Part shown: piece after piece, positions 1 to 64,000 of the stretch
Layout of the letters: every line of letters begins with the position of its first letter
Position numbering within the stretch: position 1 is the first letter of the stretch
Origin: Simkania sp.
Lineage (GTDB): Bacteria > Chlamydiota > Chlamydiia > Chlamydiales > Rhabdochlamydiaceae
Direction of reading: 5' to 3'
Assembly (NCBI GenBank): GCA_018333475.1
Contig: JAGXTH010000021.1
Span: 4,723-68,722, forward strand
Length of the DNA: 64,000 bases
Position numbers and translations under genes: made by a program
Notes under the pieces: generated by a model
Told to the model about the DNA's origin: nothing
The model's database searches: none
What the model saw: only the letters and a program-made list of their open reading frames with translations

Positions 1-42
1 CTACCGCGAACTGTCGCGATTTGTTGCCCTTTTTTGTACGCC

Positions 43-62
43 AGTGGTCCACAAATGGTCCA
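43..62 (+). repeat. 20-nt direct repeat, copy 1 (AGTGGTCCACAAATGGTCCA, two TGGTCCA half-sites); identical copy at 21662-21681
   Basis: Exact 20/20 identity read directly in both places. Flanks are loosely similar too (ttgttg upstream, ggctgat downstream). The second copy sits just upstream of an integrase start. Confidence 0.8.
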
Positions 63-128
63 CAGAATTTGGGTATGTTGAGGGCTGATGAGATGCAGAT
101 GATTTTGAGCACCCCCTATCTTGAAGCA

Positions 129-165
129 AACATAGAAGAAGCGCGCTTCCATGTTCTTCTATGTT
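129..165. repeat. Inverted repeat AACATAGAAGAA / TTCTTCTATGTT with a nested GC palindrome GAAGCGCGCTTC (138-149)
   Basis: The 12-nt arms at 129-140 and 154-165 are exact reverse complements. Function unknown (hairpin or operator upstream of the AAA ATPase gene). Confidence 0.6.
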
Positions 166-363
166 GATTTCTATGTTCAGCCCTGTCTTTGCAAGTCCTT
201 AAATATTATAGTATTGCATACAGAATCGAATATTATGTATGCATATTTAGAATATTTTCTTGTCTGATTTACGAGATTTTTTCTCTTTAGAGATTGAGGT
301 TTTACTGGAAATCTGCTAGAATAAGGTTATATTGAGAGAAAATATCTCATAAAGGAGTTCCTC

Positions 364-1686
364 ATGCTGATTCGATTTTCAGTTGAAAATTGGATGTCCT
401 TCCAAGCCAAAGCTACTTTCTCGTTGATAGCGAGCCGTGAGCGTCAACATGGGGACAGAGTCCCTAAAATAGGCAAGCTCAAGCTCGGAGTTTTGCCTGT
501 TGCGGCTGTATATGGAGGGAATGCATCTGGGAAAACCAATCTTTTTAAAGCTCTACATTTTGCAAAAGGATTGATTGTTAAAGGGACTCAACCCTACAGC
601 CTAATTGCTGTAGATAGCTTTAGACTTGGAAACGCTCAAAAAGTTGAGCAGCCAGCCCAGTTTGAGTTTGAATTGCTCATCGACGAGACGGTTTATGCAT
701 TTAGTTTCTCTGTAAACCGTAAAGCCATTTTAGAAGAAAAATTGGTTCATATTTCTGGTACCAGTGAAAAGACTCTTTATCATCGAGTATCAGGAGAGCC
801 TAATTTTGATTCGTCTTTAAAGGGCAACCAATCACTTCAGTTCGCTTTCAAAGGCACACGTGATAATCAACTCTTTCTCACTAATTCAGTTTCTCAAAAA
901 ATAGATGCCTTCAAGCCAGTGTACGACTGGTTTAAAGATACTTTAGAACTGATCGCACCTGATTCAAGATTTGAGCTTTTTGAGCAGTTTTTGGATGAGG
1001 GACATCCCTTATACGCGACGATGAATAAGATGTTGTCTCAATTAGACACTGGAATATCACATCTTGGCGGTGAAGAGATTCCCTTTGAAAATTTGCCGCT
1101 GCCCGAACCGATAAAGATGAAGTTGAGAGAAGAATTAGCAGAGGATACGACCGTCAGATTATTGCCTGAACCTGGGAATGAACGCTTTGTCGTAACCAGA
1201 AAGAATGGCGAGCTCATCTCAAAAAAGCTAGTTACCTATCATTTAAACGCTGATGGTTCAGAGACAAAGTTCGATATGAGGCAAGAATCGGATGGCTCTC
1301 AACGTGTCATCGACCTTCTTCCTGCTTTTTTAGAACTCTCTGCAGCTCAATCCAAAAAAGTTTATGTCATCGATGAAGTAGACAGGAGTTTACATACCTT
1401 ATTGATCAGACGTCTTCTCGAAGGTTATCTGGCAAAATGTTCTCAGAATAGTCGCTCTCAGTTATTATTTACCACTCACAATGTGTTGTTGATGGATCAA
1501 GATTTGCTCAGGCGAGATGAAATGTGGATTGCGGAACGAAGTTCGGAAGGAGTTTCCAGTTTGCTGTCTTTTAGCGAGTACAAGGATGTGCGCTATGACA
1601 AAGACATTCGAAAAAGCTATCTACAAGGACGCCTAGGAGGCATTCCTCGCATTCTTCTGCAATCCCCAATTGAAGGAAGCGACTAA
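364..1686 (+). CDS. AAA family ATPase (AAA_15/AAA_21-like, AbiLi-like abortive-infection ATPase)
   Basis: Walker A GGNASGKT (about nt 514-537); distal [12 protein letters not shown] (Walker B/D-loop-like) and FTTHN motifs typical of SMC/ABC-like Abi ATPases. Its stop overlaps the start of the RloB-like gene (TAATG at 1684-1688). Confidence 0.75.
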
Positions 1687-2282
1687 TGGCTCAAAAACTG
1701 CGTTTTCAAAGACCTTTAGGAGAGCGCCGATACAAGAAGCTATTTGTAGTTTCAGTGGAGGGCTCCAAAACTGAACCCCAATATTTTGCCATTTTTAACC
1801 AGCCGCAATCGATCGTCCTAGTAAAATGCCTCAAAAGGCCATCAACGGAAAGCTCACCGATTCAGGTGCTCAAGAAGATGCAGGGGTATTTGAGGAAGGA
1901 ATCTTTAAGAAAAACGGATGAAGCATGGATTGTGGTGGACAAAGATGATTGGACAGAAGACCAGCTTCAAGAACTCTTGCAGTGGGCAAAGAAAAGTGAA
2001 AACCATGGTTTTGCTCTTAGCAATCCCAACTTCGAATATTGGCTTTTGCTCCATTTTGAAGATGGAAAAGGAATTGCAAATTCTCAAGAATGCCTGACTC
2101 GCCTAAAACGGCATTTGCCTAATTATAAAAAAGATATCGATGGCAAGAAAATTACGCTAGAGCTGATTAAATACGCCATCGCAAGAGCAAAGCAACGAGA
2201 CACCAATCGATCCACTGACCTTCCACAAATATGGAGCACAACTGTCTATAAGCTGGTAGAAAAAATCATGGATCATAAGTGA
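1686..2282 (+). CDS. RloB-like protein (AbiLii-like partner of the AAA ATPase)
   Basis: The N-terminal motif LFVVSVEGSKTEPQYF is the signature I associate with RloB-like (Toprim-related) proteins. Translationally coupled to the upstream ATPase. Confidence 0.7.
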   Translation: MAQKLRFQRPLGERRYKKLFVVSVEGSKTEPQYFAIFNQPQSIVLVKCLKRPSTESSPIQVLKKMQGYLRKESLRKTDEAWIVVDKDDWTEDQLQELLQWAKKSENHGFALSNPNFEYWLLLHFEDGKGIANSQECLTRLKRHLPNYKKDIDGKKITLELIKYAIARAKQRDTNRSTDLPQIWSTTVYKLVEKIMDHK

Positions 2283-2294
2283 GGAGAGGAGCCT

Positions 2295-2627
2295 ATGGAA
2301 ACTAAAGTTAAGAGGGTTGGAGCAGATTTTCGAACAGGAACGATCGCTTATTACGGTCCTGATGATAAGACTGTTACAAAAATTATTGTTGGCATTACTG
2401 TCGGTGCCGGAGAAAACTTCATCGATACAAAAAAGTGGTCTTCTGAGTCGAAGGATATAAAAAACGACAGCCAAATTTTAAGAGAGATTTCTGCCTATCT
2501 AAACCTGAGCAAAGTCGATTCAGTCGCTAGGATAGAAAGGGTCATGGGCTGCCCTCATGAAGCGGGAATTGATTATCCAGAAGGCATGCCATGTCCAGCA
2601 TGTCCGTTTTGGGTAAATGAAGCGTAA
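2295..2627 (+). CDS. Hypothetical protein with C-terminal Cys/His cluster (CPHE...CPACPFW)
   Basis: ORF of 110 aa, co-directional and closely spaced in the same gene string. No family recognised. Confidence 0.45.
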   Translation: METKVKRVGADFRTGTIAYYGPDDKTVTKIIVGITVGAGENFIDTKKWSSESKDIKNDSQILREISAYLNLSKVDSVARIERVMGCPHEAGIDYPEGMPCPACPFWVNEA

Positions 2628-2636
2628 TGAGGCGAT

Positions 2637-3161
2637 ATGAATCTAAAAAAATTCAAAAAGTATCTCGAAGAAAAAGACGACGAATTTTTGAGAGATGAAA
2701 TTTTAACTCTTTATAAGACGTTTGATGTTGTCAGAGAATATTATGATCCTCGAATCGAGCCTCAAAGTATCAACGAGATAGCTCAGAAATATAAAGGAAT
2801 ATTAGAGGAACAATTCTATCCCTCAAGAGGGTTTCCTGAACTCAAATATTCTGTAGCGAGGAAAGCGATCAGCGATTTTAAGAAAATATGCCGTGATCCC
2901 ACAGCCATCATTGATCTGCAGCTAACCTATGTCGAATATGGCGTAAAATGCACTTTGCAATATGGAGATATTGACGAGAGATTTTATTCCAGCATGGAAA
3001 GCATGTTTCGTTCCGGTCTAGAAGACATGGAGGAACATGGCTTGCTTGATATGTTCGAGGAAAGATGCGAAGAAATTCAGGAAAAGACGGCTGATATGGG
3101 ATGGGGTTTTGGGATTGCAGTCACTGATTTATATGAGGAGTATTTCTCTGTAGCAAAATGA
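2637..3161 (+). CDS. Hypothetical protein
   Basis: ORF of 174 aa; its end overlaps the start of the next gene by 4 nt (ATGA), suggesting co-translation. No family recognised. Confidence 0.5.
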   Translation: MNLKKFKKYLEEKDDEFLRDEILTLYKTFDVVREYYDPRIEPQSINEIAQKYKGILEEQFYPSRGFPELKYSVARKAISDFKKICRDPTAIIDLQLTYVEYGVKCTLQYGDIDERFYSSMESMFRSGLEDMEEHGLLDMFEERCEEIQEKTADMGWGFGIAVTDLYEEYFSVAK

Positions 3162-3691
3162 ATAAGTGGTTTATATCCGACACGCATTTCTCTCACACCA
3201 ATATCATTCGCTATACAGGGCGACCCTTCCAGTCCGTCCATGAGATGGACGAACAGCTGATTGCAAACTGGAATGCCCATATTGTTCCTACTGATACAGT
3301 GTTCTTTTTGGGTGATTTCGGTCTAGGCACGACTGATTTTCTTACAGATCTTTGTTCTCGACTTCATGGGAATAAGATTTGCGTTCGAGGTAATCACGAC
3401 GGAACTCCTGCAAAAATGCATAAAATCGGCTTCTCGCTTGTGCTAGAATCTGCCTTCATCAAAGTGGGTCGGCATCAAGTCGAGCTCATCCATATCCCCA
3501 GCCATCCAGCCCCTTCTCATTTTCAACTTCACGGCCATGTCCACGAGAAGCGTCCAAATAAACTGATTGGCAGGCAACTCAATCTTTCCGTTGAGGTCTG
3601 GGATTACAAGCCCGTTCCCGAAAAAACCATCATTGCTTTGCTTGATCGTGCAGATCCGATCCTTGAACCCCAGTCTCTTAATGTGCTCTGA
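3158..3691 (+). CDS. Calcineurin-like metallophosphoesterase
   Basis: Metal-binding motifs in canonical order: SDTHFSH, LGDFG, RGNHDG, HGHVH. Confidence 0.75.
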   Translation: MNKWFISDTHFSHTNIIRYTGRPFQSVHEMDEQLIANWNAHIVPTDTVFFLGDFGLGTTDFLTDLCSRLHGNKICVRGNHDGTPAKMHKIGFSLVLESAFIKVGRHQVELIHIPSHPAPSHFQLHGHVHEKRPNKLIGRQLNLSVEVWDYKPVPEKTIIALLDRADPILEPQSLNVL

Positions 3692-3708
3692 CTGTTCAAT
3701 ATTTTTAG

Positions 3709-3730
3709 CTGTTCAATATATATTGAACAG
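3709..3730. repeat. Perfect 22-bp palindrome CTGTTCAATATATATTGAACAG, with extra TGTTCA/TGAACA copies at 3692-3701 and 3741-3747
   Basis: Read directly. Lies between convergent genes (3158-3691 plus strand, 3793-4578 minus strand). Could be an AT-rich bidirectional terminator or a protein-binding site. Confidence 0.6.
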
Positions 3731-3792
3731 TTGAATTAGATGAACAGACCCTTGTTTAGACATTCGATAGTCAAGGTTTCAGCTCGGAGTTC

Positions 3793-4578
3793 TTAGATAC
3801 TTATCCCTTTGCAAAACCATTCTATTGTTTCTTTACTTTTTATCCCTGCGCCTCCCAAGGGATGGCCATAACTTCTGTATGTTGAAAGGAAGTAGAGATT
3901 AGATATGACCTCTTCGAGGTATTCAATGTAGATTTTTACATCTTTCCACTCTGGTTGATAAGCTGGATTTTTGAGGTCAACATGAGCCGCAACCCGATCT
4001 CTGTAATCATTGATGATTTTTCTTCTCTCAAATAAGTCGTTTCTAATTTCTTCAAAATTTTCGGTACGTGGCTGCCCTTGTTCGTTTAAACCGAATTTGA
4101 AGAACACTTTTGAAAGTTGTTCATGTCGGCTGAGACAAGCTAAATATTCGCTTTTGCGAACTGGATCAGCATTGCCTTGTGCCTCTACGAGTTTCTTTAG
4201 AGGAGTCTTTTTAAAAAGGCATGTGTATTTAGAGCTGATTGAATTAATTAGAGATAGCGTTTTATCTGTGATATCAGAAAGTGAGATGGCAATAAATTTA
4301 CACAAATCTTCAAATAATAAAATGAGAGAAACATTATGGATTGGGATATTTGGTAAGCTCTGCGCGACAGCAACAAGTATCCCGAACTTGTGTTTCAATA
4401 TATCAAATGGATCGAAAATCTCGCTTTTTATTCTATTAGAAAACTCTTCCCGCAATAAATAGTGCACGTCAAGGTTTTCTGTAATAAATTTAACATGTTG
4501 TTCCGTCAGCGGGTGAAGTTCAGCTCCATTGTATAGCCAATCAATCGTTCCGTTAAGAAATGGCGGCAAAGTCTTCAT
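3793..4578 (-). CDS. Hypothetical protein (possible HEPN/Abi-like; weak)
   Basis: 261-aa ORF. The only hint is an R-x5-H motif (RDRVAAH) in an alpha-helical-looking C-terminal half, plus its position among defence-type genes. Confidence 0.45.
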   Translation of the reverse strand: MKTLPPFLNGTIDWLYNGAELHPLTEQHVKFITENLDVHYLLREEFSNRIKSEIFDPFDILKHKFGILVAVAQSLPNIPIHNVSLILLFEDLCKFIAISLSDITDKTLSLINSISSKYTCLFKKTPLKKLVEAQGNADPVRKSEYLACLSRHEQLSKVFFKFGLNEQGQPRTENFEEIRNDLFERRKIINDYRDRVAAHVDLKNPAYQPEWKDVKIYIEYLEEVISNLYFLSTYRSYGHPLGGAGIKSKETIEWFCKGISI

Positions 4579-4715
4579 TCTTTTTCCCTTGCTAAAGAGG
4601 GAAATTCTATAGGGAAAATGAGTTTTTTTCCACTGACGCCATTTTTCGCTCCAACAGTTTGCAATAGAATTCGATCGTTTACAACTAAACTCGTGCTATA
4701 ACAATAGGAGCAAAC

Positions 4716-5852
4716 ATGGAACAGAAAGAAAGCTTGGAAAAGACAGAAAATGATCTCAGAGGAATTATCGTGAGGACTCATAGGCATTGCCAAACCTATC
4801 GAGTGCGTATTCGGATGAAGGGCGATCAGTGCTTTGATAGGTCATTTAGATCGAAGACACTTGCCAAAAAGTGGAAGAGGGATATGGAGTCGGCAATTGA
4901 GCATGATCGGTATGAATTTACGAATCCTGCGACTAAGCACACTCTCGCCGATCTGATAGATCTCTATATCGAAAGAGTACTGCCAGGGAAGCCGCGAAAT
5001 GCCAAAAATGTCCTTCAGCATTTGACATGGTGGAAAGAAGAACTCGGGCATTTGCTGCTATCTCAGGTGCGGCCTAGCATAATCGCTGAGAAACGGGATG
5101 AGCTACTTGCGGGCTTGATCAGAGGAGGAAAGCTGCGCTCTCCTACAACGGTAGTTCGTTATTTGAGCAGCTTGTCACATGTCTTTTCAAAAGCTGTCAA
5201 AGAGTGGGAATGGATGAGAGAGAATCCCGTTTTTAAGATCGAAAAGCCAAAGCAGGCGCAGGGGAGAAAGAGAGTTTTAACTGAAGAAGAGCAGCAAAGG
5301 CTTTTGCAAGCATGCCAGGAGAGTGGATCGAAAGACTTGTTTTTGATCGTCGCTCTTGCACTAGGAACAGGTATGCGTAAAGGCGAAATCATGGGATTGA
5401 GATGGAGAAATATTCATTTGAAAGAGTCCGTGGGAACGATTGTTCTTGAAAGAACGAAGAATGGTCGCTCAAGGTCAGTTTTGATTACTGGCTTGTTGCT
5501 AGCGCTTTTACAGCAGCGACATAAACAGCAGAAGGAAGATAGCTTGGTCTTTCCGTCTCCTAATCATCCTCACCAGCCTGTTGATATTCGATCTGCTTGG
5601 GAAAGAGTTTTGCAAAAATCTGGGATAGAAGGATTTGTTTTTCATGGATTGCGTCATCAGGCGGCTTCTCAAGCAGCAACAATTGAAAACAGCCCATTGG
5701 TAATCGGAGAGTTGCTCGGTCATCAGACGCTTCAGATGACCAGGCATTACGTGCATCTACCAAGCGCTCATATGCACACGATGGTTGAAGCGCTTCAATC
5801 GAAAATCTTTCACAATTACCAGGAGAGCAGCCATGCACAACTTAGAAAATAA
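4716..5852 (+). CDS. Tyrosine recombinase / phage-type integrase (paralog A)
   Basis: C-terminal catalytic signature GMRKGE...HGLRHQAAS...LGHQTLQMTRHYVHL. Clearly paralogous to the integrase at 20538-21623 along its whole length. Confidence 0.9.
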   Translation: MEQKESLEKTENDLRGIIVRTHRHCQTYRVRIRMKGDQCFDRSFRSKTLAKKWKRDMESAIEHDRYEFTNPATKHTLADLIDLYIERVLPGKPRNAKNVLQHLTWWKEELGHLLLSQVRPSIIAEKRDELLAGLIRGGKLRSPTTVVRYLSSLSHVFSKAVKEWEWMRENPVFKIEKPKQAQGRKRVLTEEEQQRLLQACQESGSKDLFLIVALALGTGMRKGEIMGLRWRNIHLKESVGTIVLERTKNGRSRSVLITGLLLALLQQRHKQQKEDSLVFPSPNHPHQPVDIRSAWERVLQKSGIEGFVFHGLRHQAASQAATIENSPLVIGELLGHQTLQMTRHYVHLPSAHMHTMVEALQSKIFHNYQESSHAQLRK

Positions 5853-6555
5853 GCCACAGGCCTCATTGTGGAGGCCAGAGCTACTCAGTGATGAGGAGAT
5901 GCACGAATGCTTGAAGGAAACGTGCTGGACTGCCAGAAGAGCCGCTTATTATGTTCTAGGGTTGAAAATCCCTGATCTCAGTAGTCTTGAGAAAGAGAAA
6001 ATGCTTTGCCCTGATTTTGAAAAGTACTACGAGCTTTTCGAAAGCTGTTTTGAAGAGGGAAGAATTGCGATCCACTCCTTCTGCTCAGAATATGGCAAGA
6101 ATGTTCGGGCTGCCTTGCCTGTCGATTGGCTGAAACTGGTCCATAAGGGACGGCTAAAAGACGATGCGATCGAAGACAAGGAAGTGAAGCGAGAAGGCTT
6201 GTACGTAGCTCCCTTGCTGACAGAGGCTTGGCTTCTTTTGCAAGGAAAGGCTGTTTTTGCTAGAAGACGACCTGCTCAAGAAAGGGACGATAAGCTTTTT
6301 GCTTGGAGTGCTGCCAAAAAATTGCGCAAAGATTTTCCTCAGCTGTCCAACCGCCAAATGGCACAGATTATCTACAAGCATTGCTCGAAGGTGCGGAAAT
6401 ATCCTTTCAAGACTGTTTACGGCTGGGTCATCGATTCAGCCATCCCCATAAATGAAGAGCCTTTGCAAACTAGACGGGATAGAAACGGCCGACCTAAAAA
6501 AGACAGCTATCAGAAGCTCTCTGTCGATTTCTCCACCTATTTCAATAATTTGTAA
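5785..6555 (+). CDS. Hypothetical protein (island-borne); true start probably the ATG at 5833 or 5899
   Basis: Long ORF directly following the integrase. The 5' end as listed overlaps the integrase by 68 nt, so an internal Met is more likely. No family recognised. Confidence 0.4.
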   Translation: MKRFNRKSFTITRRAAMHNLENKPQASLWRPELLSDEEMHECLKETCWTARRAAYYVLGLKIPDLSSLEKEKMLCPDFEKYYELFESCFEEGRIAIHSFCSEYGKNVRAALPVDWLKLVHKGRLKDDAIEDKEVKREGLYVAPLLTEAWLLLQGKAVFARRRPAQERDDKLFAWSAAKKLRKDFPQLSNRQMAQIIYKHCSKVRKYPFKTVYGWVIDSAIPINEEPLQTRRDRNGRPKKDSYQKLSVDFSTYFNNL

Positions 6556-6670
6556 CTCGCTGCTATTCAACGCATTTTACGGTTTTTCCACCGGCGCCAT
6601 TTTTTGATGGCGATAGGTTGCCATAAAATGCGGTTATTAAATTCAAACTGCAATAGCAGAGGAGTATGAA

Positions 6671-6964
6671 ATGAAAAGCAATAAACCAAAAAATAATGAT
6701 GGGATGGCCGAAGAGTCAAGGCAGACACGGTTAATCCCTGTGTCTAAATGGAATGAGTTTCATGAGTGGCCTCCAGTCGGTGGAATGCGTCACTTGATCT
6801 TTTTTCGAAACGAAAATGGATTTGCTAAGGTGTTAAAGCGCCCTAATCGCACCTGGCTCATCGATGAGAAAGCTTTTTTCAAATGGGTGTCTGAGAAAAA
6901 GTATAGACCCCGCAAAAAGGAGCCCGAAGTCCAGGAAAACGCTAACATCGTAGTCCAGCCATGA
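6671..6964 (+). CDS. Small hypothetical protein (possible excisionase-like DNA-binding protein; weak)
   Basis: 97 aa, basic, downstream of the integrase. Its stop overlaps the next start (ATGA at 6961-6964). The excisionase idea rests only on size, position and charge. Confidence 0.4.
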   Translation: MKSNKPKNNDGMAEESRQTRLIPVSKWNEFHEWPPVGGMRHLIFFRNENGFAKVLKRPNRTWLIDEKAFFKWVSEKKYRPRKKEPEVQENANIVVQP

Positions 6965-7986
6965 AAACGTCCGAAGGATTTGTAAAGCTCTATCGAGAAG
7001 CATTTGATTTGCTTAAAGATAGTCGTCCAGCTTTTTTGCTGCTTCTTTTGATCGGTTTTCGTGCCAAGCGAATAGATCCGACCTATTCCGTCCATAAGCT
7101 CAAAGTTAACGAAGCTTTCCTTGGAGATTATGGGATCATTGGTTTGACTAGGTCTGAATATAGAACTGCTATAGAGAAACTTGAGAAAGATGGACTTGTG
7201 AAATTTCAAGCAACCCCTAAAGGAACGATCGCAACTCTTATCAATACGGCTCTCTTGGATATCAATGCGGAGTCAGATGATAGAGCACCATTAAATAGCC
7301 ATCTACTCGCCATCGAACAACCAACGTTTGACCAGGAAATCGCCACCTTATCGCCATCAGAAAAGCCATCAAAACTGTCTATAGAAAGTCAAGACCAGCC
7401 GCCATCAGAAAAACCAACGGATCGCCATCAAATCGCCTTCAGACCGCCAAGTGATAGCCAACTCATCGCCAACAAACCGCCACTAACAAAGAAAGAAGAA
7501 AAAGAAGAAGAAAAAAGAGCTGCAGCAGCTTCTTCACGCACTGTTTACAAATGCTTGGATGGATTAGATTTCAGCGATCAAGAGAAGCTCTCCTTGATGT
7601 GCTACAGCGAACATCGCGTGGCTCATGCTGCGGAATTTGTGAGAAGAAAGCAAAATGTCGACAGTCCCATCGGGTTGATGATGTGGGTTTGCCAACAGCC
7701 TAGCCTTCCTGAGCTTCCCCGAGAAAGTCGAAAAAATGTAACCCCTCAGCAAAAGCTTGCCTGGGAGTATAACCAATTTCTCATCAATAACGGTTATGCA
7801 GCTCAAGCCAAGCAGAACGAGGAAAAAATTCCCAATGACAGAATGGTGATTTTAGAACATGGACAACCCATGCCAATTACGCTAAACAACCCCCTTCAAA
7901 TCCTTCAGGAAGATTTCCGAAAATCGAAAGAAGAGATTCTGAAAAGCCAGAGGATAGTTCGAGGTCTGAAAGGTGATAAATTATAA
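6961..7986 (+). CDS. Hypothetical protein with low-complexity PSEKP/KEEKEEE linker (possible island replication or regulatory protein)
   Basis: 341-aa ORF coupled to the upstream small gene. No catalytic motif recognised. Confidence 0.45.
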   Translation: MKTSEGFVKLYREAFDLLKDSRPAFLLLLLIGFRAKRIDPTYSVHKLKVNEAFLGDYGIIGLTRSEYRTAIEKLEKDGLVKFQATPKGTIATLINTALLDINAESDDRAPLNSHLLAIEQPTFDQEIATLSPSEKPSKLSIESQDQPPSEKPTDRHQIAFRPPSDSQLIANKPPLTKKEEKEEEKRAAAASSRTVYKCLDGLDFSDQEKLSLMCYSEHRVAHAAEFVRRKQNVDSPIGLMMWVCQQPSLPELPRESRKNVTPQQKLAWEYNQFLINNGYAAQAKQNEEKIPNDRMVILEHGQPMPITLNNPLQILQEDFRKSKEEILKSQRIVRGLKGDKL

Positions 7987-8204
7987 GCTATCTGACAAGG
8001 AAAATGGGGGAGACTTTGGGGAGGGTTTTGCGGAGCTAATAAAAAGAAGGACTTTGTCTGAAAAACCCATACCAGTTTGAATCAAAGCAACAGAAGAAAA
8101 ACGACTGTAAATCAGCTGGTTTGTCTTGGTTAACAGAAGACTCATTGAAGGAAGAAACAACGCAAAATCCGATCATCTGAAATGCCCGACACAGAAGAAG
8201 GAAG

Positions 8205-9692
8205 TTATTTGCAAATTGTCTTTTGTACTTCCTGATTCATCCATAAATGCAGGTGTTCTGTAGCTCTTACGTCATCTTCATTGTAATCAATGATGCCTTG
8301 CAAAGTTTGCCGATCCTTAGTCTCTAGCCACTGCTCGTACCAAAAAATACTCTGTCCTCCGCCAGCTTTGGCATGGCGCCACTTGAAATTCACGAAAGAC
8401 GATTTTGCAATGTCTTTGATCGAATAGAAATACAGAGGGAAAATCACCGATTTATCCACGCTTTTCTTCAAGTCAATCAGAAGCTCTTGGAAGCGATGTA
8501 ACTCATCTGAATCTTTGTATTTTTCAGAGAGTTTTTTTAAAGCCGTTTTCTCATAGTGCGCATAGTGATAGACCTTGTACTCTTGGGGTAGATAACGTAG
8601 CCAGCTAAGAAAATCAACCCACATAGCCTGTTCTAGTTCGGGTGTCTCAGCTAGAAAATAGAGGAAGTACTTCCCAGGATCTTCTTCCGACCAAACAACG
8701 TTTCCGATTCTCGCATATTTTCCTTCAGCATCTCCCACGACCCAAAATCCAAAGAGATATTCTGCTCCAAGCCATGGGTCTCCTTCGATATCGAAATAGA
8801 GTTTGAGGTTGGTTTCCTCGATTAACTCAGGATCAGCAATGAAAATAGGTCTTTTTTCTACTAAGGATTGGGCCTGAATTTTAGCTTTATGGAGGGTGTC
8901 TACAGAGGCGCCGGGGATCTTTGGAAGAGCATCGATGTCCTGGGCTGCCAGTTTTTCGATCGTGTTGATGCCTAACTTTCTCAGACCTTCTGCTGTATCT
9001 TTTCGGAGCTTATAAATTAGAGAAATGTCTTGCAGCTCTTCTGCCTCTCGCAAGCATTCTTTGTACCAAGGGGTCTCTTTTGTAGCGCTCGAGATATGGA
9101 CCGGGTGCCTTTTTCCCTTAAAAATCGCTAAAATCTCATCTATATCTGCCTGGGTCTGCAATAAGATTTTTTCCTCTAAATTGATATCCAATTTTTCAAA
9201 ATTCCTATTTACGATAGAGGCGACATCAGGCGAGTACCCTTGAGAGGCTGAAAGCATCATAGAGTAAAATGCCAGCTGCTGTTTATGAAGGGTTTTTGGT
9301 TCAGAAGATGATTTAACATCGATAGGGACGTAGATCCAGTCTCCAAAGTGAGATATTCCAGGCCGTTTTTCTAAGAGGTCTGGCCTTCCTCGGTAAATCA
9401 CGTTATCAATTCTTTTTTCTAACCACCCTTGATAGATAAGGAATTTCCCTTCTTTCATGAGGCGCAACGTTTCCTCAACGCCCTTTTCAGGATCCATTTC
9501 TGTTACTTCTGTGACTGCCAAAGTTGCCACATATTCTTTTTCATGGATGTTGCCGTCCTCCATAATTTTCAATGTAAATTCTGAAAGCGGCTCTTTTTTA
9601 GTTATGTCTCCAAAGGTATCATGCCATATCCATAAGGGATTTTTATCCAACTTAAAAAAGTGAGATGGAGTGATAATGAATTCTTTATTCAT
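8205..9692 (-). CDS. TM0106-family RecB-like nuclease (PD-(D/E)xK N-domain plus RNase H-fold exonuclease-like C-domain)
   Basis: GRPDLL...VPIDVKSS and QQLAFY motifs (PD-(D/E)xK, QxxxY). The C-terminal LYFDIEGDPW motif is typical of the RNase_H_2 domain in TM0106-type proteins. Confidence 0.7.
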   Translation of the reverse strand: MNKEFIITPSHFFKLDKNPLWIWHDTFGDITKKEPLSEFTLKIMEDGNIHEKEYVATLAVTEVTEMDPEKGVEETLRLMKEGKFLIYQGWLEKRIDNVIYRGRPDLLEKRPGISHFGDWIYVPIDVKSSSEPKTLHKQQLAFYSMMLSASQGYSPDVASIVNRNFEKLDINLEEKILLQTQADIDEILAIFKGKRHPVHISSATKETPWYKECLREAEELQDISLIYKLRKDTAEGLRKLGINTIEKLAAQDIDALPKIPGASVDTLHKAKIQAQSLVEKRPIFIADPELIEETNLKLYFDIEGDPWLGAEYLFGFWVVGDAEGKYARIGNVVWSEEDPGKYFLYFLAETPELEQAMWVDFLSWLRYLPQEYKVYHYAHYEKTALKKLSEKYKDSDELHRFQELLIDLKKSVDKSVIFPLYFYSIKDIAKSSFVNFKWRHAKAGGGQSIFWYEQWLETKDRQTLQGIIDYNEDDVRATEHLHLWMNQEVQKTICK

Positions 9693-9832
9693 TAAAGACC
9701 TTTAAAAACAAAGTTGATAATAAACTAAATATAACGCGTTAAATCTGGAATATTATTGAATAAGCGTGTATATTTATGGAATTAAAAAAAGAAAATTAAG
9801 AAAACTATTTAATTAATTTATTTCACTGGAAA

Positions 9833-11698
9833 TTGCGAATGATTAAAGACTTGGAAGTTAGAAAATCAAAATGGCTACGTGATCTTCTTCGATTTTTGCC
9901 ACTGAAAAGTCAGTTTGTACTTTCAGGTAATGTGCGTGATCTCCAAACAGAAGATAAATCTAGTGGAACTGTTGTACGTTCCCTCACTTCCTGTTTGAAC
10001 GCTGAGCTTCGGCAATATGGCTACTCTCATGTTCTGAGTTATGACTTCATCAATGGATTTAAAATAATCGATCCAATGTCTACTCATTCAAGTCACGAGG
10101 CGGCTGAGAACATCATGAAGCAGCTGGGCCTTCAGCCAGTCAATGGCTGCGCTCCAGCAGGTTTAGATCTTTTCGAGCAGGTCCTAGAACAATTGATTTC
10201 ATGGAGAGGGGAGCCTATAGCTTTAATCGTCGATTTCGCATCCCGACTTATCATTCACCAAAATAATCTCAACGATACAGAGCATCGTCTTTTCACACGG
10301 GCACTTATTCGATCTCAAGAAGCACGCGTTCGCGCTCACGGGACACCGTCCAAACCTTTTTTCAATACTGTCTTATGGATCGTAGAAAAAGAAGGGGACA
10401 TGCCCGCCTGGTTTACTCTCGACAACTCCAAGGTTCGCCATATATCCCTTCCAAATCCTGACCACCAAATGCGTCGAGTTTTGGCAGCTTCCTTAATTCA
10501 ATCCCTTGATGGAGCAAAAGAAGCTTCTGCCCAACTAAAAGATGCTGCCGTTCAAAGCTTTGTAGATAATACCGAGGGACTCCTTCTTGTCGATCTTATG
10601 CTCATTGCCCAACTCTGCCGCGAGGAGAAATTAGGATATGCAAAGATCGGAGAAGCCGTTCGTCGTTATAAAGTGGGGGTTTCTGAAGATCCCTGGCAAA
10701 AACTCGACCGAAGAAAGATCCGCGATGGACAGAATTTCATTATGGAACGGGTCAAAGGGCAAGATCATGCAGTCGCTCACATGCTCGATATCATTAAGCG
10801 CGCAGTGACTGGAGTGGGAGCTCCTCGACGTGGCGGTCGCCCTCGAGGCGTCGCATTCTTAGCAGGACCAACTGGAGTCGGAAAGACGGAACTGGCTAAA
10901 TCGATTACAAGCCTTCTATTTGGCGATGAAAGTGCTTACATCCGCTTTGACATGTCGGAATTCAGTGCTGAGCATTCAGATCAACGTTTGATTGGAGCGC
11001 CTCCCGGGTATGTAGGCTATGATATGGGGGGCGAATTAACCAATGCCATCCGAGAGAAACCTTTTAGCGTCGTTCTCTTTGACGAGATTGAGAAAGCTCA
11101 CCCAAAAATCCTCGATAAATTTCTCCAGATTTTAGATGACGGCGTATTGACATCGGGCAGGGGAGAGAGGGTCTATTTCACAGAAGCGTTCATTGTCTTT
11201 ACTTCAAACCTGGGAATCTATCAAACCGATATCACGGGAGAGAGAAAAGCGACTGTTTCCCCAGAGGATCAATTTGAAACCATCCAGAAGCGGATTCGCG
11301 AAGAGATTGAGAAACACTTTAAATTAGCTCTCAATCGCCCTGAAATACTCAACCGAATCGGGGACAACATCATTGTATTCGATTTCATTCGAGACAATAT
11401 AGCTGAGCAAATTTTCAATAGCATGGTAGATAGCGTGCTATCAGACCTGAAAGGATCTCAAAACATCGATATCTCGATCGATCCAATGGCTCTTCAAACA
11501 TTGAGAGAACTCTGCTTAAAAGATCTATCGAATGGAGGAAGGGGAATCCGAAATAAAATTGAAACCCATCTGGTCAATCCTCTTTCTCGAGCTCTTTTCG
11601 ATGAAAACATTGAAACAGGTAGTAGACTTTCTATTCGCTCTGTTGAAACAGGGAAAATCACAAAGCTTAGGCTAGGCACGGAGAGTGCGACATTATGA
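9833..11698 (+). CDS. ClpA/ClpB-type AAA+ ATPase (single AAA_2 module plus ClpB_D2-small-like C-terminus, unknown about 300-aa N-domain)
   Basis: GVAFLAGPTGVGKTELAK (Walker A, about nt 10864-10887), GAPPGYVGY, VVLFDEIEKAHP (Walker B), VFTSNLG (sensor 1), RPEILNRIGDNIIVFDF. A likely ATG start at 9839 follows the TTG at 9833. Confidence 0.8.
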   Translation: MRMIKDLEVRKSKWLRDLLRFLPLKSQFVLSGNVRDLQTEDKSSGTVVRSLTSCLNAELRQYGYSHVLSYDFINGFKIIDPMSTHSSHEAAENIMKQLGLQPVNGCAPAGLDLFEQVLEQLISWRGEPIALIVDFASRLIIHQNNLNDTEHRLFTRALIRSQEARVRAHGTPSKPFFNTVLWIVEKEGDMPAWFTLDNSKVRHISLPNPDHQMRRVLAASLIQSLDGAKEASAQLKDAAVQSFVDNTEGLLLVDLMLIAQLCREEKLGYAKIGEAVRRYKVGVSEDPWQKLDRRKIRDGQNFIMERVKGQDHAVAHMLDIIKRAVTGVGAPRRGGRPRGVAFLAGPTGVGKTELAKSITSLLFGDESAYIRFDMSEFSAEHSDQRLIGAPPGYVGYDMGGELTNAIREKPFSVVLFDEIEKAHPKILDKFLQILDDGVLTSGRGERVYFTEAFIVFTSNLGIYQTDITGERKATVSPEDQFETIQKRIREEIEKHFKLALNRPEILNRIGDNIIVFDFIRDNIAEQIFNSMVDSVLSDLKGSQNIDISIDPMALQTLRELCLKDLSNGGRGIRNKIETHLVNPLSRALFDENIETGSRLSIRSVETGKITKLRLGTESATL

Positions 11699-12366
11699 TG
11701 CTCTACCTTTCCAGAAGCCATTTCCCGGTGACAACATTGGGGCCAGGTCGCCGTATTGGAATCTGGTTTCAGGGATGCTCCATTCGCTGTAAGGGATGCG
11801 TCTCAGCCGACACTTGGGGAACTGGAAAAGGCGGAGTATCTACCGATGAGATTATGAATGTAATCTCTCCTTGGCTGCAAGAGGCAGAAGGGATTACGAT
11901 CTCCGGAGGAGAGCCCTTCGATCAACCAGAAGCTCTCATTCATCTTCTTGCACAACTTCGTTCCAAAACAAGCATTGATATTCTCGTCTATAGTGGACAC
12001 CCTTTCGAGAAAATTGCTCCCACCGTTGAAAAATGCCAAGGAGCAATCGATGCCTTAATTTCAGACCCATACGATGAAAATGCTCCGCAAACTCTTGCCT
12101 TGCGCGGGAGTGATAACCAACGACTCCATTGTCTTACTCTTCTAGGAGAAACGCGATTCCGCCCTTTCGAGCGAGCCCTTAAACCATCGGATAAGACTTT
12201 TGACATTATGTTTGAAGAAGCTGGAGCCATTTGGCTTGCTGGCATCCCTAGGCGCGACGATATGCGGCGCCTGAAAACTATCTTAGCAAAAGAGGGCCAT
12301 CTTGCCGTAACCACACAGGACGAACGCTCTACCAAGGGGAAGATTTATGACTCTCCATGTCCGTAA
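11695..12366 (+). CDS. Radical-SAM activating-enzyme-like protein (NrdG/PflA-type, 4Fe-4S CxxxCxxC)
   Basis: GPGRRIGIWFQGCSIRCKGCVSADTW, with C28-x3-C32-x2-C35 at nt 11776-11799, matches the NrdG-type N-terminus; GITISGGEP SAM-binding motif follows. The start overlaps the upstream stop (ATGATG/TGA at 11695-11698). Confidence 0.8.
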   Translation: MMLYLSRSHFPVTTLGPGRRIGIWFQGCSIRCKGCVSADTWGTGKGGVSTDEIMNVISPWLQEAEGITISGGEPFDQPEALIHLLAQLRSKTSIDILVYSGHPFEKIAPTVEKCQGAIDALISDPYDENAPQTLALRGSDNQRLHCLTLLGETRFRPFERALKPSDKTFDIMFEEAGAIWLAGIPRRDDMRRLKTILAKEGHLAVTTQDERSTKGKIYDSPCP

Positions 12367-15300
12367 GTGCCCAGGGTGTAGAGAAGAACGTCCTGCAGAA
12401 GAAGTGCTCTGCGGAAACTGCTCATGGGATCTCACACAAGAACCTCTAAGACTCCCCGGGCAAGTTGATCTAATTCCTGAAATCCCGAATCCAACACCAC
12501 TCGCGCGCCTTTGTTCTAATGGGCATCCTTTGGATCCTGATGATGAGATGTGTTTTACATGTGGAGCTACTGTCGCTACAGAACCAAGCGCGGTTAACCA
12601 GGAACCTTTATCTCAAGATAAAGAAACCGTCATCGATGGATGGACTGTCATCGATCGCCTGGAAGTCGCAAATGAACCTTTTGAAAGTTTTATTGTTGAA
12701 AGGTATGGGCATAGAGCAAACCTGACTTTATATCTTCCTGATGCACATCCAGAACCCGGCATCTATGAAATTTTAAAACGTCTACCAAGAGATTTTGTCC
12801 CAGAGCTCTTAGCCCATGGCGTATGGGAGTGTCGAAGGTACGAGGTGATAGATCTCATCCAATACCCTAACGTTCTTGATCTTCAATCCGCTTCTATAGA
12901 CTTACCAACTATCCAACAAATCCTGAAATCGATGGGGAGAATTTTATCCTCTCTCTCCGAAAATGGCTTGCGACATGGCAATCTTCACCCAGAAAACATT
13001 TTCATTTCCAATCGAGATCCTCTGAGTTTAATATTGAGTGGCTTTCAATGTAGCCGCCTTTCTACTTTTGATCTTGATACGGTCAAACAGCTAATTTCAG
13101 CTCGTTATACAGCTCCAGAAGTGATCGCTGGAGGGATAAGTGTGGCTTCAGATTGGTGGAGCTTGGGGATGATCATCCTGCAGCTCATTACAAATGGTTC
13201 ATGTTTTGAAGGGATTAATGAAAAAGCGTTCCGGATCCATGTAGTAACTAGAGGCATTTCTCTGCCTAGGGGAATCGATCCATCCATTCATCTTTTGCTT
13301 CGAGGTTTGCTAGCTCGGGATCCTGATCAGCGTTGGCAATGGACCCAGGTTCAGAGTTGGCTAGCGGGAGAGTCGGTAGAGGCCCCTTCTGACACAAAAC
13401 ATGAAGAGAATAAGAGTGGGCCTGCTTTAGAGTTCAAAGACCTTTCCTACACCTGTCCTAAAGCCTATGCCTTAATTGCAGCCGAAGCTTCGAACTGGGA
13501 ACAGGCAAAAGAGCTTCTATTACGCGGTGTGATAGCTACTTGGCTAGAAGATAGGAAATCTGATCCAAAGGTCATAGCCGGTGTTAGGCTCGCCACATCC
13601 ATAGATTCACTCCATGAAGACTTTAGACATGCCTTAGCCCTGATGTGGATGAATCCAAGTTTGCCGCTGATTTATCAAGGGGAAATCGTTACTTCGTCTT
13701 GGATGCTTCAAAACCCAGCCCAGGGATACGATCTCATCACAGGTCCGCTCATGGGACATCTCCGTCAAATGAATAGAGAGAGGCATCTTTTCGATCTTCA
13801 CGAGCGTGAAACAAGAGCGCGAGAAAGAGCTAAAACTCTCGAGATTGAACTCAATGAAGAAAGCTTCAGGCTCTTAGCTTTGGCTTCATCACGCCCAAAT
13901 CTAGAGCGGCAGTGGAGCATGCATCGACGTCTCTACCCAGGATCTGATCATGGTGGGCTGAATTCGTTAATGGATCGCCAGAAAATCACTGATGAAGAAT
14001 TGATGGTTCTTTTGGGGGCTGCGATTCAGCAATATCAACCTCTCGAACAAATCCTCAATCAGGCTAAAGAAGTGGCGACTCAAGCGGAAGTCTCTACCTA
14101 TGAGAATACAGCTGCAAGAGAATGGTTTGAAGTTTCAAGAAGAGATCTTTACCGAGAAATCGAAGAGAGAACAGCGAACTATTCTCGATGCGGAATCCCT
14201 CGTGTCGATGAATGGGCCAATGATTTTAGGATTGAGCGCAGGATCTCATTGCCGCGCGCCTTGGTGCTTCTATCGATTCCCAAAGAATCATGGCAAGAGC
14301 CTCCTCGGCAGCAATATGTCTCTACAATCCTTGAGTTTTTTGAAAAGCGAACGGCAAGCCTGGCACAAAGAGGCCCTCTTGTACGCATGCTGATTGGGAA
14401 ATCGAGCTCTCGGGTCGATCTAGCAGAGGTTGCCGGGAAAAAACCAACATCCACCTCTATTCTAGAGCATCTGATCAGTAGAGTAGAAGCTCCTGTAGGA
14501 ATCGATCGAGCAGCGTTCGAAGACGACTCTGATCTTGAAAGAAAGTTGCGCCGTCTACTCAGCCATGCAAGAACTTACAAGAGAGATACAGGGATCGATA
14601 GCCTCTATCTTGGATTCCCCTTCCTTGTGATGAAAGATAGTCAAGCAGAGATCACGGACAAGAAGCCAAGAATTGCCCCGATTTTGCTTTGGCCGATCAA
14701 AATTGATATCGAAAACAGAGATAGAATCTCCATTCTTTTTGACCGCGATAGAGAAGAAGTGCGCGTAAATCCGGCTCTTACCGGACTGATTGGGCCTGAA
14801 GAAGCAAAGAGATGGGCTGAAACGGCTAAAGAACTTTTGGGAAGGTCCGCAATCCGTATTGGAGATGTAATCGATGCCTTTGGATCTCTAGCAGACCCAA
14901 GTGAAAGGGCTCTATGCGCTCTCCCAGATAGTGCATATAAAGTAAAAGCCGGCGTTAGACAAGTGGTTTGCTCTGCGGTACTCTTCCATGCCGAATTCAT
15001 GGGACAAGCCATAGGGGAAGACTTACGCCAAATGAGGAAAGAATCTCCTGTAGGAACCGGTCTAGAAACGGCATTGCGAGTGAATAAAGATCCTATCGCC
15101 ACACCCGCGCTACCTTCTATTCCAGAAAAAGAGCGCTTTTTTACGATGGAGAGCGATCCTTCTCAAGAAAAGGCTGTTTTCCGTGCAAGGCAAGCTCCTG
15201 GATTGCTCATTGAAGGGCCCCCTGGAACAGGAAAAAGTCAAACGATCGTAAATATCATTGGGGACTGTATCGGTCGCAATCAGACAGTGCTTGTCGTTTG

Positions 15301-18300
15301 CCAAAAATCTGCAGCCCTTGAGGTCCTTTCAAAAAGGCTCGATGCAGAAGGACTTAAAGACCGTTACTTCTACATTACCCATATCAATAAAGACCGTATC
15401 TCTGTCATCCAAAATCTCCGTACCCAGGTCGAGGGGGTTATCCAAGCTATGCGGGCTTACCGCGCGGAAAACATAGACAGAGACCGCGAAGAACTAGCTG
15501 AGAAAATCGAAAAACTGGAAAAGGAAATCGATAAGCACCATGAAGCAATCCACACAGCAGATGCAGCGACAGGACTGAGCTATCGCATTCTATTAGGCCA
15601 GTTGATCGACTTAGAGGATCAAGAAATCAAACTGATTGATGTCCCTGCTCTTAGAAGACTTTTAAAAGATCTTGATCAGAAACAGCTCACGGTGATCGAA
15701 GAAACCTGTTCCCCTATTGGGGGAATTTGGCTTGAATCCTGTTTTGAGGGAAATTCGTTAGAAAAGCTCAAAGTTTTCTCTCCTGATTCTGCTTTAGTTA
15801 ATGAATTCGTCAGCTCTCTTTTTGCCTTCATCGATAAAGAGAAAAAGAGAGACGAGTCAGTCCGACAGTCAACGATAAGCTTCGATGTAGAAGATCCCTC
15901 TCCGCACCAAGAATGGATCGAATCCAACGAATCTCTCTTTCATAAGGTAGACTGGAAGAATATTTCATCCTGGTTCCAACTATTTCCCCAAAATGGACTA
16001 TCCAAAGGCAATGGCTTTATCCAACGACTCGAAGAGCTTAAAGCATCCTTAAATGCTTTAAATTTGAAAGATCACGATTCTGTATTGTCTGCTCATCTTA
16101 TTCACTTGCCTGTCTCGACTGTCAGGAAATGGCTTTCCTGGGCAAAAAGCGCAACTGCGCCTGTCTCTTTCTTCGGTAGCCTTAATCCTGTGCGCTATGT
16201 GCACTGCAAGTGGATTCAGAAGGTGCTCATAGATCTTCAGGAAAAACCATCCCATGAAAGAATAGAACAGATTCAGAGCGCAGCGAATTTAGAGCTTAAG
16301 CTACGACCTCTTCGAGAATTCGTTTTAGAACTTTCTGGCTCACTCTACTCTGAAAGACCTGCCTCGATACCCTTATTTTTGAAAGAATTGCGTTTGACTG
16401 TTGATCTCATGATAGGGGAACTCTATCTAGCACAGAAAGGGATACAAGCTCTTCATGCATGCCCTCGGCAAGAAGAAGTTGATCCAATAGCAAAAACAGG
16501 CGAGTCCGCATACAGAGACCTCATTTCTCGTTATGGGAAAGCTTTTGAACGTCACCAGACTAGATCTCAAAGTATAGACGGATTGGACAGGCTTTCTCCA
16601 TTTTTCTCTGAAGAATTGTTTGAACTTTGCCAAGCCAATATTCGAAATAATCGATCCAATCTCTATGATCTGCAGATCTTAGTTGAGGCGTTACCCTCTC
16701 TCCCTGCTTATCAAGAATTTCGCCTGCAAGCGCCTAATCTCTCACCTGCAGTCTTAAAGATCTTTTCTACTCTCAGAGAAAAGGACAAAGAATTGAGAGA
16801 CTACCCTTCAGAGGAACTAGAAAAGTTGATCCGACGGATTATAGCTCGTGAAGCACGACTGGCTTGGAAAGACCGAATCGAGCAGAGTTTTCCGATTTTG
16901 CGTCTTGCTCAAAAAGAGCTTTCGCGAAAAATCCAAACCCTAGCTGAGTCGAATACCAAAATGAGGACTTTGAATCAGAAGTTCCTCGCTTTCAACATAG
17001 ATATAGAGAAAGTCAGAGTTCCTGATGATTGGGAGGATATCACTCGTCTAAGAGGCCCGAGAGCCCGTCGTCTCCGAGAGGTCATTGAGCGGGGCTGGGA
17101 TATGGGACTTGGATGTCTTCGCCCGATTTGGCTCATGAACCCAGACACAGCAAGCCAATTGCTGCCTTTGAGAGCAGGCATGTTTGATGTGATCATTTTC
17201 GATGAGGCAAGCCAAATCCCTATAGAAAATGCTCTTCCAACTCTCTATCGAGCAAAAAGAACTGTCATCAGCGGGGATGAGAAACAGATGCCCCCTACCA
17301 GTGTTTTTATGAAGCAAATCGGCGACGATGAGGAATCCTCTTCTATGGATGAAGACCTAGATGAAATGATCAGCGATGCAGAAAGAGAAGCTTTAGAAGA
17401 CACCTGGAACAGAAGAGAAATTAAAGATTGTTCGGATTTGCTAACCCTCGGGAAAACTGTTTTACCAAGATCGATGCTACAGATCCACTATCGTTCGAAG
17501 TACCGTGAACTCATCGCCTTTTCAAACGCAGCCTTCTATGGCAATAAACTCAGTGTCCCGGTCAGACACCCAGAGAATGTCATTCAGAATATTCGTCCTA
17601 TCGAAATGATAAGAGTCGATGGCGTCTATGCAAACCAAACCAATAGAAAAGAAGCCGAAAGGGTTGTCGACTGGTTAGCAGAGCGCTGGTCTTCCCCAGA
17701 AAGACCTAGCATTGGTGTCGTGACCTTCAATGCTAAGCAAGCAGATCTGATAGAAGACGTTCTAGCCGAACGAGCCGATCAAGATGCCTCTTTTCGGCAA
17801 GCATTAGGTCAAGAACGAGAGCGTCAACAAGGCGGAGAAGACATGAGCTTCTTTGTGAAAAACGTTGAAAACGTGCAAGGGGATGAAAGAGACGTGATCA
17901 TCTTCAGCTCGACTTTCGGAAGAGATGAAGAGGGGACTTTCCGAAGACAATTTGGGCTTCTCAGCCAAACGGGCGGGGAGCGCCGTTTGAACGTAGCGAT
18001 CACAAGAGCCAGAGAGAAAATCATCCTGATTACTTCTTTACCGATTAACGAAATCTCAGATGCATTGTCCAAGAATCAGGGTCCTAAAAATTCCAGGGAC
18101 TTCCTTCAAGCCTACTTTGACTATGCTTCTAAACTCAGCGATGGCTCTTTAGAAGCTGCTCGGAAATCTCTCGATAGCATGGTTTCTGAAAATCCTTCCA
18201 CTCAGGGAACTTCGAATTTCGATAAGGATGGCTTTACCCGATCGGTCGCAACTTTTATCAAAAGTCTTGGACTCAAGCCATCTGCAATCAAAGAAAATGA

Positions 18301-18583
18301 TGCTTTTGGATTGGATTTTGTGATAGAAGATCCAGAGAAAAAGCGATTTGGAATTGGAATCGAATGCGATGCTCACTGTCACCCTGTTTTGGAAACAGCA
18401 AGAGCTCGTGAAGTTTGGCGTCCTAAAGTCCTCCACATGGAGATCCCATATGTTCATAGAGTGACTAGCTATGCGTGGTATCATCGCAGAAAAGAAGAAA
18501 TGGAACGTTTAAAACAGGTGCTCGAAGAAGCCTTAGGAGTTATGCTCTCAGGGGAGCCCATTCAATCCGGTTCGGGAGGATAA
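12347..18583 (+). CDS. Giant multidomain protein: double Zn-ribbon, degenerate protein-kinase-like domain, DUF4011-like region, SF1 (Upf1/AAA_11-AAA_12) helicase, C-terminal Vsr/DUF559-like PD-(D/E)xK nuclease
   Basis: CPGC..CGNC and C..H..CFTC ribbons (aa 8-72). Kinase-like HGNLHPEN, SGF, YTAPE, DWWSLG, ARDPDQRW (aa about 96-340). DSLYLGFPFL...APILLWPI (DUF4011-like). GPPGTGKSQT (about nt 15215-15241), VIIFDEASQI (about nt 17189), GDEKQMPP, HYRSKYRELIAFSN, VQGDERDVIIFS, LNVAITRAREK. LDFVIED...GIGIECDAHCH (about nt 18301-18385). Confidence 0.85.
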   Translation: MTLHVRKCPGCREERPAEEVLCGNCSWDLTQEPLRLPGQVDLIPEIPNPTPLARLCSNGHPLDPDDEMCFTCGATVATEPSAVNQEPLSQDKETVIDGWTVIDRLEVANEPFESFIVERYGHRANLTLYLPDAHPEPGIYEILKRLPRDFVPELLAHGVWECRRYEVIDLIQYPNVLDLQSASIDLPTIQQILKSMGRILSSLSENGLRHGNLHPENIFISNRDPLSLILSGFQCSRLSTFDLDTVKQLISARYTAPEVIAGGISVASDWWSLGMIILQLITNGSCFEGINEKAFRIHVVTRGISLPRGIDPSIHLLLRGLLARDPDQRWQWTQVQSWLAGESVEAPSDTKHEENKSGPALEFKDLSYTCPKAYALIAAEASNWEQAKELLLRGVIATWLEDRKSDPKVIAGVRLATSIDSLHEDFRHALALMWMNPSLPLIYQGEIVTSSWMLQNPAQGYDLITGPLMGHLRQMNRERHLFDLHERETRARERAKTLEIELNEESFRLLALASSRPNLERQWSMHRRLYPGSDHGGLNSLMDRQKITDEELMVLLGAAIQQYQPLEQILNQAKEVATQAEVSTYENTAAREWFEVSRRDLYREIEERTANYSRCGIPRVDEWANDFRIERRISLPRALVLLSIPKESWQEPPRQQYVSTILEFFEKRTASLAQRGPLVRMLIGKSSSRVDLAEVAGKKPTSTSILEHLISRVEAPVGIDRAAFEDDSDLERKLRRLLSHARTYKRDTGIDSLYLGFPFLVMKDSQAEITDKKPRIAPILLWPIKIDIENRDRISILFDRDREEVRVNPALTGLIGPEEAKRWAETAKELLGRSAIRIGDVIDAFGSLADPSERALCALPDSAYKVKAGVRQVVCSAVLFHAEFMGQAIGEDLRQMRKESPVGTGLETALRVNKDPIATPALPSIPEKERFFTMESDPSQEKAVFRARQAPGLLIEGPPGTGKSQTIVNIIGDCIGRNQTVLVVCQKSAALEVLSKRLDAEGLKDRYFYITHINKDRISVIQNLRTQVEGVIQAMRAYRAENIDRDREELAEKIEKLEKEIDKHHEAIHTADAATGLSYRILLGQLIDLEDQEIKLIDVPALRRLLKDLDQKQLTVIEETCSPIGGIWLESCFEGNSLEKLKVFSPDSALVNEFVSSLFAFIDKEKKRDESVRQSTISFDVEDPSPHQEWIESNESLFHKVDWKNISSWFQLFPQNGLSKGNGFIQRLEELKASLNALNLKDHDSVLSAHLIHLPVSTVRKWLSWAKSATAPVSFFGSLNPVRYVHCKWIQKVLIDLQEKPSHERIEQIQSAANLELKLRPLREFVLELSGSLYSERPASIPLFLKELRLTVDLMIGELYLAQKGIQALHACPRQEEVDPIAKTGESAYRDLISRYGKAFERHQTRSQSIDGLDRLSPFFSEELFELCQANIRNNRSNLYDLQILVEALPSLPAYQEFRLQAPNLSPAVLKIFSTLREKDKELRDYPSEELEKLIRRIIAREARLAWKDRIEQSFPILRLAQKELSRKIQTLAESNTKMRTLNQKFLAFNIDIEKVRVPDDWEDITRLRGPRARRLREVIERGWDMGLGCLRPIWLMNPDTASQLLPLRAGMFDVIIFDEASQIPIENALPTLYRAKRTVISGDEKQMPPTSVFMKQIGDDEESSSMDEDLDEMISDAEREALEDTWNRREIKDCSDLLTLGKTVLPRSMLQIHYRSKYRELIAFSNAAFYGNKLSVPVRHPENVIQNIRPIEMIRVDGVYANQTNRKEAERVVDWLAERWSSPERPSIGVVTFNAKQADLIEDVLAERADQDASFRQALGQERERQQGGEDMSFFVKNVENVQGDERDVIIFSSTFGRDEEGTFRRQFGLLSQTGGERRLNVAITRAREKIILITSLPINEISDALSKNQGPKNSRDFLQAYFDYASKLSDGSLEAARKSLDSMVSENPSTQGTSNFDKDGFTRSVATFIKSLGLKPSAIKENDAFGLDFVIEDPEKKRFGIGIECDAHCHPVLETARAREVWRPKVLHMEIPYVHRVTSYAWYHRRKEEMERLKQVLEEALGVMLSGEPIQSGSGG

Positions 18584-18589
18584 AAGAGC

Positions 18590-19978
18590 ATGAGCGGCCC
18601 TAAGGTTGTACGAGTTGTTACCAAACAAGAAGTGATGTCCATTTGCAGAGGCCGAATCGATGCTCTCCAGGATGCGATCGAGCAATGGCGTAAATATGCA
18701 TCTCGATATGACGCTCTAACAGCAGAAGAAGAGAAAGCCGTAGAAAAGAGGCTTTTTGCCGTCACCAAAATGTTCGAACGTGAGCAGTTTCTAGACGTAC
18801 AAAAACAATGCTCTGTCGAGATTGCATCCCTCCAATCTGACATGAATCGAATACGAGACGAGGCTATTGCTAAGGCAGAGCAAGAACGTACCATGAGAAG
18901 ACGTCTCCAATATTCCGCAGAAACCCTTATCTCGACATTCAAATCCATACAGAAGCAAATCCCTGAGTCCCTCTTACACATTGCATCATCATCTCTCAAT
19001 GCCACTGAAGCTGAATTGGCTACAATGAACGCAACCTTAAGTCGAATACTAACCGAATACACTATGAGCTCGCCTGACCAAAAGAGCATGACTCCTTTAC
19101 AAAAAGAGCTCTCAAAGAAGTTGGCAGAAGGGGAGAAGCTTCAAACGCTTGCGGATTGGAAAGTCCACCATGAAGATGTCAAATCTCTAGAGAAAGATCA
19201 TCGATTGGATAAGCTTATCGCAGAGCTAGAAGCGACTGAAGATAAGTCCTCAGTCAAACCCTTTCTGGATCGCATCGCCTCAATCTCCCAAGAATCATCA
19301 GCGAATAGACGTTCTCTTCTAACTGATTCTCTCATTTTGGATCTGGTTGCTCACTCCAATGAAAGAAAAGACAAAGAGAAAGCAATCGTCTCCATGAGAG
19401 AGATTCGCAGTGAGCTGCATAGGCTTAAATCCAAGAAGGCCAAAAATCTTGAAGCGTTACTCACAAAGGCTATTGATTCTGAAGACATCTCTTCAAGCAA
19501 ACCTCTATACAACCAGGGCCTCATCCTAATTAAGGAAGAAACAAAAGCTATGGCAGGGGAGTCGAGAAGAACAGCGATTCTTAAAGGACTGTCTGAACTA
19601 GGCTATGAGGTTCGAGAGAATATGGCTACAGCATGGGCAGAAAATGGTCGCATAGTTGTTAGAAAACCTAACGAGAAAGGGTATGGTGTCGAGTTAGGAG
19701 CTGTTGAGGATGCCGAAAGAGTGCAAGTTCAGCTGGTTTCCTTTGAGCAGGCTTCCGATGCCTCTAAAGCTTCGCAAGATAGGGATAGGGAAACTATTTG
19801 GTGCTCAGAGTTTTCCCGTCTCCAGTCTCTGCTAGAAAAGTCTGGGACATCTTTGCATATTGAAAAAGCCCTGCCGGTTGGCGCTAAACCTTTGAAGCAT
19901 GTTCAAGAATCGGCAACAATTCCAGGTCGAGAAGGAAGGTCTAAAGAGTCTGCTCCTAAAAGGAAAATGCACGACTAA
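18590..19978 (+). CDS. Hypothetical coiled-coil-rich protein (fourth gene of the operon)
   Basis: 462-aa ORF starting 6 nt after the giant gene's stop. Charged heptad-like sequence; no catalytic motif or TM segment recognised. Confidence 0.6.
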   Translation: MSGPKVVRVVTKQEVMSICRGRIDALQDAIEQWRKYASRYDALTAEEEKAVEKRLFAVTKMFEREQFLDVQKQCSVEIASLQSDMNRIRDEAIAKAEQERTMRRRLQYSAETLISTFKSIQKQIPESLLHIASSSLNATEAELATMNATLSRILTEYTMSSPDQKSMTPLQKELSKKLAEGEKLQTLADWKVHHEDVKSLEKDHRLDKLIAELEATEDKSSVKPFLDRIASISQESSANRRSLLTDSLILDLVAHSNERKDKEKAIVSMREIRSELHRLKSKKAKNLEALLTKAIDSEDISSSKPLYNQGLILIKEETKAMAGESRRTAILKGLSELGYEVRENMATAWAENGRIVVRKPNEKGYGVELGAVEDAERVQVQLVSFEQASDASKASQDRDRETIWCSEFSRLQSLLEKSGTSLHIEKALPVGAKPLKHVQESATIPGREGRSKESAPKRKMHD

Positions 19979-20010
19979 AGATACCTGTGAATGGTGCTAG
20001 AAAGACTAAA

Positions 20011-20250
20011 CTATTTTGTCTCGTCGGGTTCTAATTCTGATGGTATGGAATATTCATCCACTTTTTTGATTGGAAATATAGTGTAGGTTTTAAGATCTAC
20101 CTCATGCTCTTTTCGAATGAAATCATTGGATAAACTGAGATTTTTGGACATGCCATATGCCTCATGAATATTATCCGCTTCTACATAAGCGATATGTTCG
20201 ACTAATTGATAATATCTCACTCGGTATGTTGGCATAAGAACCCCTAACAA
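20011..20250 (-). CDS. Small hypothetical protein
   Basis: 79-aa ORF convergent with the operon. No homology recognised; coding status uncertain. Confidence 0.3.
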   Translation of the reverse strand: MLGVLMPTYRVRYYQLVEHIAYVEADNIHEAYGMSKNLSLSNDFIRKEHEVDLKTYTIFPIKKVDEYSIPSELEPDETK

Positions 20251-20537
20251 TTATAAAAATTACCGCGAAAAGAATGAAAGAAAGAACCTTTCTATGAAAG
20301 CTCCTATCTTTCTCTGTCTACCAGATCTTGTGAGAGGAATGCCGATTCGTCTTGAAATTCTAGCCTTAAAGGCTGAAATGCCGAAGAAACGTCTCCAAGA
20401 AAATCCACCGCGATTCATTTGTTTAATTCCGCATAAACAATCATTTCGAAGTAGATTATATGTTAATGCATGATAAACAACAATCTGTTTATTATTTGTT
20501 TTTATTTTTAAAATAATTAATTTATTAAAAAATAGAT

Positions 20538-21623
20538 TTAGCTAAACAACTTTTTATTTAGAGATTCGGATAGAATGCGGATATGCATACTAGAAAGATG
20601 GGCATACCTCTTGGTCATTTGGACAGTTTTGTGGCCGAGGAGGGTTCCAATTTCAAGCAAACTGGCTTGATTCATAGCTAGATAAGAAGCCGCTGTATGG
20701 CGGAGATCATGAAATCGAAAGTTGGAAATATTTGCTTTTTCGAGCGCAGTTTCCCACGCAGAGCGAATATCGATCGGCTTTGATGAGGAATGCGGAGCAG
20801 GGAATACAAGAGAATTTGAAGGCTGGTTAGAATGTCGGGATCTGAGCAGATCTAGGGCTATTCCAACAAGAGGAACAAAGCGACGTTCCCCGTTTTTGGT
20901 AGTCTGCAAATGAATCGCTCCTCGATCTAAATCGACATCGCACCACTTGAGATTGAGGATTTCGCCGCGCCTCATTCCTGTTGAAAGAGCTAGTATAACA
21001 ACAGGGTAGAGTCCTTTTGATTCGCTCTCTTGGCAAGCTCTGATGAGTCGCATTCTTTCTTCATCGCTCAAGAAACGAGTCCGTTCATTTGAAATTTTTG
21101 GTTTAGAGATCTTCAGGACGGGATTTTCTTGGATCCATTCCCAATCTCTTACAGCAACAGAAAAGGCATGAGACAGACTCGCTAGATAGCGAACGACGGT
21201 AGTAGGAGATCGAGGCTTGTTTTTGCATGTGGGATTTGAAAGAAGATCGTCGCGTTTTTGTGAGATCAGATTGGGCTTGATATCTGAGAGGAGATAGCTT
21301 CCAAGCTCTTGTTTCCACCAGAGAAGATGCTGGCGTACATTGCGAGCGTTTTTTGGTTTGGTAGGTAAAACTTTTTCGATATAGCGATCGATTAATTCAG
21401 AGAGAGTGTGTTTGCTACCTGGCTTCTCATAAGTAAAGATGCCGCGCTCTATGGCTGATTCGGTATCGCGTTTCCATTTCATGGCTAGAGTTTTGGAAGC
21501 GAATGATTGGATGATTACTGGATGTCCTTTGATGCGAACGCGGGCGCGGTAGGAAACTGTCCCGTCTTTGTGGGTGCGTTTGTCGATGCCTTTCATGAAG
21601 CTACCTTTGGTTTTAGTTTTCAA
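20538..21623 (-). CDS. Tyrosine recombinase / phage-type integrase (paralog B)
   Basis: GMRRGE...FHDLRHTAASYL...LGHKTVQMTKRYAHL catalytic signature. Adjacent to the tRNA-Met 3' fragment. Confidence 0.9.
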   Translation of the reverse strand: MKTKTKGSFMKGIDKRTHKDGTVSYRARVRIKGHPVIIQSFASKTLAMKWKRDTESAIERGIFTYEKPGSKHTLSELIDRYIEKVLPTKPKNARNVRQHLLWWKQELGSYLLSDIKPNLISQKRDDLLSNPTCKNKPRSPTTVVRYLASLSHAFSVAVRDWEWIQENPVLKISKPKISNERTRFLSDEERMRLIRACQESESKGLYPVVILALSTGMRRGEILNLKWCDVDLDRGAIHLQTTKNGERRFVPLVGIALDLLRSRHSNQPSNSLVFPAPHSSSKPIDIRSAWETALEKANISNFRFHDLRHTAASYLAMNQASLLEIGTLLGHKTVQMTKRYAHLSSMHIRILSESLNKKLFS

Positions 21624-21661
21624 AGGTTAGCTGCTGAGCTTATCGCCAATTGTTGTAGGCG

Positions 21662-21681
21662 AGTGGTCCACAAATGGTCCA
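21662..21681 (+). repeat. 20-nt direct repeat, copy 2 (AGTGGTCCACAAATGGTCCA)
   Basis: Identical to 43-62. Lies 39 nt upstream (minus-strand sense) of the integrase B start, between the integrase and the tRNA fragment. Confidence 0.8.
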
Positions 21682-21764
21682 TGGATGTGAACCGCGCTTT
21701 AGGCTGATTTGCTCGTGATTACACAAGCGCCTCAGTTTCAGCCTTATGAAACCAAGAAGAAATG

Positions 21765-21806
21765 TGGGGCAACCTGGACTTGAACCAGGGACCGACGGGT
21801 TATGAG
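21765..21806 (-). tRNA. tRNA-Met (CAU) 3' fragment (anticodon loop to acceptor end), not an intact gene; probable att site
   Basis: The minus strand reads CTCATAA-CCCGT-CGGTC-CCTGG-TTCAAGT-CCAGG-TTGCCCC-A, i.e. anticodon loop, 3' anticodon stem, variable loop, complete T arm and 3' acceptor strand. The upstream sequence (GAGGA) cannot pair with CCCGT, and no D arm or GGGGCAA 5' acceptor strand exists. Confidence 0.7.
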
Positions 21807-21891
21807 TCCTCAGGTTGTTACATTGAAGAGCTTATACTACCCCGTTTCAGGAGTAATCCCTTCCCCTTGTTAATGTGCAATTATGACATGT

Positions 21892-22833
21892 CTATTTACA
21901 CTGATTGCCAGCCCAAGCTGGCGGTGAAACCTTTCGATGGCTTAGTTCATTCCAAACGGTCACAAATGCAACCCGCTGGGCCAAGGTTCCTCCAAGCTGA
22001 CGTGCGGCAGATAGATGAGGGCGGTTACCATTAGCAGTTCCTTGTTTTAGGTAACTCATAACACCTTTTAAACCTGTTCCATTGGACATTGCTTGCATAG
22101 TAGCATTGATGCCGTGTTGTGCAACGGTAGTGCCCGCAACTGATTTCGTTAAGTCAGTGTACTTGCGCTGAGAGCTTTTGTCAGTATCGTCTAAAGCTCG
22201 GTATTGGAGTAACACGCCGGAGGCAAGACGAAGAGAGATCAGAGCTGTCGCTAGAGGAAAAAGTCTCGAGCGCATTTGAGAGCCTTTCACACCGCAACCT
22301 ATAGCTTCTGCAGCATATTCAATAGGTGCAGCTAGACCTAAAAACACAGTTGCTTCACCCAAAGATTTAGCATCTTCTTTTGAAGCGCCAAATCTCATAT
22401 ATTTGGATTGAATGGCGGGTAACACTAACGCGGCCGCTCCATACATTGCGCAAAATGCTGGCACAGTAGCAGCCGTTCCCGTTATCCCTCGAAGCGCTGC
22501 CCGTGTGATATGCTGATGAATGGGAAGCCCTGATGAGTGGATGAAGTGATACATGCCATAGAACACTGGCGACGATGCAATTACGTTCACACCACTTTGA
22601 TAGTTATTCCAAAGAGATGTGCGTATGTCATTTTCGCTCACTCGATCGGTATTGATGCATTGATTGGCAATAGCCACATAGCGACGAACTAGTGATTCTT
22701 TTTGTTGGTCATCTGCAAGTTCGGAAATCATCCAACTTCCAAAGAGCAAGCCTGTGCCGACTTTTACCAGAGGAGTGAATTCGGCAGCCAAAGAATTTTT
22801 TGCTGAAGCCCAAATTGGTTTAAGGATCGACAT
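21892..22833 (-). CDS. Hypothetical protein, probably membrane-associated
   Basis: 313-aa ORF with several hydrophobic Gly/Ala-rich stretches. No family recognised. Confidence 0.45.
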   Translation of the reverse strand: MSILKPIWASAKNSLAAEFTPLVKVGTGLLFGSWMISELADDQQKESLVRRYVAIANQCINTDRVSENDIRTSLWNNYQSGVNVIASSPVFYGMYHFIHSSGLPIHQHITRAALRGITGTAATVPAFCAMYGAAALVLPAIQSKYMRFGASKEDAKSLGEATVFLGLAAPIEYAAEAIGCGVKGSQMRSRLFPLATALISLRLASGVLLQYRALDDTDKSSQRKYTDLTKSVAGTTVAQHGINATMQAMSNGTGLKGVMSYLKQGTANGNRPHLSAARQLGGTLAQRVAFVTVWNELSHRKVSPPAWAGNQCK

Positions 22834-22879
22834 TTTAAATCTCCTAATAAATGCTAATCTATTTCATGGATCCATTGAT

Positions 22880-23491
22880 TTAGCGATTACCATAGCACCA
22901 ACAACTGGTGAGGTGATCATTGACTAACCCAACTGCTTGCATATAGGCATACATAATTGTGGAGCCTACAAAGGTCATTCCCCGATGTTTCAGACTTTTT
23001 GATAAAGCATCACTTTCAGGTGTTGTTGTGGGTACATCTTGAAATTGTCGCCAATGGTTGATAATTGGCCTTCCATGCACAAAACCCCAGATATACCGAT
23101 CAAAGGAGCCAAATTCTTGCTGAATGTTGAGAAAAACCTTAGCATTCTGGCGAGCACTATAGATCTTTAATCGATTTCGAATGATGCCTGGATTATGTCG
23201 TAGAGCCTCTAGTGCGTCATCGCTCATAGATGCAACTTTCACTGGATCGAACTGATGAAAGGCTGTACGATAACCCTCTCTCCTTTTAAGAATGGTTTCC
23301 CAATTTAAACCTGCTTGAGCACCTTCAAGGATGAGCATTTCAAACAACTTCTGATCGTCATGCACAGGAATACTCCATTCACAATCATGATATTGTGCAT
23401 ATAACTCTTTACCAAGTCCTTCGCCGAAACACCGTTTTTTTTCATCTAATTTAAGCATGCTCATTTCTTTCTCTGTAATATCCGTTAACAA
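22880..23491 (-). CDS. tag: DNA-3-methyladenine glycosylase I
   Basis: Collinear similarity to E. coli Tag as I remember it: YHDxEWxxP, KLFEMLxLEGxQAGLxW, FHQFDPVKVA, SDALSKxLKxRGxxFVG, GLVNDH. The real start is probably an internal Met (MSMLKL, about 23461). Confidence 0.85.
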   Translation of the reverse strand: MLTDITEKEMSMLKLDEKKRCFGEGLGKELYAQYHDCEWSIPVHDDQKLFEMLILEGAQAGLNWETILKRREGYRTAFHQFDPVKVASMSDDALEALRHNPGIIRNRLKIYSARQNAKVFLNIQQEFGSFDRYIWGFVHGRPIINHWRQFQDVPTTTPESDALSKSLKHRGMTFVGSTIMYAYMQAVGLVNDHLTSCWCYGNR

Positions 23492-23558
23492 GAGACCCCT
23501 GGAAACACGCCCAGAAGACGAATAGGCGCCTCAGTTCCTCTGGTCTTAATAGGCATAA

Positions 23559-23759
23559 CAAAAGAATATCCGCTTTCATGACCTTCGACACACAGCCGCT
23601 TCCTACTTGGCCATGAATCAAGCGAGTCTGCTAGAGATCGGAACTCTGCTCGGCCACAAAACCGTCCAAATGACCAAGCGGTACGCCCATCTCTCCAATG
23701 CACACATGTATTCCACAACCGTAGCGCTGAATGAGAAATTGTTTAACAGCAGAAAATAA
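23559..23759 (+). pseudogene. Integrase C-terminal remnant (last about 60 codons only)
   Basis: Translates to QKNIRFHDLRHTAASYLAMNQASLLEIGTLLGHKTVQMTKRYAHLSNAHM..., near-identical in protein to the end of integrase B. It is preceded by an in-frame TAA (23556-23558) with no N-terminal part. Confidence 0.8.
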
Positions 23760-23838
23760 ATATAATAGAAAAAATTTAAAGATAAAGATATTTTGCGAGA
23801 AGGGAGCCTCTACATAATAGCAGAGCTATGGACAAGAA

Positions 23839-26532
23839 ATGCCAGCAGAGAAGAAGCTGTGGTGGAGTTCTTCCACAGAACAAACCTACAAGGAACTAGA
23901 TACCGATCCAAAACAAGGATTGTCCTCTGCTGCTATAAAGATAAGATTAGAAAGTTACGGTTTCAATGAGTTACCAGAACCCAAACCCCCTTCCCCATTT
24001 AAACTTTTTCTAAATCAATTTTCCAGTTTCATCGTATGGGTTTTGATTGTCGCAGCTGCCATTGCTGGGATTCTTGGTGAATGGATAGATGCAATAGCGA
24101 TTCTCGTTATCGTTATTCTCAATGCAATCATAGGATTTGTCCAAGAAATTAATGCAGAACGCTCCCTCGCTGCGCTGAAAAAGCTAGCAACTCCAACGTG
24201 TAAAGTGATCCGTGATGGGGTTCTACAGACAGTTCTCTCAAGAGAAATTGTCCCTGGAGATCTTACTTTATTAGAAGCTGGCGATCTGATTCCAGCAGAT
24301 GGAAGAGTCATTCAATCTGTTCAGCTCTCCACTCAAGAAGCATCTCTTACAGGGGAATCTTTGCCTATTCATAAAATGACCAATCCGCTTGCGAAGAGAG
24401 AATTACCCATTGGCGATCAAAAAAACATGGCCTTTATGGGAACAGTTGTCCTTAGCGGTAAAGGACACATGATAGTGACAACGACAGGATTAAATACGGA
24501 ACTTGGAAAGATCGCTTCTCTATTAAGTGAGCACAAAGAAGAACAAACTCCTTTGCAAATTCGCTTAGCCGGATTAGGACGTCGGTTGGTTTTTCTATGC
24601 CTTGGAATTGTTGCGAGTGTCTTTATTTTGGGGATAGTCCAAGGAAATTCTTTTCTTAATATCCTTTTAATAGCAACAAGTCTGGCTGTTGCTGCTGTAC
24701 CAGAAGGACTCTCCGCTATTGTAACCATTGCGCTTGCTATCAGCGTTCGAAAAATGGCTAAGCGTAAAGCGCTGATTCGCCATCTTCCCTCAGTTGAAAC
24801 ACTCGGATGTGCTTCTGTGATCTGTACCGACAAAACAGGGACTCTAACGAAGAATGAAATGAGCGTAAGAAAAATATGGGTCAGTCAAGAACAGATTGAT
24901 GTTTCGGGTGTGGGGTATGCGCCTGAAGGAAATTTCGAATTAAAGTCGCAAACCATTTCCCTTGCAGACTTTCCTGAATTAAAGCGTCTTCTTGAGACGG
25001 GAATATTATGTAATAACGCCAATCTCACACATACGGAACAAGGCTGGCAAATTACTGGCGATCCTACAGAAGGCGCTTTGATCGTTGCTGCAGAAAAAGG
25101 AGGAATAAAAAAGAAGGAACTTGAGACCAGAAATCCTCTTCTTGGGGAGATTCCTTTTGATTCTGAGCGAAAACGGGTGAGTGTCCTTAGACGGACCTCT
25201 GATGGAAATGTTCTTTTTGTTAAGGGTGCGCCTGATTTAGTTCTAAACCGTTGCCAAACAGTTCTCATTAGAAGCGGAAAAGTATCGCTTACACCTTTTC
25301 TTAAACAAGAAATTCTGAATAGCAATCATGATTTCGCGACTGGGGCGTTGAGAGTGTTAGCCATGGCCTATCGAGACATTGAGTCTGACAAGAGCATAGA
25401 AGAATCCATGGAAAACAATCTCACCTTTGTTGGCCTTGTTGCCATGATGGATCCTCCAAGAGAGGAAGTTAAACAAGCGGTTCAAACCTGCATGAAAGCG
25501 GGTATCCTTCCCGTGATGATCACAGGCGATCATAAAGATACAGCGGAGGCCATAGCCAAAGAGTTAGGATTAATGATGGAAGGAAATCTCGCGATTAGTG
25601 GAGTAGAGCTTCAACAGATGAGCGATGAGCAGCTAAAAAAATCTCTTCGAGATATTCGTATTTATGCACGTGTTTCAGCAGAACATAAATTACGTATTGT
25701 GCGGATGTGGAGAAGTCTGGGAGAGATTGTCGCAGTAACGGGCGATGGCGTGAACGATGCTCCTGCGATTAAGGAGGGAGATATTGGGATAGCAATGGGG
25801 ATTAAGGGAACTGATGTCACAAAAGAAGCTGCCGACATGATTATCACTGATGATAATTTTGCTTCCATTGTTAATGCAGTAGAAGAGGGAAGAGGAATTT
25901 ATGATAATATTATTAAATTCGTTAACTATTTGCTTTCTTCGAATATTGCTGAACTCATGGTCATTTTTGCAGGAATGGCGATTGGGTTTAAAGATCCTGC
26001 CGGAAATCCTTTCGTCTCTTTATCTGCAGTCCAACTTTTGCTCTTAAATCTTGTCACGGATGGTTTTCCAGCCATTGCTTTAGGGATGGATCCTGTCGAT
26101 CCAAAAGCGATGGAAAGGCTACCCAGAAAATCAAGTGAACCTATTTTGTCGTCTCGGTTTTCCGTACAGCTAGTATTAATCAGTAGTACCATTGCTGCGG
26201 GTACACTTATCGCTTGCCATTTTGGATTGCGCACCAGCGCAGCTTTAGCGCAAACCATGGCATTTACGACTCTTGTCGTATTAGAACTTGTTCGAGTTCA
26301 AATGGTACGCTCTCAATACCACATCGGTTTTTTTTCCAATAAATGGATCGTTGGAGCATTGGTGAGTTCACTACTTGTTCAGCTGATGATTGTTTATCTT
26401 CCCCCATTGCAGAAAGTCTTTGGAACGGTTGGATTAGGATTAACAGAATGGGGCGTTATTGCCATTGTGGCTTTTGGTGTAGGAATGGGCGGATATGTGA
26501 TTAATCGAATATTTCGGAAAAGGCAAGCATGA
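23839..26532 (+). CDS. Cation-transporting P-type ATPase (P2A, Ca2+/SERCA-like type)
   Basis: CTDKTGTLT phosphorylation site, PEGL(S)[18 protein letters not shown] and [11 protein letters not shown] motifs. About 10 TM segments; length 897 aa. Confidence 0.88.
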
Positions 26533-27477
26533 ACAACCAAGCAAAAATCGCTTATTTCTCAATCGAGATTGCCATAGCAGAAAACATCCCCACTTACATT
26601 GGGGGCTTAGGAGTATTAGCAGGGGATACTATCTTTGCAGCCCTAAACCTTAAAGTTCCAATGGTTGCAGTTACCCTGCTCTACCGAAAAGGTTACTGTA
26701 ATCAAAAATTGGACTCCAATGGATGGCAATACGAAGAGCCCGTTGAATGGGTTATTGAAAATTTTCTACAGGAGTTGCCAAAGCGAATTAAGGTGGATAT
26801 CGATAACCGCATTGTCTATGTAAGAGCATGGAAGTATGAAATAAAGTCATCCACTGCTTTTAGTATTCCCAGCTTCTTTTTAGATACTAACCTTCCTGAG
26901 AATAGCGAGGGTGATAGGGCTTTAAGCGATTATCTTTATGGTGGGGATCAATATGATCGTCTATGTCAAGAAGTGGTTTTGGGGATAGGTGGTGTGAGAA
27001 TGCTTAAAGCATTAGGGTATCAGCATATAGATCGTTTTCATATGAATGAAGGCCACTCATATCGTTGATCTCGAAAATTACGATTTAGAGCTTGCAAAAC
27101 TGGTCACTAGTGGAGTTGATCTTTGGCTAAACACTCCCCAAACTCCTATGGAAGCATCTGGAACAAGTGGAATGAAAGCGGCTCTAAATGGAGTACCATC
27201 CTTAAGCATTTTAGATGGGTGGTGGATAGAAGGATGCATTGGGGGGATTACCGGTTGGTCAATTGTAGACGATAAACCAAAACATGAATCGAAAAATGAC
27301 ACGCGAGAGGATGCTTATTGGCTCTATGAAAATCTTGAGAAAGTGATCGTTCCGATGTTTTATAAAGAAAGAGAAAAGTTTATTTCTGTCATGCAACATT
27401 GCATCGCATTGAATTGGTCTTTTTTCAATAGTCAAAGACTGTTACAACAATATGTGTTAAATGCTTATTTTAGATAA
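26529..27477 (+). pseudogene. Alpha-glucan (glycogen) phosphorylase pseudogene with large internal deletion plus frameshift
   Basis: ORF 26529-27068 encodes only the N-terminus (IAYFSIEIA...[10 protein letters not shown]...HMNEGHS). ORF 27046-27477 encodes only the C-terminus ([41 protein letters not shown]). The two are in different frames and joined at about 27058-27066. Confidence 0.75.
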
Positions 27478-28747
27478 AAAAATAATAGTTTATTTATTAG
27501 TTTTTGCTTTTATTGCATTTAATGCGGGTCAGCTTTTTTCTGAGGAGGATCCTTTGAACCGATCTTCTTTGCAATTAGAAACATTGATTGAGGAAGTTTT
27601 GAGACGTAATCCGAACCTAGAAGCAGCGAAGGAACGCATTCAGGCCGCAGCTGAAGTTGTCCCTCGAGTTCAAGTGATCGATGATCCTGAATTTAGATTT
27701 ATGAGCGATTTTAATAACTTTAAATCCAATAGCGAATTTCTCCCCATGCTTCAATATCAAATTTCTCAAACGTTTCCTTTCCCTGGAAAACTTGGATTAA
27801 AAGGCAAAGTAGCTGCTGAGATTCTTAAACAATTTCAAAACGCTAAAATTACTACAGCGAAAGATTTAATTGTTCAGGCAAAAAAAATATATTTTAAGTT
27901 AGTTTTCAATCAATCATCTTTATTGATTAACGAAAACAATCGCGAAATAGCAAAAAACATCATAGATGACAGTTTATCCTTATATAGGTCAGGCACAAAA
28001 GGTTATGAAGAGGTCATAAAGGCCCAAATAGAACTACAAACTTTGGATGAAGAGCTATTAACAATCGAAGCAGAGCGTATTTTTATTGTTTCGATGCTCA
28101 ATGCCATCCTCAATCGACCTCAAAATGAGCCAATAGGCCAAGCAGTAGAAGTCGTAAGCTCTCCAACGCATCTTCCGTTTCAAAGGTTAGAAGCGATTGC
28201 GATGCAGCAGCGTCCAGAGTTAAAAGAACTAAAAGCAATGGTAATGGAACAAGAAATGATGGCTAAACTTGCTAAGAGAGAGTATTTCCCCGACATAACA
28301 ATCGCAGCAGGTTACGAGCAAATGACCAAAAATCTAAGTGATAATGCCTGGGAAGCAAGCATTTCATTTAAAATTCCTCTTTGGGTAGGTCAAAGGCAAA
28401 GGCGGCAAGTTCGCGAAGCTAAAGCGAAGGCATCGGCCAATACTAATGCACTTCTAGGAATGAAAGCGATGATTCAAGGTCAGATTAAAGATATCCTTGG
28501 AAAGCTCAAGGCAGTCGAAGAAAAACTTCTCTTATATGAAACAGGTTTACTTCCTAAAGTTTTGGAAGCTCTTAAAGCTGCTGAAATTAGTTATCGAACT
28601 GGAAAAGGGGATTTTTTGATTCTTCTCGACACCCGTAGACAATACCAAAATATCGAATTGACCTTTGAGGGAATCAAAGCTGAAAGAGAAACACTGCTCG
28701 CTGAATTAGAGCGTGCGGTTGGAGTGCCTTTGGAGGAAATACAATGA
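27461..28747 (+). CDS. TolC-family outer membrane efflux protein (CusC/CzcC-like)
   Basis: 428 aa, signal/TM-like N-terminus and two OEP-type coiled repeats. First gene of a three-gene RND operon with overlapping stops and starts. Confidence 0.75.
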
Positions 28748-29883
28748 ATTTAGCCATAATTTTTCTTTTAATCTCTTCAAATTTGTTAGTTGCTAGTCCT
28801 TCCATGGAGAACATGTCCAAAAAGCAAAACCATATTACAGGTTATGCCGAAGTAGAAATAGATCCAGAAAGGGTGCAGCTTTATGGAATCACGACAGAAA
28901 AAATCATTGTGCGCGATTTGACCAAAACAATACGCACTGTTGGCATTGTCGAAGTCGATGAGAGAAGAATTGCGTATGTTCAGACAAAGTTTGAAGGATG
29001 GATTGAAGAGCTTTTCGTCAATTTTACGCAGATTCCGGTGAACGTAGGTCAACCTTTATTCACTGTTTATAGCCCCGAATTGTTAACAGCCCAAGAGGAG
29101 TATTTGTTAGCCCTTCGAGATGTGCAGCATCCGGTACAAGGGAGATTTGGACAAGAATTACAACAATCGAATCTAGCTTTACTAGAAGCAGCTCAGAGGC
29201 GTTTGGAATTATGGGATGTTCCAGAAGAAGAGATCGAAAGATTGCAGAAGACTCGTATTGCCTCTAAAACCCTTACTATTGACTCCCCTGTAGAAGGGAT
29301 CGTCTTAAATAAAAATGCTCTTGTTGGCATGAATGTAGAACCGGGAATGAATATTTTCACGATTGCCGATCTTTCCCATGTTTGGGTTTTAGCAGATATT
29401 TACGAGCAAGATATTTCCTGGTTAAAAATAGGACAAAAAGCAGCTCTTTCTCTTCCGACTTTCCCTGGGAAAACTCTTAATGGGACAGTGTCATTTGTCA
29501 ATTATGTTGTGGAACCAAGTACACGCACGATGAAAGTGCGTTTCGATTTCAATAATCCCAGCTATCTATTAAAACCAGGCATGTATGCAACAGTTGAAAC
29601 CAAAATTAATATGGGCCCGGCATTAGCAGTGCCAGAAACAGCGATCGTTGATACTGGGAAAAGGAAAATAGTCTTTGTAGTGGTGGGAAGAGGACGTTTC
29701 AAACCAGTAGATGTGAGGCTGGGTTTTAAAGCAGGACCTTATTATCAAGTCCTTAGCGGCCTTACTCTCGATGAAGAGGTTTTAACAAGCGCTCAATTTT
29801 TAATGGATTCAGAAAGTCGGCTAAAGGCATCGGGTGGAGGCATGCAAGGAATGGAAGAAATGGGGAAAAAGAAAAAACCATGA
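28744..29883 (+). CDS. Efflux RND transporter periplasmic adaptor subunit (CusB/CzcB-like)
   Basis: HlyD/MFP-like layout (beta-barrel/lipoyl motifs SPVEGIV, GMxV) and position between the OMP and the RND pump. 4-nt overlaps on both sides. Confidence 0.8.
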   Translation: MNLAIIFLLISSNLLVASPSMENMSKKQNHITGYAEVEIDPERVQLYGITTEKIIVRDLTKTIRTVGIVEVDERRIAYVQTKFEGWIEELFVNFTQIPVNVGQPLFTVYSPELLTAQEEYLLALRDVQHPVQGRFGQELQQSNLALLEAAQRRLELWDVPEEEIERLQKTRIASKTLTIDSPVEGIVLNKNALVGMNVEPGMNIFTIADLSHVWVLADIYEQDISWLKIGQKAALSLPTFPGKTLNGTVSFVNYVVEPSTRTMKVRFDFNNPSYLLKPGMYATVETKINMGPALAVPETAIVDTGKRKIVFVVVGRGRFKPVDVRLGFKAGPYYQVLSGLTLDEEVLTSAQFLMDSESRLKASGGGMQGMEEMGKKKKP

Positions 29884-32800
29884 TCGGTAAACTCATCGAA
29901 CTCAGTGCAAGAAATCGCCTTATCGTTTTTATTATTACTGGTCTTGTTTTGATCTGGTCAGTGTGGACGATTCGTAAAACCCCATTGGATGCTCTACCTG
30001 ATCTATCCGATGTCCAGGTGGTCATATTTACTGAATGGATGGGACGCAGTCCCAATCTTATAGAAGATCAAATTACTTATCCCATTGTGACGACTTTTCT
30101 TGGAGCTCCAAAAGTGAAATTAGTCAGGGGTTTCACTATGTTTGGGATGTCTTTTGTCTCGGTAATTTTTCAAGATGGTACGGATCTTTACTGGGCACGG
30201 AGTCGCACACTTGAATACTTGTCTAAAATACAAGGGCAATTGCCTGAAGGAGTAACGCCCATAATAGGACCTGATGCAACCGGTGTTGGATGGGTATTTG
30301 AATATGCTCTCATTGATGAATCAGGAAAATATAACCTTCAAGAGCTGCGCAGTTTTCAAGACTGGTATTTGCGCTATTGGCTTCAATCCGTTCCAGGAGT
30401 TGCTGAAGTTGCAAGTGTGGGAGGCTATCAAAAAGAATATCAAGTAGAGATCGATCCGACGAGACTTCAAGCTTTTGATCTTTCGATTGCCGATATTAAA
30501 GAAGCAGTTCGCCTATCTAATGAAGATGTCGGAGGTAGAGTTATCGAAATGGCCGAACATGAATATGCCGTACGCGGGCGTGGGTATATTACGAATCCAG
30601 AGATGCTTGAACAGGTCGTAGTGGGGACTGATCAAAAAGGAACCCCCATTCTCATCAGAGACATAGGACGTGTCCAGATTGGAGGGAATATTCGTAGGGG
30701 ACTTGCGGAGCTCAATGGGGAAGGAGAAGTAGTAGGTGGGATTGTTGTAATGCGATTTGGCGAAGACACAGCGAAAGTCATTGATCGAGTCAAAGGAAAG
30801 ATCAAGGAAATGGAGCCCTCTTTTCCTCCGGGAATAAAATTAGTGACCACTTATGACAGGTCCACTCTGATCAGGAATTCTGTAAACACTCTATCAGAGG
30901 CATTGATCGAAGAAATTATCATTGTTTCCTTGGTCATTTTGATCTTTCTCTTCCATTTTCGATCTACCCTTGTCTCTATTATCACTTTGCCGATTGCGAT
31001 CATGATCTCTTTTATCCCGATGTATTACATGGGAATTAATGCCAATATAATGTCACTTGCAGGAATCATCATCGCCATAGGAGATATTGTCGATTCTGCC
31101 GTTATCATGACGGAAAATGCCCATAAAAAATTAGAGCAGGAAGGGGGAAAAAGGCCACGAGTTGAACTGATCATTGAAGCAGCAAAAGAAATCGGCCCCA
31201 GCATTTTTGCCGCACTCTTGGTCATTGTTGTTGGATTTCTTCCCGTTTTTGTTCTTCAAGAGCAAGAAGGGCGCCTATTTTCTCCCTTGGCTTATACCAA
31301 AACATTCTCCGTTGTTTTTGGAGCGCTTCTTGGAGTGACTTTGGTTCCTGCACTTATGGTCACGTTTATTCGGGGGAAAATCAAGCCTGAAATGAAAAAT
31401 CCAGTCACAAGAGTTTGCATAGCTGCCTATAAACCTATCCTACGATTTTGCATGCGTTTTCGGTATGTTGTAGTATCAGGATGTCTTCTTCTCATCCTTG
31501 CCACCATTCCCATCTACTACAAACTAGGGTCTGAATTTATGCCGCCTTTAGATGAAGAGACGATTCTCTTCATGCCGATTACGACACCGGGAATCTCTAT
31601 TGAAGCTGCCAAACAGCTGGTGCAGACACAAGATAAGATTTTACGCAGTTTTCCGGAGGTTCAATCTGTTTTTGGCAAAGCGGGCAGAGCCGAAACCCCC
31701 ACAGACCCGGCTCCACTTTCAATGATTGAAACTGTCATTACCTTAAAACCAAAATCCGAATGGCGTAAAGGCATGACCAAGGATAAATTGATTGAAGAAA
31801 TGGACCAGGCTCTTCAATTTGTGGGCGTTCAAAATGCTTTTACAATGCCCATTAAAGCCCGTATTGACATGTTGACTACGGGCATCCGTACTCCTATTGG
31901 AATCAAAATCTTCGGAACAAATTTAGCAGAAATTGCATTGCTTGGAGAAGATTTAGAAAAGATACTTAAAAATGTCCCTGGCACACGCAGTGTGTATGCA
32001 GAACGCGAAATGGGAGGGTTCTTTATTGATTTTATTCCAAACCGCGAGGCTCTTGCACGTTATGGGCTCACAATCATGGATGTGAATAATATTGTTGAAA
32101 CAGCGATTGGAGGTATCGATGTAAATACAACAACAATAGAGGGACGTGAAAGATATAAAATTAATGTGCGTTATCCTAGAGAATTGCGCAATGATATTGA
32201 TAAGTTAAAACAAGTCCTTGTTCCGATTCAGGTGAAGTCAGAAGCTATGGGACGCGTAGCTCATGTTCCACTTGGACAGCTTGGTGAAATTAAAGCAACA
32301 ATGGGACCTCCTATGATCAAGGACGAGATGGGGTCATTAAGCGGTTGGGTCTATATTGACATCGAAGGCCGAGATATTGGGGGATATGTTAAGGATGCAA
32401 AAAAAGTCGTCGCTCAAAACTTAAAACTTCCTACAGGATATTACCTCAAATGGACCGGTCAATATGAGTTTTTAGAAAGGGTTCAAGCGCTAATGAAAGT
32501 AGTCATTCCTCTTACCTTGTTGATTATTGCATTCATTCTTTATCTCAATTTCAGGGGGATCGCGCAAACTCTAATTGTCATGCTCTCTGTTCCTTTTGCT
32601 GCAATTGGCGCCATTTGGCTCTTGTTCTTTGTGAATTATAACACCTCAGTTGCCGTTTGGGTTGGCATGATTGCTTTATTGGGCACAGCAGCGGAAACGA
32701 CCGCCATCATGGTTGTGTATCTAGATGAAGGATTTAAAAAATGGACAGAAGGGGGGCGGATAAATTCTCAAGAGGATCTGTTAACCATGACGGTTGAGCA

Positions 32801-33035
32801 CGGAGCCTCTAGAGTAAGACCTTTAATCATGGCTGTTGCTCTCAATATCTTCGGACTTCTTCCCATCATATGGAGCGGAGGCGTTGGATCGGATGTTGCT
32901 AAACGTATTGCTGCTCCTTTATGGGGAGGGCTCATTTCGTTGACACTTCTCACTTTATTCGTGGTCCCAGCAGTCTATGTTATTTGGAGAAGCATTCAAT
33001 TTCGAAACATCAAATTTGTGTCCAAAAAAGTTTAG
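29880..33035 (+). CDS. Heavy-metal efflux RND pump, CusA/CzcA family
   Basis: 1051 aa, 12-TM architecture. N-terminal LDALPDLSDVQVVIFTEW and other blocks are characteristic of the HME-RND (CusA/CzcA) family. Confidence 0.88.
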   Translation: MIGKLIELSARNRLIVFIITGLVLIWSVWTIRKTPLDALPDLSDVQVVIFTEWMGRSPNLIEDQITYPIVTTFLGAPKVKLVRGFTMFGMSFVSVIFQDGTDLYWARSRTLEYLSKIQGQLPEGVTPIIGPDATGVGWVFEYALIDESGKYNLQELRSFQDWYLRYWLQSVPGVAEVASVGGYQKEYQVEIDPTRLQAFDLSIADIKEAVRLSNEDVGGRVIEMAEHEYAVRGRGYITNPEMLEQVVVGTDQKGTPILIRDIGRVQIGGNIRRGLAELNGEGEVVGGIVVMRFGEDTAKVIDRVKGKIKEMEPSFPPGIKLVTTYDRSTLIRNSVNTLSEALIEEIIIVSLVILIFLFHFRSTLVSIITLPIAIMISFIPMYYMGINANIMSLAGIIIAIGDIVDSAVIMTENAHKKLEQEGGKRPRVELIIEAAKEIGPSIFAALLVIVVGFLPVFVLQEQEGRLFSPLAYTKTFSVVFGALLGVTLVPALMVTFIRGKIKPEMKNPVTRVCIAAYKPILRFCMRFRYVVVSGCLLLILATIPIYYKLGSEFMPPLDEETILFMPITTPGISIEAAKQLVQTQDKILRSFPEVQSVFGKAGRAETPTDPAPLSMIETVITLKPKSEWRKGMTKDKLIEEMDQALQFVGVQNAFTMPIKARIDMLTTGIRTPIGIKIFGTNLAEIALLGEDLEKILKNVPGTRSVYAEREMGGFFIDFIPNREALARYGLTIMDVNNIVETAIGGIDVNTTTIEGRERYKINVRYPRELRNDIDKLKQVLVPIQVKSEAMGRVAHVPLGQLGEIKATMGPPMIKDEMGSLSGWVYIDIEGRDIGGYVKDAKKVVAQNLKLPTGYYLKWTGQYEFLERVQALMKVVIPLTLLIIAFILYLNFRGIAQTLIVMLSVPFAAIGAIWLLFFVNYNTSVAVWVGMIALLGTAAETTAIMVVYLDEGFKKWTEGGRINSQEDLLTMTVEHGASRVRPLIMAVALNIFGLLPIIWSGGVGSDVAKRIAAPLWGGLISLTLLTLFVVPAVYVIWRSIQFRNIKFVSKKV

Positions 33036-33078
33036 TATTTGATGGGAATAGATCTATTTTTCGGATAAATTCTCCTTT

Positions 33079-36000
33079 TTATCTTCTCTCATAAATACAG
33101 TTCGCAGTAGCTCGAATGAAAAAATCCTCAAAGGGAAAATGGGCAATGAGCTCCGTTTCAGTCCTGGGAAAGGATTTGAAAAAAAGAGGGCTAGCGACGA
33201 AAAGAAATTTTTTTCTCGCCCGGCTGATCGAAACGTTGAATCTGCGATAGTCTTTCAAAAAGGCGCTGTGGAGGCTCTCTCGATCTGACACTGTAGTGGA
33301 GAAAAGCACGAGATCGAATTCTTGACCTTGCATGCGCTCTACCGTATCGATTTTGGGATGTCTGATGGAAAAGGGAAGGGTTTCTTTCAGGGCATTGAGG
33401 ATTGTATTGTTTTGGAGTCGATGCGGAGAAATAATGCCGATTTCATCGATGGGAAAAGAGTAGTCTAAGGTGAGACGTTTGACTGCCTGCGCGATCCAGA
33501 GGGCCTCTTCTTTAGAAGACTGAAGATTTCCTTCATGCTCCACAGGCACAACAACTAATGGTTTGAGCGGGTCGAGATATGCGTCGATGGAGTCGGCAAA
33601 CAGAGGGAAATGCGGCAGCTCTAGTCTTTGATCTGCTGCGGAGCTTTGAAGCTCTTGGTCATACCAATGCCGACTGACAAATTGGCAAATCAGATCATTC
33701 ATGCGGTAAGTTTCATTCAATCGAAGGTGATGTTGAGGGCCGAAGCGAGAGATGAGTTCCGCTAAGATGGAACAAGCGGGGATATCTGCCGTCACAATAG
33801 GGGCTAGTTGCTGGGTATCTCCATAGAATAGGGCATTCCCTTTGCCAAATACGAGACTTAAAAGTGCGTAGGAAGGGAGCACTTGCGAGGCTTCGTCAAA
33901 AATAACCCAGTCGAAAACTCGCGGGAATTGCTTGTCTTCGAGGAGTTGATAGACGCCAAATCCTGTGGCGCCGAGAATAAAGCTTGTGTTTTGCATAAGC
34001 GGTTTACCGTCTTGCAGCGGCTCTACGCCAGACTTTGCCTCAGCAAAGCGTCCATATTTCCAGATAGGGATTTTTTCTTTTTGGTCGAGAGTGCGCGCGA
34101 CTTTGAGCAAAATTTGATCGATGGCTTGGTGTGTGAGTGCTGTCACCAAAATTTTGATCGGACGATGGATAGATTTTGCATGAGCAATAAGGGCGATCAA
34201 TGTCCAGACGAGAAGATGGGTTTTGCCGGTGCCTGGAGGGCCTTCGATGAGGCCTATGTTTTTTAAAAATGGGAAGAGAAGAGCCTGTTTCTGCATTGAA
34301 TTTAGATCCGCTCTTTCGGCGTGACAGGAATACCATTGCTCTACCCACTCTGCCGCCATTGTTAGGGAATTTTTTCCATGGCCGTGGAGCATATGGATGA
34401 GCTCAGGTCTAAATTTAGGGTCTTTTAATCGATGTAAAACAGTTTCGATTTTGGGCGCATTCCAGTCTGTCGCACATTCATCTATGGCGTATAATTGGTT
34501 TTTGCTGAGGGGCATTCTGTCAGACAAGGACTGAACGGAAAGGGTCCCTTCTTCGGGAGAGTAGGAAGTAAGGATGACAGAAAAGCCGTCTTGAATCTGC
34601 GTACTATTCGCAATCGATAATTTGAGAAAGTCGCCGACTCGAAATTTGGCAATAGGCGCTTTTGGATCGATTGAAAAGAAGTAGCGAAGCTCTCGCTCTT
34701 CTGAAACGACGCCTAAAAAAACTAAGGGGCCGATGGCGCGAAACTGTTCTACGCGCGTGGGCAAGGGTTTTTTCTGAAAAGCTAACGTAGCAAAGGTGCG
34801 CTCTTCCCATTCCTGACGTTGCGTGAAGAGGTAACTATCAATAAGACCCGTCGGAGGCGGCACTAAGGAGCGGATACATTTTATATGGGAGGCGCACCAA
34901 CTCCAAATTTGTTTGCATACGTCAGGGGAGACGCACACATCGTCGTGGTATAGACTGATCGGCGGAGGTGGGTTATCCATAAGGCCTAAGCACCTACCCA
35001 CCTGGGTTGCGGTGAGACGCCCATCGACAGGCCAGATAAAGTGTTTTTGCAGAAAAGACTGGATCGATGGCCAGTCATCGACCTTTGGAGGAAAATCGAT
35101 GGACTCGGATTCGACACAGACAATCGCTGGCACATAAGTGGGCACCTGACTTTTCAACAAAGTTTCTTGATAACAGTAAGAAAAGTAGCGGCAGGAGGTA
35201 CAGCTGGAGTTCAAGGAGTATTGGTTGGGAGGTTTCATTGAATCGGCTCGCCATCCAGCGATGAGATGGGGCATCCAACTTGTAAAATGGGCTAGCGCGA
35301 AGGGAGTCCGTTTTTGCTCGGCTCCGCTGCGGTGGACAAGACCTGCGCAATCGGAAATTGTCACGGGAGCTCCCTCTAAAAAGCGCTCGAGTAAGTAGAC
35401 GTAAAACGCAAGTCGCCATTTCTGGGTATAGGAGAAATTTTCCTGATCTTTGATGTCCCACACCTCAAGACAAACATGGGAGCCTTCGTATTTCAGATAG
35501 ATAAGATCAGGACTTCCCCTCATTGGGAAGGGGTGATCGATTGTGAGTTTTGCTCGCGCTAAAAATAGAGAGGTCTGGCTGGCAATTACCTCGTCAATCG
35601 CCTGTTTCAACGTAAAATCAGCAGTTTCGAAGCGTACATTTTCTAATGTTTCGAAGACCTGTTTTTTAAAGTCGCTTTTTTGCCAAGCCTTTTGAAGGCG
35701 AGGATGTGGCTCTATGGAAAACCCAACACGCTGAAAGTGAGCCAATCTCGGACATATTTTTTGCGCAACATAGTTTTGTATCTGACTCGCTGTCAACCCG
35801 CGATCCACATCATGAGGTATTTCTGGAAACGAGACCTGCCCCCACGCCTGTCTCTCATCTTTGAAGGACCAGGGCTTGCCCTGCAGAGGGATGAGCTTCT
35901 CTGTCAGGAGACTGTCGCTCTGAAGCGGTGGAGGCTTTGGGCTAGATTCTGCTGCGTACTTTTCAAAATGCTCCAACACTCTCAGATCTAGGAGAGCAGA

Positions 36001-37875
36001 ACAAATCTCTTTTTTTTGAAGATCCTCCGGCAGTGAAGAGAGCCAGCTGTTCCACGAAAAGGCCTGTCGCAAAAGAAGTAAATGGGCGTCTACCCACTCT
36101 TGGAACAGGAGCTCGGTAGAGGGAAGCGTTAGGGTTTCGAATGGGATCCACTCATTGCTTTCAATGCCAAGCTCATCAAAACGGACAAATAGTCCTTCGA
36201 TTTTAGCGGACAATTGATGTTTGATTTGGGTGTAAAGGATAAAATTTCCAACCGTACCCAAAAACGTTTTGTAAGCGTAGGCGCCACTCCTCAGGCGATG
36301 CACATAAAGGCCATCTTTGTCTTGGGCGTAAGGTTGCCTTGCCTTCTCTAACAAGCGCCTCGTGCGAGTAAGCATTCCTTGCGGCAGGTAGCCACCTAAC
36401 AAAATGGATCTCATAGCTTGTGCTACTTCGAAAGAAATCGGCGCTCCGCAACCACACCAAGAGAGTTCCTTAACTATAGGTTGATCTGATACTTCGACGA
36501 AGACCTCTCTAGAGGCTTTCTTTTCCTCAATCTGGAGCAATTTCAATCCTTTGCCAGTGAGTTGAAAAATATCGCCAATCTCTAGCTGCTTGACGACAGA
36601 TAAGGGCAATGAGGCGATCACCTCTTTTTCTAAAATCACCTCGTATTCTTCATCTGCCGGAGGAAAATTGCTCCAAATCTGCTGTCTTTGCAAAGCAATC
36701 TTATAGCGCCATCCGCCAGAAAATAAACCTGACTCTTGTCTTGACTGCAGCCAATCCTTGACGACCATCTTTTCCATAATAGAAGGCAGATCGGCTGCGT
36801 TAAAAAGCGCATTTAACGAATTGCCTGAGATGGCTTTTTTTGCATAGAGACACGATAAAATTTGCTGAAACAACACGCTATAGTGATTTGCCGGAAGCCG
36901 TTTTTCTAGCTTATTTTTCAAGGCATGCTCAAATAGAGCGAGAAATCGAAGGAGATGACGCTCTGCCTCGGCACCATAGCAGACGCCCCAAAATTTCAGG
37001 GTTTTTTGTCTGCGGTTTCCCCTTCCGATTCGCTGTAAAAAGGCCGTTGTCGAAGGTGGCGGCCCTATCAAGACAACACCGTCGATATCTCCGATGTCGA
37101 TGCCCATCTCTAACGTACTCGTGGCGATGCAAAGGCTTTCTTTGCGAGCGCGAAAAGAAGATTCAATGAAACGCCGCTCTTTAGTAGAAAGATTCGAATA
37201 GTGAAGAAGAACATTGTTAGAAAACCTCCCCTCATAATTCAAAATTTCAAATAATTGCTCACATTTTTTGCGGCTATTTGCAAAGATCAATAACTTTTTG
37301 CAATTACCAAGAGATAATAGATCATCAAAAAACGAAACCAATTCTCGCCTCTCGTCTACAATGTGGGCCCAACAAGGCTCTAGTTTCCGGATCGCAGATT
37401 GTTGATAATAAAACACATTCTTTAGATGAAAAAACGTGCTAATTTCATCCGGATCTCCAGTGGTGGCAGATAAGGTTAATATTTGCAGATCCCCTCTCGA
37501 TTGCACTTCAAGTCGACGACGCAGATAGAACAGCTGAGATCCGCGCTCCGTTCGAAGAAAGGTGTGTACCTCATCGATAATCAGGACATAAACATGTTTT
37601 AAAAAATATTTATTTTCCGGATTTTGGCTGCCCAAAAGGACATCTAACGACTCTGGAGTGAGGATCAAAAGGTGGGGTTTTGCGTCTTGTAGAGTTTTTC
37701 CATCCCCTGTGCGAATTCCCGATTTTAGCCCTAACTGTTTATACAGAGGTTGAATCCTCCGATGCATATCCAAAGCTAATGCACGTGTGGGGACGATGTA
37801 AAGGATAGTGAAGTGGCCAGGATGGGTCATCAGTCGCTCTGTTGCAGGAGCCAATACCGCTTCTGTTTTCCCCAA
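33079..37875 (-). CDS. Giant fusion: SF2 DExH (Lhr-like) helicase, Cas4/RecB-like PD-(D/E)xK nuclease with Cys cluster, and SF1 (AAA_11/AAA_12, Dna2/Upf1-like) helicase. The reading frame is open upstream to 38025.
   Basis: SF2: (AGTGL)GKTEA, VPTRALA, IIDEVH, LSAT, TSTLEMGIDIG, QRIGRGNRR. Nuclease: SPDLIYL...LEVWDIKD...QKWRLAFYVY...CTSCRYFSYC (about nt 35160-35530). SF1: GPPGTGKTH (about 34218-34242), VIFDEASQV (about 33881-33907), GDTQQLAP, ETYRMN, VERMQGQEFD, FNVSISRARKK. The listed TTG start (37875) falls inside the Walker A motif. Confidence 0.8.
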   Translation of the reverse strand: MGKTEAVLAPATERLMTHPGHFTILYIVPTRALALDMHRRIQPLYKQLGLKSGIRTGDGKTLQDAKPHLLILTPESLDVLLGSQNPENKYFLKHVYVLIIDEVHTFLRTERGSQLFYLRRRLEVQSRGDLQILTLSATTGDPDEISTFFHLKNVFYYQQSAIRKLEPCWAHIVDERRELVSFFDDLLSLGNCKKLLIFANSRKKCEQLFEILNYEGRFSNNVLLHYSNLSTKERRFIESSFRARKESLCIATSTLEMGIDIGDIDGVVLIGPPPSTTAFLQRIGRGNRRQKTLKFWGVCYGAEAERHLLRFLALFEHALKNKLEKRLPANHYSVLFQQILSCLYAKKAISGNSLNALFNAADLPSIMEKMVVKDWLQSRQESGLFSGGWRYKIALQRQQIWSNFPPADEEYEVILEKEVIASLPLSVVKQLEIGDIFQLTGKGLKLLQIEEKKASREVFVEVSDQPIVKELSWCGCGAPISFEVAQAMRSILLGGYLPQGMLTRTRRLLEKARQPYAQDKDGLYVHRLRSGAYAYKTFLGTVGNFILYTQIKHQLSAKIEGLFVRFDELGIESNEWIPFETLTLPSTELLFQEWVDAHLLLLRQAFSWNSWLSSLPEDLQKKEICSALLDLRVLEHFEKYAAESSPKPPPLQSDSLLTEKLIPLQGKPWSFKDERQAWGQVSFPEIPHDVDRGLTASQIQNYVAQKICPRLAHFQRVGFSIEPHPRLQKAWQKSDFKKQVFETLENVRFETADFTLKQAIDEVIASQTSLFLARAKLTIDHPFPMRGSPDLIYLKYEGSHVCLEVWDIKDQENFSYTQKWRLAFYVYLLERFLEGAPVTISDCAGLVHRSGAEQKRTPFALAHFTSWMPHLIAGWRADSMKPPNQYSLNSSCTSCRYFSYCYQETLLKSQVPTYVPAIVCVESESIDFPPKVDDWPSIQSFLQKHFIWPVDGRLTATQVGRCLGLMDNPPPPISLYHDDVCVSPDVCKQIWSWCASHIKCIRSLVPPPTGLIDSYLFTQRQEWEERTFATLAFQKKPLPTRVEQFRAIGPLVFLGVVSEERELRYFFSIDPKAPIAKFRVGDFLKLSIANSTQIQDGFSVILTSYSPEEGTLSVQSLSDRMPLSKNQLYAIDECATDWNAPKIETVLHRLKDPKFRPELIHMLHGHGKNSLTMAAEWVEQWYSCHAERADLNSMQKQALLFPFLKNIGLIEGPPGTGKTHLLVWTLIALIAHAKSIHRPIKILVTALTHQAIDQILLKVARTLDQKEKIPIWKYGRFAEAKSGVEPLQDGKPLMQNTSFILGATGFGVYQLLEDKQFPRVFDWVIFDEASQVLPSYALLSLVFGKGNALFYGDTQQLAPIVTADIPACSILAELISRFGPQHHLRLNETYRMNDLICQFVSRHWYDQELQSSAADQRLELPHFPLFADSIDAYLDPLKPLVVVPVEHEGNLQSSKEEALWIAQAVKRLTLDYSFPIDEIGIISPHRLQNNTILNALKETLPFSIRHPKIDTVERMQGQEFDLVLFSTTVSDRESLHSAFLKDYRRFNVSISRARKKFLFVASPLFFKSFPRTETELIAHFPFEDFFIRATANCIYERR

Positions 37876-37984
37876 CCCCGTACCGGCTTGGAGTATGACA
37901 TCTCTTTTTTCAAGAACCGGTTGGATGAGCGCTTTTTGTGCAGCAGTTAAAGAAGCAAATCTCCCGAAAAAGGGACGATATGTG

Positions 37985-39100
37985 TTAGGAAGCTGTTCTA
38001 ATGCAGATAATGTCGAGTTGATTGATCAACGCCTTTAGTTTGAATCTCGTTTCTTGGCTGTTCAGTTTTTCGAGCAGGACTCTCATTTGTTGTTTGATTT
38101 CCAAAGTTTTAGCTGCAATGTCGATTTGGTAAGCCTCCGCGTAGAGATTGATGAGACGATCCTGCAGAAATTCCCAGCGGGCTAAGGAGGAATCCTGCAG
38201 TCGGATGATCTGCAAACTCTTCCAGGCATCAAAGTGATTTTGGGGAAATTGCGGCGCTTCACCGCCATATTCCTCACAGCGCACTTTATCGAAAAAAGCT
38301 TCTGTGAAAGCGAACACAGGGTATACAAAGCCGCCATGTTGGAAAAACTGGCTGAGAATTTCATAGCTCTTGATTCGGGCACTGAGACGCCCTTGTGCTA
38401 TCGATTCTGCCTCGTCGAAAAACAACACCAATCCCTTGTAGCCCATAGCATTGAGGAGCTTACCTAAAGATTGGACCATTTGGACGTGTGGGGCATTGCC
38501 GCGAATAGTCAGCGCTTGCTCTCGGTATCCCCCTACCTCCCTAGCCTTCAAAATTTGTTTTAGATGAGCGAGGGGCAAATTATGACCCATTAATGCCTGT
38601 TCTAACCAATGGCCGAAGTCTTTGGGATTTAGCCCGTTCTTCCCTCCTCCTCTTTTGATAGGCAGCTTATTTTTAGAAAGCATGGCTTGCAAAATCATGC
38701 GAAAACGATGAGGCATATCATCCAACACCTCTAATGAACTTTTTCCCCATGCTTCAACAAACGACTCTCCGGTCGGCAAAGAGAGATTCTTCATTAAAGA
38801 TTGATACACAACCGAAAATTGATAAAAAGGTACCTCTCTTACATCTAGCTGAACCAAGCTTGCTGCATATCCTTGAGATAGTGCTTGCCTTTGTAAATAG
38901 TTCAAGTTATGGGATTTTCCCTGCCCATACGAACCACAAATGCACAAATGACTCGACTGCCCCTTCTCTAAAGCTTCAAGCCCCTTTGAAAAGTTTTGGA
39001 TGATGACCTCATCCTCCATTGTTAAACGATCTACCGCGACCGGGTCAAAGAGCCCGGCTCTTAACCGTTCAATCGCTCGTCGTACAGGAAAAATTCCCAT
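37985..39100 (-). CDS. BrxD/DUF2791-like P-loop ATPase (paralog 2)
   Basis: N-terminal RRAIERLRAGL, Walker A GSYGQGKSH (about 38908-38935), Walker B LVLFFDEAE (about 38410-38436). Same layout as the upstream paralog. Confidence 0.6.
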   Translation of the reverse strand: MGIFPVRRAIERLRAGLFDPVAVDRLTMEDEVIIQNFSKGLEALEKGQSSHLCICGSYGQGKSHNLNYLQRQALSQGYAASLVQLDVREVPFYQFSVVYQSLMKNLSLPTGESFVEAWGKSSLEVLDDMPHRFRMILQAMLSKNKLPIKRGGGKNGLNPKDFGHWLEQALMGHNLPLAHLKQILKAREVGGYREQALTIRGNAPHVQMVQSLGKLLNAMGYKGLVLFFDEAESIAQGRLSARIKSYEILSQFFQHGGFVYPVFAFTEAFFDKVRCEEYGGEAPQFPQNHFDAWKSLQIIRLQDSSLARWEFLQDRLINLYAEAYQIDIAAKTLEIKQQMRVLLEKLNSQETRFKLKALINQLDIICIRTAS

Positions 39101-39101
39101 C

Positions 39102-40364
39102 TTATGTATCCCACGCAGGCTCGAGCTTCTGCGTTTTTTCTAGTTCCATTTCCTTGTGGCTGGCGAGTAGATTTTCGGTGAGATTAAAATCTTGTTGAGC
39201 ATGCCCCTGTTCCGCCATATCTAGGAAACGGATCATCTGCTTGATGAATAGGCGCACTTCACTCAAAATCCCCATTTCCTCTTGTTTTTTGCACATATCT
39301 GCAATCAAATTCTCAGATACCGTGTCCCGAGCCTCCCAACGATAGGAGATTTCGTGGATTTTTCGTAAACAGATGCCGAGATCAATCAATTCTTGCCGCT
39401 TGAGCGGCGTTTTATGCAAATCAATGAGCGTGCCACGGTAGTTCAGGGCCTCAGAATCCCCAACCGAACGGATGCGGCTCCAGAGCGCGTCATAGGATTT
39501 AAATCCTTTTTCCGACAAAAGCACGTCAGGAATGAGAGAAAAAAACAGCTGCAAATATTCAGAATGTTCGGCGTTATCCATCAACAAGCGAATGTTCTCG
39601 TAGGCTGCGCTGCGAATGGAAGTCCCTTGCACCAACACCGTCTCTAGCTCATCTAAGAGGATAATCAATCCCTTATGGCCCGTGAGTTTCAAAAAGGAGA
39701 TCAATGACTGCAAAAACGTCTTAGCTGTAGATTTATTCAAAACTTCAAAGATGTGAAACTTTGTCAGATTTTTTTTGGGGATTTTTTTCCCTTCCAACCA
39801 CTGATACAACAGCTCTTGTTTCGTTACTGTCTCTTCTGGTAGCTCATTTTCAACAGGCGGGCGTAAAAGTCCCATCAGAGCATTGACAAAGTTGATATCC
39901 AACTTGGGCACTTGGCGCAAAGACTGAAAGAAAGTTTCGCGATCAACGTCTACTCTTTTTTGTTTTTCGACCCACTGCTGCACTAACGACCGGATGCCAA
40001 CTCCCTCAAATCGCCCCCGCAGTTGCAAAACGATCTCTTGGTAGATGAGCTCGAACTTGTGGATAGGAATGTCGCGTGTTAAAACAACAAAAGAGGATGC
40101 AAACTGTTTTTGCAGTGCGAGCTGGCGGATCACCGACATAAAATGGGTCTTCCCATCTCCATAATCGCCGTTGATAAATCGAACCTTGCCTCCGCCCTCC
40201 GCAATGAATCCATCCAAATCTTCTTCGACGAATCGCAACCAGTTTTGGCGCCCGACAGTGAAAAACGCCACATACTCTGTGGGGACAAGCCCCTTTCTCA
40301 AGCTCTCTATGATGGCTCTTGCTTGGAATGGTTTCAGCTGTTCAATATCTTCTTTTGTAATCAT
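39102..40364 (-). CDS. BrxD/DUF2791-like P-loop ATPase (paralog 1)
   Basis: ARAIIESLRKGLVP...FFTVGR, Walker A GDYGDGKTH (about 40143-40169), Walker B LIILLDELE. This is the pattern I associate with Pfam DUF2791 (BrxC/BrxD family). Confidence 0.65.
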   Translation of the reverse strand: MITKEDIEQLKPFQARAIIESLRKGLVPTEYVAFFTVGRQNWLRFVEEDLDGFIAEGGGKVRFINGDYGDGKTHFMSVIRQLALQKQFASSFVVLTRDIPIHKFELIYQEIVLQLRGRFEGVGIRSLVQQWVEKQKRVDVDRETFFQSLRQVPKLDINFVNALMGLLRPPVENELPEETVTKQELLYQWLEGKKIPKKNLTKFHIFEVLNKSTAKTFLQSLISFLKLTGHKGLIILLDELETVLVQGTSIRSAAYENIRLLMDNAEHSEYLQLFFSLIPDVLLSEKGFKSYDALWSRIRSVGDSEALNYRGTLIDLHKTPLKRQELIDLGICLRKIHEISYRWEARDTVSENLIADMCKKQEEMGILSEVRLFIKQMIRFLDMAEQGHAQQDFNLTENLLASHKEMELEKTQKLEPAWDT

Positions 40365-40365
40365 A

Positions 40366-41262
40366 TTAGCCCTTTACGAAGGAAGCGTGAGAAAGGTGCC
40401 GTTTTTCCCCCATTTGATCGATGAGCCACAGCGACTTAATTCTTCCAGGAGCTAACCGGATGCAATATCCGCCAACTGTCGAAGAAACGTCCGAAGTAAA
40501 AAAGCGCCAGAGATCGACAGCAAACTGCTCAATGCTATAGCCTTTAAACTTTGCCTTGTCCATATTTTGTAAAAAAGCCTTACTCTGCAGCGACCAAACA
40601 TAATCAGTGTACAATTGATGAATAGAAACCGCATCCCCAATCCCCTGCTTCTCTTTTTTTACGATCTCTTGATAGCATGAAAATAAAGAATCAATGAATG
40701 GCTGTGGTTCAAAAACAGAGTCGTACAGCTTCCGTTTGAGGTTCAAAGCGGCAGACACAATGCGTTTTGGATCGAACGATTTGATCGTGAGCTCACCTAG
40801 CTTTGTCAGTCTTGTAGCAAAATTTACCTCGCCTTCAATCCCCTTCAGCACAAAAAATCGAGGCAGGTCGATCTCCATAGGAAGTCCCGCTTTCTCTGCG
40901 GCTTGCATCAAACCATTCTTAAATTCCGACTTATACTGTTCTATCTGTTCGTCCGCGTACACCTGCAACTGAGAGAAAATCGATGCGCAGCCTTCAAGAC
41001 TTGCGTCCTCTAATACAACGCTTGCCTGCTTGCTTTTTAACAGCTCATCCAATTGAAAAAAGTCATTCTTTTCAATGCACTGGATGCATTTTTTGATAAA
41101 ATCGGAGCTTTTTTGCCGCCGATTTAGCTCCTGCTGAAATGGCTTTACAATCTCTCCGAGATGATGCTTGGCATCTTCTACATTTGTTGACTGTTCCAAT
41201 AAGGTCATACGCACTCGCCCTTTTATTAAGGGGACGAGCGTAGCCAACAATGGAAATAGCAT
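40366..41262 (-). CDS. Hypothetical protein, first gene of the helicase operon (start may be the internal ATG at about 41208)
   Basis: 298-aa ORF ending 1 nt before the next gene's start. No family recognised. Confidence 0.5.
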   Translation of the reverse strand: MLFPLLATLVPLIKGRVRMTLLEQSTNVEDAKHHLGEIVKPFQQELNRRQKSSDFIKKCIQCIEKNDFFQLDELLKSKQASVVLEDASLEGCASIFSQLQVYADEQIEQYKSEFKNGLMQAAEKAGLPMEIDLPRFFVLKGIEGEVNFATRLTKLGELTIKSFDPKRIVSAALNLKRKLYDSVFEPQPFIDSLFSCYQEIVKKEKQGIGDAVSIHQLYTDYVWSLQSKAFLQNMDKAKFKGYSIEQFAVDLWRFFTSDVSSTVGGYCIRLAPGRIKSLWLIDQMGEKRHLSHASFVKG

Positions 41263-41717
41263 TCAACAGAAATGTTTGGACTGAAATCCCCTTGCCCTTT
41301 CTATCCAAATCGTGACCTGGGTAAGGGTGCTTTTTAAAGAATGGATCACGGGAGAGTGTAAATAGCTTGCGAAAATCATTGCTCAATGCATATCGGAATT
41401 CCTCCATTTTTAACAGGGAATTTAGTGCATTTTGTTACCATACTTTCACGATCGCTTTGCATATGCATCTTGGGGGATGCAACCCCAAAAAATCGCATCG
41501 GACACCAAGGACACTCAATCAAGCGTTCAACCTAGGCAACAGATTTTCATATTGTTTAATGGCGCCCGTGGTCTAACATTGATCACTCAGGACTCACAAC
41601 CTACTGGTTTCCGAATCCAAGTCTGACATGCTCTGCGAAAATATTTGGCTTCTCTAGACAAAAAACTCCACTTACCCTATACCATCTTGATTACCGGTCG
41701 TACTGCCGGGTGGTTTC

Positions 41718-43061
41718 ATGCAAATATTTACTCTGGCTGAGGTGGCTTTATGGCTCAACCTCCCGGTTATTCTTTCGCGTCTCCCTGTTCAGAGCGTCGT
41801 TACAGACAGTCGTGAAGTTCAGGGTGGTGAGCTCTTCGTTGCTCTTAAAGGTGAGCGCACGGATGGACATACATTCTTGGAAGAAGTTGCTAGTAAGGGG
41901 GCAATTGCCGCCTTAGTTGCAAACGACTATCAAGATTCGGATTATGGTCTTACGCTCATTCGAGTCCCAGATGTTTTAGCCGCTCTACAAGAGATGGCTA
42001 AAAAGCGATTAAGCGGAGTACAACCTAAAATCATTGGAGTGACGGGGTCTGTCGGAAAAACAACGACGAAGGAGTTCATAGCAACGTTGCTTTCAAAACG
42101 TTATCGCGTTGGAAAATCTCCTGGGAATGCCAATTCTCAAGTGGGTGTTCCCAAGACCATTCTCAATATTAGAGGGGACGAAGAAGTTCTAGTTCTAGAA
42201 ATGGGAATGACCGAAGCTGGACAGATCTCTAGATTGATAGAGATGGCCCCTCCAGATATCGCGGTCATTACTACCATTGGTCATGCGCATATGGAATTTT
42301 TCCCCGAAGGCATGGAGGGCATAGCAGCTGCTAAAGCGGAGATTTATGCACATCCTTTAACGCAATGGGGAGTTGCTAATATTCGGACCAAGGAATTTCC
42401 TAGTGTTCTTGCAAGCGGGTGCTGTCAAAAGCTCTTTGTAGGCACGGTCTCTGAGTCTGATTGGAAGTTTTCGATGGAAGAAGAGGGGATAAGGCTAGAA
42501 ACAAAACAAGGTATATCTCCTTGTATTCAGTTGCCTTTTTCTGCCAGTCATTTAGTTGAAGACTTCGCTCTTGCTGCTGCTGTAGCGAGTTTGTTCGGAA
42601 TAAGTTTTGAAGAGATTGCTAGTCAATCCAAGGAATTAGCTACCTATAAAAACCGTTATGAGATCCTTAACAAAGAAGGCGTATTGTTTCTCAATGATTC
42701 CTATAATGCGAGCCCAGAATCTATGTGTGCAGCTCTTGATAACTTGCCGACTAGACATGGTAAAGTGATAGGGGTCTTTGGCGAGATGAAAGAGTTGGGA
42801 AGAAGTTCCGTGGAGGCACATCGTAAAGTAGCTTTGCATGCACTGGATAAAATTGATTATTTACTTTGTTTTGGAAAGGGGTGTATTCCGATGGTTGAGG
42901 TGTTTAGCTCCTTCAGTAAGTCTGTGGAATTGTTTCGAGATTTTACCCTTTTAAAGAGACGAGTGTACGAATTGGCGGAAGAAGGAGATCTTGTCCTGCT
43001 TAAGGGAGCGAATTCCTGCCAACTTTGGAAGGTGCTTGACCACGAGGAGAGTGTTGTATGA
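41718..43061 (+). CDS. murF: UDP-N-acetylmuramoyl-tripeptide--D-alanyl-D-alanine ligase
   Basis: SVVTDSREV..GELFVALKGERTDGH and GVTGSVGKTTTKE Mur-ligase motifs. Followed by mraY with a 4-nt overlap. Confidence 0.9.
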   Translation: MQIFTLAEVALWLNLPVILSRLPVQSVVTDSREVQGGELFVALKGERTDGHTFLEEVASKGAIAALVANDYQDSDYGLTLIRVPDVLAALQEMAKKRLSGVQPKIIGVTGSVGKTTTKEFIATLLSKRYRVGKSPGNANSQVGVPKTILNIRGDEEVLVLEMGMTEAGQISRLIEMAPPDIAVITTIGHAHMEFFPEGMEGIAAAKAEIYAHPLTQWGVANIRTKEFPSVLASGCCQKLFVGTVSESDWKFSMEEEGIRLETKQGISPCIQLPFSASHLVEDFALAAAVASLFGISFEEIASQSKELATYKNRYEILNKEGVLFLNDSYNASPESMCAALDNLPTRHGKVIGVFGEMKELGRSSVEAHRKVALHALDKIDYLLCFGKGCIPMVEVFSSFSKSVELFRDFTLLKRRVYELAEEGDLVLLKGANSCQLWKVLDHEESVV

Positions 43062-44269
43062 TACCCCTTTTTCTGCATTTCATCGCACTGCATTTTTCCC
43101 TAAAGGTACCCGCTGTATTTTTTTATGCATCTACACGAATGATGCTGGCTGCTCTTACGGCTGGGTGTTTCACTATTTTTTTTGGACCAAGGTTCATTCA
43201 GAAATTGTATGCGTTAAAAATGGGGCAATCCATTCGTGTAGCTGATTGTCCGGGATTGGCCCAGTTACATGAGAAGAAAAAGGATACTCCCACGATGGGA
43301 GGTATTCTTATTCTCTCTTCCATGTTGACGAGTCTTATCTTATGGATGGATTTAAGCTCGGTGTTTACGGTGATCTTGGCTATTACGACGATTTGGCTGG
43401 GATTGATCGGCGGCACGGATGATTATTTAAAGCTCAAACATAAAAATTCTAAGGGATTGAGTGCTAGACGTAAAATGATCTTCCAGACGTTATTTGCAGT
43501 GTTTCTTTCTTTATACCTATACTGCCCGATGGTGACTAAAACGGTCGCTTTTGAAGATCTTTTTGTGTCCCCAACGGCCAAGGAACACGTGATTGAAGAT
43601 GCGCAGGATGTAATGCAGCAGCGCTCTTTACAGCAATATAGTGGGCAGTATTACTTTCCCTTCCTAAAAGACCCTCTTTTTGTGTTGAGTGGTACAGGAT
43701 TATTTGTTGCCTTCGTCATTACTTGGTTTACTGTAACCGGGGCTTCAAATGCGGTCAATTTGACAGATGGTCTGGATGGCCTTGCAGCAGGATGTCTTGT
43801 CATGGTCAGTGTTGTGTTGGGCATTTTCGGGTTTTTTTCTAACAATATTGAGATGGCGCGCTATCTCAATATTCTTTACATAGAAGGCAGTGGAGAGATC
43901 GCAGTGTATCTATTTGCCATGGCAGGGGCTTGCTTAGGATTTCTCTGGTATAACGGTTATCCTGCGCAAGTGATCATGGGAGATACGGGGTCTTTAGCCC
44001 TTGGAGGAATTCTAGGGGTTTCTGCAGTATTGATGCGGCGAGAGTTATTATTAGCGCTCATTGGTGGTATCTTTGTTATTGAGACACTCTCTGTGATTTT
44101 ACAAGTGGGTAGCTATAAGCTCCGTAATCGTAAACGTATTTTTCTTTGTACTCCTATTCATCACCATTTTGAATATAAAGGGTGGCCTGAGACGAAAGTG
44201 GTCATCCGTTTTTGGATCGTGGGCTTTCTTTTTGTCATGATCGGTCTTGCCTCTCTTAAGTTTCAGTAA
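43058..44269 (+). CDS. mraY: Phospho-N-acetylmuramoyl-pentapeptide transferase
   Basis: Polytopic membrane protein with GTDDYLKL, NAVNLTDGLDGLA and PIHHHFE motifs. Confidence 0.93.
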   Translation: MIPLFLHFIALHFSLKVPAVFFYASTRMMLAALTAGCFTIFFGPRFIQKLYALKMGQSIRVADCPGLAQLHEKKKDTPTMGGILILSSMLTSLILWMDLSSVFTVILAITTIWLGLIGGTDDYLKLKHKNSKGLSARRKMIFQTLFAVFLSLYLYCPMVTKTVAFEDLFVSPTAKEHVIEDAQDVMQQRSLQQYSGQYYFPFLKDPLFVLSGTGLFVAFVITWFTVTGASNAVNLTDGLDGLAAGCLVMVSVVLGIFGFFSNNIEMARYLNILYIEGSGEIAVYLFAMAGACLGFLWYNGYPAQVIMGDTGSLALGGILGVSAVLMRRELLLALIGGIFVIETLSVILQVGSYKLRNRKRIFLCTPIHHHFEYKGWPETKVVIRFWIVGFLFVMIGLASLKFQ

Positions 44270-44434
44270 CCTCTTTTGAGACTAAGGCTTTGTCGATTTT
44301 GGGGGGTATTTTGATCGTTTTTCGGCTCTTTTTTTAGGGTAATATACGGATGTTGATATAACCCAAAAAAAAAAGAGTTGAAAAGAGTCTTAAAAGAACC
44401 CGAAAATCGACGGAAGCTTAATTTCGAAAGAGGT
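44270..44434. repeat. Degenerate copy of the about 150-bp palindromic intergenic element (MITE/REP-like family; perfect copy at 50821-50970)
   Basis: Imperfect long inverted repeat centred near 44350. Its arms align at roughly 80 percent by eye to the arms of the 50821-50970 element (CTCTTTCGAAAyTAAGCTTC..TCGATTTT..GGGTAATAT). Confidence 0.65.
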
Positions 44435-44448
44435 CTAGTAAGAAAACT

Positions 44449-45726
44449 ATGCAAACAGCACTTGTTCTTGGCCTTGGAGTGAGCGGAAAAGCTGCCTGCC
44501 AATTACTGCTTAAGAAAGGGTATCATGTCATTGCTGTAGATGATCGTATGCAGCAGTGCCCGGAGGTCGAAGCTTTAGGGGTACGCGTGTTTAATACGCA
44601 ACATATTGTAGATCTTGATGCTTTGGACCTTGTTGTCTCGTCTCCAGGAATTGCGCCAACGCACCCCATCTATCAACAGGCAATTTTAAAGCATATTCCA
44701 GTCATGGGAGAAGCTCAGTTAGGACTTAAAGAATTATCTCAGCCATGCATTGGTATTACTGGAACTAATGGAAAAACGACAGTGACCTCTATGGTGACAC
44801 ATATTCTTCATCATGCGCAACATAAGGCTAGATCGTTGGGTAATATTGGCGAATCTCTTTGTCTTTACGCTCTTTCTCCTAAGATAGATGAGATTCTTGT
44901 GATTGAACTCAGTTCGTACCAGCTGGAAACCATGAATGGGGAGATGCTAGATACTGCAGTGATATTGAATATCACGCCAGACCATCTTGATCGTTATGGT
45001 AGGATGAAAGACTATGCTAAAGCAAAATGGAATATCCAGCATTGCTTGAAAAAAGAGGCACCTCTTATTGTTTATGATAAGGTATTAGAAGAGTGGAAAG
45101 AATTCCAGGAGATCGAGAGAGTAATTGCTTATACGTACCCCTCTCTCGTAGTTAATTTACCTGAAGAGTATACAAGAAATGGACGCCATGATGGGAATAA
45201 TTTACTCGCCGCTTGGCTTCTGGTAAAAAAATTTGGCGTTACAGAAGAGCAATTTATAGGTGCATTGAAAGAGTTTAAAAAGCCTTCTCATCGTATTGAA
45301 TATGTGGCAACCATTGGCGGTGTGCAGTATTTTGATGATAGCAAGGGTACAAATCTTGATGCTGTTGCTCGCGCTGTGGAAGCCATGAATGGGCCTGTTT
45401 GGCTGATTGCTGGTGGAGTGGATAAAGGGGCATCCTATGCCTTTTGGAAGGAAGCATTCAAGGATAGGGTAGTGAAAATTTTTGCTTTGGGAGAGGCCAA
45501 AGAGAAAATCTCTAGAGAAGTTGGTGTGTTTTGTGAGGTGGAAGAGGTGGAATCGTTAGAGCAGGCTATAAGGAGAGCTACCCGGGAAGCTGCATCTGGC
45601 AGTAATGTCCTTCTTTCCCCTGGCTGTTCAAGTTTTGATATGTTTATTGATTATGCCCATCGAGGCGATGAATTCCAGCGTATTGTAAGAAGCATAGAAG
45701 AAGAAAGGAGGAAAGAAATTATATGA
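44449..45726 (+). CDS. murD: UDP-N-acetylmuramoylalanine--D-glutamate ligase
   Basis: VLGLGVSGKA Rossmann N-terminus and GITGTNGKTTV Mur-ligase P-loop. Position between mraY and ftsW. Confidence 0.9.
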   Translation: MQTALVLGLGVSGKAACQLLLKKGYHVIAVDDRMQQCPEVEALGVRVFNTQHIVDLDALDLVVSSPGIAPTHPIYQQAILKHIPVMGEAQLGLKELSQPCIGITGTNGKTTVTSMVTHILHHAQHKARSLGNIGESLCLYALSPKIDEILVIELSSYQLETMNGEMLDTAVILNITPDHLDRYGRMKDYAKAKWNIQHCLKKEAPLIVYDKVLEEWKEFQEIERVIAYTYPSLVVNLPEEYTRNGRHDGNNLLAAWLLVKKFGVTEEQFIGALKEFKKPSHRIEYVATIGGVQYFDDSKGTNLDAVARAVEAMNGPVWLIAGGVDKGASYAFWKEAFKDRVVKIFALGEAKEKISREVGVFCEVEEVESLEQAIRRATREAASGSNVLLSPGCSSFDMFIDYAHRGDEFQRIVRSIEEERRKEII

Positions 45727-46448
45727 ATCGAAGAGATATTATCATTATTGCAGTACTTATTAATGCCGGTTTGCTCGTTGTGCTGTTTACCAGTGCACTA
45801 AAGTCAGATCGCAATGAGCCTACACTGGCTATGCAGACAGAAGAGTTGCTCCCATCATCGCATCATGCGACCTCGTTTGCTCCGAACCAGCATGTGCGTG
45901 GGGATGAAGTGGATCAGGTGTTGAGTCAATTTGCCATAGAACCTGTGGCTCCAGCAGAACAAACTCCTTTGGCTACGCCCGTTTTACAACCAACGCAAAC
46001 AGAATCTCAAACCTTGCAGTCGATCCCAAGTTTTCTAGAAGAAGCCCAAGGATTTACCGCGCGACCCACGCAGTCAGTGGCTCCTACGCGTCAAGAAACT
46101 GCAACGCCCACTTTTAAAGAAATACGGGTGAAAAAAGGAGATGTTTTGCAGAAAATTGCCCGCGCGCATCACACGACGGTTCAAGAAATTATGCGTAGTA
46201 ATAAACTCTCTTCTACACAACTGAAAATTGGACAAGTTCTCAAAATTCCTAATAAAGGATCCTCGGAGATGGTTTCCTCTGGTGCAAGTTCAGGAGAGGT
46301 GCGTTACTATGTCGTTAAAAATGGCGATAATCCTTGGACAATAGCTGTGAAGAATCAAATGAAAGTTGAAGAGTTGCTCAAACTCAACGGTCTTAACGAG
46401 GAAAAAGCACGGAAACTCAAAGCAGGGGACCAACTGCGGATCAGATAA
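45723..46448 (+). CDS. Membrane-anchored protein with two LysM domains (occupies the nlpD slot of the dcw cluster)
   Basis: N-terminal TM helix, Pro/Thr/Gln-rich linker, and two LysM-like repeats (VKKGDVLQKIARAHHTTVQEIMRSNKL..LKIGQVLKIP and VKNGDNPWTIA...LKAGDQLRI). No M23 HxxxD/HxH motif visible. Confidence 0.75.
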   Translation: MNRRDIIIIAVLINAGLLVVLFTSALKSDRNEPTLAMQTEELLPSSHHATSFAPNQHVRGDEVDQVLSQFAIEPVAPAEQTPLATPVLQPTQTESQTLQSIPSFLEEAQGFTARPTQSVAPTRQETATPTFKEIRVKKGDVLQKIARAHHTTVQEIMRSNKLSSTQLKIGQVLKIPNKGSSEMVSSGASSGEVRYYVVKNGDNPWTIAVKNQMKVEELLKLNGLNEEKARKLKAGDQLRIR

Positions 46449-46451
46449 TTT

Positions 46452-47567
46452 GTGAACCGTCTTGGATTAACGTTTTTTATTCTCGTAGCACTGCTTGTCG
46501 CTGTTGGACTCATTATGGTGTTTAACACGACAGCGGCTGAAGCACTCGATCGTTTACAGGATCGTGGCACGCATTATGCTTTGATTAAGCAAATTACGTA
46601 TGCAGGAATGGGAGGGATAGGAGCTTGGGGCCTTTGGGTCTTGGGATATCGTACGATTCTCAATTTCAGCGGTTTTTTTCTCGGTTTTTTTACTTTACTT
46701 CTGATTCTTGTGTTTGTGCCTGGGATTGGGCAACAAATCAACGGAGCCTATCGGTGGCTTTCTTTATTTGGACACTCTTTTCAACCTTCGGAGTTTGTCA
46801 AATATCTTATTCCTATCTACTACATCCAGGCCATCACATCACATCAAAAGCCTATTAAGATGAAGGAATTTCTCGTTTTGCTGGCAACGCTTGCTGTTCC
46901 TATGAGCCTGATTTTGATCGAACCTGATAATGGTACGGTAGCTATCATTTTTAGTGCCCTTGTTGTTCTTTTCATTCTTACTAGAATACGATGGGTCTAC
47001 TGGGCTCTCCCCTTAATGATTTTGATGTGTTCTGGAGCTGTTGTGGCTTCAAGAATGCCTCATGTATCAGATCGTATTAGGATTTATCTACATCCAGAGC
47101 TTGATCTTAGGGGAAAGGGGCATCAACCCTACCAAGCTAAAATTGCTACAGGATCTGGGGGGCTGACTGGAAGAGGACTTGGAGAGAGTTTGCAAAAACT
47201 CAATTATCTGCCCGAAGCGCGTAGCGATTATATCGCAGCTATCTTTGCTGAAGAGTTTGGATTTCTTGGAGTGATCGGATTAATTTGTATTTATATGTTA
47301 CTAGGTTTTGTTGGATTCATGATGGCAATACGCGCTCCTGACCGAGAAGGAGTATTGCTCATAGCAATCTTGACTTACTTAATTTGTTTTCAAGCTTTTT
47401 TGAATCTTGGTGTAGTTTCAGGGTTGCTTCCAAGTAAAGGAACCAATTTGCCATTTTTTAGTCAGGGTGGTTCATCACTACTTGCCAATTTTATGGTCGT
47501 TTCGATTATTCTGAATGTCGCAAAATCGACTGTTAGGAGAGGCAATGCATCCATCATACAAGCGTAA
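46452..47567 (+). CDS. ftsW: SEDS-family peptidoglycan glycosyltransferase FtsW/RodA
   Basis: About 10 TM segments with QPSEFVKY, PEARSDYI and PFFSQGGSS motifs. GTG start. Confidence 0.88.
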   Translation: MNRLGLTFFILVALLVAVGLIMVFNTTAAEALDRLQDRGTHYALIKQITYAGMGGIGAWGLWVLGYRTILNFSGFFLGFFTLLLILVFVPGIGQQINGAYRWLSLFGHSFQPSEFVKYLIPIYYIQAITSHQKPIKMKEFLVLLATLAVPMSLILIEPDNGTVAIIFSALVVLFILTRIRWVYWALPLMILMCSGAVVASRMPHVSDRIRIYLHPELDLRGKGHQPYQAKIATGSGGLTGRGLGESLQKLNYLPEARSDYIAAIFAEEFGFLGVIGLICIYMLLGFVGFMMAIRAPDREGVLLIAILTYLICFQAFLNLGVVSGLLPSKGTNLPFFSQGGSSLLANFMVVSIILNVAKSTVRRGNASIIQA

Positions 47568-48687
47568 GATTGTCTTTGCCGTAGGCGGTACTGGCGGACA
47601 CCTGTTTCCAGCACAGGCATTAGCAAGAGAGTTGCGTAGCAATCAACTCGTTACACAGGTTCTTTTTATGGGGACGGGTTTGTCGAATAGTCGATATTTT
47701 TGCTCTCGAGAGTTCCCTTCAATCGATATTGAGAGTTCCGCTATTTTTGGTAAGCGGCTCACACACTTGTTCCCAGCTCTAAAGAAATTACTCAAGGGAA
47801 CTTGGAAGAGTGCTAGACATCTAAAAAAAGAAAAACCAGAAATAGTCGTCGGTTTTGGGAGTTTTCATGCTTTTCCAGTTCTTCTTGGAGCCCTGATCAA
47901 TCGCATTCCTATAGTCCTTTTTGAGTCCAACGTCATCCCGGGTAAAGTCGTACGGTATTTCTCTCGATTTGCAAAAGTGACAGCGGTGTATTTCAAGGAA
48001 GCAGGAGCGCACTTGAAGGGCGCTGTCGTTGAAACGGAAATGCCTATTTGGGATCGGGATCGCCTTGGTGACTCAAATCGTGAGGAGGCTGCAAAATACT
48101 TTGGATTACGCCCAGATCTTACAACATTGCTCGTCTTTGGAGGATCTCAGGGGGCGCGATCGATCAATCGACTATTCTGTGAAACAATGCAAGAATGGCC
48201 AGGTCGACCCTCATTTCAGGTGATTCATCTTACGGGGGATGTTGCCAGTTGCCATGACGCTTTATTGTGTTATCGGAAATTGGGAATCCCAGCCTTAGTT
48301 AAGGTATTCGAAGATAGAATGCCTTTGGCGTGGCGTATGGCGGATTTAGCACTTTGTAGATCAGGAGCTGCTACGATGGCTGAGTTGCTAGCGTATCGAG
48401 TTCCTTCCGTTTTAATACCATATCCTCATGCAGCCGATAATCATCAGATGCACAATGCTCAGGTATTTGTAAGGGAAATCGGAGGATCAATACTTCTTCC
48501 TGAAAGTTATCTAACTGTTGCGAACCTTTTGAAGGAACTTCAGGAGCTCATGAAAAATCGTGAAACATTATTGAAGAAAATGCGCGATTCTATTGTTAAT
48601 TTTCAAGAGCAGTCCAATAGACGTGCATTTCCTGTTATTCTCAAGGAGCTTTTGGATAAAACATGCATTACCATTTCATCGCCATAG
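47545..48687 (+). CDS. murG: Undecaprenyldiphospho-muramoylpentapeptide beta-N-acetylglucosaminyltransferase
   Basis: VGGTGGHLFPA N-terminal motif, GGSQGA, CRSGAATMAEL. The ATG at 47545 has an AGGAG about 8 nt upstream; the ORF track start at 47515 is less likely. Confidence 0.88.
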   Translation: MHPSYKRKIVFAVGGTGGHLFPAQALARELRSNQLVTQVLFMGTGLSNSRYFCSREFPSIDIESSAIFGKRLTHLFPALKKLLKGTWKSARHLKKEKPEIVVGFGSFHAFPVLLGALINRIPIVLFESNVIPGKVVRYFSRFAKVTAVYFKEAGAHLKGAVVETEMPIWDRDRLGDSNREEAAKYFGLRPDLTTLLVFGGSQGARSINRLFCETMQEWPGRPSFQVIHLTGDVASCHDALLCYRKLGIPALVKVFEDRMPLAWRMADLALCRSGAATMAELLAYRVPSVLIPYPHAADNHQMHNAQVFVREIGGSILLPESYLTVANLLKELQELMKNRETLLKKMRDSIVNFQEQSNRRAFPVILKELLDKTCITISSP

Positions 48688-50024
48688 GTGGCATAGGTAT
48701 GAGTGCGCTTGCGCGCATTGTACTTTCAAGAGGTTTTCCTGTAAGTGGAAGCGATCATCAAAGCAGTGCTATTACAGAAAGCCTTACTAAAGAAGGAGCT
48801 TATATTTCTATCGGGTATACTGCTGAAAATCTTCCAGAAGGGGCGATAGTTGTCTACAGCACAGCCGTTTTAAACAATAACCCAGAATTGTTGGCAGCTA
48901 AAGAACGGGGATTCACGATCATTCATCGCTCAGAGCTGCTAAGGCGGTTAATACAAGGAAAAAAGGGATTACTTGTTGCTGGTACGCATGGAAAAACAAC
49001 GACCTCTTCTTTATTAACGCATGTTCTTCACGAATGTGGTATGGCTCCTTCATATGCGATTGGTGGAATGATTCATTCTCTTGGGAATAATGGTGGGGAA
49101 GGCTTTGGAGACTACTTTATTGCAGAAGCATGCGAAAGTGATGGAACGTTTCTCGACTACCCAGGTTTTGGCGGGATCATCACGAATATTGATAAGGATC
49201 ATCTCGATTATTGGAAAACTGAAGAGGCTTTGGTCCAAGGTTTTCGGACGTTTATAGAAGGGATAACATCTAAGCAGCATATTTTATTTTGTGCTGATGA
49301 TGAAAGATTATCTAGGATGTCCCCACAAGGTATTTCCTATGGATTTAGTCGAAGGGCTATGGCACGCATTAGCCAGTATTCTCAACAAGGATGGACTCTT
49401 TTTTTTGATCTTGAATTTCAGGGTCGTACATTCAAAGATATCGAGGTTACGCTCATTGGTAGACACAATGTTCTTAATAGTAGTGCAGTGTTTGTTTTAG
49501 GTTTACAATTAGGAATATCTGAAACCTCTTTGCGTTCAGCCCTAAAAAGTTTTTGCGGAGTTGGAAGAAGGGTGGAGAAGAGAGGAGACGCAGGTGGAGT
49601 GACGATTTTTGATGACTATGGACATCATCCTGCTGAAATAGTGACGACGTTAGAGGCAATAAAAACCGCTATTGGAAAGCGTCGGTTGATCGCTGTATTT
49701 CAACCTCACCGCTATACGAGGACACGAGATTGTCTAGAGGGGTTTTCCGAAGCTTTTGTGCATGCTGACCTAATGTGTTTAACAGATATTTATTCAGCAG
49801 GAGAATTGCCCATCTCAGGGATCAATGTGGAAACACTTTTGGAGACAATACGATTGAAGCAAAGAGGGGAAGTTCTCTATATGCCACGTAAAAACATCTC
49901 TATTCAAATAAGGGGAATCCTTAAACAGGGAGATGTAGTTGTAACCATTGGAGCGGGAGACATCACAAAAGTGGGAGCTGAATTGCTTGAACAATTGCAA
50001 GAAACCATTGCAACGGTTAGTTAA
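48663..50024 (+). CDS. murC: UDP-N-acetylmuramate--L-alanine ligase (not fused to Ddl)
   Basis: HFIAIGGIGMSALA, VAGTHGKTTTSSL, DDYGHHPAE motifs. 453 aa, so only the MurC module is present. Confidence 0.9.
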   Translation: MHYHFIAIGGIGMSALARIVLSRGFPVSGSDHQSSAITESLTKEGAYISIGYTAENLPEGAIVVYSTAVLNNNPELLAAKERGFTIIHRSELLRRLIQGKKGLLVAGTHGKTTTSSLLTHVLHECGMAPSYAIGGMIHSLGNNGGEGFGDYFIAEACESDGTFLDYPGFGGIITNIDKDHLDYWKTEEALVQGFRTFIEGITSKQHILFCADDERLSRMSPQGISYGFSRRAMARISQYSQQGWTLFFDLEFQGRTFKDIEVTLIGRHNVLNSSAVFVLGLQLGISETSLRSALKSFCGVGRRVEKRGDAGGVTIFDDYGHHPAEIVTTLEAIKTAIGKRRLIAVFQPHRYTRTRDCLEGFSEAFVHADLMCLTDIYSAGELPISGINVETLLETIRLKQRGEVLYMPRKNISIQIRGILKQGDVVVTIGAGDITKVGAELLEQLQETIATVS

Positions 50025-50068
50025 TCTAGGCAATATGCCTTCAAAAAAATAATTCCTAAGGAAAAGTC

Positions 50069-50815
50069 TTGATAAAGGTAATAAAAATAATCCGTTCTTA
50101 TGGAATTGATGCGCCTAATGTCGTTCGGAATCTTTTCTTGTTTTCTCTAGTTGCGATGATTTTTGTGGCAGTATCATTTCAAATTGACAAGGCATTTTGG
50201 TTTTGGGCTGTGTTTCTTTATTCGAGTTGTCTGGCTCTTTGCTTATTCTGTGCAGGATGTTGGATGCTCTACGGCATCGTGATTGTCAAGCCTAAGATCG
50301 TTGCACGGTTAATTGATGAGCTGGATTTAAAGGGAAATGAAAAAATCCTTGATGTTGGATGTGGGAGAGGGATATTTCTCATAGAAATGGCAAAACACCT
50401 TCCTAATGGACAGGCTTGTGCCATCGATCTTTGGTTTTTGAAGGATCAATCCGGGAATGCGATCGAAAAGGCATTAGCTAACGCTCGAGCTGAGCAGTTA
50501 AACGATCGAATTGAAGTTCAAACAGCAGATATGCAGTCTCTTCCTTATTCTAATGAGACATTTGACGTGGTAGTTTCTAGTCTTTCCATTCATAACATTC
50601 CAAGTATTCACGGGAGAAATAAAGCTTTAGGTGAGATTCTGCGTGTTTTAAAACGTGGAGGAAGGTTTGTAGTCCTCGATATTCAACATGTGAAACAGTA
50701 TGCAGCATTCATCAACCAGACAAAAGAGGCTGAGGTCACTTGCTCTCCCTGTATCTATCGTTATTGTCCTCCGTTGAGAATCCTAAGGGGAAGAAAAAAT
50801 ACAGATAGTCTTTAA
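50069..50815 (+). CDS. Class I SAM-dependent methyltransferase with N-terminal TM segments
   Basis: ILDVGCGRGIF (motif I) and VVSSLSIHN / GGRFVVLD blocks. Non-ATG start as listed, so the exact start is uncertain. Confidence 0.7.
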   Translation: MIKVIKIIRSYGIDAPNVVRNLFLFSLVAMIFVAVSFQIDKAFWFWAVFLYSSCLALCLFCAGCWMLYGIVIVKPKIVARLIDELDLKGNEKILDVGCGRGIFLIEMAKHLPNGQACAIDLWFLKDQSGNAIEKALANARAEQLNDRIEVQTADMQSLPYSNETFDVVVSSLSIHNIPSIHGRNKALGEILRVLKRGGRFVVLDIQHVKQYAAFINQTKEAEVTCSPCIYRYCPPLRILRGRKNTDSL

Positions 50816-50820
50816 ATATT

Positions 50821-50970
50821 AGAGCTCTTTCGAAACTAAGCTTCATTCGATTTTGAGGTGTTTTTGAGTCTCTTTTCCTTGGGGTAATATTAACATTCGT
50901 ATATTACCCCAAGGAAAAGAGACTCAAAAACACCTCAAAATCGAATGAAGCTTAGTTTCGAAAGAGCTCT
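50821..50970. repeat. Perfect long palindrome: 70-bp arms (50821-50890 / 50901-50970), 10-nt loop; MITE/REP-like intergenic element
   Basis: I reverse-complemented the left arm base by base and it equals the right arm exactly. The element ends 3 nt before the ATG at 50974. Confidence 0.95.
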
Positions 50971-50973
50971 ATT

Positions 50974-51852
50974 ATGAAAAAATCACACCCCTCAAAAGTC
51001 TCCTTTATCAAAGCAGCCTATTGGATTACGGGTTCTGTGATAGCAGTAGCCACCATTGGATATACTTTAGTGAATAAAATTGTGACTGCAAGACGGGATC
51101 TAGACCAGGATCCAAGACAACGAATTGTAAGAATTATCCAGACAGGGCCTCAAAAAGAAGCGTTAAGCACTTTATATCTTTCAGAACTCATGCAGCTTTC
51201 CATAGATCGTCCCTTTACAATGCGTTCTTTTAATCTAAAACTTGCAGAAAAACGGTTGCGTAGTTCTCCAGTTGTGCAGGATGTAAAAATTTTTTTCGAT
51301 GGTCCAGGAACTGTTGCGGTGGATTATGAAGTAAGACAGCCCTCTGCATGGCTGTATGATTTTGTTAATATAGGTGTTGATATCAGTGGCGTCCCTTTTC
51401 CTATTTATCCATTTTACTCCCCCAAAAAACTGCCAGAGATTTACTTAGGGGAACCTTTACAGCTCATATGGAATCGGCCGATTGATCACCCAAAAATGCA
51501 GCTTAGTTTGTCTCTATTAGAGATGTTAGCTCCTGCGCCTTTTTTGATTAAAAGAATCGATGTTGGAGGGGCATTTGCAGAAAGCTATGGGAAAAAACAG
51601 ATTGTGCTTATCATCGAGGAACAATTCAAAATCTCTTATCAGGACAGGGAAATTCTATGTATTCTGCCTAGAATCCTTCGATTGAGCACAAAGGAATATC
51701 GGCAGGAACTTGGAAACTATCTCGTATTACGAGATGAGTTGTCATCATCCTTTGATCCGACACTAGCGGATTTCGATAGAGAAGAAAGAATTGCGCGTTT
51801 GCCTGAACAAGTCATCGATTTGAGGATAGCAGGCATGGCTTTTTTGAAATAA
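50974..51852 (+). CDS. FtsQ-like cell-division protein (single TM plus POTRA-like region)
   Basis: N-terminal TM helix and about 290 aa. Sits downstream of murC where ftsQ lies in dcw clusters. Sequence-level identification is weak. Confidence 0.5.
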   Translation: MKKSHPSKVSFIKAAYWITGSVIAVATIGYTLVNKIVTARRDLDQDPRQRIVRIIQTGPQKEALSTLYLSELMQLSIDRPFTMRSFNLKLAEKRLRSSPVVQDVKIFFDGPGTVAVDYEVRQPSAWLYDFVNIGVDISGVPFPIYPFYSPKKLPEIYLGEPLQLIWNRPIDHPKMQLSLSLLEMLAPAPFLIKRIDVGGAFAESYGKKQIVLIIEEQFKISYQDREILCILPRILRLSTKEYRQELGNYLVLRDELSSSFDPTLADFDREERIARLPEQVIDLRIAGMAFLK

Positions 51853-51866
51853 AAAACGCAGGGGTC

Positions 51867-52099
51867 ATGCCCGATGCTAGAGAAATAAGAGGGATTGCAG
51901 AGAAATTAGTTGTTTTAAAACTGATTGCATGTGCCAATATTCTTCCTAGCGTTGAGGCGATTGTTTATGAAAGGAAGTATTTCCTAAGCTAGACATTCAA
52001 AAATTTTGAAGAAGTTTACGCGTAGATATGGGAAACTCCGAGTGTTTAGAATGGCTCGAAGAATCGACAAAATGATTTTCTAAATATTGGGTTGAATGA
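51867..52099 (+). pseudogene. Decayed cutA-like (divalent-cation tolerance protein) remnant
   Basis: The 41-codon ORF MPDAREIRGIAEKLVVLKLIACANILPSVEAIVYERKYFLS* aligns with the E. coli CutA segment [38 protein letters not shown]. Downstream fragments WETPSV and KYWVE* lie in other frames and resemble the HPYxTPE and YLxWv C-terminal blocks. Confidence 0.45.
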
Positions 52100-52138
52100 T
52101 ATTTTTTTACCGCAAAGAGGCATAACACCACTACTTTT

Positions 52139-52429
52139 ATGAAAGAATTTATTGTATATCTCATTAAAAATTTAGTCGAAGATCCTGCAGATGTAGCTGT
52201 TGAAGTTATAGAAAAAGAGCAGGGAATGTTTGTAGAAGTTCGTGTCGCAAATAAAGACATTGCAAGGGTCGTTGGCAAGCAAGGTCGCACGATTAATGCT
52301 TTGCGTACGATTGCAATGACTGTAGGGGCTCGTTTTGGTCGAAGAGTTCGACTGGAGCTCTTGAGTGATCCTATCTCTAAACTGGTTGCTCCTGAATTGG
52401 TTACAGAAGAAAAAGGGGATTCCGTATGA
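52139..52429 (+). CDS. KH-domain RNA-binding protein (KhpA/YlqC-like)
   Basis: VGKQGRTINALRTI GxxG KH motif. About 96 aa. Confidence 0.8.
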   Translation: MKEFIVYLIKNLVEDPADVAVEVIEKEQGMFVEVRVANKDIARVVGKQGRTINALRTIAMTVGARFGRRVRLELLSDPISKLVAPELVTEEKGDSV

Positions 52430-52764
52430 ACCTAGTTCTGGAGGAGAAAAATGGGCATGCGATTCTTCGATTGGAAGGGAGAGTAGATGCGACGTCTGCT
52501 CCCTTGCTAGAAGAAAAAATTGATGAGTTGACTCACAAGGGCAACACTAAGTTACTTATTGATTTTACTCAGGTGGAGTATTTGAGTAGCGCTGGTATAA
52601 GATTCCTTCTTGCAGCGACCAAACGCTATAAATCTTCTGGAGGTATGCTTGTGATTTCTTCAGTAGGAGACGATGTGATGGAAATCATAAAAATGGCTGG
52701 ATTTGAAAAGATTCTTAGGATTTTTTCCAATGAAGAAAAGGCCTTGAAAGCATTGGTAGCGTGA
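52426..52764 (+). CDS. STAS-domain anti-sigma-factor antagonist (RsbV-like)
   Basis: 112 aa with the typical STAS layout (LEGRVDATSAP...IDFTQVEYLSSAGIRFL). Confidence 0.8.
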   Translation: MNLVLEEKNGHAILRLEGRVDATSAPLLEEKIDELTHKGNTKLLIDFTQVEYLSSAGIRFLLAATKRYKSSGGMLVISSVGDDVMEIIKMAGFEKILRIFSNEEKALKALVA

Positions 52765-52778
52765 TGGTGTGAGAAAGC

Positions 52779-53804
52779 GTGAATTCTCCCTTTTTTTGTG
52801 AAGAAAATGATAGTGGAGCCCTTGGCGTTATCCCTGCCCCTTTGAAAAAACGGTTAGGAGAGGCGAAGCGCAAGAAAAAAGTTCTCGTCATAGCAGGTCC
52901 AACTGCTGTGGGCAAGACTGCCGTATCATTACGGCTTGCAGAAATGCTTGGCGGACAGATCATTTCAGCAGATTCAATGCAAGTCTATCGAGGCATGGAT
53001 ATTGGAACAGCCAAGGTTTCCTTAGAAGAAAGGGCTCGCATTCCTCATTATCTTATCGATATTCGTAATATCAATGAGTCGTTCAACGTAGCACAGTTTT
53101 GTAATGAAGCTCATCGTGCGCTGCGGTTGATCCTTCAAGAAGGAGCAGCGCCTCTTGTTGTCGGAGGAACTGGTTTTTACATACGAGCTTTCATTTATGG
53201 GCCTCCTAGTGGCCCTCCCTCGGTACCTGGGGTACGTCAGAAAATCGAAATGGAGTTGGATCAGCTGGGGCCGGTTGCACTCTATGACAAACTAAAGACT
53301 CTGGATCCAGATTATGCATCTAGGATTACCGCATTTGATCGACATAAAATCGTGCGTGGTCTTGAGATTATTTCGATCACAGGGCTCAAGGTGACGGAGT
53401 TTACAGCCTGTTCCCCGGAGCAGACTGAAGAATATGATTTTCGTTGCTGGTTCCTTTATAAGCCCTTAGAGGTGCTTTATAAAACGATTGAAGAGCGATG
53501 CGATACAATGATTGAGAAGGGGCTTTTAAGTGAAATAAAAGGTCTTATTGCTAAGGGTCTAAGAGGAAACACATCTGCAATTCAAGCGATTGGGTATCGG
53601 CAGTGCGTCGAATTTTTAGATTCTGCTCAAACTCCAGAAGATTGGGCGCTATGTCTTCGCGAGTTTAAAAAGGCATCGCGTCATTATGCCCGTAGGCAGT
53701 TTACCTGGTTTCGTAGAGAACCTCTTTTTCGTTGGCTGGATATGTCTACGAGATCTATAGAAGATGCAGCGGAAATGATAGCGCAAGATTTTGAAGTTAA
53801 CTAA
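52779..53804 (+). CDS. miaA: tRNA dimethylallyltransferase
   Basis: VIAGPTAVGKTAVSLRLA P-loop, ISADSMQVYRGMDIGTAK, HYLID motifs. GTG start. Confidence 0.9.
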   Translation: MNSPFFCEENDSGALGVIPAPLKKRLGEAKRKKKVLVIAGPTAVGKTAVSLRLAEMLGGQIISADSMQVYRGMDIGTAKVSLEERARIPHYLIDIRNINESFNVAQFCNEAHRALRLILQEGAAPLVVGGTGFYIRAFIYGPPSGPPSVPGVRQKIEMELDQLGPVALYDKLKTLDPDYASRITAFDRHKIVRGLEIISITGLKVTEFTACSPEQTEEYDFRCWFLYKPLEVLYKTIEERCDTMIEKGLLSEIKGLIAKGLRGNTSAIQAIGYRQCVEFLDSAQTPEDWALCLREFKKASRHYARRQFTWFRREPLFRWLDMSTRSIEDAAEMIAQDFEVN

Positions 53805-54017
53805 TTTTTTTATACCCCTAGAATCTCTTCTCTTAAGATAAAACTGTTTATACAGCTGCAAGATCACCTCCTTAAACGTACAGAGAGCCACACTCTATTT
53901 TTTCTCTTGTACTTTAGCGTTCTTTATAGGTATCCTCTTCTGACCTGCCTGAAAAGATCGCTTGCATTATTGCAACCTCTTCGTTAGGGCTAACTTGTAG
54001 AGGGTTCAATAAAAGCC

Positions 54018-55637
54018 ATGGACATAGACGAAAATATTTCTCAGACTAAGCAAGAAACACGAGCATCATCTTCAAAGCCTCCGCAAAAAGCACTTTCCGA
54101 GGCCGCACAAGGGGTTCTTAAGCAAATAGAGGCTCTCTCCACTTCAGAGGAAAAGATTCGAATAGCTTTGGAATTTATGAGAAATTCCTTATCTCAATCT
54201 GGAACTCCCCGTTTTAAGGATTTTTGGGATATACGCGGTCTTTGTCTGCCGCTGTTTAAAACAGCAATGAATCAAGTGCTTAGAACTGAGTTGTGGGCAG
54301 CATATATAGAAATTTCCATGGAAGCTAGACGGCTTAAGGAGATTTTAGATGAACAATCAGCTTTTGCTGTCGAACAAATCGAGCTAGCAATTGTGGCTTT
54401 AGAAAAAGATCTTACGGACTATGACCTGCTTATTCAAAATGTGACGCTACCTGACTTTGCTGAAAATAGCGTGACTATGCGCTCGCGTTGCGATATCTAT
54501 GAAAACATGCAGAGAGAGCTCAATTTATTGAATGCTTTAGCTTCTCGCGTTAATTCATTACGTAAAGAAGTTATAAGAACAGATATGAGGATCAAGACAC
54601 GTAGCAAGTTCTTTGATCGACTCTCAACCTTGGGCGATCATATATTCCCTCGTCGCAAGGAAATGATTAAGGAAATTTCTGAGCAGTTTGTTGCAGATGT
54701 AGACCACTTTGTGCAATCTCATTTCTCTCAGGAAGAAGACCGTAAAAGTCCTCCATTCTATGTGCTTCGCGAAGAAATCAAGGCTTTGCAAGGCGTTGCC
54801 AAAGAGCTAACTCTTAGTACGCATGCTTTCAATGTTACTCGAGAACAGCTAAGCCAATGTTGGGATCGTTTAAGAGAGAAAGACAAGAAGCGCAAAGAGG
54901 AAATGGCCCATAAGAGAGTAGCTTTCCAAGAAAATGCGCAACTGGTCAAAGAAAAGATTGCGGCATTAACTTCTTTGTTAGAAGGAGAGGGAATGACGTT
55001 AGATCAGGCCAGAATAGAGGCTCAAGGGATCTACGATTTTATGCGAACAGTGGAACTCGGTAAGGAAGATATCAACAGTCTTAAAGATGAAGTGCGTGCT
55101 CTACTGCATCCATTGGAAAATAAAATCAAATCAGAAGAGACGGAGCGCTTAAGGGTCTTAGAAGAGCAAGTAAGGCTTAAACAAGAGAGAATTAACAGCC
55201 TTTTTGAGCAGATGCAGCAGCTGGAGTCTCTCATTGCAACACAAGATATGCAAATCTCCCTTGCTAAAAAAGCAGAGATTGAGGATTTGTTTGTTAAAGA
55301 GAGTCCGGGGCGACATGAGAGGATGCGTTTTGATACGATGCAGCGTCGTATCAAGGATCAAATTGCAGATAAAAGAGCCGCATCATTGCTTAATCTCTCA
55401 GCAAAAGGTCAGCAAGCCCTTGAAGAGTTAAAAAATGCTCTGAAGGAACGTGTTGAGATGCGGGAGGAGATTCGACAGAATCTTGAAAATTACCGTAAAT
55501 CATTGGGAAGTTCTGGATTTGACTTTGAAAAAGCTATGGCAGTTCGAGAGATTATCGACAGGGAAAAAGAGCGTTTAGCCAAGTTAAATACTTCGATACA
55601 GGATCTCGAAGAGAAAATTCATGAGTTTGAGGAGTGA
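54018..55637 (+). CDS. Hypothetical coiled-coil protein
   Basis: 539-aa charged heptad-rich ORF. No enzyme motif. Confidence 0.6.
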   Translation: MDIDENISQTKQETRASSSKPPQKALSEAAQGVLKQIEALSTSEEKIRIALEFMRNSLSQSGTPRFKDFWDIRGLCLPLFKTAMNQVLRTELWAAYIEISMEARRLKEILDEQSAFAVEQIELAIVALEKDLTDYDLLIQNVTLPDFAENSVTMRSRCDIYENMQRELNLLNALASRVNSLRKEVIRTDMRIKTRSKFFDRLSTLGDHIFPRRKEMIKEISEQFVADVDHFVQSHFSQEEDRKSPPFYVLREEIKALQGVAKELTLSTHAFNVTREQLSQCWDRLREKDKKRKEEMAHKRVAFQENAQLVKEKIAALTSLLEGEGMTLDQARIEAQGIYDFMRTVELGKEDINSLKDEVRALLHPLENKIKSEETERLRVLEEQVRLKQERINSLFEQMQQLESLIATQDMQISLAKKAEIEDLFVKESPGRHERMRFDTMQRRIKDQIADKRAASLLNLSAKGQQALEELKNALKERVEMREEIRQNLENYRKSLGSSGFDFEKAMAVREIIDREKERLAKLNTSIQDLEEKIHEFEE

Positions 55638-56286
55638 GTATTCAAAAAGAGTCCATTTCTTCGATCTCGATCGAACGATCATCGAGCAAAACACGAGTGT
55701 TGCTTTCTGTCGTTACCTTTGCGATCGAGGTATCTTACCGCGTGTAGCTCTAATACAGTCCTTCTTAATAGGATGGCGGGCTAAGGTAATGCGCCATACC
55801 TTAGATGAGATGCACGCTGTGCTTTTCAAAAGGGTTCTTAAGGGTGTTCGACTGTCCGATCTTGAAAATGCAGTAGATGACTTTTTACGGTGTTTTTTAT
55901 GGGCCTCTATATACCCGCCAGTATTTTCTATTCTTAGAAGGCAACAGCATCTAGGTGCTGTAGTAGTCATTATGTCTAGTTCTCCTACATTTCTTGTTCA
56001 AAAAATTGCAGATCAATTTGGTGTCGACCTGTGGATGGGTACTGAGTATGAAGTAGACGTGCATGGTCGTCTCATAGGAATAAAGCAATTTCTAGACGGG
56101 AGTAAAAAAGCGCAGGGCCTTCAGGGCCTTTCTAAGGAATATGGATGGCGGCTTGAGGAGACGAAAGCGTATTCCGACAGTTACCATGATTTACCCTTTT
56201 TACTTACTGCTGGAAATGCAGCTGCAGTCAATCCTGATCATCGTCTTCGTCTATTAGCACGGCAACGTCGATGGGAGATTTTGTGA
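55621..56286 (+). CDS. HAD-IB family hydrolase (SerB-like fold)
   Basis: FFDLDRTII (DxDxT motif I), MSSSP (motif II) and a late YSDSYHDLP block. Confidence 0.7.
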   Translation: MSLRSEYSKRVHFFDLDRTIIEQNTSVAFCRYLCDRGILPRVALIQSFLIGWRAKVMRHTLDEMHAVLFKRVLKGVRLSDLENAVDDFLRCFLWASIYPPVFSILRRQQHLGAVVVIMSSSPTFLVQKIADQFGVDLWMGTEYEVDVHGRLIGIKQFLDGSKKAQGLQGLSKEYGWRLEETKAYSDSYHDLPFLLTAGNAAAVNPDHRLRLLARQRRWEIL

Positions 56287-56870
56287 AGCATATTGGATTT
56301 TTAGGAGGTACATTTGACCCGATCCATTTTGGTCACATTCACTTAGGTATTTCTTTACAGGAGGCGCATGGGCTTGATGAAGTCATTGTTTGCCCAACGG
56401 CATGCTCACCTCTAAAAAAATCTTTACCTAAAGATGGAAAGCATCGACTTGAGATGATTCGTTTGGCCATTACTGAAATTCCTCATTGGCATCTTCTTGA
56501 CTGGGAGGTAAAACAGAGCCCTCCCTCGTATACAATTGATACGATTCGGTATCTTTTAAAGAATGTTTATCACCAGGGCGATGTGCAAATGCATCTTCTT
56601 ATTGCTGAAGATGCATTGGATAATTTGATGAGATGGAAGGAGATTCAAGAGCTTTTGGAGATAGCCCCCCCCCTTATTGGGTGTCGCGACTCTTTAAGGC
56701 AACGACACGATTTTATTTTAAGTTCTAAGGTGCAAGCTGGAATAACTAATACTAAGGTATTGGAAATCAGTGCTACGGAAATCAGAGACCGGCTCAAAAA
56801 AGGACTTTACTGTGGCCACTTAGTACCGGCAAAAGTCCTAGACTACATTACTCTTCATCAATTATACTAA
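56271..56870 (+). CDS. nadD: Nicotinate-nucleotide adenylyltransferase
   Basis: GGTFDPIHFGH (HxGH) and ISATEIR motifs. Confidence 0.85.
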   Translation: MGDFVKHIGFLGGTFDPIHFGHIHLGISLQEAHGLDEVIVCPTACSPLKKSLPKDGKHRLEMIRLAITEIPHWHLLDWEVKQSPPSYTIDTIRYLLKNVYHQGDVQMHLLIAEDALDNLMRWKEIQELLEIAPPLIGCRDSLRQRHDFILSSKVQAGITNTKVLEISATEIRDRLKKGLYCGHLVPAKVLDYITLHQLY

Positions 56871-56880
56871 CTGCCTATTT

Positions 56881-57255
56881 ATGCTAAAAAACGACCAATC
56901 GCTGCTTGATGCGATAGCTCAGGCTATTTTTGACAAAAAGGGATCGAATATTCTAGCTCTCGATTTACGAGGGATTTCAGGACTTGTCGATTTTGTTGTG
57001 ATTGCAGATGGAAATGTTGATCGACATGTGATTGCCATTGCTACTGCTGTGAAACAGGCCCTAGATGAATTGGGCATGAAACCTTTACATGTTGAAGGCT
57101 TACAAACCGGTGACTGGGTTGTTCTTGATTATATGCATGTGATGGTTCATCTCTTCATGCCAGGCTTGCGCGATAAATACCAGCTTGAAAAGCTATGGCG
57201 CGATGGAGAGATAGTGGACCTCCATATTGAGACCAGTCAAGTTTCTATGAGTTGA
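56881..57255 (+). CDS. rsfS: Ribosome silencing factor RsfS (iojap/YbeB)
   Basis: 124 aa with DFVVIADGNVDRHVIAIA...WVVLDYMHVMVHLF...YQLEKLW blocks. Confidence 0.85.
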   Translation: MLKNDQSLLDAIAQAIFDKKGSNILALDLRGISGLVDFVVIADGNVDRHVIAIATAVKQALDELGMKPLHVEGLQTGDWVVLDYMHVMVHLFMPGLRDKYQLEKLWRDGEIVDLHIETSQVSMS

Positions 57256-57281
57256 GGATATAGAGAAGAAAGAGGATCATT

Positions 57282-58544
57282 ATGAATCAAAGACGACGCG
57301 TTGTAGTGACGGGGATGGGTATCGTCTCCTGCTTCGGTAATGATGTCGATCAATTCTATCAACAACTTCTTGAGGGAAAAAGCGGGGCAGTTCCTATCGA
57401 AGAATTCCCTTGTCAAGAGTACCCAACACGATTTGCAGCGCCAGTGCGCAATTTTGATCCAGGAGAGTACATGGACAAAAAACAAGCGCGTCGTGTGGAT
57501 CGTTTCGTTAGCTATGCGGTAGTGGCAGGAAAGAAAGCTCTTGAATATGCAGCTCTTGATATTGCAACCCTAGACAAAGAACGTTGTGGAATTCTCATTG
57601 GCTCCGGTATGGGCGGCATGGGGATGTTCTCTGAAGGTGTTGAAACGCTGATCACTAAAGGATTTCGTAGGCTGACTCCTTTTTTTGTCCCTTATATCAT
57701 CACCAATATCGCCGGTGCGATTCTCGCTATCGATCTTGGCTTTATGGGCCCCAATTATTCCATTTCCACAGCTTGTGCTACGGCTAGCCATTGTATATAT
57801 TCTGCAGCCAAGCATATTCGTGATGGGGAAGCGGATCTGATGATTTGTGGCGGGTCAGAATCGCCAATCACTCCCATTGGATTAGCTGGGTTTGTTGCTT
57901 GCAAAGCTCTCTCTGAACGCAACGATGCTCCTGAAAAAGCATGTCGGCCTTGGGATAAGAATCGCGACGGGTTTGTCATGGGTGAAGGGGCCGGGGTTCT
58001 TGTACTAGAAAGCTTAGAACATGCTCAGGCTCGAGGTGCTACAATCCTTGCTGAATATTTGGGTGGTGCCATTTCTTGTGATGCCTTCCATATTACAAGT
58101 CCCTGGGAGGATGGTAGAGGTGTATCCGTTTGCATGGAGAATGCTATCCGAAATGCTGGAGTACACAAAGAACAGATTAATTACATCAATGCTCATGGAA
58201 CTTCCACTCCGACAGGAGATTTATGTGAAGTACGCGCTGTAAAGCAGGTGTTCGGTGAGCATTCAAGTCAGTTGTTTATGAACGCTACGAAATCGATGAC
58301 AGGGCACTGTTTAGGCGCGGCAGGGGGCGTTGAAGCTATTGCTACTCTTAAAGCGATCGAAACAGGTATGCTTCACCCTACGATTAATATAGACGATCCT
58401 GAAGAAGAGCTTACAGGTATTGATATTGTGGCTCATCATTCCAAACCTTGTAAGGTAAATATTGCAATGTCCAATTCCTTTGGATTTGGTGGACACAACT
58501 GTTCCTTGCTTTTTGCTCCTTATCGAGCAGTTCCAGCAGCATGA
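57282..58544 (+). CDS. fabF: 3-oxoacyl-ACP synthase II
   Basis: RVVVTGMG, ISTACATASH (active-site Cys), INAHGTSTP, SMTGHCLGAAG, NSFGFGGHN. Confidence 0.92.
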   Translation: MNQRRRVVVTGMGIVSCFGNDVDQFYQQLLEGKSGAVPIEEFPCQEYPTRFAAPVRNFDPGEYMDKKQARRVDRFVSYAVVAGKKALEYAALDIATLDKERCGILIGSGMGGMGMFSEGVETLITKGFRRLTPFFVPYIITNIAGAILAIDLGFMGPNYSISTACATASHCIYSAAKHIRDGEADLMICGGSESPITPIGLAGFVACKALSERNDAPEKACRPWDKNRDGFVMGEGAGVLVLESLEHAQARGATILAEYLGGAISCDAFHITSPWEDGRGVSVCMENAIRNAGVHKEQINYINAHGTSTPTGDLCEVRAVKQVFGEHSSQLFMNATKSMTGHCLGAAGGVEAIATLKAIETGMLHPTINIDDPEEELTGIDIVAHHSKPCKVNIAMSNSFGFGGHNCSLLFAPYRAVPAA

Positions 58545-58957
58545 TTGCGCTGATTGAATCTTTTGGGGTAATTCCTCTACAAAAAACAGAGGAAGGATGG
58601 AAAGTTTTTCTGATCCTTCACAAGGAAGGACATCATTGGGGGTTTCCAAAAGGGCGAAAACACCCAGGTGAAGAGCCTTTACAGGCGGCTCAAAGGGAAC
58701 TCTTCGAAGAAACTGGCTTGAGTATCGTTAAACTCCTTTCCCCGGACCCTCTTGTTGAAGACTATAGTTTTCGGCAGCAACGGAAGCTTCGACGTAAAAG
58801 AGTATATTATTTTATTGCTGAAGTGGGTGGGGAAATCCGCTTACAGCCTGAAGAAATCCGTGAGGGAAAATGGTCCCTACTTTCTAAAGCTGCCGAAGTT
58901 CTTACTTTCTTGGAAGCTAGATCTATCTGTGATCACATTCTCAAATATTTAACTTGA
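58541..58957 (+). CDS. NUDIX hydrolase
   Basis: Nudix box GFPKGRKHPGEEPLQAAQRELFEETG. Confidence 0.82.
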   Translation: MIALIESFGVIPLQKTEEGWKVFLILHKEGHHWGFPKGRKHPGEEPLQAAQRELFEETGLSIVKLLSPDPLVEDYSFRQQRKLRRKRVYYFIAEVGGEIRLQPEEIREGKWSLLSKAAEVLTFLEARSICDHILKYLT

Positions 58958-59049
58958 ATTGCTGTATTCGAGTCAGGCCAATTTTTTCAGGACTTTCTTG
59001 TGGATGATGTGGTATGATCGCCGTTTCGTTCTCAAATTAGGAGGAAACC

Positions 59050-59616
59050 ATGTCGACCCTAACGCAGATTGAACAACGATACCCTATACAAAATTCTTGG
59101 TGCGCTCGTGATGCATTGATGATTGTGGCTGCGAGCCTTCTGATCTCGCTTTGTGCTCCTATCGCTATTCCCTTACCCTTCACACCAGTTCCTTTAGCTA
59201 TTCAAGCTCAGGTATGCCTCTTTTTTGGAGTTTTGCTAGGTAGTAAGCGTATTGCACTTGCCGTGATGGGATTCCTTCTACAAGGAGCTTGTGGATTACC
59301 CGTATTTGCTAAGGGAGCTACTGGCTTAGCGTACCTTTTTGGTCCTACAGGGGGCTATTTATTGGGATATCTTTTGGGTGCTTTCATTACTGGATACCTT
59401 GTTGAGAAAAAAACAGGTGAACGCACAATGAGAAGCGTATTTTTAGCTATGGCAGCGGGGAATCTTGTTATCTTTGTATTAGGATGGTTGCAGCTGAGTC
59501 GCTTCATCGGCATGAATTCTGCGGTGATCCTGGGAGTTCTTCCTTTCTTACTAGGGGATTTTCTAAAACTTTGCTTTGCTGGACGCTTTCTTAAAACCTT
59601 AAAAATTTGTCGCTGA
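59050..59616 (+). CDS. bioY: Biotin transporter BioY
   Basis: 188 aa with about 6 TM segments. PFTPVPLAIQAQV...GLPVFAKG..GLAYLFGPTGGYLLGY is typical of BioY. Confidence 0.8.
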   Translation: MSTLTQIEQRYPIQNSWCARDALMIVAASLLISLCAPIAIPLPFTPVPLAIQAQVCLFFGVLLGSKRIALAVMGFLLQGACGLPVFAKGATGLAYLFGPTGGYLLGYLLGAFITGYLVEKKTGERTMRSVFLAMAAGNLVIFVLGWLQLSRFIGMNSAVILGVLPFLLGDFLKLCFAGRFLKTLKICR

Positions 59617-59947
59617 AATTACGTAGTCCGGCTGGCAGGGTTTGAGAAATAGAGTGGGGCTTGGGCGAATACACTGCAGCTCTTCTGATGCCTTCTACAG
59701 CAGCAGAGCATACTTTGAACATGCGGGTATAGAGCTGTGTTTTTTGTACTACATGGGCAGCAACCCGCTCCGTTTTACTTTTATTAGGCGAGGGATGCCA
59801 GCTAGCTTGAAAGTTGCATTTTTCTCCATTAGAAGGGGAACTATAAATCCTGGGAAGAATCCTTGAACTTTCTTTACTTACCTCATTGGCCATAGTACGT
59901 AGCTCTTGTATGGCAGGGCTAGATGGTGTGTTGACTCGCATAGACAT
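59591..59947 (-). CDS. Hypothetical protein
   Basis: 118-aa ORF; overlaps the bioY 3' end by 26 nt. No homology recognised; coding status uncertain. Confidence 0.3.
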   Translation of the reverse strand: MSMRVNTPSSPAIQELRTMANEVSKESSRILPRIYSSPSNGEKCNFQASWHPSPNKSKTERVAAHVVQKTQLYTRMFKVCSAAVEGIRRAAVYSPKPHSISQTLPAGLRNFSDKFLRF

Positions 59948-60087
59948 ATGTCTGCTCCTTAAGGGAAACGGTATTATATGTTTATTTACAACAACCCGCT
60001 ATTTTTTGGCATGTTTCAAAATTCCATAACAATTAATTAATAAGATTTCAAAAAGATAAAAGTAGTGGGGCTCTATGCGTATTCAAA

Positions 60088-60130
60088 GTAGATGTTCACC
60101 TCGCGCCGAAGGCGGGAGGTGAACATCTAC
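60088..60130 (-). terminator. GC-rich hairpin, probable intrinsic terminator for the 60160-60390 gene
   Basis: Arms GTAGATGTTCACCTC / GAGGTGAACATCTAC (15 bp, perfect), extendable into the loop (GCGCC GAA GGCGG). On the minus strand it lies 30 nt after the stop and is followed by TTTGAAT, a weak U-tract. Confidence 0.5.
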
Positions 60131-60159
60131 CTCACGAACCTCCGTTCCACACTAAAAAT

Positions 60160-60390
60160 TCAGGTTTTTATGTCTGGTTTTTGCAAGCGGAGCATCTGAG
60201 CTATCGATTCAATTTTATTGTAGAGACTCGTATCTGTCTCCTGTTTCCACTGTTTCGGAGCTTTCGTAGATTTTTCGTGAACATAGGAATTAAGCATTTT
60301 GGCTACTTTACTCACAGTGGCCGGCATCGAAGGTTTAGAAACCTTATTAGCGGTTTTTGGAGGAATTTGGGAGAGGGGGTCTAAATCCAT
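60160..60390 (-). CDS. Small hypothetical protein
   Basis: 76-aa Lys/Ser/Pro-rich ORF followed by a hairpin. No homology recognised. Confidence 0.35.
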   Translation of the reverse strand: MDLDPLSQIPPKTANKVSKPSMPATVSKVAKMLNSYVHEKSTKAPKQWKQETDTSLYNKIESIAQMLRLQKPDIKT

Positions 60391-60450
60391 AGTGCTTCTT
60401 CTGTTTCTTTTATTTGCACTATAGCGGAGTTCATTTTAAATTGAAGAAAT

Positions 60451-63156
60451 ATGAAAACAGCTCTCTCTTACCTCGTTTATTGGTTTCTCAAAATCACACT
60501 TTCTCTGCGCTATAAGATTACGGTTCGCGGCTTGGAAGATGTACTCCAACAATTGCCCGATAAAAAAGGGTTATTGGTTTTACCTAACCACGTTGCTGAG
60601 ATTGATCCAGTTTTGCTTATGCTAGCTTTGTGGTTTCGACTCCGTCCTAGGCCTATTGTTGTTGAGGACTTTTTTTATATGCGTGGGGTCCATTTTTTTA
60701 TGGACGTCGTGGAAGCTCTTCCTTGTCCTAATATGGGGGTCACAGTAAACCAGTGGAAACTTAAAAAACTCAAGAAGTTGCAAGGGATTATCGTTAGTAA
60801 GCTCAAGGAGGGAGAGAGATTTCTCATTTACCCTTCAGGGAAACTTAAAGCAACTTCTCAGGAAATTCTTGGTGGAGCTTCATTTGTTCCAGCTATTTTA
60901 GCAGAAGTTCCCGATCTTCCTGTTTTAATGGTGCGTTCCACTGGACTTTGGGGTAGTCAGTTTTCTACAGCACTCACTGGTAAGGTGCCCGTTTTTTGGA
61001 AGATTTTAGTACGTGGTATCAAGACAGGTTTTAAGAACTTAATCTTTTTCTCTCCAAGAAGACATGTCCTTATCGAATGTCAACTAGCGCCAAGAGAATT
61101 CTATGCTTTAAAAGAACGACAAGCCATCAATCGGTTTCTTGAAGCGTGGTATAATGACGCAAATCATGGACAAGGGGATCAACTTACACTTGTTCCCTAT
61201 TCGATGTGGAATCGAGAGCTGCCTCAGGTGTTTGCCCAACTAAAGAAGAAGGAGCACGCGGATACCGCTCTTCTTTCAGAAGAAAAAAGAAAGAAGATTT
61301 TTACACGCATTGCTGAATTATCAGGTTGTTTACCTGAAAATATTCGGCCAGAGCAAGAGTTGCTTCGAGACTTAGGTCTGGATTCCTTAGATATAGCACA
61401 ATTGGTTGTTTTTCTTGATGAACGATTCCATGTCAAAGAGATATCTCCTACGGAACTCGAAAAGGTCTCTGATCTTATTACAGCTGTATTAAAAAGAGCT
61501 CATCAAGAGGTGAGCATAGAGGCATTGCCAGAGATCATTCGACCTCGTCTTAAAGCAGAGCCTCGCCGTCCTCTTCCGATGTCTCCAGAAGGAAAGACAG
61601 TGCCGGAGTCCTTTTTACTCTCTTGCAGCCGCATGGGACGTGCAACAGCTTGTGTGGATTCCTCGTCTGGGGTATTCAGTTATAAACGTCTTAAAATTAG
61701 CGCTTTGATTTTAGCGGAAAAGATACAAAAAATGCCCGGAGAATATGTCGGGATTCTTTTGCCTTCTAGCGTCGGAGCGTATTTGTCTATTTTGGCAGTG
61801 CAGCTTGCTGGGAAAATTCCAGTGATGCTCAATTGGACAGCAGGAGTCAAAGCTCTTGACCATGCCGCAGAGGTTACCCAGCTACAGACGGTCATCAGTT
61901 CGATCAAATTTCTGACGCGTTTAAAAGATCTCGAGATGGGTGTTATAGAAGATCGGATCGTTTTGTTAGAGGATCTTCGTCATGAGATCAAACTGAAAGA
62001 TCAGTGGAAAGGAGTATGGCAATCCTATAAGAGCACAGAAACTCTTCTTAAAGAGTTAGCTTTGAGCCACCGTCAAGCTCAAGATGTTGCTGTGGTCCTT
62101 TTTACTAGCGGAACAGAAGCTTTACCAAAAGGGGTGCCTCTTTCTCATAAAAATCTTCTGAGCAATCAAAGCGCTGCGATGAAGAGTGTTGGTTTTGAAA
62201 GAGGTGATCTTCTTTACGGTGTTTTGCCACCATTCCATTCCTTTGGATTTTCTGTGACAGGCCTTCTTCCTCTTCTTTCAGGTCTTAAGGTTGCGTATGC
62301 TCCAGATCCAACGGATAATCATAGGATGACGCACGATATCGAGGCTTATCATGCAACGTTATTTTGTTGTGCTCCAAGCTTTATCCGAGGAGTTTTTCGA
62401 GTTGCAGAGCCGTCTCAGTTAAAAACACTCAGATTAGTTGTCTCAGGCGCAGAAAAAACCCCCAAACAACTATTTGAGAAAGTGAACAATTTGGGTACAG
62501 GGGCACAACTTCTTGAGGGGTATGGTATCACCGAATGCAGTCCTATTGTTACATTGTGTCGTCCCAATGAACCAAGAGTCGGTGTTGGCAAACCTTTAGA
62601 AGGAATCGAATTGTGCATTATTCAGCCAGAATCAGGTCAAATTCTTTCTCAAGGGGTGCAAGGAGAGGTGTGTATTCATGGTCCCAACGTATTCGATGGA
62701 TATCTAGGAATTAAGAGAAACCCTTTTATTGAACTTGCAGGAAAACGTTGGTACCGCTCAGGGGATTTAGGGTTTATTGCTCCTGATGGCTCTTTAGTTC
62801 TCGCTGGACGGCTTAAAAGATTTGTCAAAATCGGTGGTGAAATGATTAGTCTGGGAGGATTGGAAGAGGAACTCCAGGAAATCATTAAAGAAAATCGATG
62901 GAATCATCTTCCAGAGCATGTAACCGAACTTAAAGGACCTTCTTTGGCTTTATGCGCCGTAGAAAAGGAGGGAGAAAAAACCCATCTCATCTTATTTAGT
63001 GTATATGAGTTAGAGCGTGACCAGATTAATATAGCATTAAAGCGACGTGGTTATGGTAATCTCGTTCGGCTTAGCGAAACAAAAACAATCCATGAAATTC
63101 CCTTGACGGGCACTGGAAAAACACATTATCGTTCCCTGGAACAATCGCTTTTATGA
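60451..63156 (+). CDS. aas: Aas-like trifunctional protein: lysophospholipid acyltransferase, acyl-carrier domain, and acyl-ACP synthetase (AMP-binding)
   Basis: PNHVAEIDP (HX4D acyltransferase motif), [11 protein letters not shown] (phosphopantetheine attachment-type DSL), [13 protein letters not shown] and GYGITE / GDLG AMP-binding motifs. Confidence 0.82.
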
Positions 63157-64000
63157 CAACTCGACTTAAACTTTTTAATACAGAATCACGCTCTCTAGAA
63201 GAGGTTATCCCTCTTAATGGAAATACGGTAAGAATCTATACTTGTGGACCTACTGTCTACAATTTTGCTCATATTGGTAATTTTCGTACGTATATTTTTG
63301 AAGATGTTTTATGCCGAACGATTAAGTTTTTTGGCATGGAAGTACGACAGGTAATGAATTTAACCGATATCGATGACAAAACCCTTCATGGTGCGATTGA
63401 AAAAGGGATCTCACTCGAAGCCTTCACTAAACCTTATAAAGAAGCATTCTTTCAAGATATTGCTGCCTTAGGTATCGAAAAAGCGGAAACCTACCCGGAA
63501 GCTACAGCCTTTATCCCTTCCATGATGCAGCTCATTGAGGAACTCCTCAGTAAGGGTATTGCTTACCAGGGAGCAGATGGGAGTATTTATTTTGCCATTA
63601 GTAGGTTCCCATCCTATGGGAGGCTATCGCATTTACAACTAGATGAACTGAAGACTGGGGCATCGCAAAGGATGGCCGATGAATACGATAAGGAAAATGC
63701 GGCCGATTTTGTTCTTTGGAAGGCGTATGATCCAGTGCGGGATGGAAATATTTTTTGGGAAAGTCCTTTTGGGCCAGGAAGACCTGGGTGGCATATTGAA
63801 TGTTCAGCCATGGCCATGAGCATTTTGGGTGAAAGCATTGATATCCATGCAGGTGGAATCGATAATATGTTTCCACACCATGAAAATGAAATTGCACAGT
63901 CAGAAGCGTGTTCAGGACACCATTTTGTGCGGATTTGGGTGCATTCGGAACATTTGCTTGTCGATCATAAGAAGATGTCAAAAAGTCTTGGAAATTTTTA
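63153..64000 (+). CDS. cysS: Cysteine--tRNA ligase, 5' partial (runs off the window)
   Basis: Not in the ORF track because there is no stop in the window. My translation from the ATG at 63153 (ATGA overlap with the aas stop) gives [47 protein letters not shown]... (HIGN), and KMSKS appears at about 63970-63984. Confidence 0.9.

Follow-up and report, generated by a model that had tools for sequence, protein, structure and literature searches.

Gene organization of the locus

The window, a stretch of 64,000 nucleotides from a MAG contig of Simkania sp. (Chlamydiota), contains a cassette of four open reading frames (ORFs), all on the + strand:

9833..11698, +, gene 1, tandem AAA+ protein, 621 aa as listed
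11695..12366, +, gene 2, small radical-SAM (rSAM) enzyme of the PflA/NrdG type, 223 aa
12347..18583, +, gene 3, giant multidomain protein, putative sensor-effector, 2078 aa
18590..19978, +, gene 4, helical/coiled-coil protein, 462 aa

An earlier sequence-only reading had described these genes as one translationally coupled unit. Its coordinates agreed exactly with the ORF list, and the coupling was borne out by the junctions as read directly from the sequence: genes 1 and 2 share an ATGA overlap (11695-11698), genes 2 and 3 overlap by 20 nt (12347-12366) with a GGGGA ribosome-binding site, and genes 3 and 4 are separated by a 6-nt gap (18584-18589) preceded by a GGGAGGA site. The likely start of gene 1 is the ATG at 9839 and not the TTG at 9833, giving a protein of 619 aa, which is also its length in the orthologues L001 and L003. 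Nearly all of the domain content proposed in the sequence-only reading was recovered by a Pfam search of the four proteins.

The integrases said to bound the surrounding island were likewise found. The neighbouring features are:

364-2282, AbiL pair
4716..5852, +, left tyrosine integrase (Phage_integrase 1.6e-29 and Int_N)
8205..9692, -, Cas4/RecB-like and RNase_H_2 nuclease (Pfam: RNase_H_2 6e-25, Cas4)
20261..20419, +, conserved element 3' of gene 4 in Chlamydiia-type copies of the cassette, approximately 157 nt
20538..21623, -, right tyrosine integrase (Phage_integrase 1.2e-31 and Int_N)

The right integrase is a paralogue of the left one (inverted repeat I2), and the latter is common to loci L003 and L125. 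The G+C content is 0.44-0.47 in the operon versus about 0.40-0.42 in the flanks. The Cas4/RecB-like nuclease gene is divergent from the operon and lies inside a block of DNA that L001 and L003 also have; homologues, either free-standing or joined to an SF1 helicase, are situated directly upstream in 10 of 81 loci, making it a recurrent but not an obligate neighbour. The element 3' of gene 4 is 79-88% identical in L001, L002, L003, and L125, and had neither an Rfam match nor covariation support. It is possibly a small ORF (20294-20473, 59 aa); of the changes that distinguish L125 from the window here, about half are synonymous when read in the + frame.

Recurrence and distribution

A scan of species-representative genomes seeded with the rSAM protein returned at least 537 loci, and gene order was compared in the best 80 of them using eight cassette sequence segments. 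As far as the contigs extend, 79 of these 80 have all the parts, identically ordered, the sole exception being L006, where the AAA+ gene is gone. All four ORFs are intact in about 70 of the best 80, and 4-nt overlaps are common. The complete cassette was also present in 36 of the 38 evaluable loci of a metagenome scan seeded with gene 4, and two more look-ups seeded with this gene gave the identical gene order and the same Pfam content. The hosts comprise PVC bacteria, Legionella, Alpha-, Beta-, and Gammaproteobacteria, and Acidobacteria. Co-occurrence of the four genes in nearly all related loci examined, across several phyla, excludes chance adjacency, a concern of the sequence-only reading; the cassette is genuine, closely coupled, and recurrent.

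The flanks of the cassette are unrelated between genomes, even among Bradyrhizobium species, and the cassette is therefore self-contained. Its nearest neighbours in the genome loci are mostly unrelated genes; among them are MkoA-like helicases, Upx, Ppl, AriA/GajA-type ATPases, AbiEii, and transposases. Between MAGs of Chlamydiia and Verrucomicrobiae, the block containing the cassette is 87% identical at the nucleotide level, and Legionella is the next-closest relative. Decayed or rearranged copies occur in L002, L006, and L125, the last being a rearranged derivative with RepB primase and DUF3987 genes. Neither 50,697 phage records nor IMG/VR yielded a copy of the cassette, and only 12 of 72,556 plasmids carried one, most of these being megaplasmids of Rhizobium.

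Gene 1, a ClpB-D2-type AAA+ protein

Two domains were distinguished in gene 1:

9833-10702, +, residues 1 to ~290, degenerate AAA+ domain
10841-11632, +, residues ~337-600, active ClpB-D2-type module with D2-small domain

The ClpB-D2 assignment held in Pfam (AAA_2 4.8e-46 and ClpB_D2-small), and the best PDB sequence matches were the D2 chains of ClpB and ClpC. In 75 homologues, the Walker A (GPTGVGKT), Walker B (DEIEKA), and pore-loop (GYVG) motifs of D2 hardly vary. The N-terminal domain carries SGNVRD and VDFA in place of Walker A and Walker B, and its AlphaFold2 model (pLDDT 84) matched the AAA+ folds of FtsH, p97-D1, and Vps4 in Foldseek. Gene 1 thus has the AAA_2 D2-type module, the GYVG pore loop, and the D2-small domain in common with ClpB, Hsp104, and ClpC, but no N-domain, M-domain, or active NBD1, its first ring being a degenerate AAA+ fold; the NCBIfam score against the ClpB family was 260 bits, with a cut-off of 1232. 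No ClpP-docking loop is present in the sequence. Judged by these motifs, gene 1 is predicted to encode a protein-threading AAA+ machine with ClpB-type D2 pore loops and a dead D1 ring.

In PADLOC, the AAA+ module gave partial matches to PDC-M37B and to DolB, the ClpB-like ATPase of the Dodola defence system, whose partner genes differ from those of the cassette. Dodola reportedly couples this ATPase to DolA.

Gene 2, a radical-SAM enzyme of the activase type

The NrdG/PflA-type assignment of gene 2 was confirmed by Pfam (Fer4_12 4.2e-25, with a weak Radical_SAM match), and the best PDB match of the family profile was PflA (2.9e-13, positions 13-143). C28, C32, C35, GGEP 71-74, GPG 16-18, R20, and DTW 39-41 are invariant in the family. 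The CX3CX2C cluster site, the GGEP SAM motif, the N-terminal GPGxR loop, DTW, and the compact size are those of PflA and NrdG, and by these motifs, all of them invariant, gene 2 appears to encode a catalytically complete radical-SAM enzyme. Unlike those enzymes, it has a conserved, family-specific C-terminal region and scores below both NCBIfam cut-offs (82 bits against 126 for NrdG and 56 against 232 for PflA).

Known members of this clade abstract hydrogen from a glycine of a partner protein. No Gly_radical or NrdD domain was detected in the four proteins by Pfam, no RVxG[FYW] motif was seen in the conserved segments, and no glycyl-radical enzyme is encoded near gene 2. An ordinary NrdG, the activase of anaerobic ribonucleotide reductase, in a coincidental neighbourhood is an idea prompted by annotation: many homologues bear the JGI name 'anaerobic ribonucleoside-triphosphate reductase activating protein', and NrdG is the best match in both NCBIfam and PHROG. 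This explanation is effectively refuted by the sub-threshold NrdG score, by a conserved extension of ~75 aa that is missing from E. coli-type NrdG (NrdG model, 154 positions), by the absence of NrdD/Gly_radical among the 25 commonest families of nearest neighbours, and by the position of gene 2, which is flanked by the AAA+ gene and the giant gene except in a few degraded loci. Matches to viral NrdG-like proteins likewise do not exceed 40% identity and lie mainly within residues ~13-144.

Prokaryotic viperins are radical-SAM enzymes of established anti-phage defence, and gene 2 resembles them in being a radical-SAM enzyme in a (here probable) defence context. The viperin clade acts on nucleotides, whereas gene 2 is a member of the activase clade, whose substrates are proteins. 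Gene 2 had no match among 5027 PADLOC models; hence, no rSAM defence component represented there resembles it.

Gene 3, a giant protein with a helicase-nuclease

Gene 3 was analyzed through Pfam, PADLOC, and NCBIfam matches and through conservation in 68 homologues. The zinc ribbons, pseudokinase, DUF4011 helicase, and nuclease expected from the sequence-only reading were all detected:

12368..12565, +, residues 8-73, double zinc ribbon (DZR 7.7e-4)
12689..13357, +, residues 115-337, kinase fold (Pkinase 7.8e-16)
13427..14506, +, residues 361-720, conserved domain without recognised homologue (mean column identity 62%)
14522..18034, +, residues 726-1896, DUF4011 and SF1 (Upf1-like) helicase (Pfam)
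18233..18520, +, residues 1963-2058, nuclease MTES_1575 (Vsr/DUF559-like) of restriction-endonuclease fold (3.7e-15)

Zinc-ribbon cysteines 8, 11, 22, 25, 56, 69, and 72 are present in all 67 homologues covering the region. In the kinase-like domain, the beta3 lysine is replaced by threonine in 61/68 homologues and the aspartate of DFG is missing in 68/68 (S/G/T-G-F-G); the HRD aspartate is retained in 61/68, with asparagine in the clade of the window. The domain is accordingly predicted to be a pseudokinase, catalytically dead across the family; in PADLOC it is similar to the defence kinases MAD6 and PD-T4-6. Residues 361-720 matched nothing in Pfam, nor did a profile of 25 homologues find anything in the PDB. 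Taken together, these features describe a putatively non-catalytic front end in which two zinc ribbons and a pseudokinase precede a 360-aa domain of unrecognised type.

The helicase region was matched by DUF4011 (1.5e-12), AAA_11 (3.8e-17), and AAA_12 (4.6e-20), and additionally by IGHMBP2 and Sen1. An insertion of ~550 aa separates Walker A (957) from Walker B (1618), and the motifs GPPGTGKS and DEASQ are invariant among the homologues. In the nuclease, D1990, C2007, and D2008 are conserved in 68/68 and E2006 and H2012 in 67/68 homologues. Judging from motif conservation, gene 3 carries an apparently intact SF1 helicase motor and an apparently intact nuclease, homologous to those of the anti-phage proteins Hhe and ProA.

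The best matches in PADLOC and NCBIfam were PDC-S37 (9.6e-151), ProA (521 bits), Hhe (314 bits), and MkoA. The two relatives with the highest scores are the PADLOC candidate PDC-S37 and ProA (NCBIfam NF058533, 'anti-phage protein ProA'): ProA aligns over residues 727-2063 at about one third of its 1500-bit cut-off, PDC-S37 over residues 925-2062 with the long helicase insertion included. Both leave the N-terminal third of gene 3 unmatched, and PADLOC lists PDC-S37 as a candidate made up of one gene. The resemblance of the C-terminal two thirds to Hhe (NCBIfam NF042953, PADLOC PDLC02194) was upheld in PADLOC (1.3e-61) and NCBIfam, where the score is far under the 2000-bit cut-off. Shared with Hhe are the DUF4011 region, the SF1 AAA_11/AAA_12 helicase, and the C-terminal Vsr/MTES_1575-type nuclease. 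Hhe is reported to be a single-gene anti-phage protein (Gao et al. 2020); gene 3, by contrast, has an additional front end of ~720 aa and does not occur alone, being accompanied by AAA+, rSAM, and coiled-coil genes.

Gene 4, a coiled-coil protein

The AlphaFold2 model of gene 4 (pLDDT 80) shows long helices, in keeping with the helical character noticed earlier, and, at the C-terminus, a small alpha/beta domain that is conserved. The N-terminus MSGPKVV is near-invariant. The family comprises 320 representatives at E<=1e-30, its best-scoring full-length members having ~440-470 aa. Gene 4 had no match in Pfam, PADLOC, NCBIfam, or PHROG, and none in the PDB by fold or sequence. From sequence and model it appears to be a helical, scaffold-like protein.

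Orthologues in Pseudomonas aeruginosa

The right-flank markers of the defence hotspot cDHS1 in P. aeruginosa are orthologues of the cassette genes and are core, being present in every isolate (Johnson et al., NAR 2023, PMC10250203). These flank genes appear to be the same cassette as in the window, and the Pseudomonas loci, including P. paraeruginosa L076, have the full four-gene order. PMC10250203 handles them only as conserved core markers bounding the hotspot and not as a system; they border cDHS1, whereas the window cassette lies in an integrase-bounded island of a chlamydial genome. No description of the four-gene combination as a system was found in the databases or literature searched, and PADLOC did not assign all four genes to one named system, genes 2 and 4 being without a match. 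The novelty proposed in the sequence-only reading was not refuted by the PADLOC search. The locus had not gone wholly unnoticed: the cDHS1 flank markers are the only literature trace of the cassette found.

Proposed function and alternatives

The cassette brings together a helicase-nuclease related to anti-phage proteins, an unfoldase resembling ClpB, and an enzyme similar to glycyl-radical activases. On balance, we consider it to be a self-contained, horizontally mobile conflict system, with anti-phage/anti-MGE defence as its most likely role. Of the sequence-only reading, the structure was supported, while the defence function is inferred from effector homology and gene context and the proposed sense/activate/degrade logic is hypothetical.

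Given their translational coupling and obligate co-occurrence, the four proteins may act as one complex. The N-terminal modules of gene 3 would sense the invader and its helicase-nuclease would destroy nucleic acid. The AAA+ unfoldase and the rSAM enzyme would act on a protein, belonging either to the cassette or to the invader, and thereby arm, license, or reset the gene 3 effector, with the coiled-coil protein as a conceivable adaptor or inhibitor.

An unlikely alternative is a housekeeping module for nucleic-acid maintenance, in which the Upf1/Sen1/IGHMBP2-like helicase-nuclease would resolve or degrade aberrant DNA/RNA structures (R-loops, stalled complexes), the unfoldase would strip proteins off the substrate, and the rSAM enzyme would give redox or oxygen-dependent control. 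The core status in every P. aeruginosa isolate, the strong conservation between Chlamydiota and Proteobacteria (65-74% identity for the AAA+ protein and 52-62% for the rSAM enzyme), the helicase match to IGHMBP2 and Sen1, and the lack of the cassette in phages and nearly all plasmids agree with such a role. It fits poorly with the patchy distribution and unconserved flanks even among Bradyrhizobium species, the integrase-bounded location in the window, the cross-class transfer at 87% nucleotide identity, and the existence of pseudogenised copies; moreover, the closest named relatives of gene 3 are all anti-phage proteins. Still less probable is a selfish module that serves its mobile island instead of protecting the host from phage, whether through addiction, by keeping out competing elements, or by controlling how the island itself is transferred. 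Integrase-bearing islands do carry the cassette in the window, L003, and L125, the rearranged L125 has RepB primase and DUF3987 genes, and transposases occur among the neighbours, but most of the 80 genome loci adjoin ordinary chromosomal genes without integrase or replication genes, and the P. aeruginosa genes are a stable core outside the variable hotspot.

Several observations count against defence: core status, as in P. aeruginosa, is unusual for a defence system, phage/viral sets lack the cassette and plasmids rarely carry it, and gene 3 scores far below the Hhe and ProA family cut-offs. Counting for defence, gene 3, its kinase-like domain, and the AAA+ module match defence models, and the cassette stands beside AbiL in an integrase-bounded island in the window and borders cDHS1 in P. 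aeruginosa.

Layout and distribution of the cassette

The cassette (9833–19978, plus strand) encodes an AAA+ protein (gene 1), a radical-SAM enzyme (gene 2), a giant protein of 2078 aa (gene 3) and a coiled-coil protein (gene 4). Four co-directional open reading frames had been proposed in the sequence-only reading and were found exactly at the proposed positions, with the junctions as claimed (ATGA overlap at 11695–11698, 20-nt overlap at 12347–12366, 6-nt gap at 18584–18589). Shine-Dalgarno-like sequences precede the starts of gene 3 (GGGGA) and gene 4 (GGGAGGA). The closest orthologues of gene 1 have a length of 619 aa, which makes the ATG at 9839 a more likely start than the TTG at 9833. 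By exact sequence match, the window lies on a contig of a Simkania sp. MAG (Chlamydiota). Gene 2 is annotated by NCBI as 'radical SAM protein' and gene 4 as 'hypothetical protein'. The G+C content of the operon is 0.44–0.47, compared to about 0.40–0.42 in the flanks, and scans for promoters and terminators returned sites no more numerous than in shuffled sequence. The features surrounding the operon are as follows.

364–2282, plus strand: AbiL-type abortive-infection pair, just outside the left integrase and upstream of the operon
4716–5852, plus strand: tyrosine integrase, left of the operon
8205–9692, minus strand: Cas4/RecB-like + RNase_H_2 nuclease, divergent from the operon
20261–20419, plus strand: conserved element of about 157 nt, following gene 4
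20538–21623, minus strand: tyrosine integrase, right of the operon, paralogous to the left integrase

The AbiL pair consists of an AbiLi-like AAA_21 ATPase (2.7e-77) and an AbiLii/RloB-like protein (1.3e-26).

A scan seeded with motifs of the radical-SAM family, using one genome per GTDB species, returned at least 537 loci in species-level genomes. Among the best 80, all eight sequence segments were present in the same order and spacing wherever the contig was long enough, with the sole exception of L006, a related locus in which the AAA+ gene is lost. Open reading frames were intact in about 70 of these 80 loci, and 4-nt overlaps were common. Scanning from the gene 4 end recovered all parts in 36 of the 38 metagenome loci with sufficient upstream sequence, and two further look-ups gave identical gene order and Pfam content. 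The hosts comprise Chlamydiota, Verrucomicrobiota, Legionella, Acidobacteriota and many Alpha-, Beta-, and Gammaproteobacteria (including Bradyrhizobium, Rhizobium, Burkholderia, Cupriavidus, Pseudomonas, Stenotrophomonas, and Gilliamella), to which a protein search added Myxococcota. Two contigs from Actinobacteria-labelled MAGs also carried the cassette. One of them, binned as Iamiaceae, equals a Bradyrhizobium MAG contig in cassette coordinates and identities (L043/L044) and may well be mis-binned, so that the record for Actinobacteria is not dependable. Identities between the window and proteobacterial copies are listed below.

Table. Identity of cassette parts, window versus proteobacterial copies
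AAA+ second ring: 65–74%
Radical-SAM enzyme: 52–62%
Parts of the giant protein: 31–59%
Gene 4: 26–40%

The flanks are not conserved, as no flank family occurred in more than 6 of 81 loci. An adjacency confined to this genome, the outcome named beforehand as refuting the novelty of the proposal, was not what was found: the ordered cassette recurs across phyla. Chance adjacency of the four genes is excluded by their ordered co-occurrence across loci and by the unconserved flanks, and the linkage, as judged from these comparisons, is obligate.

Predicted properties of the four proteins

Nearly every domain predicted in the earlier reading was confirmed with Pfam, PADLOC, and NCBIfam. Gene 3 is composed, in this order, of two zinc ribbons, a kinase fold, a 360-aa domain, DUF4011, an SF1 helicase, and an MTES_1575 nuclease (Pfam: DUF4011 1.5e-12; AAA_11 3.8e-17; AAA_12 4.6e-20; MTES_1575 3.7e-15). 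Seven cysteines of the zinc-ribbon region are kept in all 67 homologues covering it. The kinase fold scored 58.7 bits against Pfam Pkinase (cut-off 31.7), and its PDB matches were eukaryotic kinase domains. It shares the fold of active Ser/Thr protein kinases but not their catalytic residues: the beta3 Lys is replaced by Thr in 61 of 68 homologues, the DFG Asp is missing in all 68, conservation is lacking at the catalytic-loop Asn, and the window's clade has Asn in place of the HRD Asp. As the beta3 Lys and the DFG Asp are lost, the predicted status of pseudokinase fits the whole gene 3 family. Profile searches detected no relative of the conserved 360-aa middle domain. A long helical insertion lies between Walker A (957) and Walker B (1618) of the helicase. 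The nuclease has a restriction-endonuclease fold, with D1990, C2007, and D2008 invariant and E2006 and H2012 nearly so. Both helicase and nuclease are predicted to be catalytically competent. Sequence matches of gene 3 in the PDB were generic (kinase and IGHMBP2).

The C-terminal half of gene 1 matched AAA_2 (4.8e-46) and ClpB_D2-small (9.5e-07) in Pfam, and its best solved-structure matches in the PDB were the second rings of ClpC and ClpB. The Walker A (GPTGVGKT) and Walker B (DEIEKA) motifs, the GYVG pore loop, and the sensor-2 region are nearly invariant among 75 homologues; this second ring is predicted to be competent for protein threading. Residues 1–290 gave no family match. An AlphaFold2 model of this N-domain, calculated with 25 homologues as input (pLDDT 84), resembled the AAA+ domains of FtsH, p97-D1, Vps4, and proteasomal Rpt subunits (Foldseek probability 1.0, TM about 0.45). 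The Walker motifs are missing, and because their positions in the AAA+ fold read SGNVRD (A) and VDFA (B), the first ring is predicted to be dead. Sequence and model together thus describe a putative two-ring AAA+ protein, in which a dead first ring is combined with a live ClpB-type threading ring.

Gene 1 shares the D2-type AAA_2 module, the pore loop, and the D2-small domain with ClpB/Hsp104, but does not have their full architecture (N-domain, active NBD1, M-domain, and NBD2); it reached 260 bits against TIGR03346 (cut-off 1232), and the match was confined to model positions 528–846. The protease partners ClpA, ClpC, and ClpX have a docking loop for ClpP after sensor 1, a position that we take from ClpC and ClpB sequences, whereas inspection of the gene 1 sequence revealed no ClpP-docking [IVL]G[FL] tripeptide in the segment after SNLG (IYQTDITGERKATVSPEDQ...). 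In PADLOC, gene 1 gave partial matches to PDC-M37B and to DolB (3.8e-18, residues 280–460). The Dodola system consists of DolA and DolB, but DolA matched none of the four cassette proteins.

In gene 2, residues C28, C32, C35, G71-G72-E73 (GGEP), G16-P17-G18, R20, and the DTW motif are invariant among 13 diverse homologues from six lineages. The best PDB match of the family profile was pyruvate formate-lyase activase (PflA; 2.9e-13, positions 13–143), with the motifs aligned, followed by a weak match to QueE. Gene 2 shares the CX3CX2C [4Fe-4S] site, the GGE SAM motif, and the GPGxR loop with the PflA/NrdG activases, but it remained below the NCBIfam cut-offs of both families (NrdG 82.2 vs. 126.1 bits; PflA 56.2 vs. 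231.75 bits) and has no cognate glycyl-radical enzyme alongside. Pfam found no Gly_radical or NrdD domain in the four cassette proteins, the 25 families that occur most often in the 143 nearest neighbours included neither domain, and inspection of conserved segments in the partner proteins showed no glycyl-radical fingerprint RVxG[FYW]. The giant protein has a conserved G-Y dipeptide (residues 459–460), which is too short to serve as evidence. Gene 2 is predicted to be competent in radical-SAM catalysis, with a site of the protein-activase type. It gave no match at E ≤ 0.01 to any of 5027 PADLOC models, and unlike prokaryotic viperins it is recognized by no radical-SAM defence model of that collection.

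For gene 4, sequence and profile searches of Pfam, PADLOC, NCBIfam, PHROGs, and PDB gave no match. Its AlphaFold2 model (pLDDT 80) shows a small alpha/beta domain behind a set of long helices, and Foldseek returned no significant structural neighbour (best E 0.18). Conservation is highest in the first seven residues (MSGPKVV) and in the C-terminal domain. The family comprises 320 representatives at 50% clustering (E ≤ 1e-30), and its best-scoring full-length members have about 440–470 aa.

Relation to known systems and proposed function

The best match of gene 3 in PADLOC was PDC-S37, followed by Hhe and MkoA, and in NCBIfam 'anti-phage protein ProA', followed by Hhe. The alignment to PDC-S37, a single-gene candidate whose model has no stated cut-off, reached 502 bits (9.6e-151; residues 925–2062 on model positions 283–1341 of 1550) but left the first 924 residues unmatched. 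ProA (NF058533) was matched with 520.9 bits compared to an equivalog cut-off of 1500 (residues 727–2063 on model positions 453–1707 of 1903); the origin of this NCBIfam name was not found in the literature. With Hhe (NF042953/PDLC02194), gene 3 shares DUF4011, the SF1 helicase, and a C-terminal Vsr/MTES_1575-type nuclease, but it scored 314 bits against an equivalog cut-off of 2000, and the best stretch covered only residues 1576–2059. Moreover, Hhe is a single-gene system, whereas gene 3 belongs to a four-gene cassette except in a few degraded loci. The scores describe the putative effector as a relative of the PDC-S37/Hhe/ProA-type families and as a member of neither Hhe nor ProA. Helicase-nucleases of the Hhe type reportedly confer protection against phages, and no mechanistic account of their control was found in the literature.

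The novelty of the proposed operon would have been refuted by assignment of all four genes to an already named system; when the PADLOC models were run, genes 2 and 4 matched none. The putative effector is of a known kind (Hhe/ProA-like helicase-nucleases), and we place the cassette outside any named system. Its new part is the obligate partner set. No precedent in defence was found for one of these partners, a PflA/NrdG-type activase that comes without a glycyl-radical enzyme; the further ones are a ClpB-like ATPase whose first ring is predicted to be dead, the pseudokinase at the front of the giant protein, and a helical protein of a novel type. In the PDB, no solved structure of the cassette proteins was found beyond the generic matches to ClpB, PflA, kinase, and IGHMBP2.

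The cassette genes of PAO1 are tentatively PA2725–PA2728, a mapping made less certain by a 2016 paper that entered 'PA2727 + PA2728' as one repair-category gene. The only literature trace of the cassette is found in Johnson et al. (2023), where what appear to be its orthologues flank the P. aeruginosa defence hotspot cDHS1 (PMC10250203). According to this source, the genes are present in every P. aeruginosa isolate. Among the defence hotspots of the species, cDHS1 is the best studied. As the Pseudomonas loci of our scanned set carry the full cassette, it has already been seen in the literature and was left uninterpreted there; no paper naming or testing it was found.

We favour, with moderate confidence, the view that the cassette serves in defence or conflict and that the giant protein is its effector. 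The four proteins would form one machine, in which the giant protein recognizes the invader and degrades nucleic acid, its front end contributing non-catalytic, sensor-like modules. Unfoldase and radical-SAM enzyme would arm, license, or reset the effector by acting on a protein that belongs to the cassette or to the invader, and gene 4 might serve as adaptor or inhibitor. The 143 nearest neighbours are mostly unrelated genes; MkoA-like helicases (6), Upx (2), Ppl (2), AriA/GajA/AbiL-type ATPases, AbiEii, and rve transposases are among them. These defence-type genes are suggestive only, as the neighbours were counted without a background set. The main rival is a housekeeping machine for nucleic-acid maintenance, for which the strong conservation and the core status in P. 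aeruginosa speak; we regard it as rather unlikely. An element-selfish role is less likely than housekeeping and seems doubtful to us. A genuine NrdG role for gene 2 is by far the least credible: this annotation was rejected, given the score under the NrdG cut-off and the missing glycyl-radical partner.

Within the defence reading, confidence in any specific role of the radical-SAM enzyme is much lower, because inspection of its partners turned up neither a domain nor a motif of the glycyl-radical type. One such role, which we consider improbable, is an immune switch by a protein radical: the ClpB-like unfoldase would bare a buried segment of a cassette protein, or thread an invader protein, and the PflA-like enzyme would place a glycyl-type radical on the protein thus exposed. 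The radical might activate the helicase-nuclease directly. Pyruvate formate-lyase exposed to oxygen is cut at its radical site; in aerobic hosts, a similar reaction with oxygen could cut the polypeptide and irreversibly free the effector. If this is true, immunity would be activated here on a new principle, and gene 2 would be the first activase of the glycyl-radical type to work outside metabolism.

An Hhe-like effector tied to two protein-acting enzymes (an unfoldase and a radical-generating activase) and a scaffold-like protein points to a control layer for which no counterpart was found described for any defence system. The combination is surprising and the family large, and function and mechanism are predicted from sequence. 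Counts of at least 537 species-level genomes and of 320 sequence clusters for gene 4, the marker protein, show how widely the cassette is distributed. Its presence in every P. aeruginosa isolate, beside a defence hotspot, makes it accessible to immediate tests in a tractable species. Should it not act in defence, it would still be a large conserved machine in an important pathogen.

Mobility, decay, and surroundings

In 10 of 81 loci, the gene immediately upstream of the cassette is a homologue of the Cas4/RecB-like + RNase_H_2 nuclease. The nuclease stands alone in the copies of Chlamydiia type and forms a fusion with an SF1 helicase in loci L013, L015, L043, L044, L045, L054, and L067, which include several proteobacteria. 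It is a recurrent, not obligate companion and may be a facultative fifth component. Over the block from nuclease to gene 4, the window shares 87% nucleotide identity with each of two MAGs, one from Chlamydiia and one from Verrucomicrobiae, which indicates a recent lateral transfer.

The cassette was found in none of 50,697 phage records and in no IMG/VR viral contig; phage and viral matches were limited to NrdG-like genes with at most 40% identity. Twelve of 72,556 plasmids carry it, mostly Rhizobium megaplasmids, on which the PGAP annotation of the four genes is generic. Decayed cassettes were observed in L002 (10653–18429, a Chlamydiae MAG), with the giant gene in fragments, and in L006 (5000–20003), where the giant gene is interrupted at its start by about 2.8 kb of inserted sequence and the AAA+ gene is absent.

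In the metagenome contig L125 (Ga0364908_10032), a solo gene 4 homologue (9851–11389, 74% identical) occurs without the AAA+, radical-SAM, and giant genes; its neighbours are an integrase and genes for RepB primase and DUF3987. The stretch homologous to the window begins 14 nt before the stop codon of the giant gene, and the left part of the island is inverted. L125 looks like either a rearranged or deleted derivative of the window's island or a mobile element keeping gene 4 alone.

The 157-nt element follows gene 4 in the window, in L125, and in the related loci L001, L002, and L003, with 79–88% identity among copies; in the window, 280 extra bases (19979–20260) lie between the two. It gave no Rfam match and no covariation. 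About half of the differences between window and L125 are synonymous in a 59-aa open reading frame (20294–20473, plus strand), and this region may therefore be a small protein gene.

Clean direct repeats were looked for at the island ends and none were seen. An inverted repeat of 125 nt (82% complementary) connects 20593–20717 with 23571–23695, so that the 3' end of the right-hand integrase gene has a second copy upstream of a gene for a P-type ATPase. This points to a remnant of an integrase at the border of the island, or to a past rearrangement there. Farther downstream (26529–27477, plus strand), two short adjoining open reading frames of 179 and 143 aa match a glycogen/carbohydrate phosphorylase model of 713 positions at 23–94 and 526–583 and are probably a decayed phosphorylase pseudogene.

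Follow-up and report, generated by a model that had tools for sequence, protein, structure and literature searches.

What might two BrxD-type ATPases and a BrxHI-type helicase do where they stand together without the core genes of BREX? The question is raised by a locus of Simkania (Chlamydiota), found in a window of 64,000 nucleotides (the whole stretch of DNA that was analysed), in which four minus-strand genes follow each other 1 nt apart or overlapping. To our knowledge BrxD and BrxHI are the least understood components of BREX, we know of no described mechanism for the Shango system, with which the locus has to be compared, and few defence systems are, as far as we know, recognised in Chlamydiota. 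The genes of the cassette, with positions counted from the first letter of the window, are the following:

40366..41208, minus strand: g1, 280 aa, first gene of the cassette (its ORF is open to 41262)
39102..40364, minus strand: g2, 420 aa, BrxD-family (DUF2791, ORC/Cdc6-type AAA+) ATPase
37985..39100, minus strand: g3, 371 aa, divergent second BrxD-family ATPase
33079..38022, minus strand: g4, helicase-nuclease-helicase fusion of about 1,647 aa, with ATC as the probable start

Gene layout, flanks and the start of the helicase gene

The tight or overlapping spacing of four minus-strand genes, given in the initial annotation, was recovered: the ORFs as read lie at 40366-41262, 39102-40364, 37985-39100 and 33079-37875 (g4 being counted here from its first canonical codon), and the gap is 1 nt both between g1 and g2 and between g2 and g3. 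The beginning of g1 had to be amended. It had been placed at 41262, yielding 298 aa, and the frame is indeed open to this position, but the homologues and the NCBI record begin at the second Met, at 41208, which gives 280 aa.

The flanks were also correctly described, as a metal-efflux operon on one side (OEP/HlyD_D23/ACR_tran at 27461-33035) and the murF block on the other (murF/mraY/murD at 41718-45726, belonging to the dcw cluster). A phage-type integrase is encoded in the window at 20538-21623 and no tRNA gene was found within the window, while the promoter and terminator scan of 32800-41800 returned counts at or below the shuffle expectation. In agreement with the earlier reading, no PglZ, PglX or BrxA/B/C was detected among the ORFs of 150 aa or more that were scanned with Pfam from 9.8 to 50.8 kb, and no BREX core gene lies inside about 13 kb of the cassette.

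The helicase frame opens at 38025, as had been stated. It holds no ATG, GTG or TTG before 37875, a position which falls inside the Walker A motif (GTGLGKT), and before the conserved LPNTYR motif the ATC at 38022-38020 is the only codon that could serve as a start. AAAGG stands 10 nt upstream of this ATC, and neither of the two varies among five Simkania-clade loci. The probable start of g4 is ATC 38022, with which the gene would overlap the last 38 nt of g3. A programmed +1 frameshift joining g3 to g4 was considered and is not favoured, because other clades keep a separate canonical start of g4.

The paired ATPases, their partner and the fusion protein

That g2 and g3 are DUF2791/BrxD-like paralogues was borne out by the hmm search, in which both exceeded the PF10923 (BrxC_BrxD) cut-off of 22.2 bits (g2: 2.2e-56, 192 bits; g3: 6e-25, 88.5 bits), and NCBI names g2 as a 'DUF2791 family P-loop domain-containing protein'. 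They are the only PF10923 proteins in the scanned window ORFs and both are BrxD-sized. In PADLOC the BrxD profile (g2 2.6e-43, g3 1.2e-22) gave a better match for either protein than SngB of Shango (g2 9.4e-34, g3 2.6e-8), whereas against the NCBIfam equivalog BREX_BrxD (NF033438, cut-off 350 bits) both remained far below the threshold with 145.6 and 79.5 bits, respectively. The two paralogues are about 25% identical. The GxYGxGK[TS]H form of Walker A noted earlier reads GDYGDGKTH in g2 and GSYGQGKSH in g3; Walker A and B are invariant in 46 homologues of g2 and in 37 homologues of g3. The N-terminal R(R/A)AIExLRxG motif, which had been attributed to both proteins, is exact in g3 (RRAIERLRAG) but approximate in g2, where there is one extra residue (RAIIESLRKG). 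BrxD ATPases belong to the ORC/Cdc6-type AAA+ proteins and a helicase-loader role has been proposed for them (PMC12839542).

The first gene had been regarded as coding for an unknown protein, and it proved to be so: g1 has no match in Pfam, PADLOC or NCBIfam, SngA likewise gave no PADLOC match, Pfam TerB is not found at E<=0.01, and its homologues form 564 clusters, all of them unnamed. Scattered single chance matches were the only Pfam result for 49 distant relatives, and TerB was in none of these. The AF2 model of g1 has a pLDDT of 89.6 (92.8 for the C-terminal half), two confident models gave nothing at E<=0.001 against PDB and BFVD with Foldseek, and the best match of the g1 profile to PDB sequences had an E value of 0.15. 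The protein is always encoded upstream of g2-g3 in the loci, and its alignment columns are on average 62% identical across phyla.

Foldseek repeatedly aligned g1 with winged-helix domains (ORC1, Cdt1, Stn1); with E values of about 1 these matches are non-significant and serve as a lead only.

The fourth gene was initially read as a fusion of an SF2 helicase, a Cas4-like Fe-S nuclease and an SF1 helicase, and the domain searches returned the same order of modules:

35965..37962, minus strand: SF2 module (BrxHI/SngC/Lhr-type, with C-terminal accessory domains), matched by PADLOC BrxHI and SngC and by DEAD and Helicase_C
35128..35820, minus strand: predicted Cas4/RecB-family PD-(D/E)xK nuclease, matched by PDDEXK_1 and Cas_Cas4, with a four-cysteine (Fe-S type) signature
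34318..35127, minus strand: linker between the nuclease and the SF1B motor, with no domain assignment and a conserved FRVGDFLKLS stretch
33193..34305, minus strand: C-terminal SF1B helicase (Dna2/Upf1-type), matched by AAA_11 and AAA_12

Residues 22-687 of g4 match PADLOC BrxHI (2e-83) over profile positions 21-687 of 698, and the match of this module to SngC is weaker (6.7e-74). In NCBIfam the N-terminal part is matched best by the ligase-associated DNA-damage-response DEXH helicase. The Pfam values are 1.5e-36 for DEAD, 9e-17 for Helicase_C, 2.7e-20 for AAA_11 and 2e-30 for AAA_12, and SF2 motifs I, II, III and VI are conserved in 25 homologues of g4. The nuclease domain alone matches PDDEXK_1 (3.2e-6, 27.7 bits, cut-off 22) and PADLOC Cas4 (2.5e-6), Cas_Cas4 recognises 24 of the 25 homologous nuclease domains, and, with the Ile of the ATC start counted as residue 1, C757, GxPDL (836-840), D856-I-K858, Q867..Y874 and C941-x2-C944-x5-C950 are invariant or near-invariant. 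On the ground of the Pfam and PADLOC matches and these motifs the nuclease is Cas4-like, with a predicted Fe-S cluster. The sole match of the nuclease profile among PDB sequences, the designed WD40 protein Tako8, was discarded as a spurious repeat match. In Waddliaceae-type chlamydial homologues and in non-chlamydial ones the linker has about 100-130 aa more. The best solved relative of the SF1B part is Dna2 (3.2e-22), followed by Nam7/Upf1 and IGHMBP2, and in PADLOC it matches MkoA (8.4e-43) and MkoC (9.2e-35); Walker A (GPPGTGKT), DEASQ, GDxxQL, TYRM and the later motifs are invariant. Full-length homologues of g4, with 1,640-2,000 aa, are present in 24 loci.

Distribution of the cassette and its possible function

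The four genes are syntenic elsewhere as well. The complete order occurs in 24 of the 26 related loci with enough sequence, and g3 follows g2 in all 39 loci (39/39). Carriers belong to Chlamydiota, Desulfobacterota, Latescibacterota, SAR324 and Entotheonella. Among environmental Chlamydiota the cassette is common, and one of the carriers, Desulfobacter latus AcRS2, is an isolate in culture. Across phyla g2 stays about 57% identical to the window copy, and the catalytic motifs of both g4 motors, of the nuclease with its four cysteines and of both ATPases are kept in 25-46 homologues from at least five phyla. The window flanks are common to no relative, and the genomic sites differ. Some chlamydial relatives have DUF4143/AAA_14, SLFN_AlbA_2, AAA_15/21, PIN or MazF neighbours, one adjoins a phage integrase together with DnaB and HTH_3/Peptidase_M78, and in Desulfobacter and Latescibacterota chromosomes the cassette stands among housekeeping genes. 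The set of phyla is patchy, and the cassette has apparently spread horizontally. The initial proposal of an accessory insertion is supported indirectly, in that the cassette occupies other sites in the relatives, in some cases beside integrases, but neither an empty site nor insertion scars were found.

The loci where the composition varies are informative as to which part is constant. The g1-g2-g3 triad occurs alone in some loci and with a BrxHI-like helicase only in others, two relatives (L009 and L049) encode a stand-alone helicase of 726-771 aa, and g4 is lost or shortened in several lineages. In a distant soil clade, where the g2-type and g3-type copies can still be distinguished, the triad is part of an eight-gene operon with a PLD nuclease, and restriction endonucleases, Vsr and RmuC are encoded downstream of it; in a separate relative (L055) a CHAT protease is found downstream. 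The triad is the conserved core and g4 is its modular partner.

These observations bear on the possibility that the locus is what remains of a type 2 BREX (Pgl) system, either a BrxD-BrxHI pair left behind after the loss of PglW/X/Y/Z or a satellite acting in trans with a core located elsewhere. Among the PADLOC models g2 and g3 do match BrxD best, and the N-terminal part of g4 matches BrxHI best. Nevertheless PglZ, PglX, PglW and BrxC are absent from the scanned window ORFs and from the Pfam-annotated neighbourhoods of the relatives, the ATPases score well under the equivalog cut-off given above, and the same four-gene order, with duplicated ATPase, g1 and fused nuclease-SF1B part, recurs in 24 loci, which is not what decay of BREX would leave. 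This origin is highly improbable, and it was rejected on the synteny and the absence of the core genes.

An integrative element might also use such genes for its own maintenance or replication and not for defence, with the ATPases as an ORC/Cdc6-like initiator pair, g1 as adaptor and g4 as helicase. The ORC/Cdc6 type of these AAA+ proteins (PMC12839542), the chlamydial relative next to the integrase and the DnaB helicase, and the resemblance of g1 to the ORC1 and Cdt1 winged-helix domains would fit, the last being weak and non-significant at E of about 1. However, neither element boundaries nor an integrase are seen at most loci, no relative of g1 was met in the collections of plasmids, phages and viral contigs, and a predicted Fe-S nuclease with intact motifs is fused to the helicase; we consider this explanation improbable.

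The reading that we prefer, with a probability of roughly 0.55, is that the four genes act in conflicts with phages or MGEs by targeting nucleic acids, as a self-contained system which moves horizontally and has Shango and the BrxD-BrxHI pair of type 2 BREX as relatives. It is supported by the domain assignments, the integrity of the motifs, the strict synteny, the patchy spread, the variable site, the defence- and MGE-type neighbours of relatives, the phage-type integrase in the window, the modularity of the triad and the phage protection known for Shango, and the loader idea by the role proposed for BrxD (PMC12839542). According to this model g1, g2 and g3 would form an ATP-driven sensor or loader recognising foreign or aberrant DNA, and this module would load or license g4, where the sensor or adaptor role of g1 is a guess. 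The g4 protein might function as a single-polypeptide bipolar helicase-nuclease in the manner of RecBCD, in which RecB and RecD follow the two strands in the same direction: the Lhr-type SF2 motor (3'->5') and the Dna2-type SF1B motor (5'->3') would each run along one of the two strands at a DNA end or fork, both advancing the same way, and the Fe-S PD-(D/E)xK nuclease between them would degrade the unwound DNA. These polarities are presumed by analogy with the known Lhr and Dna2 enzymes, and complex formation, the target and the defence phenotype are what we infer from the combination. Counting against defence, the cassette contains no methyltransferase or evident self/non-self component.

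Further observations pointing in that direction are that the proteins are unusually conserved for defence genes, that they have housekeeping flanks in Desulfobacter and Latescibacterota, and that the cassette was not met in the plasmid, phage and viral collections.

A chromosomal machine of DNA repair or recombination, kept for genome maintenance, has to be weighed on the same ground. In this case g4 would carry out RecBCD/AddAB/AdnAB-like resection of double-strand break ends or Dna2/Lhr-like processing of forks and flaps, with g1-g3 as its loader. Lhr-type and Dna2-type enzymes are repair proteins, and the best g4 matches in NCBIfam and among solved proteins (the ligase-associated DEXH helicase and Dna2) are of this kind; the housekeeping flanks, the dcw cluster in the window, the strong conservation across phyla and the absence of a modification enzyme from the cassette are in line with it. 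On the other hand, the cassette is patchily distributed and not conserved in its genomic position, integrase, toxin or defence-type neighbours stand at some loci, in the soil clade the triad is combined with unrelated effectors and adjoined by restriction-enzyme genes, several lineages have lost g4 or keep a truncated form of it, and at the family level the closest relatives (BrxD/BrxHI and SngB/SngC) are components of anti-phage systems. We hold a repair function to be unlikely, though it deserves more weight than the two explanations discussed before it.

Returning to the conflict system, a broader and tentative proposal can be put forward, namely that the triad of g1 and two BrxD proteins could be an ancient, self-standing ORC/Cdc6-style sensor-loader module, defining a new family of conflict systems with interchangeable effectors: the RecBCD-analogue g4 here, and a PLD nuclease with HerA-like and sigma54-type AAA+ ATPases in soil bacteria. 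In such a family g1 might have a new fold, giving the contact with DNA or effector that BrxD proteins lack. The conserved triad offers a search handle for further effector combinations, and Desulfobacter latus AcRS2 is an experimental entry point. The cassette presents the BrxD and BrxHI types in the absence of the BREX core, adds to them a nuclease as explicit effector and g1 as defined partner, and is a simpler setting for studying how BrxD-type ATPases act on Lhr-type helicases. If our reading is true, g4 is a biochemically testable DNA-end processor with two motors and one nuclease in one chain.

Comparison with known systems

The claim that no described system has such a composition was sustained: PADLOC-DB 2.0, NCBIfam and the searchable literature (BrxD/BrxHI, DUF2791, Shango, Dna2-like with Lhr, chlamydial defence) yielded no named system for the cassette. 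The likeness to RecBCD, AddAB and AdnAB is a functional analogy only, consisting in two motors of presumably opposite polarity and a RecB-family nuclease; the AddB nuclease also bears an Fe-S cluster. Those enzymes combine SF1A and SF1B motors, whereas g4 has an SF2 Lhr-type and an SF1B motor in one polypeptide, homology is claimed for the nuclease superfamily only, and Chi-like regulation is not evidenced for g4. As in Dna2 and Nhi-type proteins, a predicted four-cysteine Cas4/RecB-family nuclease stands in g4 N-terminal to an SF1B (AAA_11/AAA_12) helicase. The significant sequence alignment to Dna2 is however restricted to the helicase part, and in g4 this module makes up the C-terminal two-thirds, with an SF2 helicase in front and BrxD-type ATPases in the same operon. 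The similarity to Mokosh is confined to the SF1 helicase core, through MkoA and the fusion protein MkoC; in the cassette Pfam revealed neither a PLD nuclease partner like MkoB nor any PLD domain, and the rest of the architecture is different.

With BREX type 2 (Pgl) the cassette shares its best-scoring families, BrxD for g2 and g3 and BrxHI for the N-terminal part of g4, and the BrxHI-type gene lies directly downstream of the BrxD-type g3 and overlaps it. In type 2 BREX, BrxD-BrxHI is a tightly linked ATPase-helicase dyad (PMC12839542). The differences are the lack of PglZ/BrxZ, PglX, PglW and BrxC/PglY in the scanned window ORFs and in the annotated neighbourhoods of the relatives, the scores of g2 and g3, which reach the PF10923 family level but not that of the BrxD equivalog, and the duplicated ATPase, the extra g1 and the nuclease and SF1B modules on the helicase.

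Judged from the SngB and SngC matches, the closest named system appears to be Shango, and not BREX type 2 alone. Shango, composed of a TerB protein, an ATPase and a DEAD/DEAH helicase, protects against phages (10.1101/2022.05.11.491447; 10.1101/2022.11.11.516204). Both operons begin with an accessory protein, followed by a DUF2791/BrxD-family ATPase and then by an Lhr-type DEAD/DEAH helicase, and SngB and SngC match g2, g3 and g4 homologously, but below the scores of BrxD and BrxHI. SngA is a TerB-domain protein, while g1 has neither TerB nor an SngA match; Shango has three genes with one ATPase and a stand-alone helicase of about 700 aa, and the cassette has four genes with two ATPases and a helicase of about 1,647 aa, fused to the Cas4-type nuclease and the SF1B helicase. 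In its gene content and architecture the cassette fits neither BREX type 2 nor Shango, and by its sequence it looks like an undescribed relative of these two anti-phage modules.

Composition of the cassette and conservation of its motifs

The window derives from a metagenome-assembled genome of Simkania sp. (Chlamydiota), and its positions 33079-41262 hold four minus-strand ORFs:

g1, 40366-41262, minus strand: 298 aa as listed, 280 aa counted from the Met at 41208
g2, 39102-40364, minus strand: BrxD-type ATPase, 420 aa
g3, 37985-39100, minus strand: BrxD-type ATPase, 371 aa
g4, 33079-38022 (frame open from 38025), minus strand: putative helicase-nuclease-helicase fusion, about 1,647 aa

Gaps of 1 nt separate g1 from g2 and g2 from g3. 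The Met at 41208 is the g1 start in the homologues and in the NCBI record; 'hypothetical protein KGZ39_02020 [Simkania sp.]' is 100% identical to g1, and both g2 and g3 are named 'DUF2791 family P-loop domain-containing protein [Simkania sp.]' in NCBI. The G+C content of the cassette (0.44-0.49) is slightly higher than that of its flanks (0.40-0.43).

The initial annotation had described a pair of DUF2791 ATPases beside an SF2-nuclease-SF1 helicase. This description proved to be accurate and the four-ORF feature real, the DUF2791 assignment also holding under HMM search: g2 and g3 passed the cut-off of Pfam BrxC_BrxD (PF10923; 192 and 88.5 bits, respectively, against 22.2). In PADLOC, BrxD ranked best and the Shango protein SngB second for both, and both stayed far under the NCBIfam BrxD equivalog cut-off of 350 bits (145.6 for g2, 79.5 for g3). 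The Walker A (GxYGxGK[TS]H) and Walker B motifs were invariant in 46 g2 and 37 g3 homologues, which suggests that the two proteins are probably active ATPases.

Residues 22-687 of g4 matched PADLOC BrxHI (2e-83, nearly the whole 698-position profile being aligned) and the Shango protein SngC (6.7e-74). The central domain, when scanned alone, gave PDDEXK_1 at 27.7 bits (cut-off 22) and matched PADLOC Cas4 at 2.5e-6, with a Cas_Cas4 match in 24 of 25 homologues of this domain. The positions invariant or near-invariant in 25 full-length g4 homologues (C757, GxPDL at 836-840, D856-I-K858, Q867...Y874 and C941-x2-C944-x5-C950) read as a Cas4/AddB/Dna2-type iron-sulfur nuclease signature. The C-terminal module contains Pfam AAA_11 and AAA_12 with every SF1 motif invariant, and its best solved relative is Dna2 (3.2e-22), followed by Nam7/Upf1 and IGHMBP2. 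The nuclease and SF1B matches together point to a Dna2 arrangement in the C-terminal two-thirds of g4, the predicted nuclease lying N-terminal to the SF1B motor, and this Dna2-like part is fused behind a BrxHI/Lhr-type SF2 helicase.

g1 had no match in Pfam, PADLOC or NCBIfam, and no sequence relative in PDB. Its AlphaFold2 model, based on a 44-sequence alignment, was confident (pLDDT 89.6, pTM 0.75) and comprises, from the N-terminus, a long hairpin of helices (residues 3-106), a small beta-sheet (112-142), a helical region (147-237) and a three-stranded sheet at the C-terminus; the C-terminal half modelled alone reached pLDDT 92.8 and pTM 0.87. Foldseek searches with the g1 models against PDB and BFVD gave nothing at E<=0.001, and the winged-helix domains of ORC1, Cdt1 and Stn1, which recur among the weak matches (E ~1), serve as a lead only. 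At 90% identity the family falls into 564 clusters, none of them named; an exhaustive profile search gave 369 representatives at 50% identity, most of them from a distant family of 270-290 aa with 15-26% identity.

In the g4 frame an ATG, GTG or TTG first occurs at 37875, which is not the true start, because it lies within the helicase Walker A motif (AGTGLGKT). The sole plausible initiator 5' of the conserved LPNTYR motif is an ATC at 38022-38020, with AAAGG 10 nt upstream; with respect to g3, this ATC stands in the +1 frame. Both elements are invariant in five Simkania-clade loci (window 37985-38025; L003:13131-13251; L004:13140-13260; L005:5726-5846; L088:13195-13315), where the same stretch also codes for the g3 C-terminus, and g4 of this clade is devoid of ATG, GTG or TTG upstream of the Walker A motif. 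Since ATG, TTG or GTG occupies the equivalent place in other clades, we take g4 to be a separate gene whose putative start overlaps the final 38 nt of g3; in the Simkania clade it may be expressed by non-AUG initiation or as a +1 frameshift fusion. Gene callers shorten the g4 protein (1,521 aa called in one relative).

Synteny and modularity of the related loci

A g1-profile scan of the genome collection yielded 52 loci in Chlamydiota (Simkania-like, Parachlamydiales, Waddliaceae), in Desulfobacterales and Desulfatiglandales, including the isolate Desulfobacter latus AcRS2, and further in Latescibacterota, SAR324 and Candidatus Entotheonella. On a few contigs that bear Acidobacteria or Legionellaceae labels, g1 is 64-86% identical to that of the window. 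In L003 ('Acidobacteria bacterium'), L008 and L053 (both 'Legionellaceae bacterium') g1-g4 are 64-93% identical to the Simkania copy, far nearer to it than any non-chlamydial locus; most probably these are chlamydial contigs that were binned wrongly, the alternative being very recent transfer.

The initial annotation depended on the genes being syntenic elsewhere, and tblastn with the window proteins found gene order and strand identical everywhere. Among the loci with enough sequence for each comparison, g2 followed g1 in 47 of 48 and g3 followed g2 in 39 of 39, the BrxHI-like part of g4 was present in 32 of 34, and the cassette was complete in 24 of 26. Median identities of the non-chlamydial copies to the window were 48% (g1), 57% (g2), 39% (g3) and 42-43% (g4).

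Several relatives, L052 among them, have damaged or interrupted cassettes, which could reflect mobile-element insertions or decay. Parachlamydiales L001/L006 (1.55-Mb contig) show a 3-kb insertion between g3 and g4 and multiple frameshifts, some of which may be sequencing errors of this long-read assembly. In L050, 1.3 kb splits g1 and about 1.5-2 kb splits g4; L013 has a 1-kb insert between g2 and g3, and L048/L049 have inserts of 0.7-1.3 kb between g3 and g4.

The g1-g2-g3 triad is the core and g4 is modular. The fourth gene is a BrxHI-like helicase only in L009 (Chlamydiae, 726 aa) and L049 (SAR324, 771 aa); the triad stands without a nearby g4 in L020 and L047, in the latter being followed by an AAA_16+TPR STAND-type protein, and g4 is absent from the Electrothrix locus L062 as well. 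Two PF10923 ATPases again follow P0342, a distant g1 relative (E 1.6e-15 against the distant-family profile; its 25% identity refers to the A5 reference P0213, not to the window g1). All of 25 soil-metagenome loci show the order g1-like gene, g2-type ATPase, g3-type ATPase, and no g4-like helicase was found anywhere in the locus. The first ATPase of this soil clade scores best with the g2 profile and the second with the g3 profile, which argues for a duplication older than the split of the soil and cassette clades.

A conserved operon of eight genes, ending at its 3' side with the triad, was seen at the seven soil loci whose upstream sequence sufficed (among L063-L087; clearest in L070:3298-12206, L073, L076, L078, L064 and L065). 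Its genes were identified by Pfam and PADLOC scans of L070 and two L078 ORFs, and at the other loci by ORF size and order:

Soil operon, gene order
1: sigma54-type (RtcR/PspF-like) AAA+ ATPase
2: small PLD nuclease (DrmC-like)
3: weak BrxD-like ATPase, 400 aa
4: HerA/mad8-like ATPase, 461 aa
5: unknown 460-aa protein
6-8: g1-like, g2-like and g3-like triad genes

PADLOC assigned no system to it. The gene immediately downstream of the triad varies between loci: an AspBHI/Mrr (L078) or Eco29kI (L072) restriction endonuclease, Vsr endonuclease (L076), RmuC (L065), DUF2130 (L064) and, in the separate distant relative L055, a CHAT protease. Defence systems and defence islands typically show such a fixed module with changing effectors and neighbours, and the soil operon has the appearance of a distinct, undescribed candidate defence system having the triad in common.

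Proposed mechanism and genomic setting

Lhr-type SF2 helicases translocate 3'->5', Dna2 and other SF1B helicases 5'->3', and in RecBCD a single RecB-family nuclease works together with two motors that differ in polarity. We propose that g2 and g3 would form a heteromeric ATPase which, with g1, would recognise some feature of invading or damaged DNA and then load or license g4; the two motors of g4 would engage both strands of an end or fork, and its central nuclease would degrade the DNA. We give this proposal as a whole a probability of roughly 0.55; the anatomy, the motif conservation, the synteny and the modularity behind it are observed, and from these we infer complex formation, motor polarity, target and phenotype.

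In the window, the cassette has an RND efflux operon (OEP, HlyD_D23, ACR_tran) on one side and the dcw cluster (murF, mraY, murD, then ftsW, murG, murC) on the other, flanks that no relative matched, and this variable location supports the earlier reading of an accessory insertion. No empty site or boundary repeats were found for the cassette. Among the chlamydial relatives, the flanking genes of L088 are DUF4143/AAA_14, SLFN_AlbA_2 plus HATPase_c_4, and AAA_15/AAA_21, and those of L089 are a phage integrase, DnaB and HTH_3/Peptidase_M78; a PIN protein follows the L002 cassette and MazF that of L009. Against an island reading count the housekeeping surroundings of the Desulfobacter and Latescibacterota copies, and the absence of the family from the plasmids, phages and viral contigs searched. 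That the cassette is a mobile-element replication module we consider improbable.

The main rival assigns this machine to the processing of chromosomal double-strand breaks or forks. Such a role would suit the high conservation, the housekeeping flanks in some phyla and the absence of a modification enzyme, but it seems rather unlikely in view of the patchy distribution, the variable location, the defence-type neighbours and the swapping of effectors.

Two further features were observed in the window:

9833-19978, plus strand: another candidate system, presumably the first of the initial annotation, comprising a 621-aa ClpB-like AAA_2 ATPase, a 223-aa protein of the Fer4_12 (radical-SAM-activase-like) type, a protein of 462 aa with no assignment, and one of 2,078 aa that unites protein kinase, DUF4011, SF1 helicase (AAA_11/AAA_12) and REase_MTES_1575 nuclease
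20538-21623, minus strand: phage-type integrase (PF00589, 1.2e-31), between that system and the P-type ATPase/RND efflux/cassette block

No tRNA genes were found anywhere in the window. A single composite genomic island may extend over about 9.8-41.3 kb, up to the dcw cluster.

Comparison with known systems

Membership in BREX type 2 was rejected: PglZ, PglX, PglW and BrxC are absent from the scanned window ORFs and from the neighbourhood tables of the relatives, and g2 and g3 miss the BrxD equivalog cut-off. That the cassette is a BREX remnant, its BrxD-like and BrxHI-like parts notwithstanding, we hold to be the least likely of the readings considered. Mokosh was rejected as well, only the SF1 core of g4 matching MkoA. 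PADLOC-DB 2.0 has no g1 model and assigned no system to the cassette, which is undescribed in the literature searched and could bear a name in databases or papers beyond those covered.

Although new defence candidates of the helicase and nuclease kind are common, the present one is well defined and testable, and could clarify the roles of BrxD and BrxHI. BrxD has been classed as an ORC/Cdc6-type AAA+ ATPase without DNA-binding domains, and has been proposed as the loader or activator of BrxHI (PMC12839542). The anti-phage activity of Shango, which is composed of a TerB protein, an ATPase and a DEAD/DEAH helicase, has been validated by experiment, and its mechanism is unknown (10.1101/2022.05.11.491447; 10.1101/2022.11.11.516204). 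In contrast to Shango as defined, the cassette has no TerB protein but has four genes, a duplicated ATPase and a fused helicase, which rules out its membership. The g1 family, the ancient two-ATPase triad and the single-chain SF2-nuclease-SF1B effector are new in it. We classify the cassette, as a functional candidate, among the ATPase-helicase defence modules of the BrxD/BrxHI-Shango lineage; its mode of action probably resembles that of Shango or of the BrxD-BrxHI pair, with the addition of a built-in effector.

What the first reader, a model, noticed from the sequence alone, without database searches (positions are those of the whole stretch)
50821..50970. Perfect 150-bp palindrome (70-bp arms) occluding the ribosome-binding region of the ftsQ-like gene
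The arms 50821-50890 and 50901-50970 are exact reverse complements (verified base by base), with a 10-nt loop. A perfect 70-bp stem is far longer than a terminator. It suggests a recently inserted MITE-like element or a cruciform-forming site.

Its right arm ends 3 nt before the ATG at 50974 and contains the only SD-like purine run (GAAAGAG). Read-through transcripts from murC or the methyltransferase would therefore bury the translation-initiation region in a very stable hairpin. It may also act as an RNase III target or as a strong terminator separating the dcw genes.
Basis: seen in the sequence. Interest (0 to 1): 0.65.

Follow-up and report, generated by a model that had tools for sequence, protein, structure and literature searches.

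The report
Palindromic mini-transposon upstream of chlamydial ftsQ
The perfect 150-bp palindrome is real and is one copy of a small non-coding mobile element (a MITE) that occurs many times in the genomes of environmental chlamydiae; it landed 3 bases before the start codon of a cell-division gene, so the kind of element is ordinary even though I found no description of this family.

Summary
Arms 50820-50890 and 50901-50971 are exact reverse complements (71/71) around a 10-nt loop. The predicted RNA hairpin is -127 kcal/mol (z = -22). The Logan unitig graph of the source metagenome (flanks about 33x, arm 61x, loop 24x) argues against a chimeric join.

The palindrome is a miniature inverted-repeat transposable element. 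The element spans 50821-50970 and is flanked by a 3-bp direct duplication, ATT/ATT. It belongs to a family of about 170-bp elements found at more than 130 places, almost all in Chlamydiota MAGs. The family has variable termini, a conserved core, a conserved apex (GGGGTAATAT-loop-ATATTACCCC) and 3-bp target duplications (TTA/TAA or AAT/ATT; 44 of 69 identical against 0 of 69 in a shifted control).

A second, degenerate copy lies at 44268-44436, between mraY and murD. Canonical members are imperfect palindromes with two different arms. This copy is one of about 13% "homo-armed" variants, in which one arm, including a 10-nt deletion, has been copied onto the other.

No parent transposase, Rfam family or published description was found. 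The proposed effects on ftsQ (SD-like run and AUG buried in the stem, opened by upstream translation or RNase III) are inferred, not tested. It is not a canonical terminator.

Verdict: a new member of a known kind, of moderate interest.

The parts
50821..50970 (.). The element itself: a 150-bp non-coding palindromic MITE, a homo-armed (A/A), shortened member of an approximately 170-bp family.
   Evidence: Family HMM hit with E = 2.7e-25; alignment A1; boundaries set by the flanking ATT/ATT duplication and by comparison with L006 and L009.
50818..50820 (.). Left copy of the 3-bp target-site duplication (ATT).
   Evidence: Direct repeat ATT...ATT. Because ATT is not its own reverse complement, it is not part of the palindrome. 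13 of 17 elements with AGAC/AGAGCTC-type ends carry identical AAT or ATT on both sides, against 0 of 17 in a shifted control.
50971..50973 (.). Right copy of the 3-bp target-site duplication (ATT), immediately before the ATG.
50821..50890 (+). Left arm: terminal inverted repeat AGAGCTCTTTCGAAACTAAG, an A-type core and a shortened sub-apical stem.
50891..50900 (+). Loop TAACATTCGT (family consensus CAACNTTCGT). Most other copies in the same metagenome have C at 50891.
50901..50970 (+). Right arm, the exact reverse complement of the left arm. It carries the SD-like GAAAGAG at 50960-50966.
50881..50910 (.). Conserved apex module GGGGTAATAT-loop-ATATTACCCC, nearly invariant across the family.
   Evidence: Invariant and near-invariant columns in A1; the pattern used for the collection scans.
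50069..50815 (+). Upstream SAM-dependent methyltransferase gene, with stop codon TAA at 50813-50815, 5 nt before the perfect stem. The closest relatives lack this gene.
   Evidence: Pfam Methyltransf_31/25/11. In L131 and L132, murC overlaps ftsQ directly.
50974..51852 (+). ftsQ-like gene of 292 aa (N-terminal TM segment). Homologues carry PF08478 or are named FtsQ.
44268..44436 (.). Second, degenerate copy of the same family, between the mraY stop codon and the murD start codon, with a probable AGT/AGT duplication.
   Evidence: nhmmer E = 7.6e-32; sequence; flanking genes.

Best explanation
The palindrome is a non-autonomous transposable element (MITE) of a multi-copy family that is widespread in environmental Chlamydiota.

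Shown:
- It has terminal inverted repeats, no coding capacity and a 3-bp direct duplication (ATT) at both ends.
- It has many relatives of the same modular architecture in the same metagenome and in more than 100 loci of other chlamydial MAGs.
- The corresponding junction in the two closest relatives (L131 and L132) is empty.

Inferred:
- It was inserted by a DDE-type transposase acting in trans, which makes a 3-bp staggered cut at an A/T-rich trinucleotide. The largest subfamily, with GAGNCTGTC ends and TTA/TAA duplications, looks like IS5-family (IS1031 group) or PIF-Harbinger 'Tourist' behaviour.
- Insertion was into the 5-nt spacer between the methyltransferase stop codon and the ftsQ-like start codon.
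- Canonical family members are imperfect palindromes with two different arms (A and B). In this copy one arm, including a 10-nt deletion that L009 carries on only one arm, was copied onto the other. The most likely route is intramolecular template switching or gene conversion within the hairpin, which made the palindrome perfect.

Inferred consequence: in read-through dcw mRNA the 71-bp stem sequesters the only SD-like run and the first two bases of the AUG. Expression of ftsQ then probably depends on melting of the stem base by ribosomes terminating at the methyltransferase stop codon 5 nt upstream (translational coupling), on RNase III cleavage of the long duplex, or on both. The element is more likely tolerated than selected.
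For: - Reality of the palindrome; unitig depths of 33, 61, 24 and 33; identical sequence in an ENA contig and a JGI contig.
- Multi-copy: 26 Logan contigs of the same run match at 80% or more, several at depth 31-36 like this genome. L006 and L009, from the same JGI metagenome, have the same termini. A second copy lies in the window.
- Family size: 137 HMM places in about 1 Mb of fetched loci, and at least 10 loci each on three contigs or chromosomes of 1.9-2.2 Mb.
- Target duplications: 31 of 52 (TTA 21, TAA 7) and 13 of 17 (AAT 8, ATT 4) identical 3-mers, against 0 in shifted controls. The duplications are non-palindromic, so they are true direct repeats.
- Empty and independently filled sites: L131 and L132 have murC overlapping ftsQ (ATGA) with no element there. 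L133 has a different subfamily member in the murC-ftsQ gap. L132 has one between murG and murC.
- Arm copying: the window arms are 70/70 identical to each other but only 64/70 identical to the nearest paralogous arm. L009 has one 70-nt arm and one 80-nt arm. 13 of 97 full-length elements are homo-armed, 7 A/A and 6 B/B.
- Template-switch correction of quasipalindromes is an established mechanism (PMC7202029).
- No orientation bias relative to flanking genes (10:10 and 11:9), which fits a selfish DNA element rather than a strand-specific RNA.
- Hairpin occlusion of the SD-like run and the AUG.
Against: - No autonomous element or transposase with matching termini was found in the fetched loci, so the transposition mechanism is inferred from the duplications only.
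- The empty orthologous sites belong to relatives that also lack the methyltransferase gene, so there is no exact before-and-after pair for this insertion.
- The window subfamily duplicates AWT rather than TWA, so assignment to one transposase type is uncertain.
- The family is unusual for a MITE because the interior is conserved and the termini vary. 51 of 65 stem pairs show compensatory changes, so a function of the folded form, as DNA or RNA, is not excluded.
- All assemblies may derive from one sample, and no raw or long reads could be laid.
- The effects on ftsQ expression are entirely untested.
Confidence: 0.85

Rival explanations
1. The palindrome is an assembly artefact: a palindromic chimeric join or snap-back created by library preparation or by the de Bruijn assembler.
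For: The three assemblies that carry it (ENA, JGI and Logan) may all come from the same sample. The Logan contig breaks inside the arm. Only contigs, not raw reads, could be laid.
Against: The unitig graph is clean and quantitative. The arm has twice the flank depth (61 against 33), and a separate loop unitig at depth 24 joins the arm to itself. No alternative path or joint was seen. The sequence has the full architecture, apex motif, loop consensus and target duplication of a family seen in more than 130 independent places. That family includes perfect or homo-armed copies on a 1.9-Mb contig (L086, L123 and L129).
Confidence: 0.03
2. The element is a selected cis-regulatory RNA structure of the dcw operon, for example an RNase III processing site, an attenuator or an mRNA stabiliser. 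In this reading the family spreads or is retained because of that function, rather than being a merely tolerated selfish element.
For: The hairpin is very stable and includes the SD-like run and part of the AUG. Family members sit in dcw intergenic spacers in four cases (window twice, L132 and L133). 11-12 of 97 elements bridge a stop codon and the next start codon within 15 nt or less on each side. The core and apex are conserved, and 51 of 65 pairs show compensatory changes. Correia and ERIC elements are processed by RNases and modulate mRNA levels (PMC10969869).
Against: There is no orientation bias of the asymmetric arms or of the loop relative to transcription. Elements occur in tandem, convergent and divergent contexts alike. 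Pairing is almost purely Watson-Crick with few G-U pairs, as expected for a DNA-level palindrome. Target duplications show transposition. The closest relatives do without the element. There is no U-tract, so it is not a canonical terminator. No RNA data are available.
Confidence: 0.1
3. The element is a DNA-level cruciform or protein-binding site with a chromosomal role, such as a recombination, replication or nucleoid-protein site, rather than a transposon.
For: Perfect long palindromes can extrude cruciforms (DNA fold -85.7 kcal/mol). The apex GGGGTAATAT/ATATTACCCC and the repeated CGATTTTCG motifs are nearly invariant and look like protein-binding sites. The loop occurs in both orientations relative to the arms (52 against 16).
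Against: The same features are expected for transposase-binding sites. Copies are dispersed, flanked by target duplications and absent from orthologous sites. Copy numbers and subfamily termini differ between genomes.
Confidence: 0.02

Closest known systems
Correia repeat-enclosed elements (CREE) of Neisseria
   Same: Both are non-coding MITEs of about 100-200 bp with inverted-repeat ends. Both are multi-copy and lie mostly in intergenic regions close to gene starts. They are co-transcribed with neighbours, their paired ends form RNase III substrates, and they can invert (PMC10969869). This is the best functional analogy for what a copy in front of ftsQ may do.
   Different: The terminal sequences are unrelated. 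Correia duplicates TA (own knowledge), whereas this family duplicates 3 bp. Correia pairs mainly at its ends, whereas this family is a near full-length foldback with a conserved interior and variable ends. The host phylum is different. No promoter-like site was found in this copy.
Tourist-like MITEs (mPing) of PIF/Harbinger transposons and the related bacterial IS5 family (IS1031 group)
   Same: The 3-bp target duplication is TTA or TAA (PMC4561436), as in the largest subfamily here (28 of 31 identical duplications). That subfamily's termini begin GAG/GGG...CTGT. From my own memory of ISfinder, the IS1031 group has a 3-bp direct repeat and ends in GAG.
   Different: No cognate transposase was found. 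The window's own subfamily duplicates AAT/ATT next to AGAGCTC ends, and a third subfamily (GAACCTATC) duplicates 2 bp. The terminal similarity is recalled from memory and was not tested against ISfinder.
Rickettsia palindromic elements (RPE) and enterobacterial ERIC/IRU
   Same: Both are palindromic repeats of about 100-170 bp that are dispersed in the genomes of (mostly) intracellular or host-associated bacteria, have a long predicted hairpin, and have no recognisable transposase.
   Different: RPEs are typically inserted in frame inside protein-coding genes and lack clear target duplications (own knowledge). Here only 7 of 97 copies lie within long ORFs, and duplications are clear. There is no sequence similarity and no Rfam match.
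Quasipalindrome correction by template switching (E. coli and yeast)
   Same: This process converts imperfect inverted repeats into perfect ones by copying one arm from the other (PMC7202029). It explains the homo-armed, perfect state of this copy, including the deletion shared by both arms.
   Different: It is a mutational process, not an element family. Here it would act over about 25-40 nt of arm, including a 10-nt indel, which is longer than the classic hotspots.

Membership tests
MITE (prokaryotic non-autonomous inverted-repeat element) | Short length and no coding capacity | tested here: met
   The element is 150 bp (family about 160-177 bp) and holds no ORF.
MITE (prokaryotic non-autonomous inverted-repeat element) | Terminal inverted repeats | tested here: met
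   AGAGCTCTTTCGAAACTAAG and its complement at the two ends. 13-14 of 14 terminal bases pair in nearly all 97 full-length copies.
MITE (prokaryotic non-autonomous inverted-repeat element) | Direct target-site duplication | tested here: met
   ATT/ATT at this copy. In the family, 44 of 69 copies carry identical 3-mers, against 0 of 69 in a shifted control.
MITE (prokaryotic non-autonomous inverted-repeat element) | Many dispersed copies within a genome | tested here: met
   Two copies in the window, further copies on other contigs of the same metagenome at the same depth, and at least 10 loci on each of three contigs or chromosomes of 1.9-2.2 Mb.
MITE (prokaryotic non-autonomous inverted-repeat element) | Presence/absence polymorphism at orthologous sites | tested here: inconclusive
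   The closest relatives (71% and 57% FtsQ identity) have an empty murC-ftsQ junction, but they also lack the methyltransferase gene. A third relative has an independent insertion from another subfamily. No strain-level comparison was available.
MITE (prokaryotic non-autonomous inverted-repeat element) | A cognate autonomous IS with the same ends | tested here: inconclusive
   None was found in about 1 Mb of fetched loci.
IS5 (IS1031 group) / PIF-Harbinger-derived 'Tourist-like' MITE | 3-bp duplication of TNA/TWA | tested here: inconclusive
   Met for the GAGNC-ended subfamily (TTA 21, TAA 7). The window's subfamily duplicates 3 bp, but of the form AWT.
IS5 (IS1031 group) / PIF-Harbinger-derived 'Tourist-like' MITE | Ends matching those of a DDE transposase-encoding parent | not testable with these tools
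   No ISfinder library was available and no parent was found. The 'GAG ends' resemblance is from memory only.
Correia element (CREE) | Correia-type 26-nt terminal repeats, TA duplication, Neisseria host | tested here: not met
   The termini are different, the duplication is 3 bp, and the hosts are Chlamydiota.
Rickettsia palindromic element (RPE) | In-frame insertion within protein-coding genes, without target duplication | tested here: not met
   This copy is intergenic. Only 7 of 97 copies lie within long ORFs, and duplications are present.
Intrinsic (Rho-independent) terminator | Short GC-rich stem followed by a U-tract | tested here: not met
   The stem is 71 bp at 37% GC and is followed by AUUAUGAAAAAA; on the other strand it is followed by AUAUUUAAAG. 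The scan found no terminator at the element.
Any curated RNA family (Rfam 15) | Match at the gathering score | tested here: not met
   Only sub-threshold generic hairpin (miRNA precursor) matches in the window. Nothing at canonical family members.

The most novel reading that the evidence does not exclude
The window copy belongs to a MITE family, spread across the Chlamydiota, for which I found no published description. Its folded form may matter. The family has an almost invariant core and apex, conserved arm asymmetry (bulges), both loop orientations ('flip' and 'flop') and recurrent arm-to-arm homogenisation. It also has a habit of landing exactly between a stop codon and the next start codon. 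In such junctions the foldback would bring stop and start back together, so that only a ribosome terminating on the upstream gene (or RNase III) unlocks the downstream start. That would make it a mobile module that preserves or enforces translational coupling, here placing the ftsQ-like gene under control of translation of an acquired methyltransferase gene.
Probability: 0.15. Interest if true: 0.6.

Novelty: new member of a known kind. Interest (0 to 1): 0.4.

Why it matters
For annotation, the perfect palindrome should be labelled as a repeat or mobile element, not as a terminator or an assembly error. The same family explains many contig breaks in chlamydial MAGs, because several copies sit at contig ends.

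For biology, environmental chlamydiae carry an abundant foldback MITE family that neither the 2024 review of prokaryotic MITEs nor my literature searches mention. It repeatedly inserts within the tightly packed dcw cluster. Its 3-bp TTA/TAA duplications resemble those of IS5/Harbinger-type transposons.

The family also offers natural material for studying how long palindromes are tolerated, homogenised and inverted in bacteria. It could further show whether a hairpin placed between a stop and a start codon maintains translational coupling.

If the element merely sits there, the finding is ordinary.

Tried and rejected
- A search of the window for the two arm halves with up to 3 mismatches found only the element itself. 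Single-copy status was rejected only after laying Logan contigs at 80% likeness and running an HMM search.
- Laying contigs at 100% likeness to find the conserved core was uninformative.
- Rfam gave only generic sub-threshold hairpin hits.
- PLSDB plasmids gave no match.
- Two candidate pairs of inverted termini 0.9-1.2 kb apart (L064 and L108) enclose ordinary genes, not transposases. An all-against-all BLAST of the loci showed no IS-like repeats.
- The seven alphaproteobacterial (Enterousia/RGIG) hits are orthologous loci that share a short hairpin with the apex motif. Raoultella, Pseudobutyrivibrio, Dyadobacter, Zobellia and similar hits have arms of only 10-17 nt. All of these were set aside as unrelated.
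- A search for RNA-seq runs covering the window locus or two named chlamydial loci found nothing.
- A cluster look-up gave no organism names for the closest FtsQ homologues.
- A test for orientation bias relative to transcription was negative.
- The promoter scan found nothing inside the element.
- The claim of spread into Verrucomicrobiota was dropped. One MAG labelled 'VER' is Rhabdochlamydiaceae by NCBI taxonomy. One MAG labelled 'Verrucomicrobiae' encodes a chlamydia-type FtsQ.

Full report
**1. The observation**

The sequence at 50821-50970 is as described. The two 70-nt arms are exact reverse complements. The perfect pairing extends one more base on each side (50820/50971), giving 71-nt arms around the 10-nt loop TAACATTCGT. 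After one mismatch, three further pairs (50816-50818 with 50973-50975) draw the A and U of the ATG at 50974 into the stem.

The predicted hairpin is -126.8 kcal/mol as RNA (z = -22) and -85.7 kcal/mol as DNA (z = -24). None of 200 shuffles came close to either value. Only three inverted repeats of at least 24 nt within 400 nt exist in the whole window, and the other two are 29-30 nt at 73-76%.

**2. Is it an artefact?**

The window comes from an uncultured organism. The identical locus stands in an ENA contig and a JGI contig, and in a Logan contig that starts inside the right arm.

Laying Logan's unitigs of the source run gives this picture:
- left flank at depth 32.9, ending 30 nt into the arm;
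- a 71-nt arm unitig at depth 61.3, twice the flank depth;
- a 70-nt unitig at depth 23.6 that carries the loop plus 30 nt of arm on each side;
- right flank at depth 33.4.

This is what a real flank-arm-loop-arm'-flank path gives at k = 31, and no alternative joint was seen. The assemblies may share one sample, and raw reads were not available, so a small residual doubt remains. The family evidence below makes an artefact very unlikely.

**3. It is not single-copy**

Exact or 3-mismatch searches find only the element itself in the window. At 80% likeness, however, 26 Logan contigs of the same run match parts of the arm, several at depth 31-36 like this genome. Their matches end at about 50818, which marks the element boundary.

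The innermost stem looked best conserved, so I scanned for TGGGGTAATAT-N(8-12)-ATATTACCCCA in JGI metagenomes. This gave 10 loci, two of them on other contigs of the same metagenome, L006 and L009. I then scanned for GGGGTAATAT-N(6-14)-ATATTACCCC in the GTDB species genomes.

Apart from a few short chance hairpins, the hits are MAGs of Rhabdochlamydiaceae, Parachlamydiaceae, Simkaniaceae and unclassified Chlamydiae or Chlamydiales, plus MAGs labelled Verrucomicrobia(e). At least some of the Verrucomicrobia labels are doubtful. 'Ca. Acheromyda' (isolate ACE_VER1) is Rhabdochlamydiaceae in NCBI taxonomy. The 'Verrucomicrobiae' contig CAVWWT010000004.1 encodes a chlamydia-type FtsQ-like protein. 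I therefore describe the family as Chlamydiota-wide.

An HMM built from these elements finds 137 places in about 1 Mb of fetched DNA. One is a second, degenerate copy in the window itself at 44268-44436, between mraY and murD.

**4. Anatomy of the family**

A canonical member is about 170 bp long. From the outside in, it consists of:
- a 3-bp (in one subfamily 2-bp) duplication of the target;
- a terminal inverted repeat of about 25 nt that differs between subfamilies (GAGACTGTC..., AGACCTCTTGCGTAACTAAGG, GAACCTATCTCAGTAAAA, GAGGTAGCTCGCAAAACTCAGG, AGAAGCTGTCTTAAAACTCAG, and the window's AGAGCTCTTTCGAAACTAAG);
- a conserved core that contains two CGATTTTCG motifs per arm;
- a variable but always complementary sub-apical stem of about 10 bp;
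- a nearly invariant apex, GGGGTAATAT - loop CAACNTTCGT - ATATTACCCC.

The two core arms differ at fixed places. Arm A reads ...GGGTTCTTTTGAGCC... and arm B reads ...GGGATTATTTTGGCC..., and there is one extra T. The canonical hairpin therefore has conserved internal loops and about 8-12 mismatches per 81-nt arm.

RNAalifold on 86 copies predicts 65 pairs, 51 of them with compensatory changes and few G-U pairs. With arms oriented A to B, the loop reads CAAC...CGT in 52 copies and the reverse complement in 16, so both 'flip' and 'flop' isomers exist, even within one genome.

**5. Evidence for transposition**

- Among elements with GAGNC-type ends, 31 of 52 have identical trinucleotides on both sides (TTA 21, TAA 7).
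- Among elements with AGAC/AGAGCTC-type ends, 13 of 17 do (AAT 8, ATT 4).
- A control shifted by 3 nt gives 0 of 69.
- Elements with GAACC ends have 2-bp duplications in 10 of 19.

TTA...TTA and ATT...ATT are not palindromic, so they are true direct duplications and not extensions of the stem. For the window copy, the element is 50821-50970 with ATT at 50818-20 and 50971-3. L009 (AAT/AAT as fetched, which reads ATT/ATT on the other strand) and L006 (AAT/AAT) agree.

By a crude ORF-based count (ORFs of at least 100 aa), 7 of 97 full-length copies lie inside long ORFs. 31 abut a stop codon within -6 to +5 nt, which fits TAA/TTA targets. 22 have an outward-pointing start within 20 nt. 11-12 sit exactly between a stop codon and the next start codon.

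**6. The locus in relatives**

The ftsQ-like protein has chlamydial homologues. Some carry PF08478 or are named FtsQ, and named hits are Rhabdochlamydiaceae and Simkaniaceae.

In the two closest relatives examined (71% and 57% identity), murC overlaps ftsQ by ATGA, and there is neither a methyltransferase gene nor an element at that junction. L132, however, has a family element between murG and murC. A third relative (60% identity) has an independent insertion of a GAGACTGT-type member in its murC-ftsQ gap.

In the window lineage, a SAM-methyltransferase gene (50069-50815) was acquired first. The element then entered the 5-nt spacer, TAA-ATATT-ATG.

**7. Why this copy is perfect**

The window copy has two A-type arms, each lacking 10 nt next to the sub-apical stem (alignment A1 shows the gap as 12-14 columns). 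L009, from the same metagenome, has one such 70-nt arm (64/70 identical to the window arm, with no gaps) and one full 80-nt arm. L006 is perfect over its inner 55 nt only.

Overall, 13 of 97 copies are homo-armed: 7 A/A and 6 B/B. Some of these lie on a 1.9-Mb contig (L086, L123 and L129).

The arms here are 70/70 identical, while the nearest paralogous arm differs at 6 of 70. If the arms had diverged independently to that degree, identity of all 70 positions would be expected with probability of about 0.002 (my arithmetic: 0.914^70). The simplest explanation is that one arm was copied onto the other, by template switching or gene conversion within the foldback. This process is documented for quasipalindromes (PMC7202029). 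A very recent transposition from a perfect master copy is the alternative, but no second identical copy exists in the metagenome.

**8. What it does here**

None of this could be tested, because no RNA runs exist for this or related loci.

From sequence alone:
- In a read-through transcript the stem holds the only SD-like run (GAAAGAG, 50960-66) and the first two bases of the AUG.
- There is no U-tract on either strand, and the scan finds no terminator or promoter in the element.
- Arm and loop orientation show no bias relative to flanking genes (10:10 and 11:9). This argues against a strand-specific RNA role and for a selfish DNA element.

The methyltransferase stop codon lies 5 nt before the perfect stem, and the ftsQ AUG lies 3 nt after it. 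A ribosome terminating at that stop should therefore melt the base of the stem and free the start region. This follows from the known reach of the ribosome's mRNA channel and from classical translational coupling.

RNase III cleavage of a 71-bp duplex, as shown for Correia elements (PMC10969869), is the other obvious route to expression. I rate these consequences as plausible but unproven.

**9. Comparison with what is known**

The element meets the defining features of a MITE: small size, no coding capacity, inverted ends, target duplication and many copies. No parent IS was found.

The TTA/TAA 3-bp duplications of the main subfamily match Tourist/PIF-Harbinger behaviour (PMC4561436). From memory, they also match the IS1031 group of the IS5 family. 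The window's subfamily duplicates AWT instead.

The element is not a Correia element, an RPE, a REP, an ERIC, an intrinsic terminator or any Rfam family.

A 2024 review of prokaryotic MITEs does not mention Chlamydiae or Verrucomicrobia. Searches pairing Rhabdochlamydia, Parachlamydiaceae or Chlamydiae with MITE terms found no description. This is absence of evidence within the held library only.

**10. Verdict**

The MITE interpretation is right. 'Recent', 'terminator' and the regulatory consequences are not established. The element is a new member of a known kind, with some uncommon features: a conserved interior with variable ends, flip and flop loop isomers, arm homogenisation, and a stop/start-junction habit. 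These features make the family worth describing, but the window copy itself is most likely a tolerated insertion.

Noticed in passing
window 44268-44436: A second, degenerate copy of the same element family (apex decayed to AGGGTAATAT...ATATAACCC) fills the whole spacer between the mraY stop codon (44267-44269) and the murD start codon (44449). It has a probable AGT/AGT duplication. The mraY stop codon is formed partly by the first bases of the element.
   Followed up: partly
window 50069-50815, compared with L131:2990-3010 and L132:2990-3010: The SAM-dependent methyltransferase gene between murC and the ftsQ-like gene is absent from the two closest relatives examined (71% and 57% FtsQ identity), where murC and ftsQ overlap by ATGA. 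It therefore looks like a lineage-specific gene insertion into the dcw cluster.
   Followed up: partly
L133:2794-2966 and L132:1462-1638: Other subfamilies of the same element have inserted independently into dcw spacers of related chlamydiae: the murC-ftsQ gap in L133 and the murG-murC gap in L132. L133 also carries a short remnant of an element end just downstream (TAGACTGTCTC).
   Followed up: partly
family-wide, for example L065:6084-6257 against L067:758-930 (both on OY970369.1): The 10-11-nt loop occurs in both orientations relative to the asymmetric A and B arms (52 against 16 of the classifiable copies). This is a flip/flop isomerism, as expected from inversion between the perfectly paired apex arms or from a hairpin intermediate.
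   Followed up: partly
family-wide (97 full-length copies in L004-L133): About a third of copies abut a stop codon within a few bases, and the commonest duplications are TTA and TAA. The element may therefore often target the stop codon itself and so land just after genes without disrupting them.
   Followed up: partly
L004:1530-1603, L007:6263-6336, L013:1-108: A different long palindrome shares only the apex module (AAAATGGGGTAATAT-TTCATTCA-ATATTACCCCATTTT). Its arms are unrelated (ACGCAAAATTTTGGCCCATTGGGCTGCGT...). Fragments of that arm type also flank family copies in L076 and L128. This hints at modular or chimeric elements.
   Followed up: no
L070:1014-1188: A full-length, perfectly palindromic (82-nt arms) family copy lies near the end of a 269-kb contig of a MAG labelled Acidimicrobiaceae. 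This is either a binning or labelling error or a transfer outside the Chlamydiota.
   Followed up: no
L024, L037, L046, L082, L090, L109, L118: Orthologous loci of gut Alphaproteobacteria (Ca. Enterousia/RGIG MAGs) share a short hairpin, GGGGTAATAT-TGGTGT-ATATTACCCC (loop TGGTGT or its reverse complement, depending on the strand fetched), with 10-nt arms only. It is conserved in position and appears unrelated to the chlamydial element.
   Followed up: no
window 3673-3749: A cluster of imperfect inverted and direct repeats is built on the motif (C)TGTTCAATAT / ATATTGAACAG (29-30-nt arms, 73-76% complementary). It may be a binding-site array.
   Followed up: no
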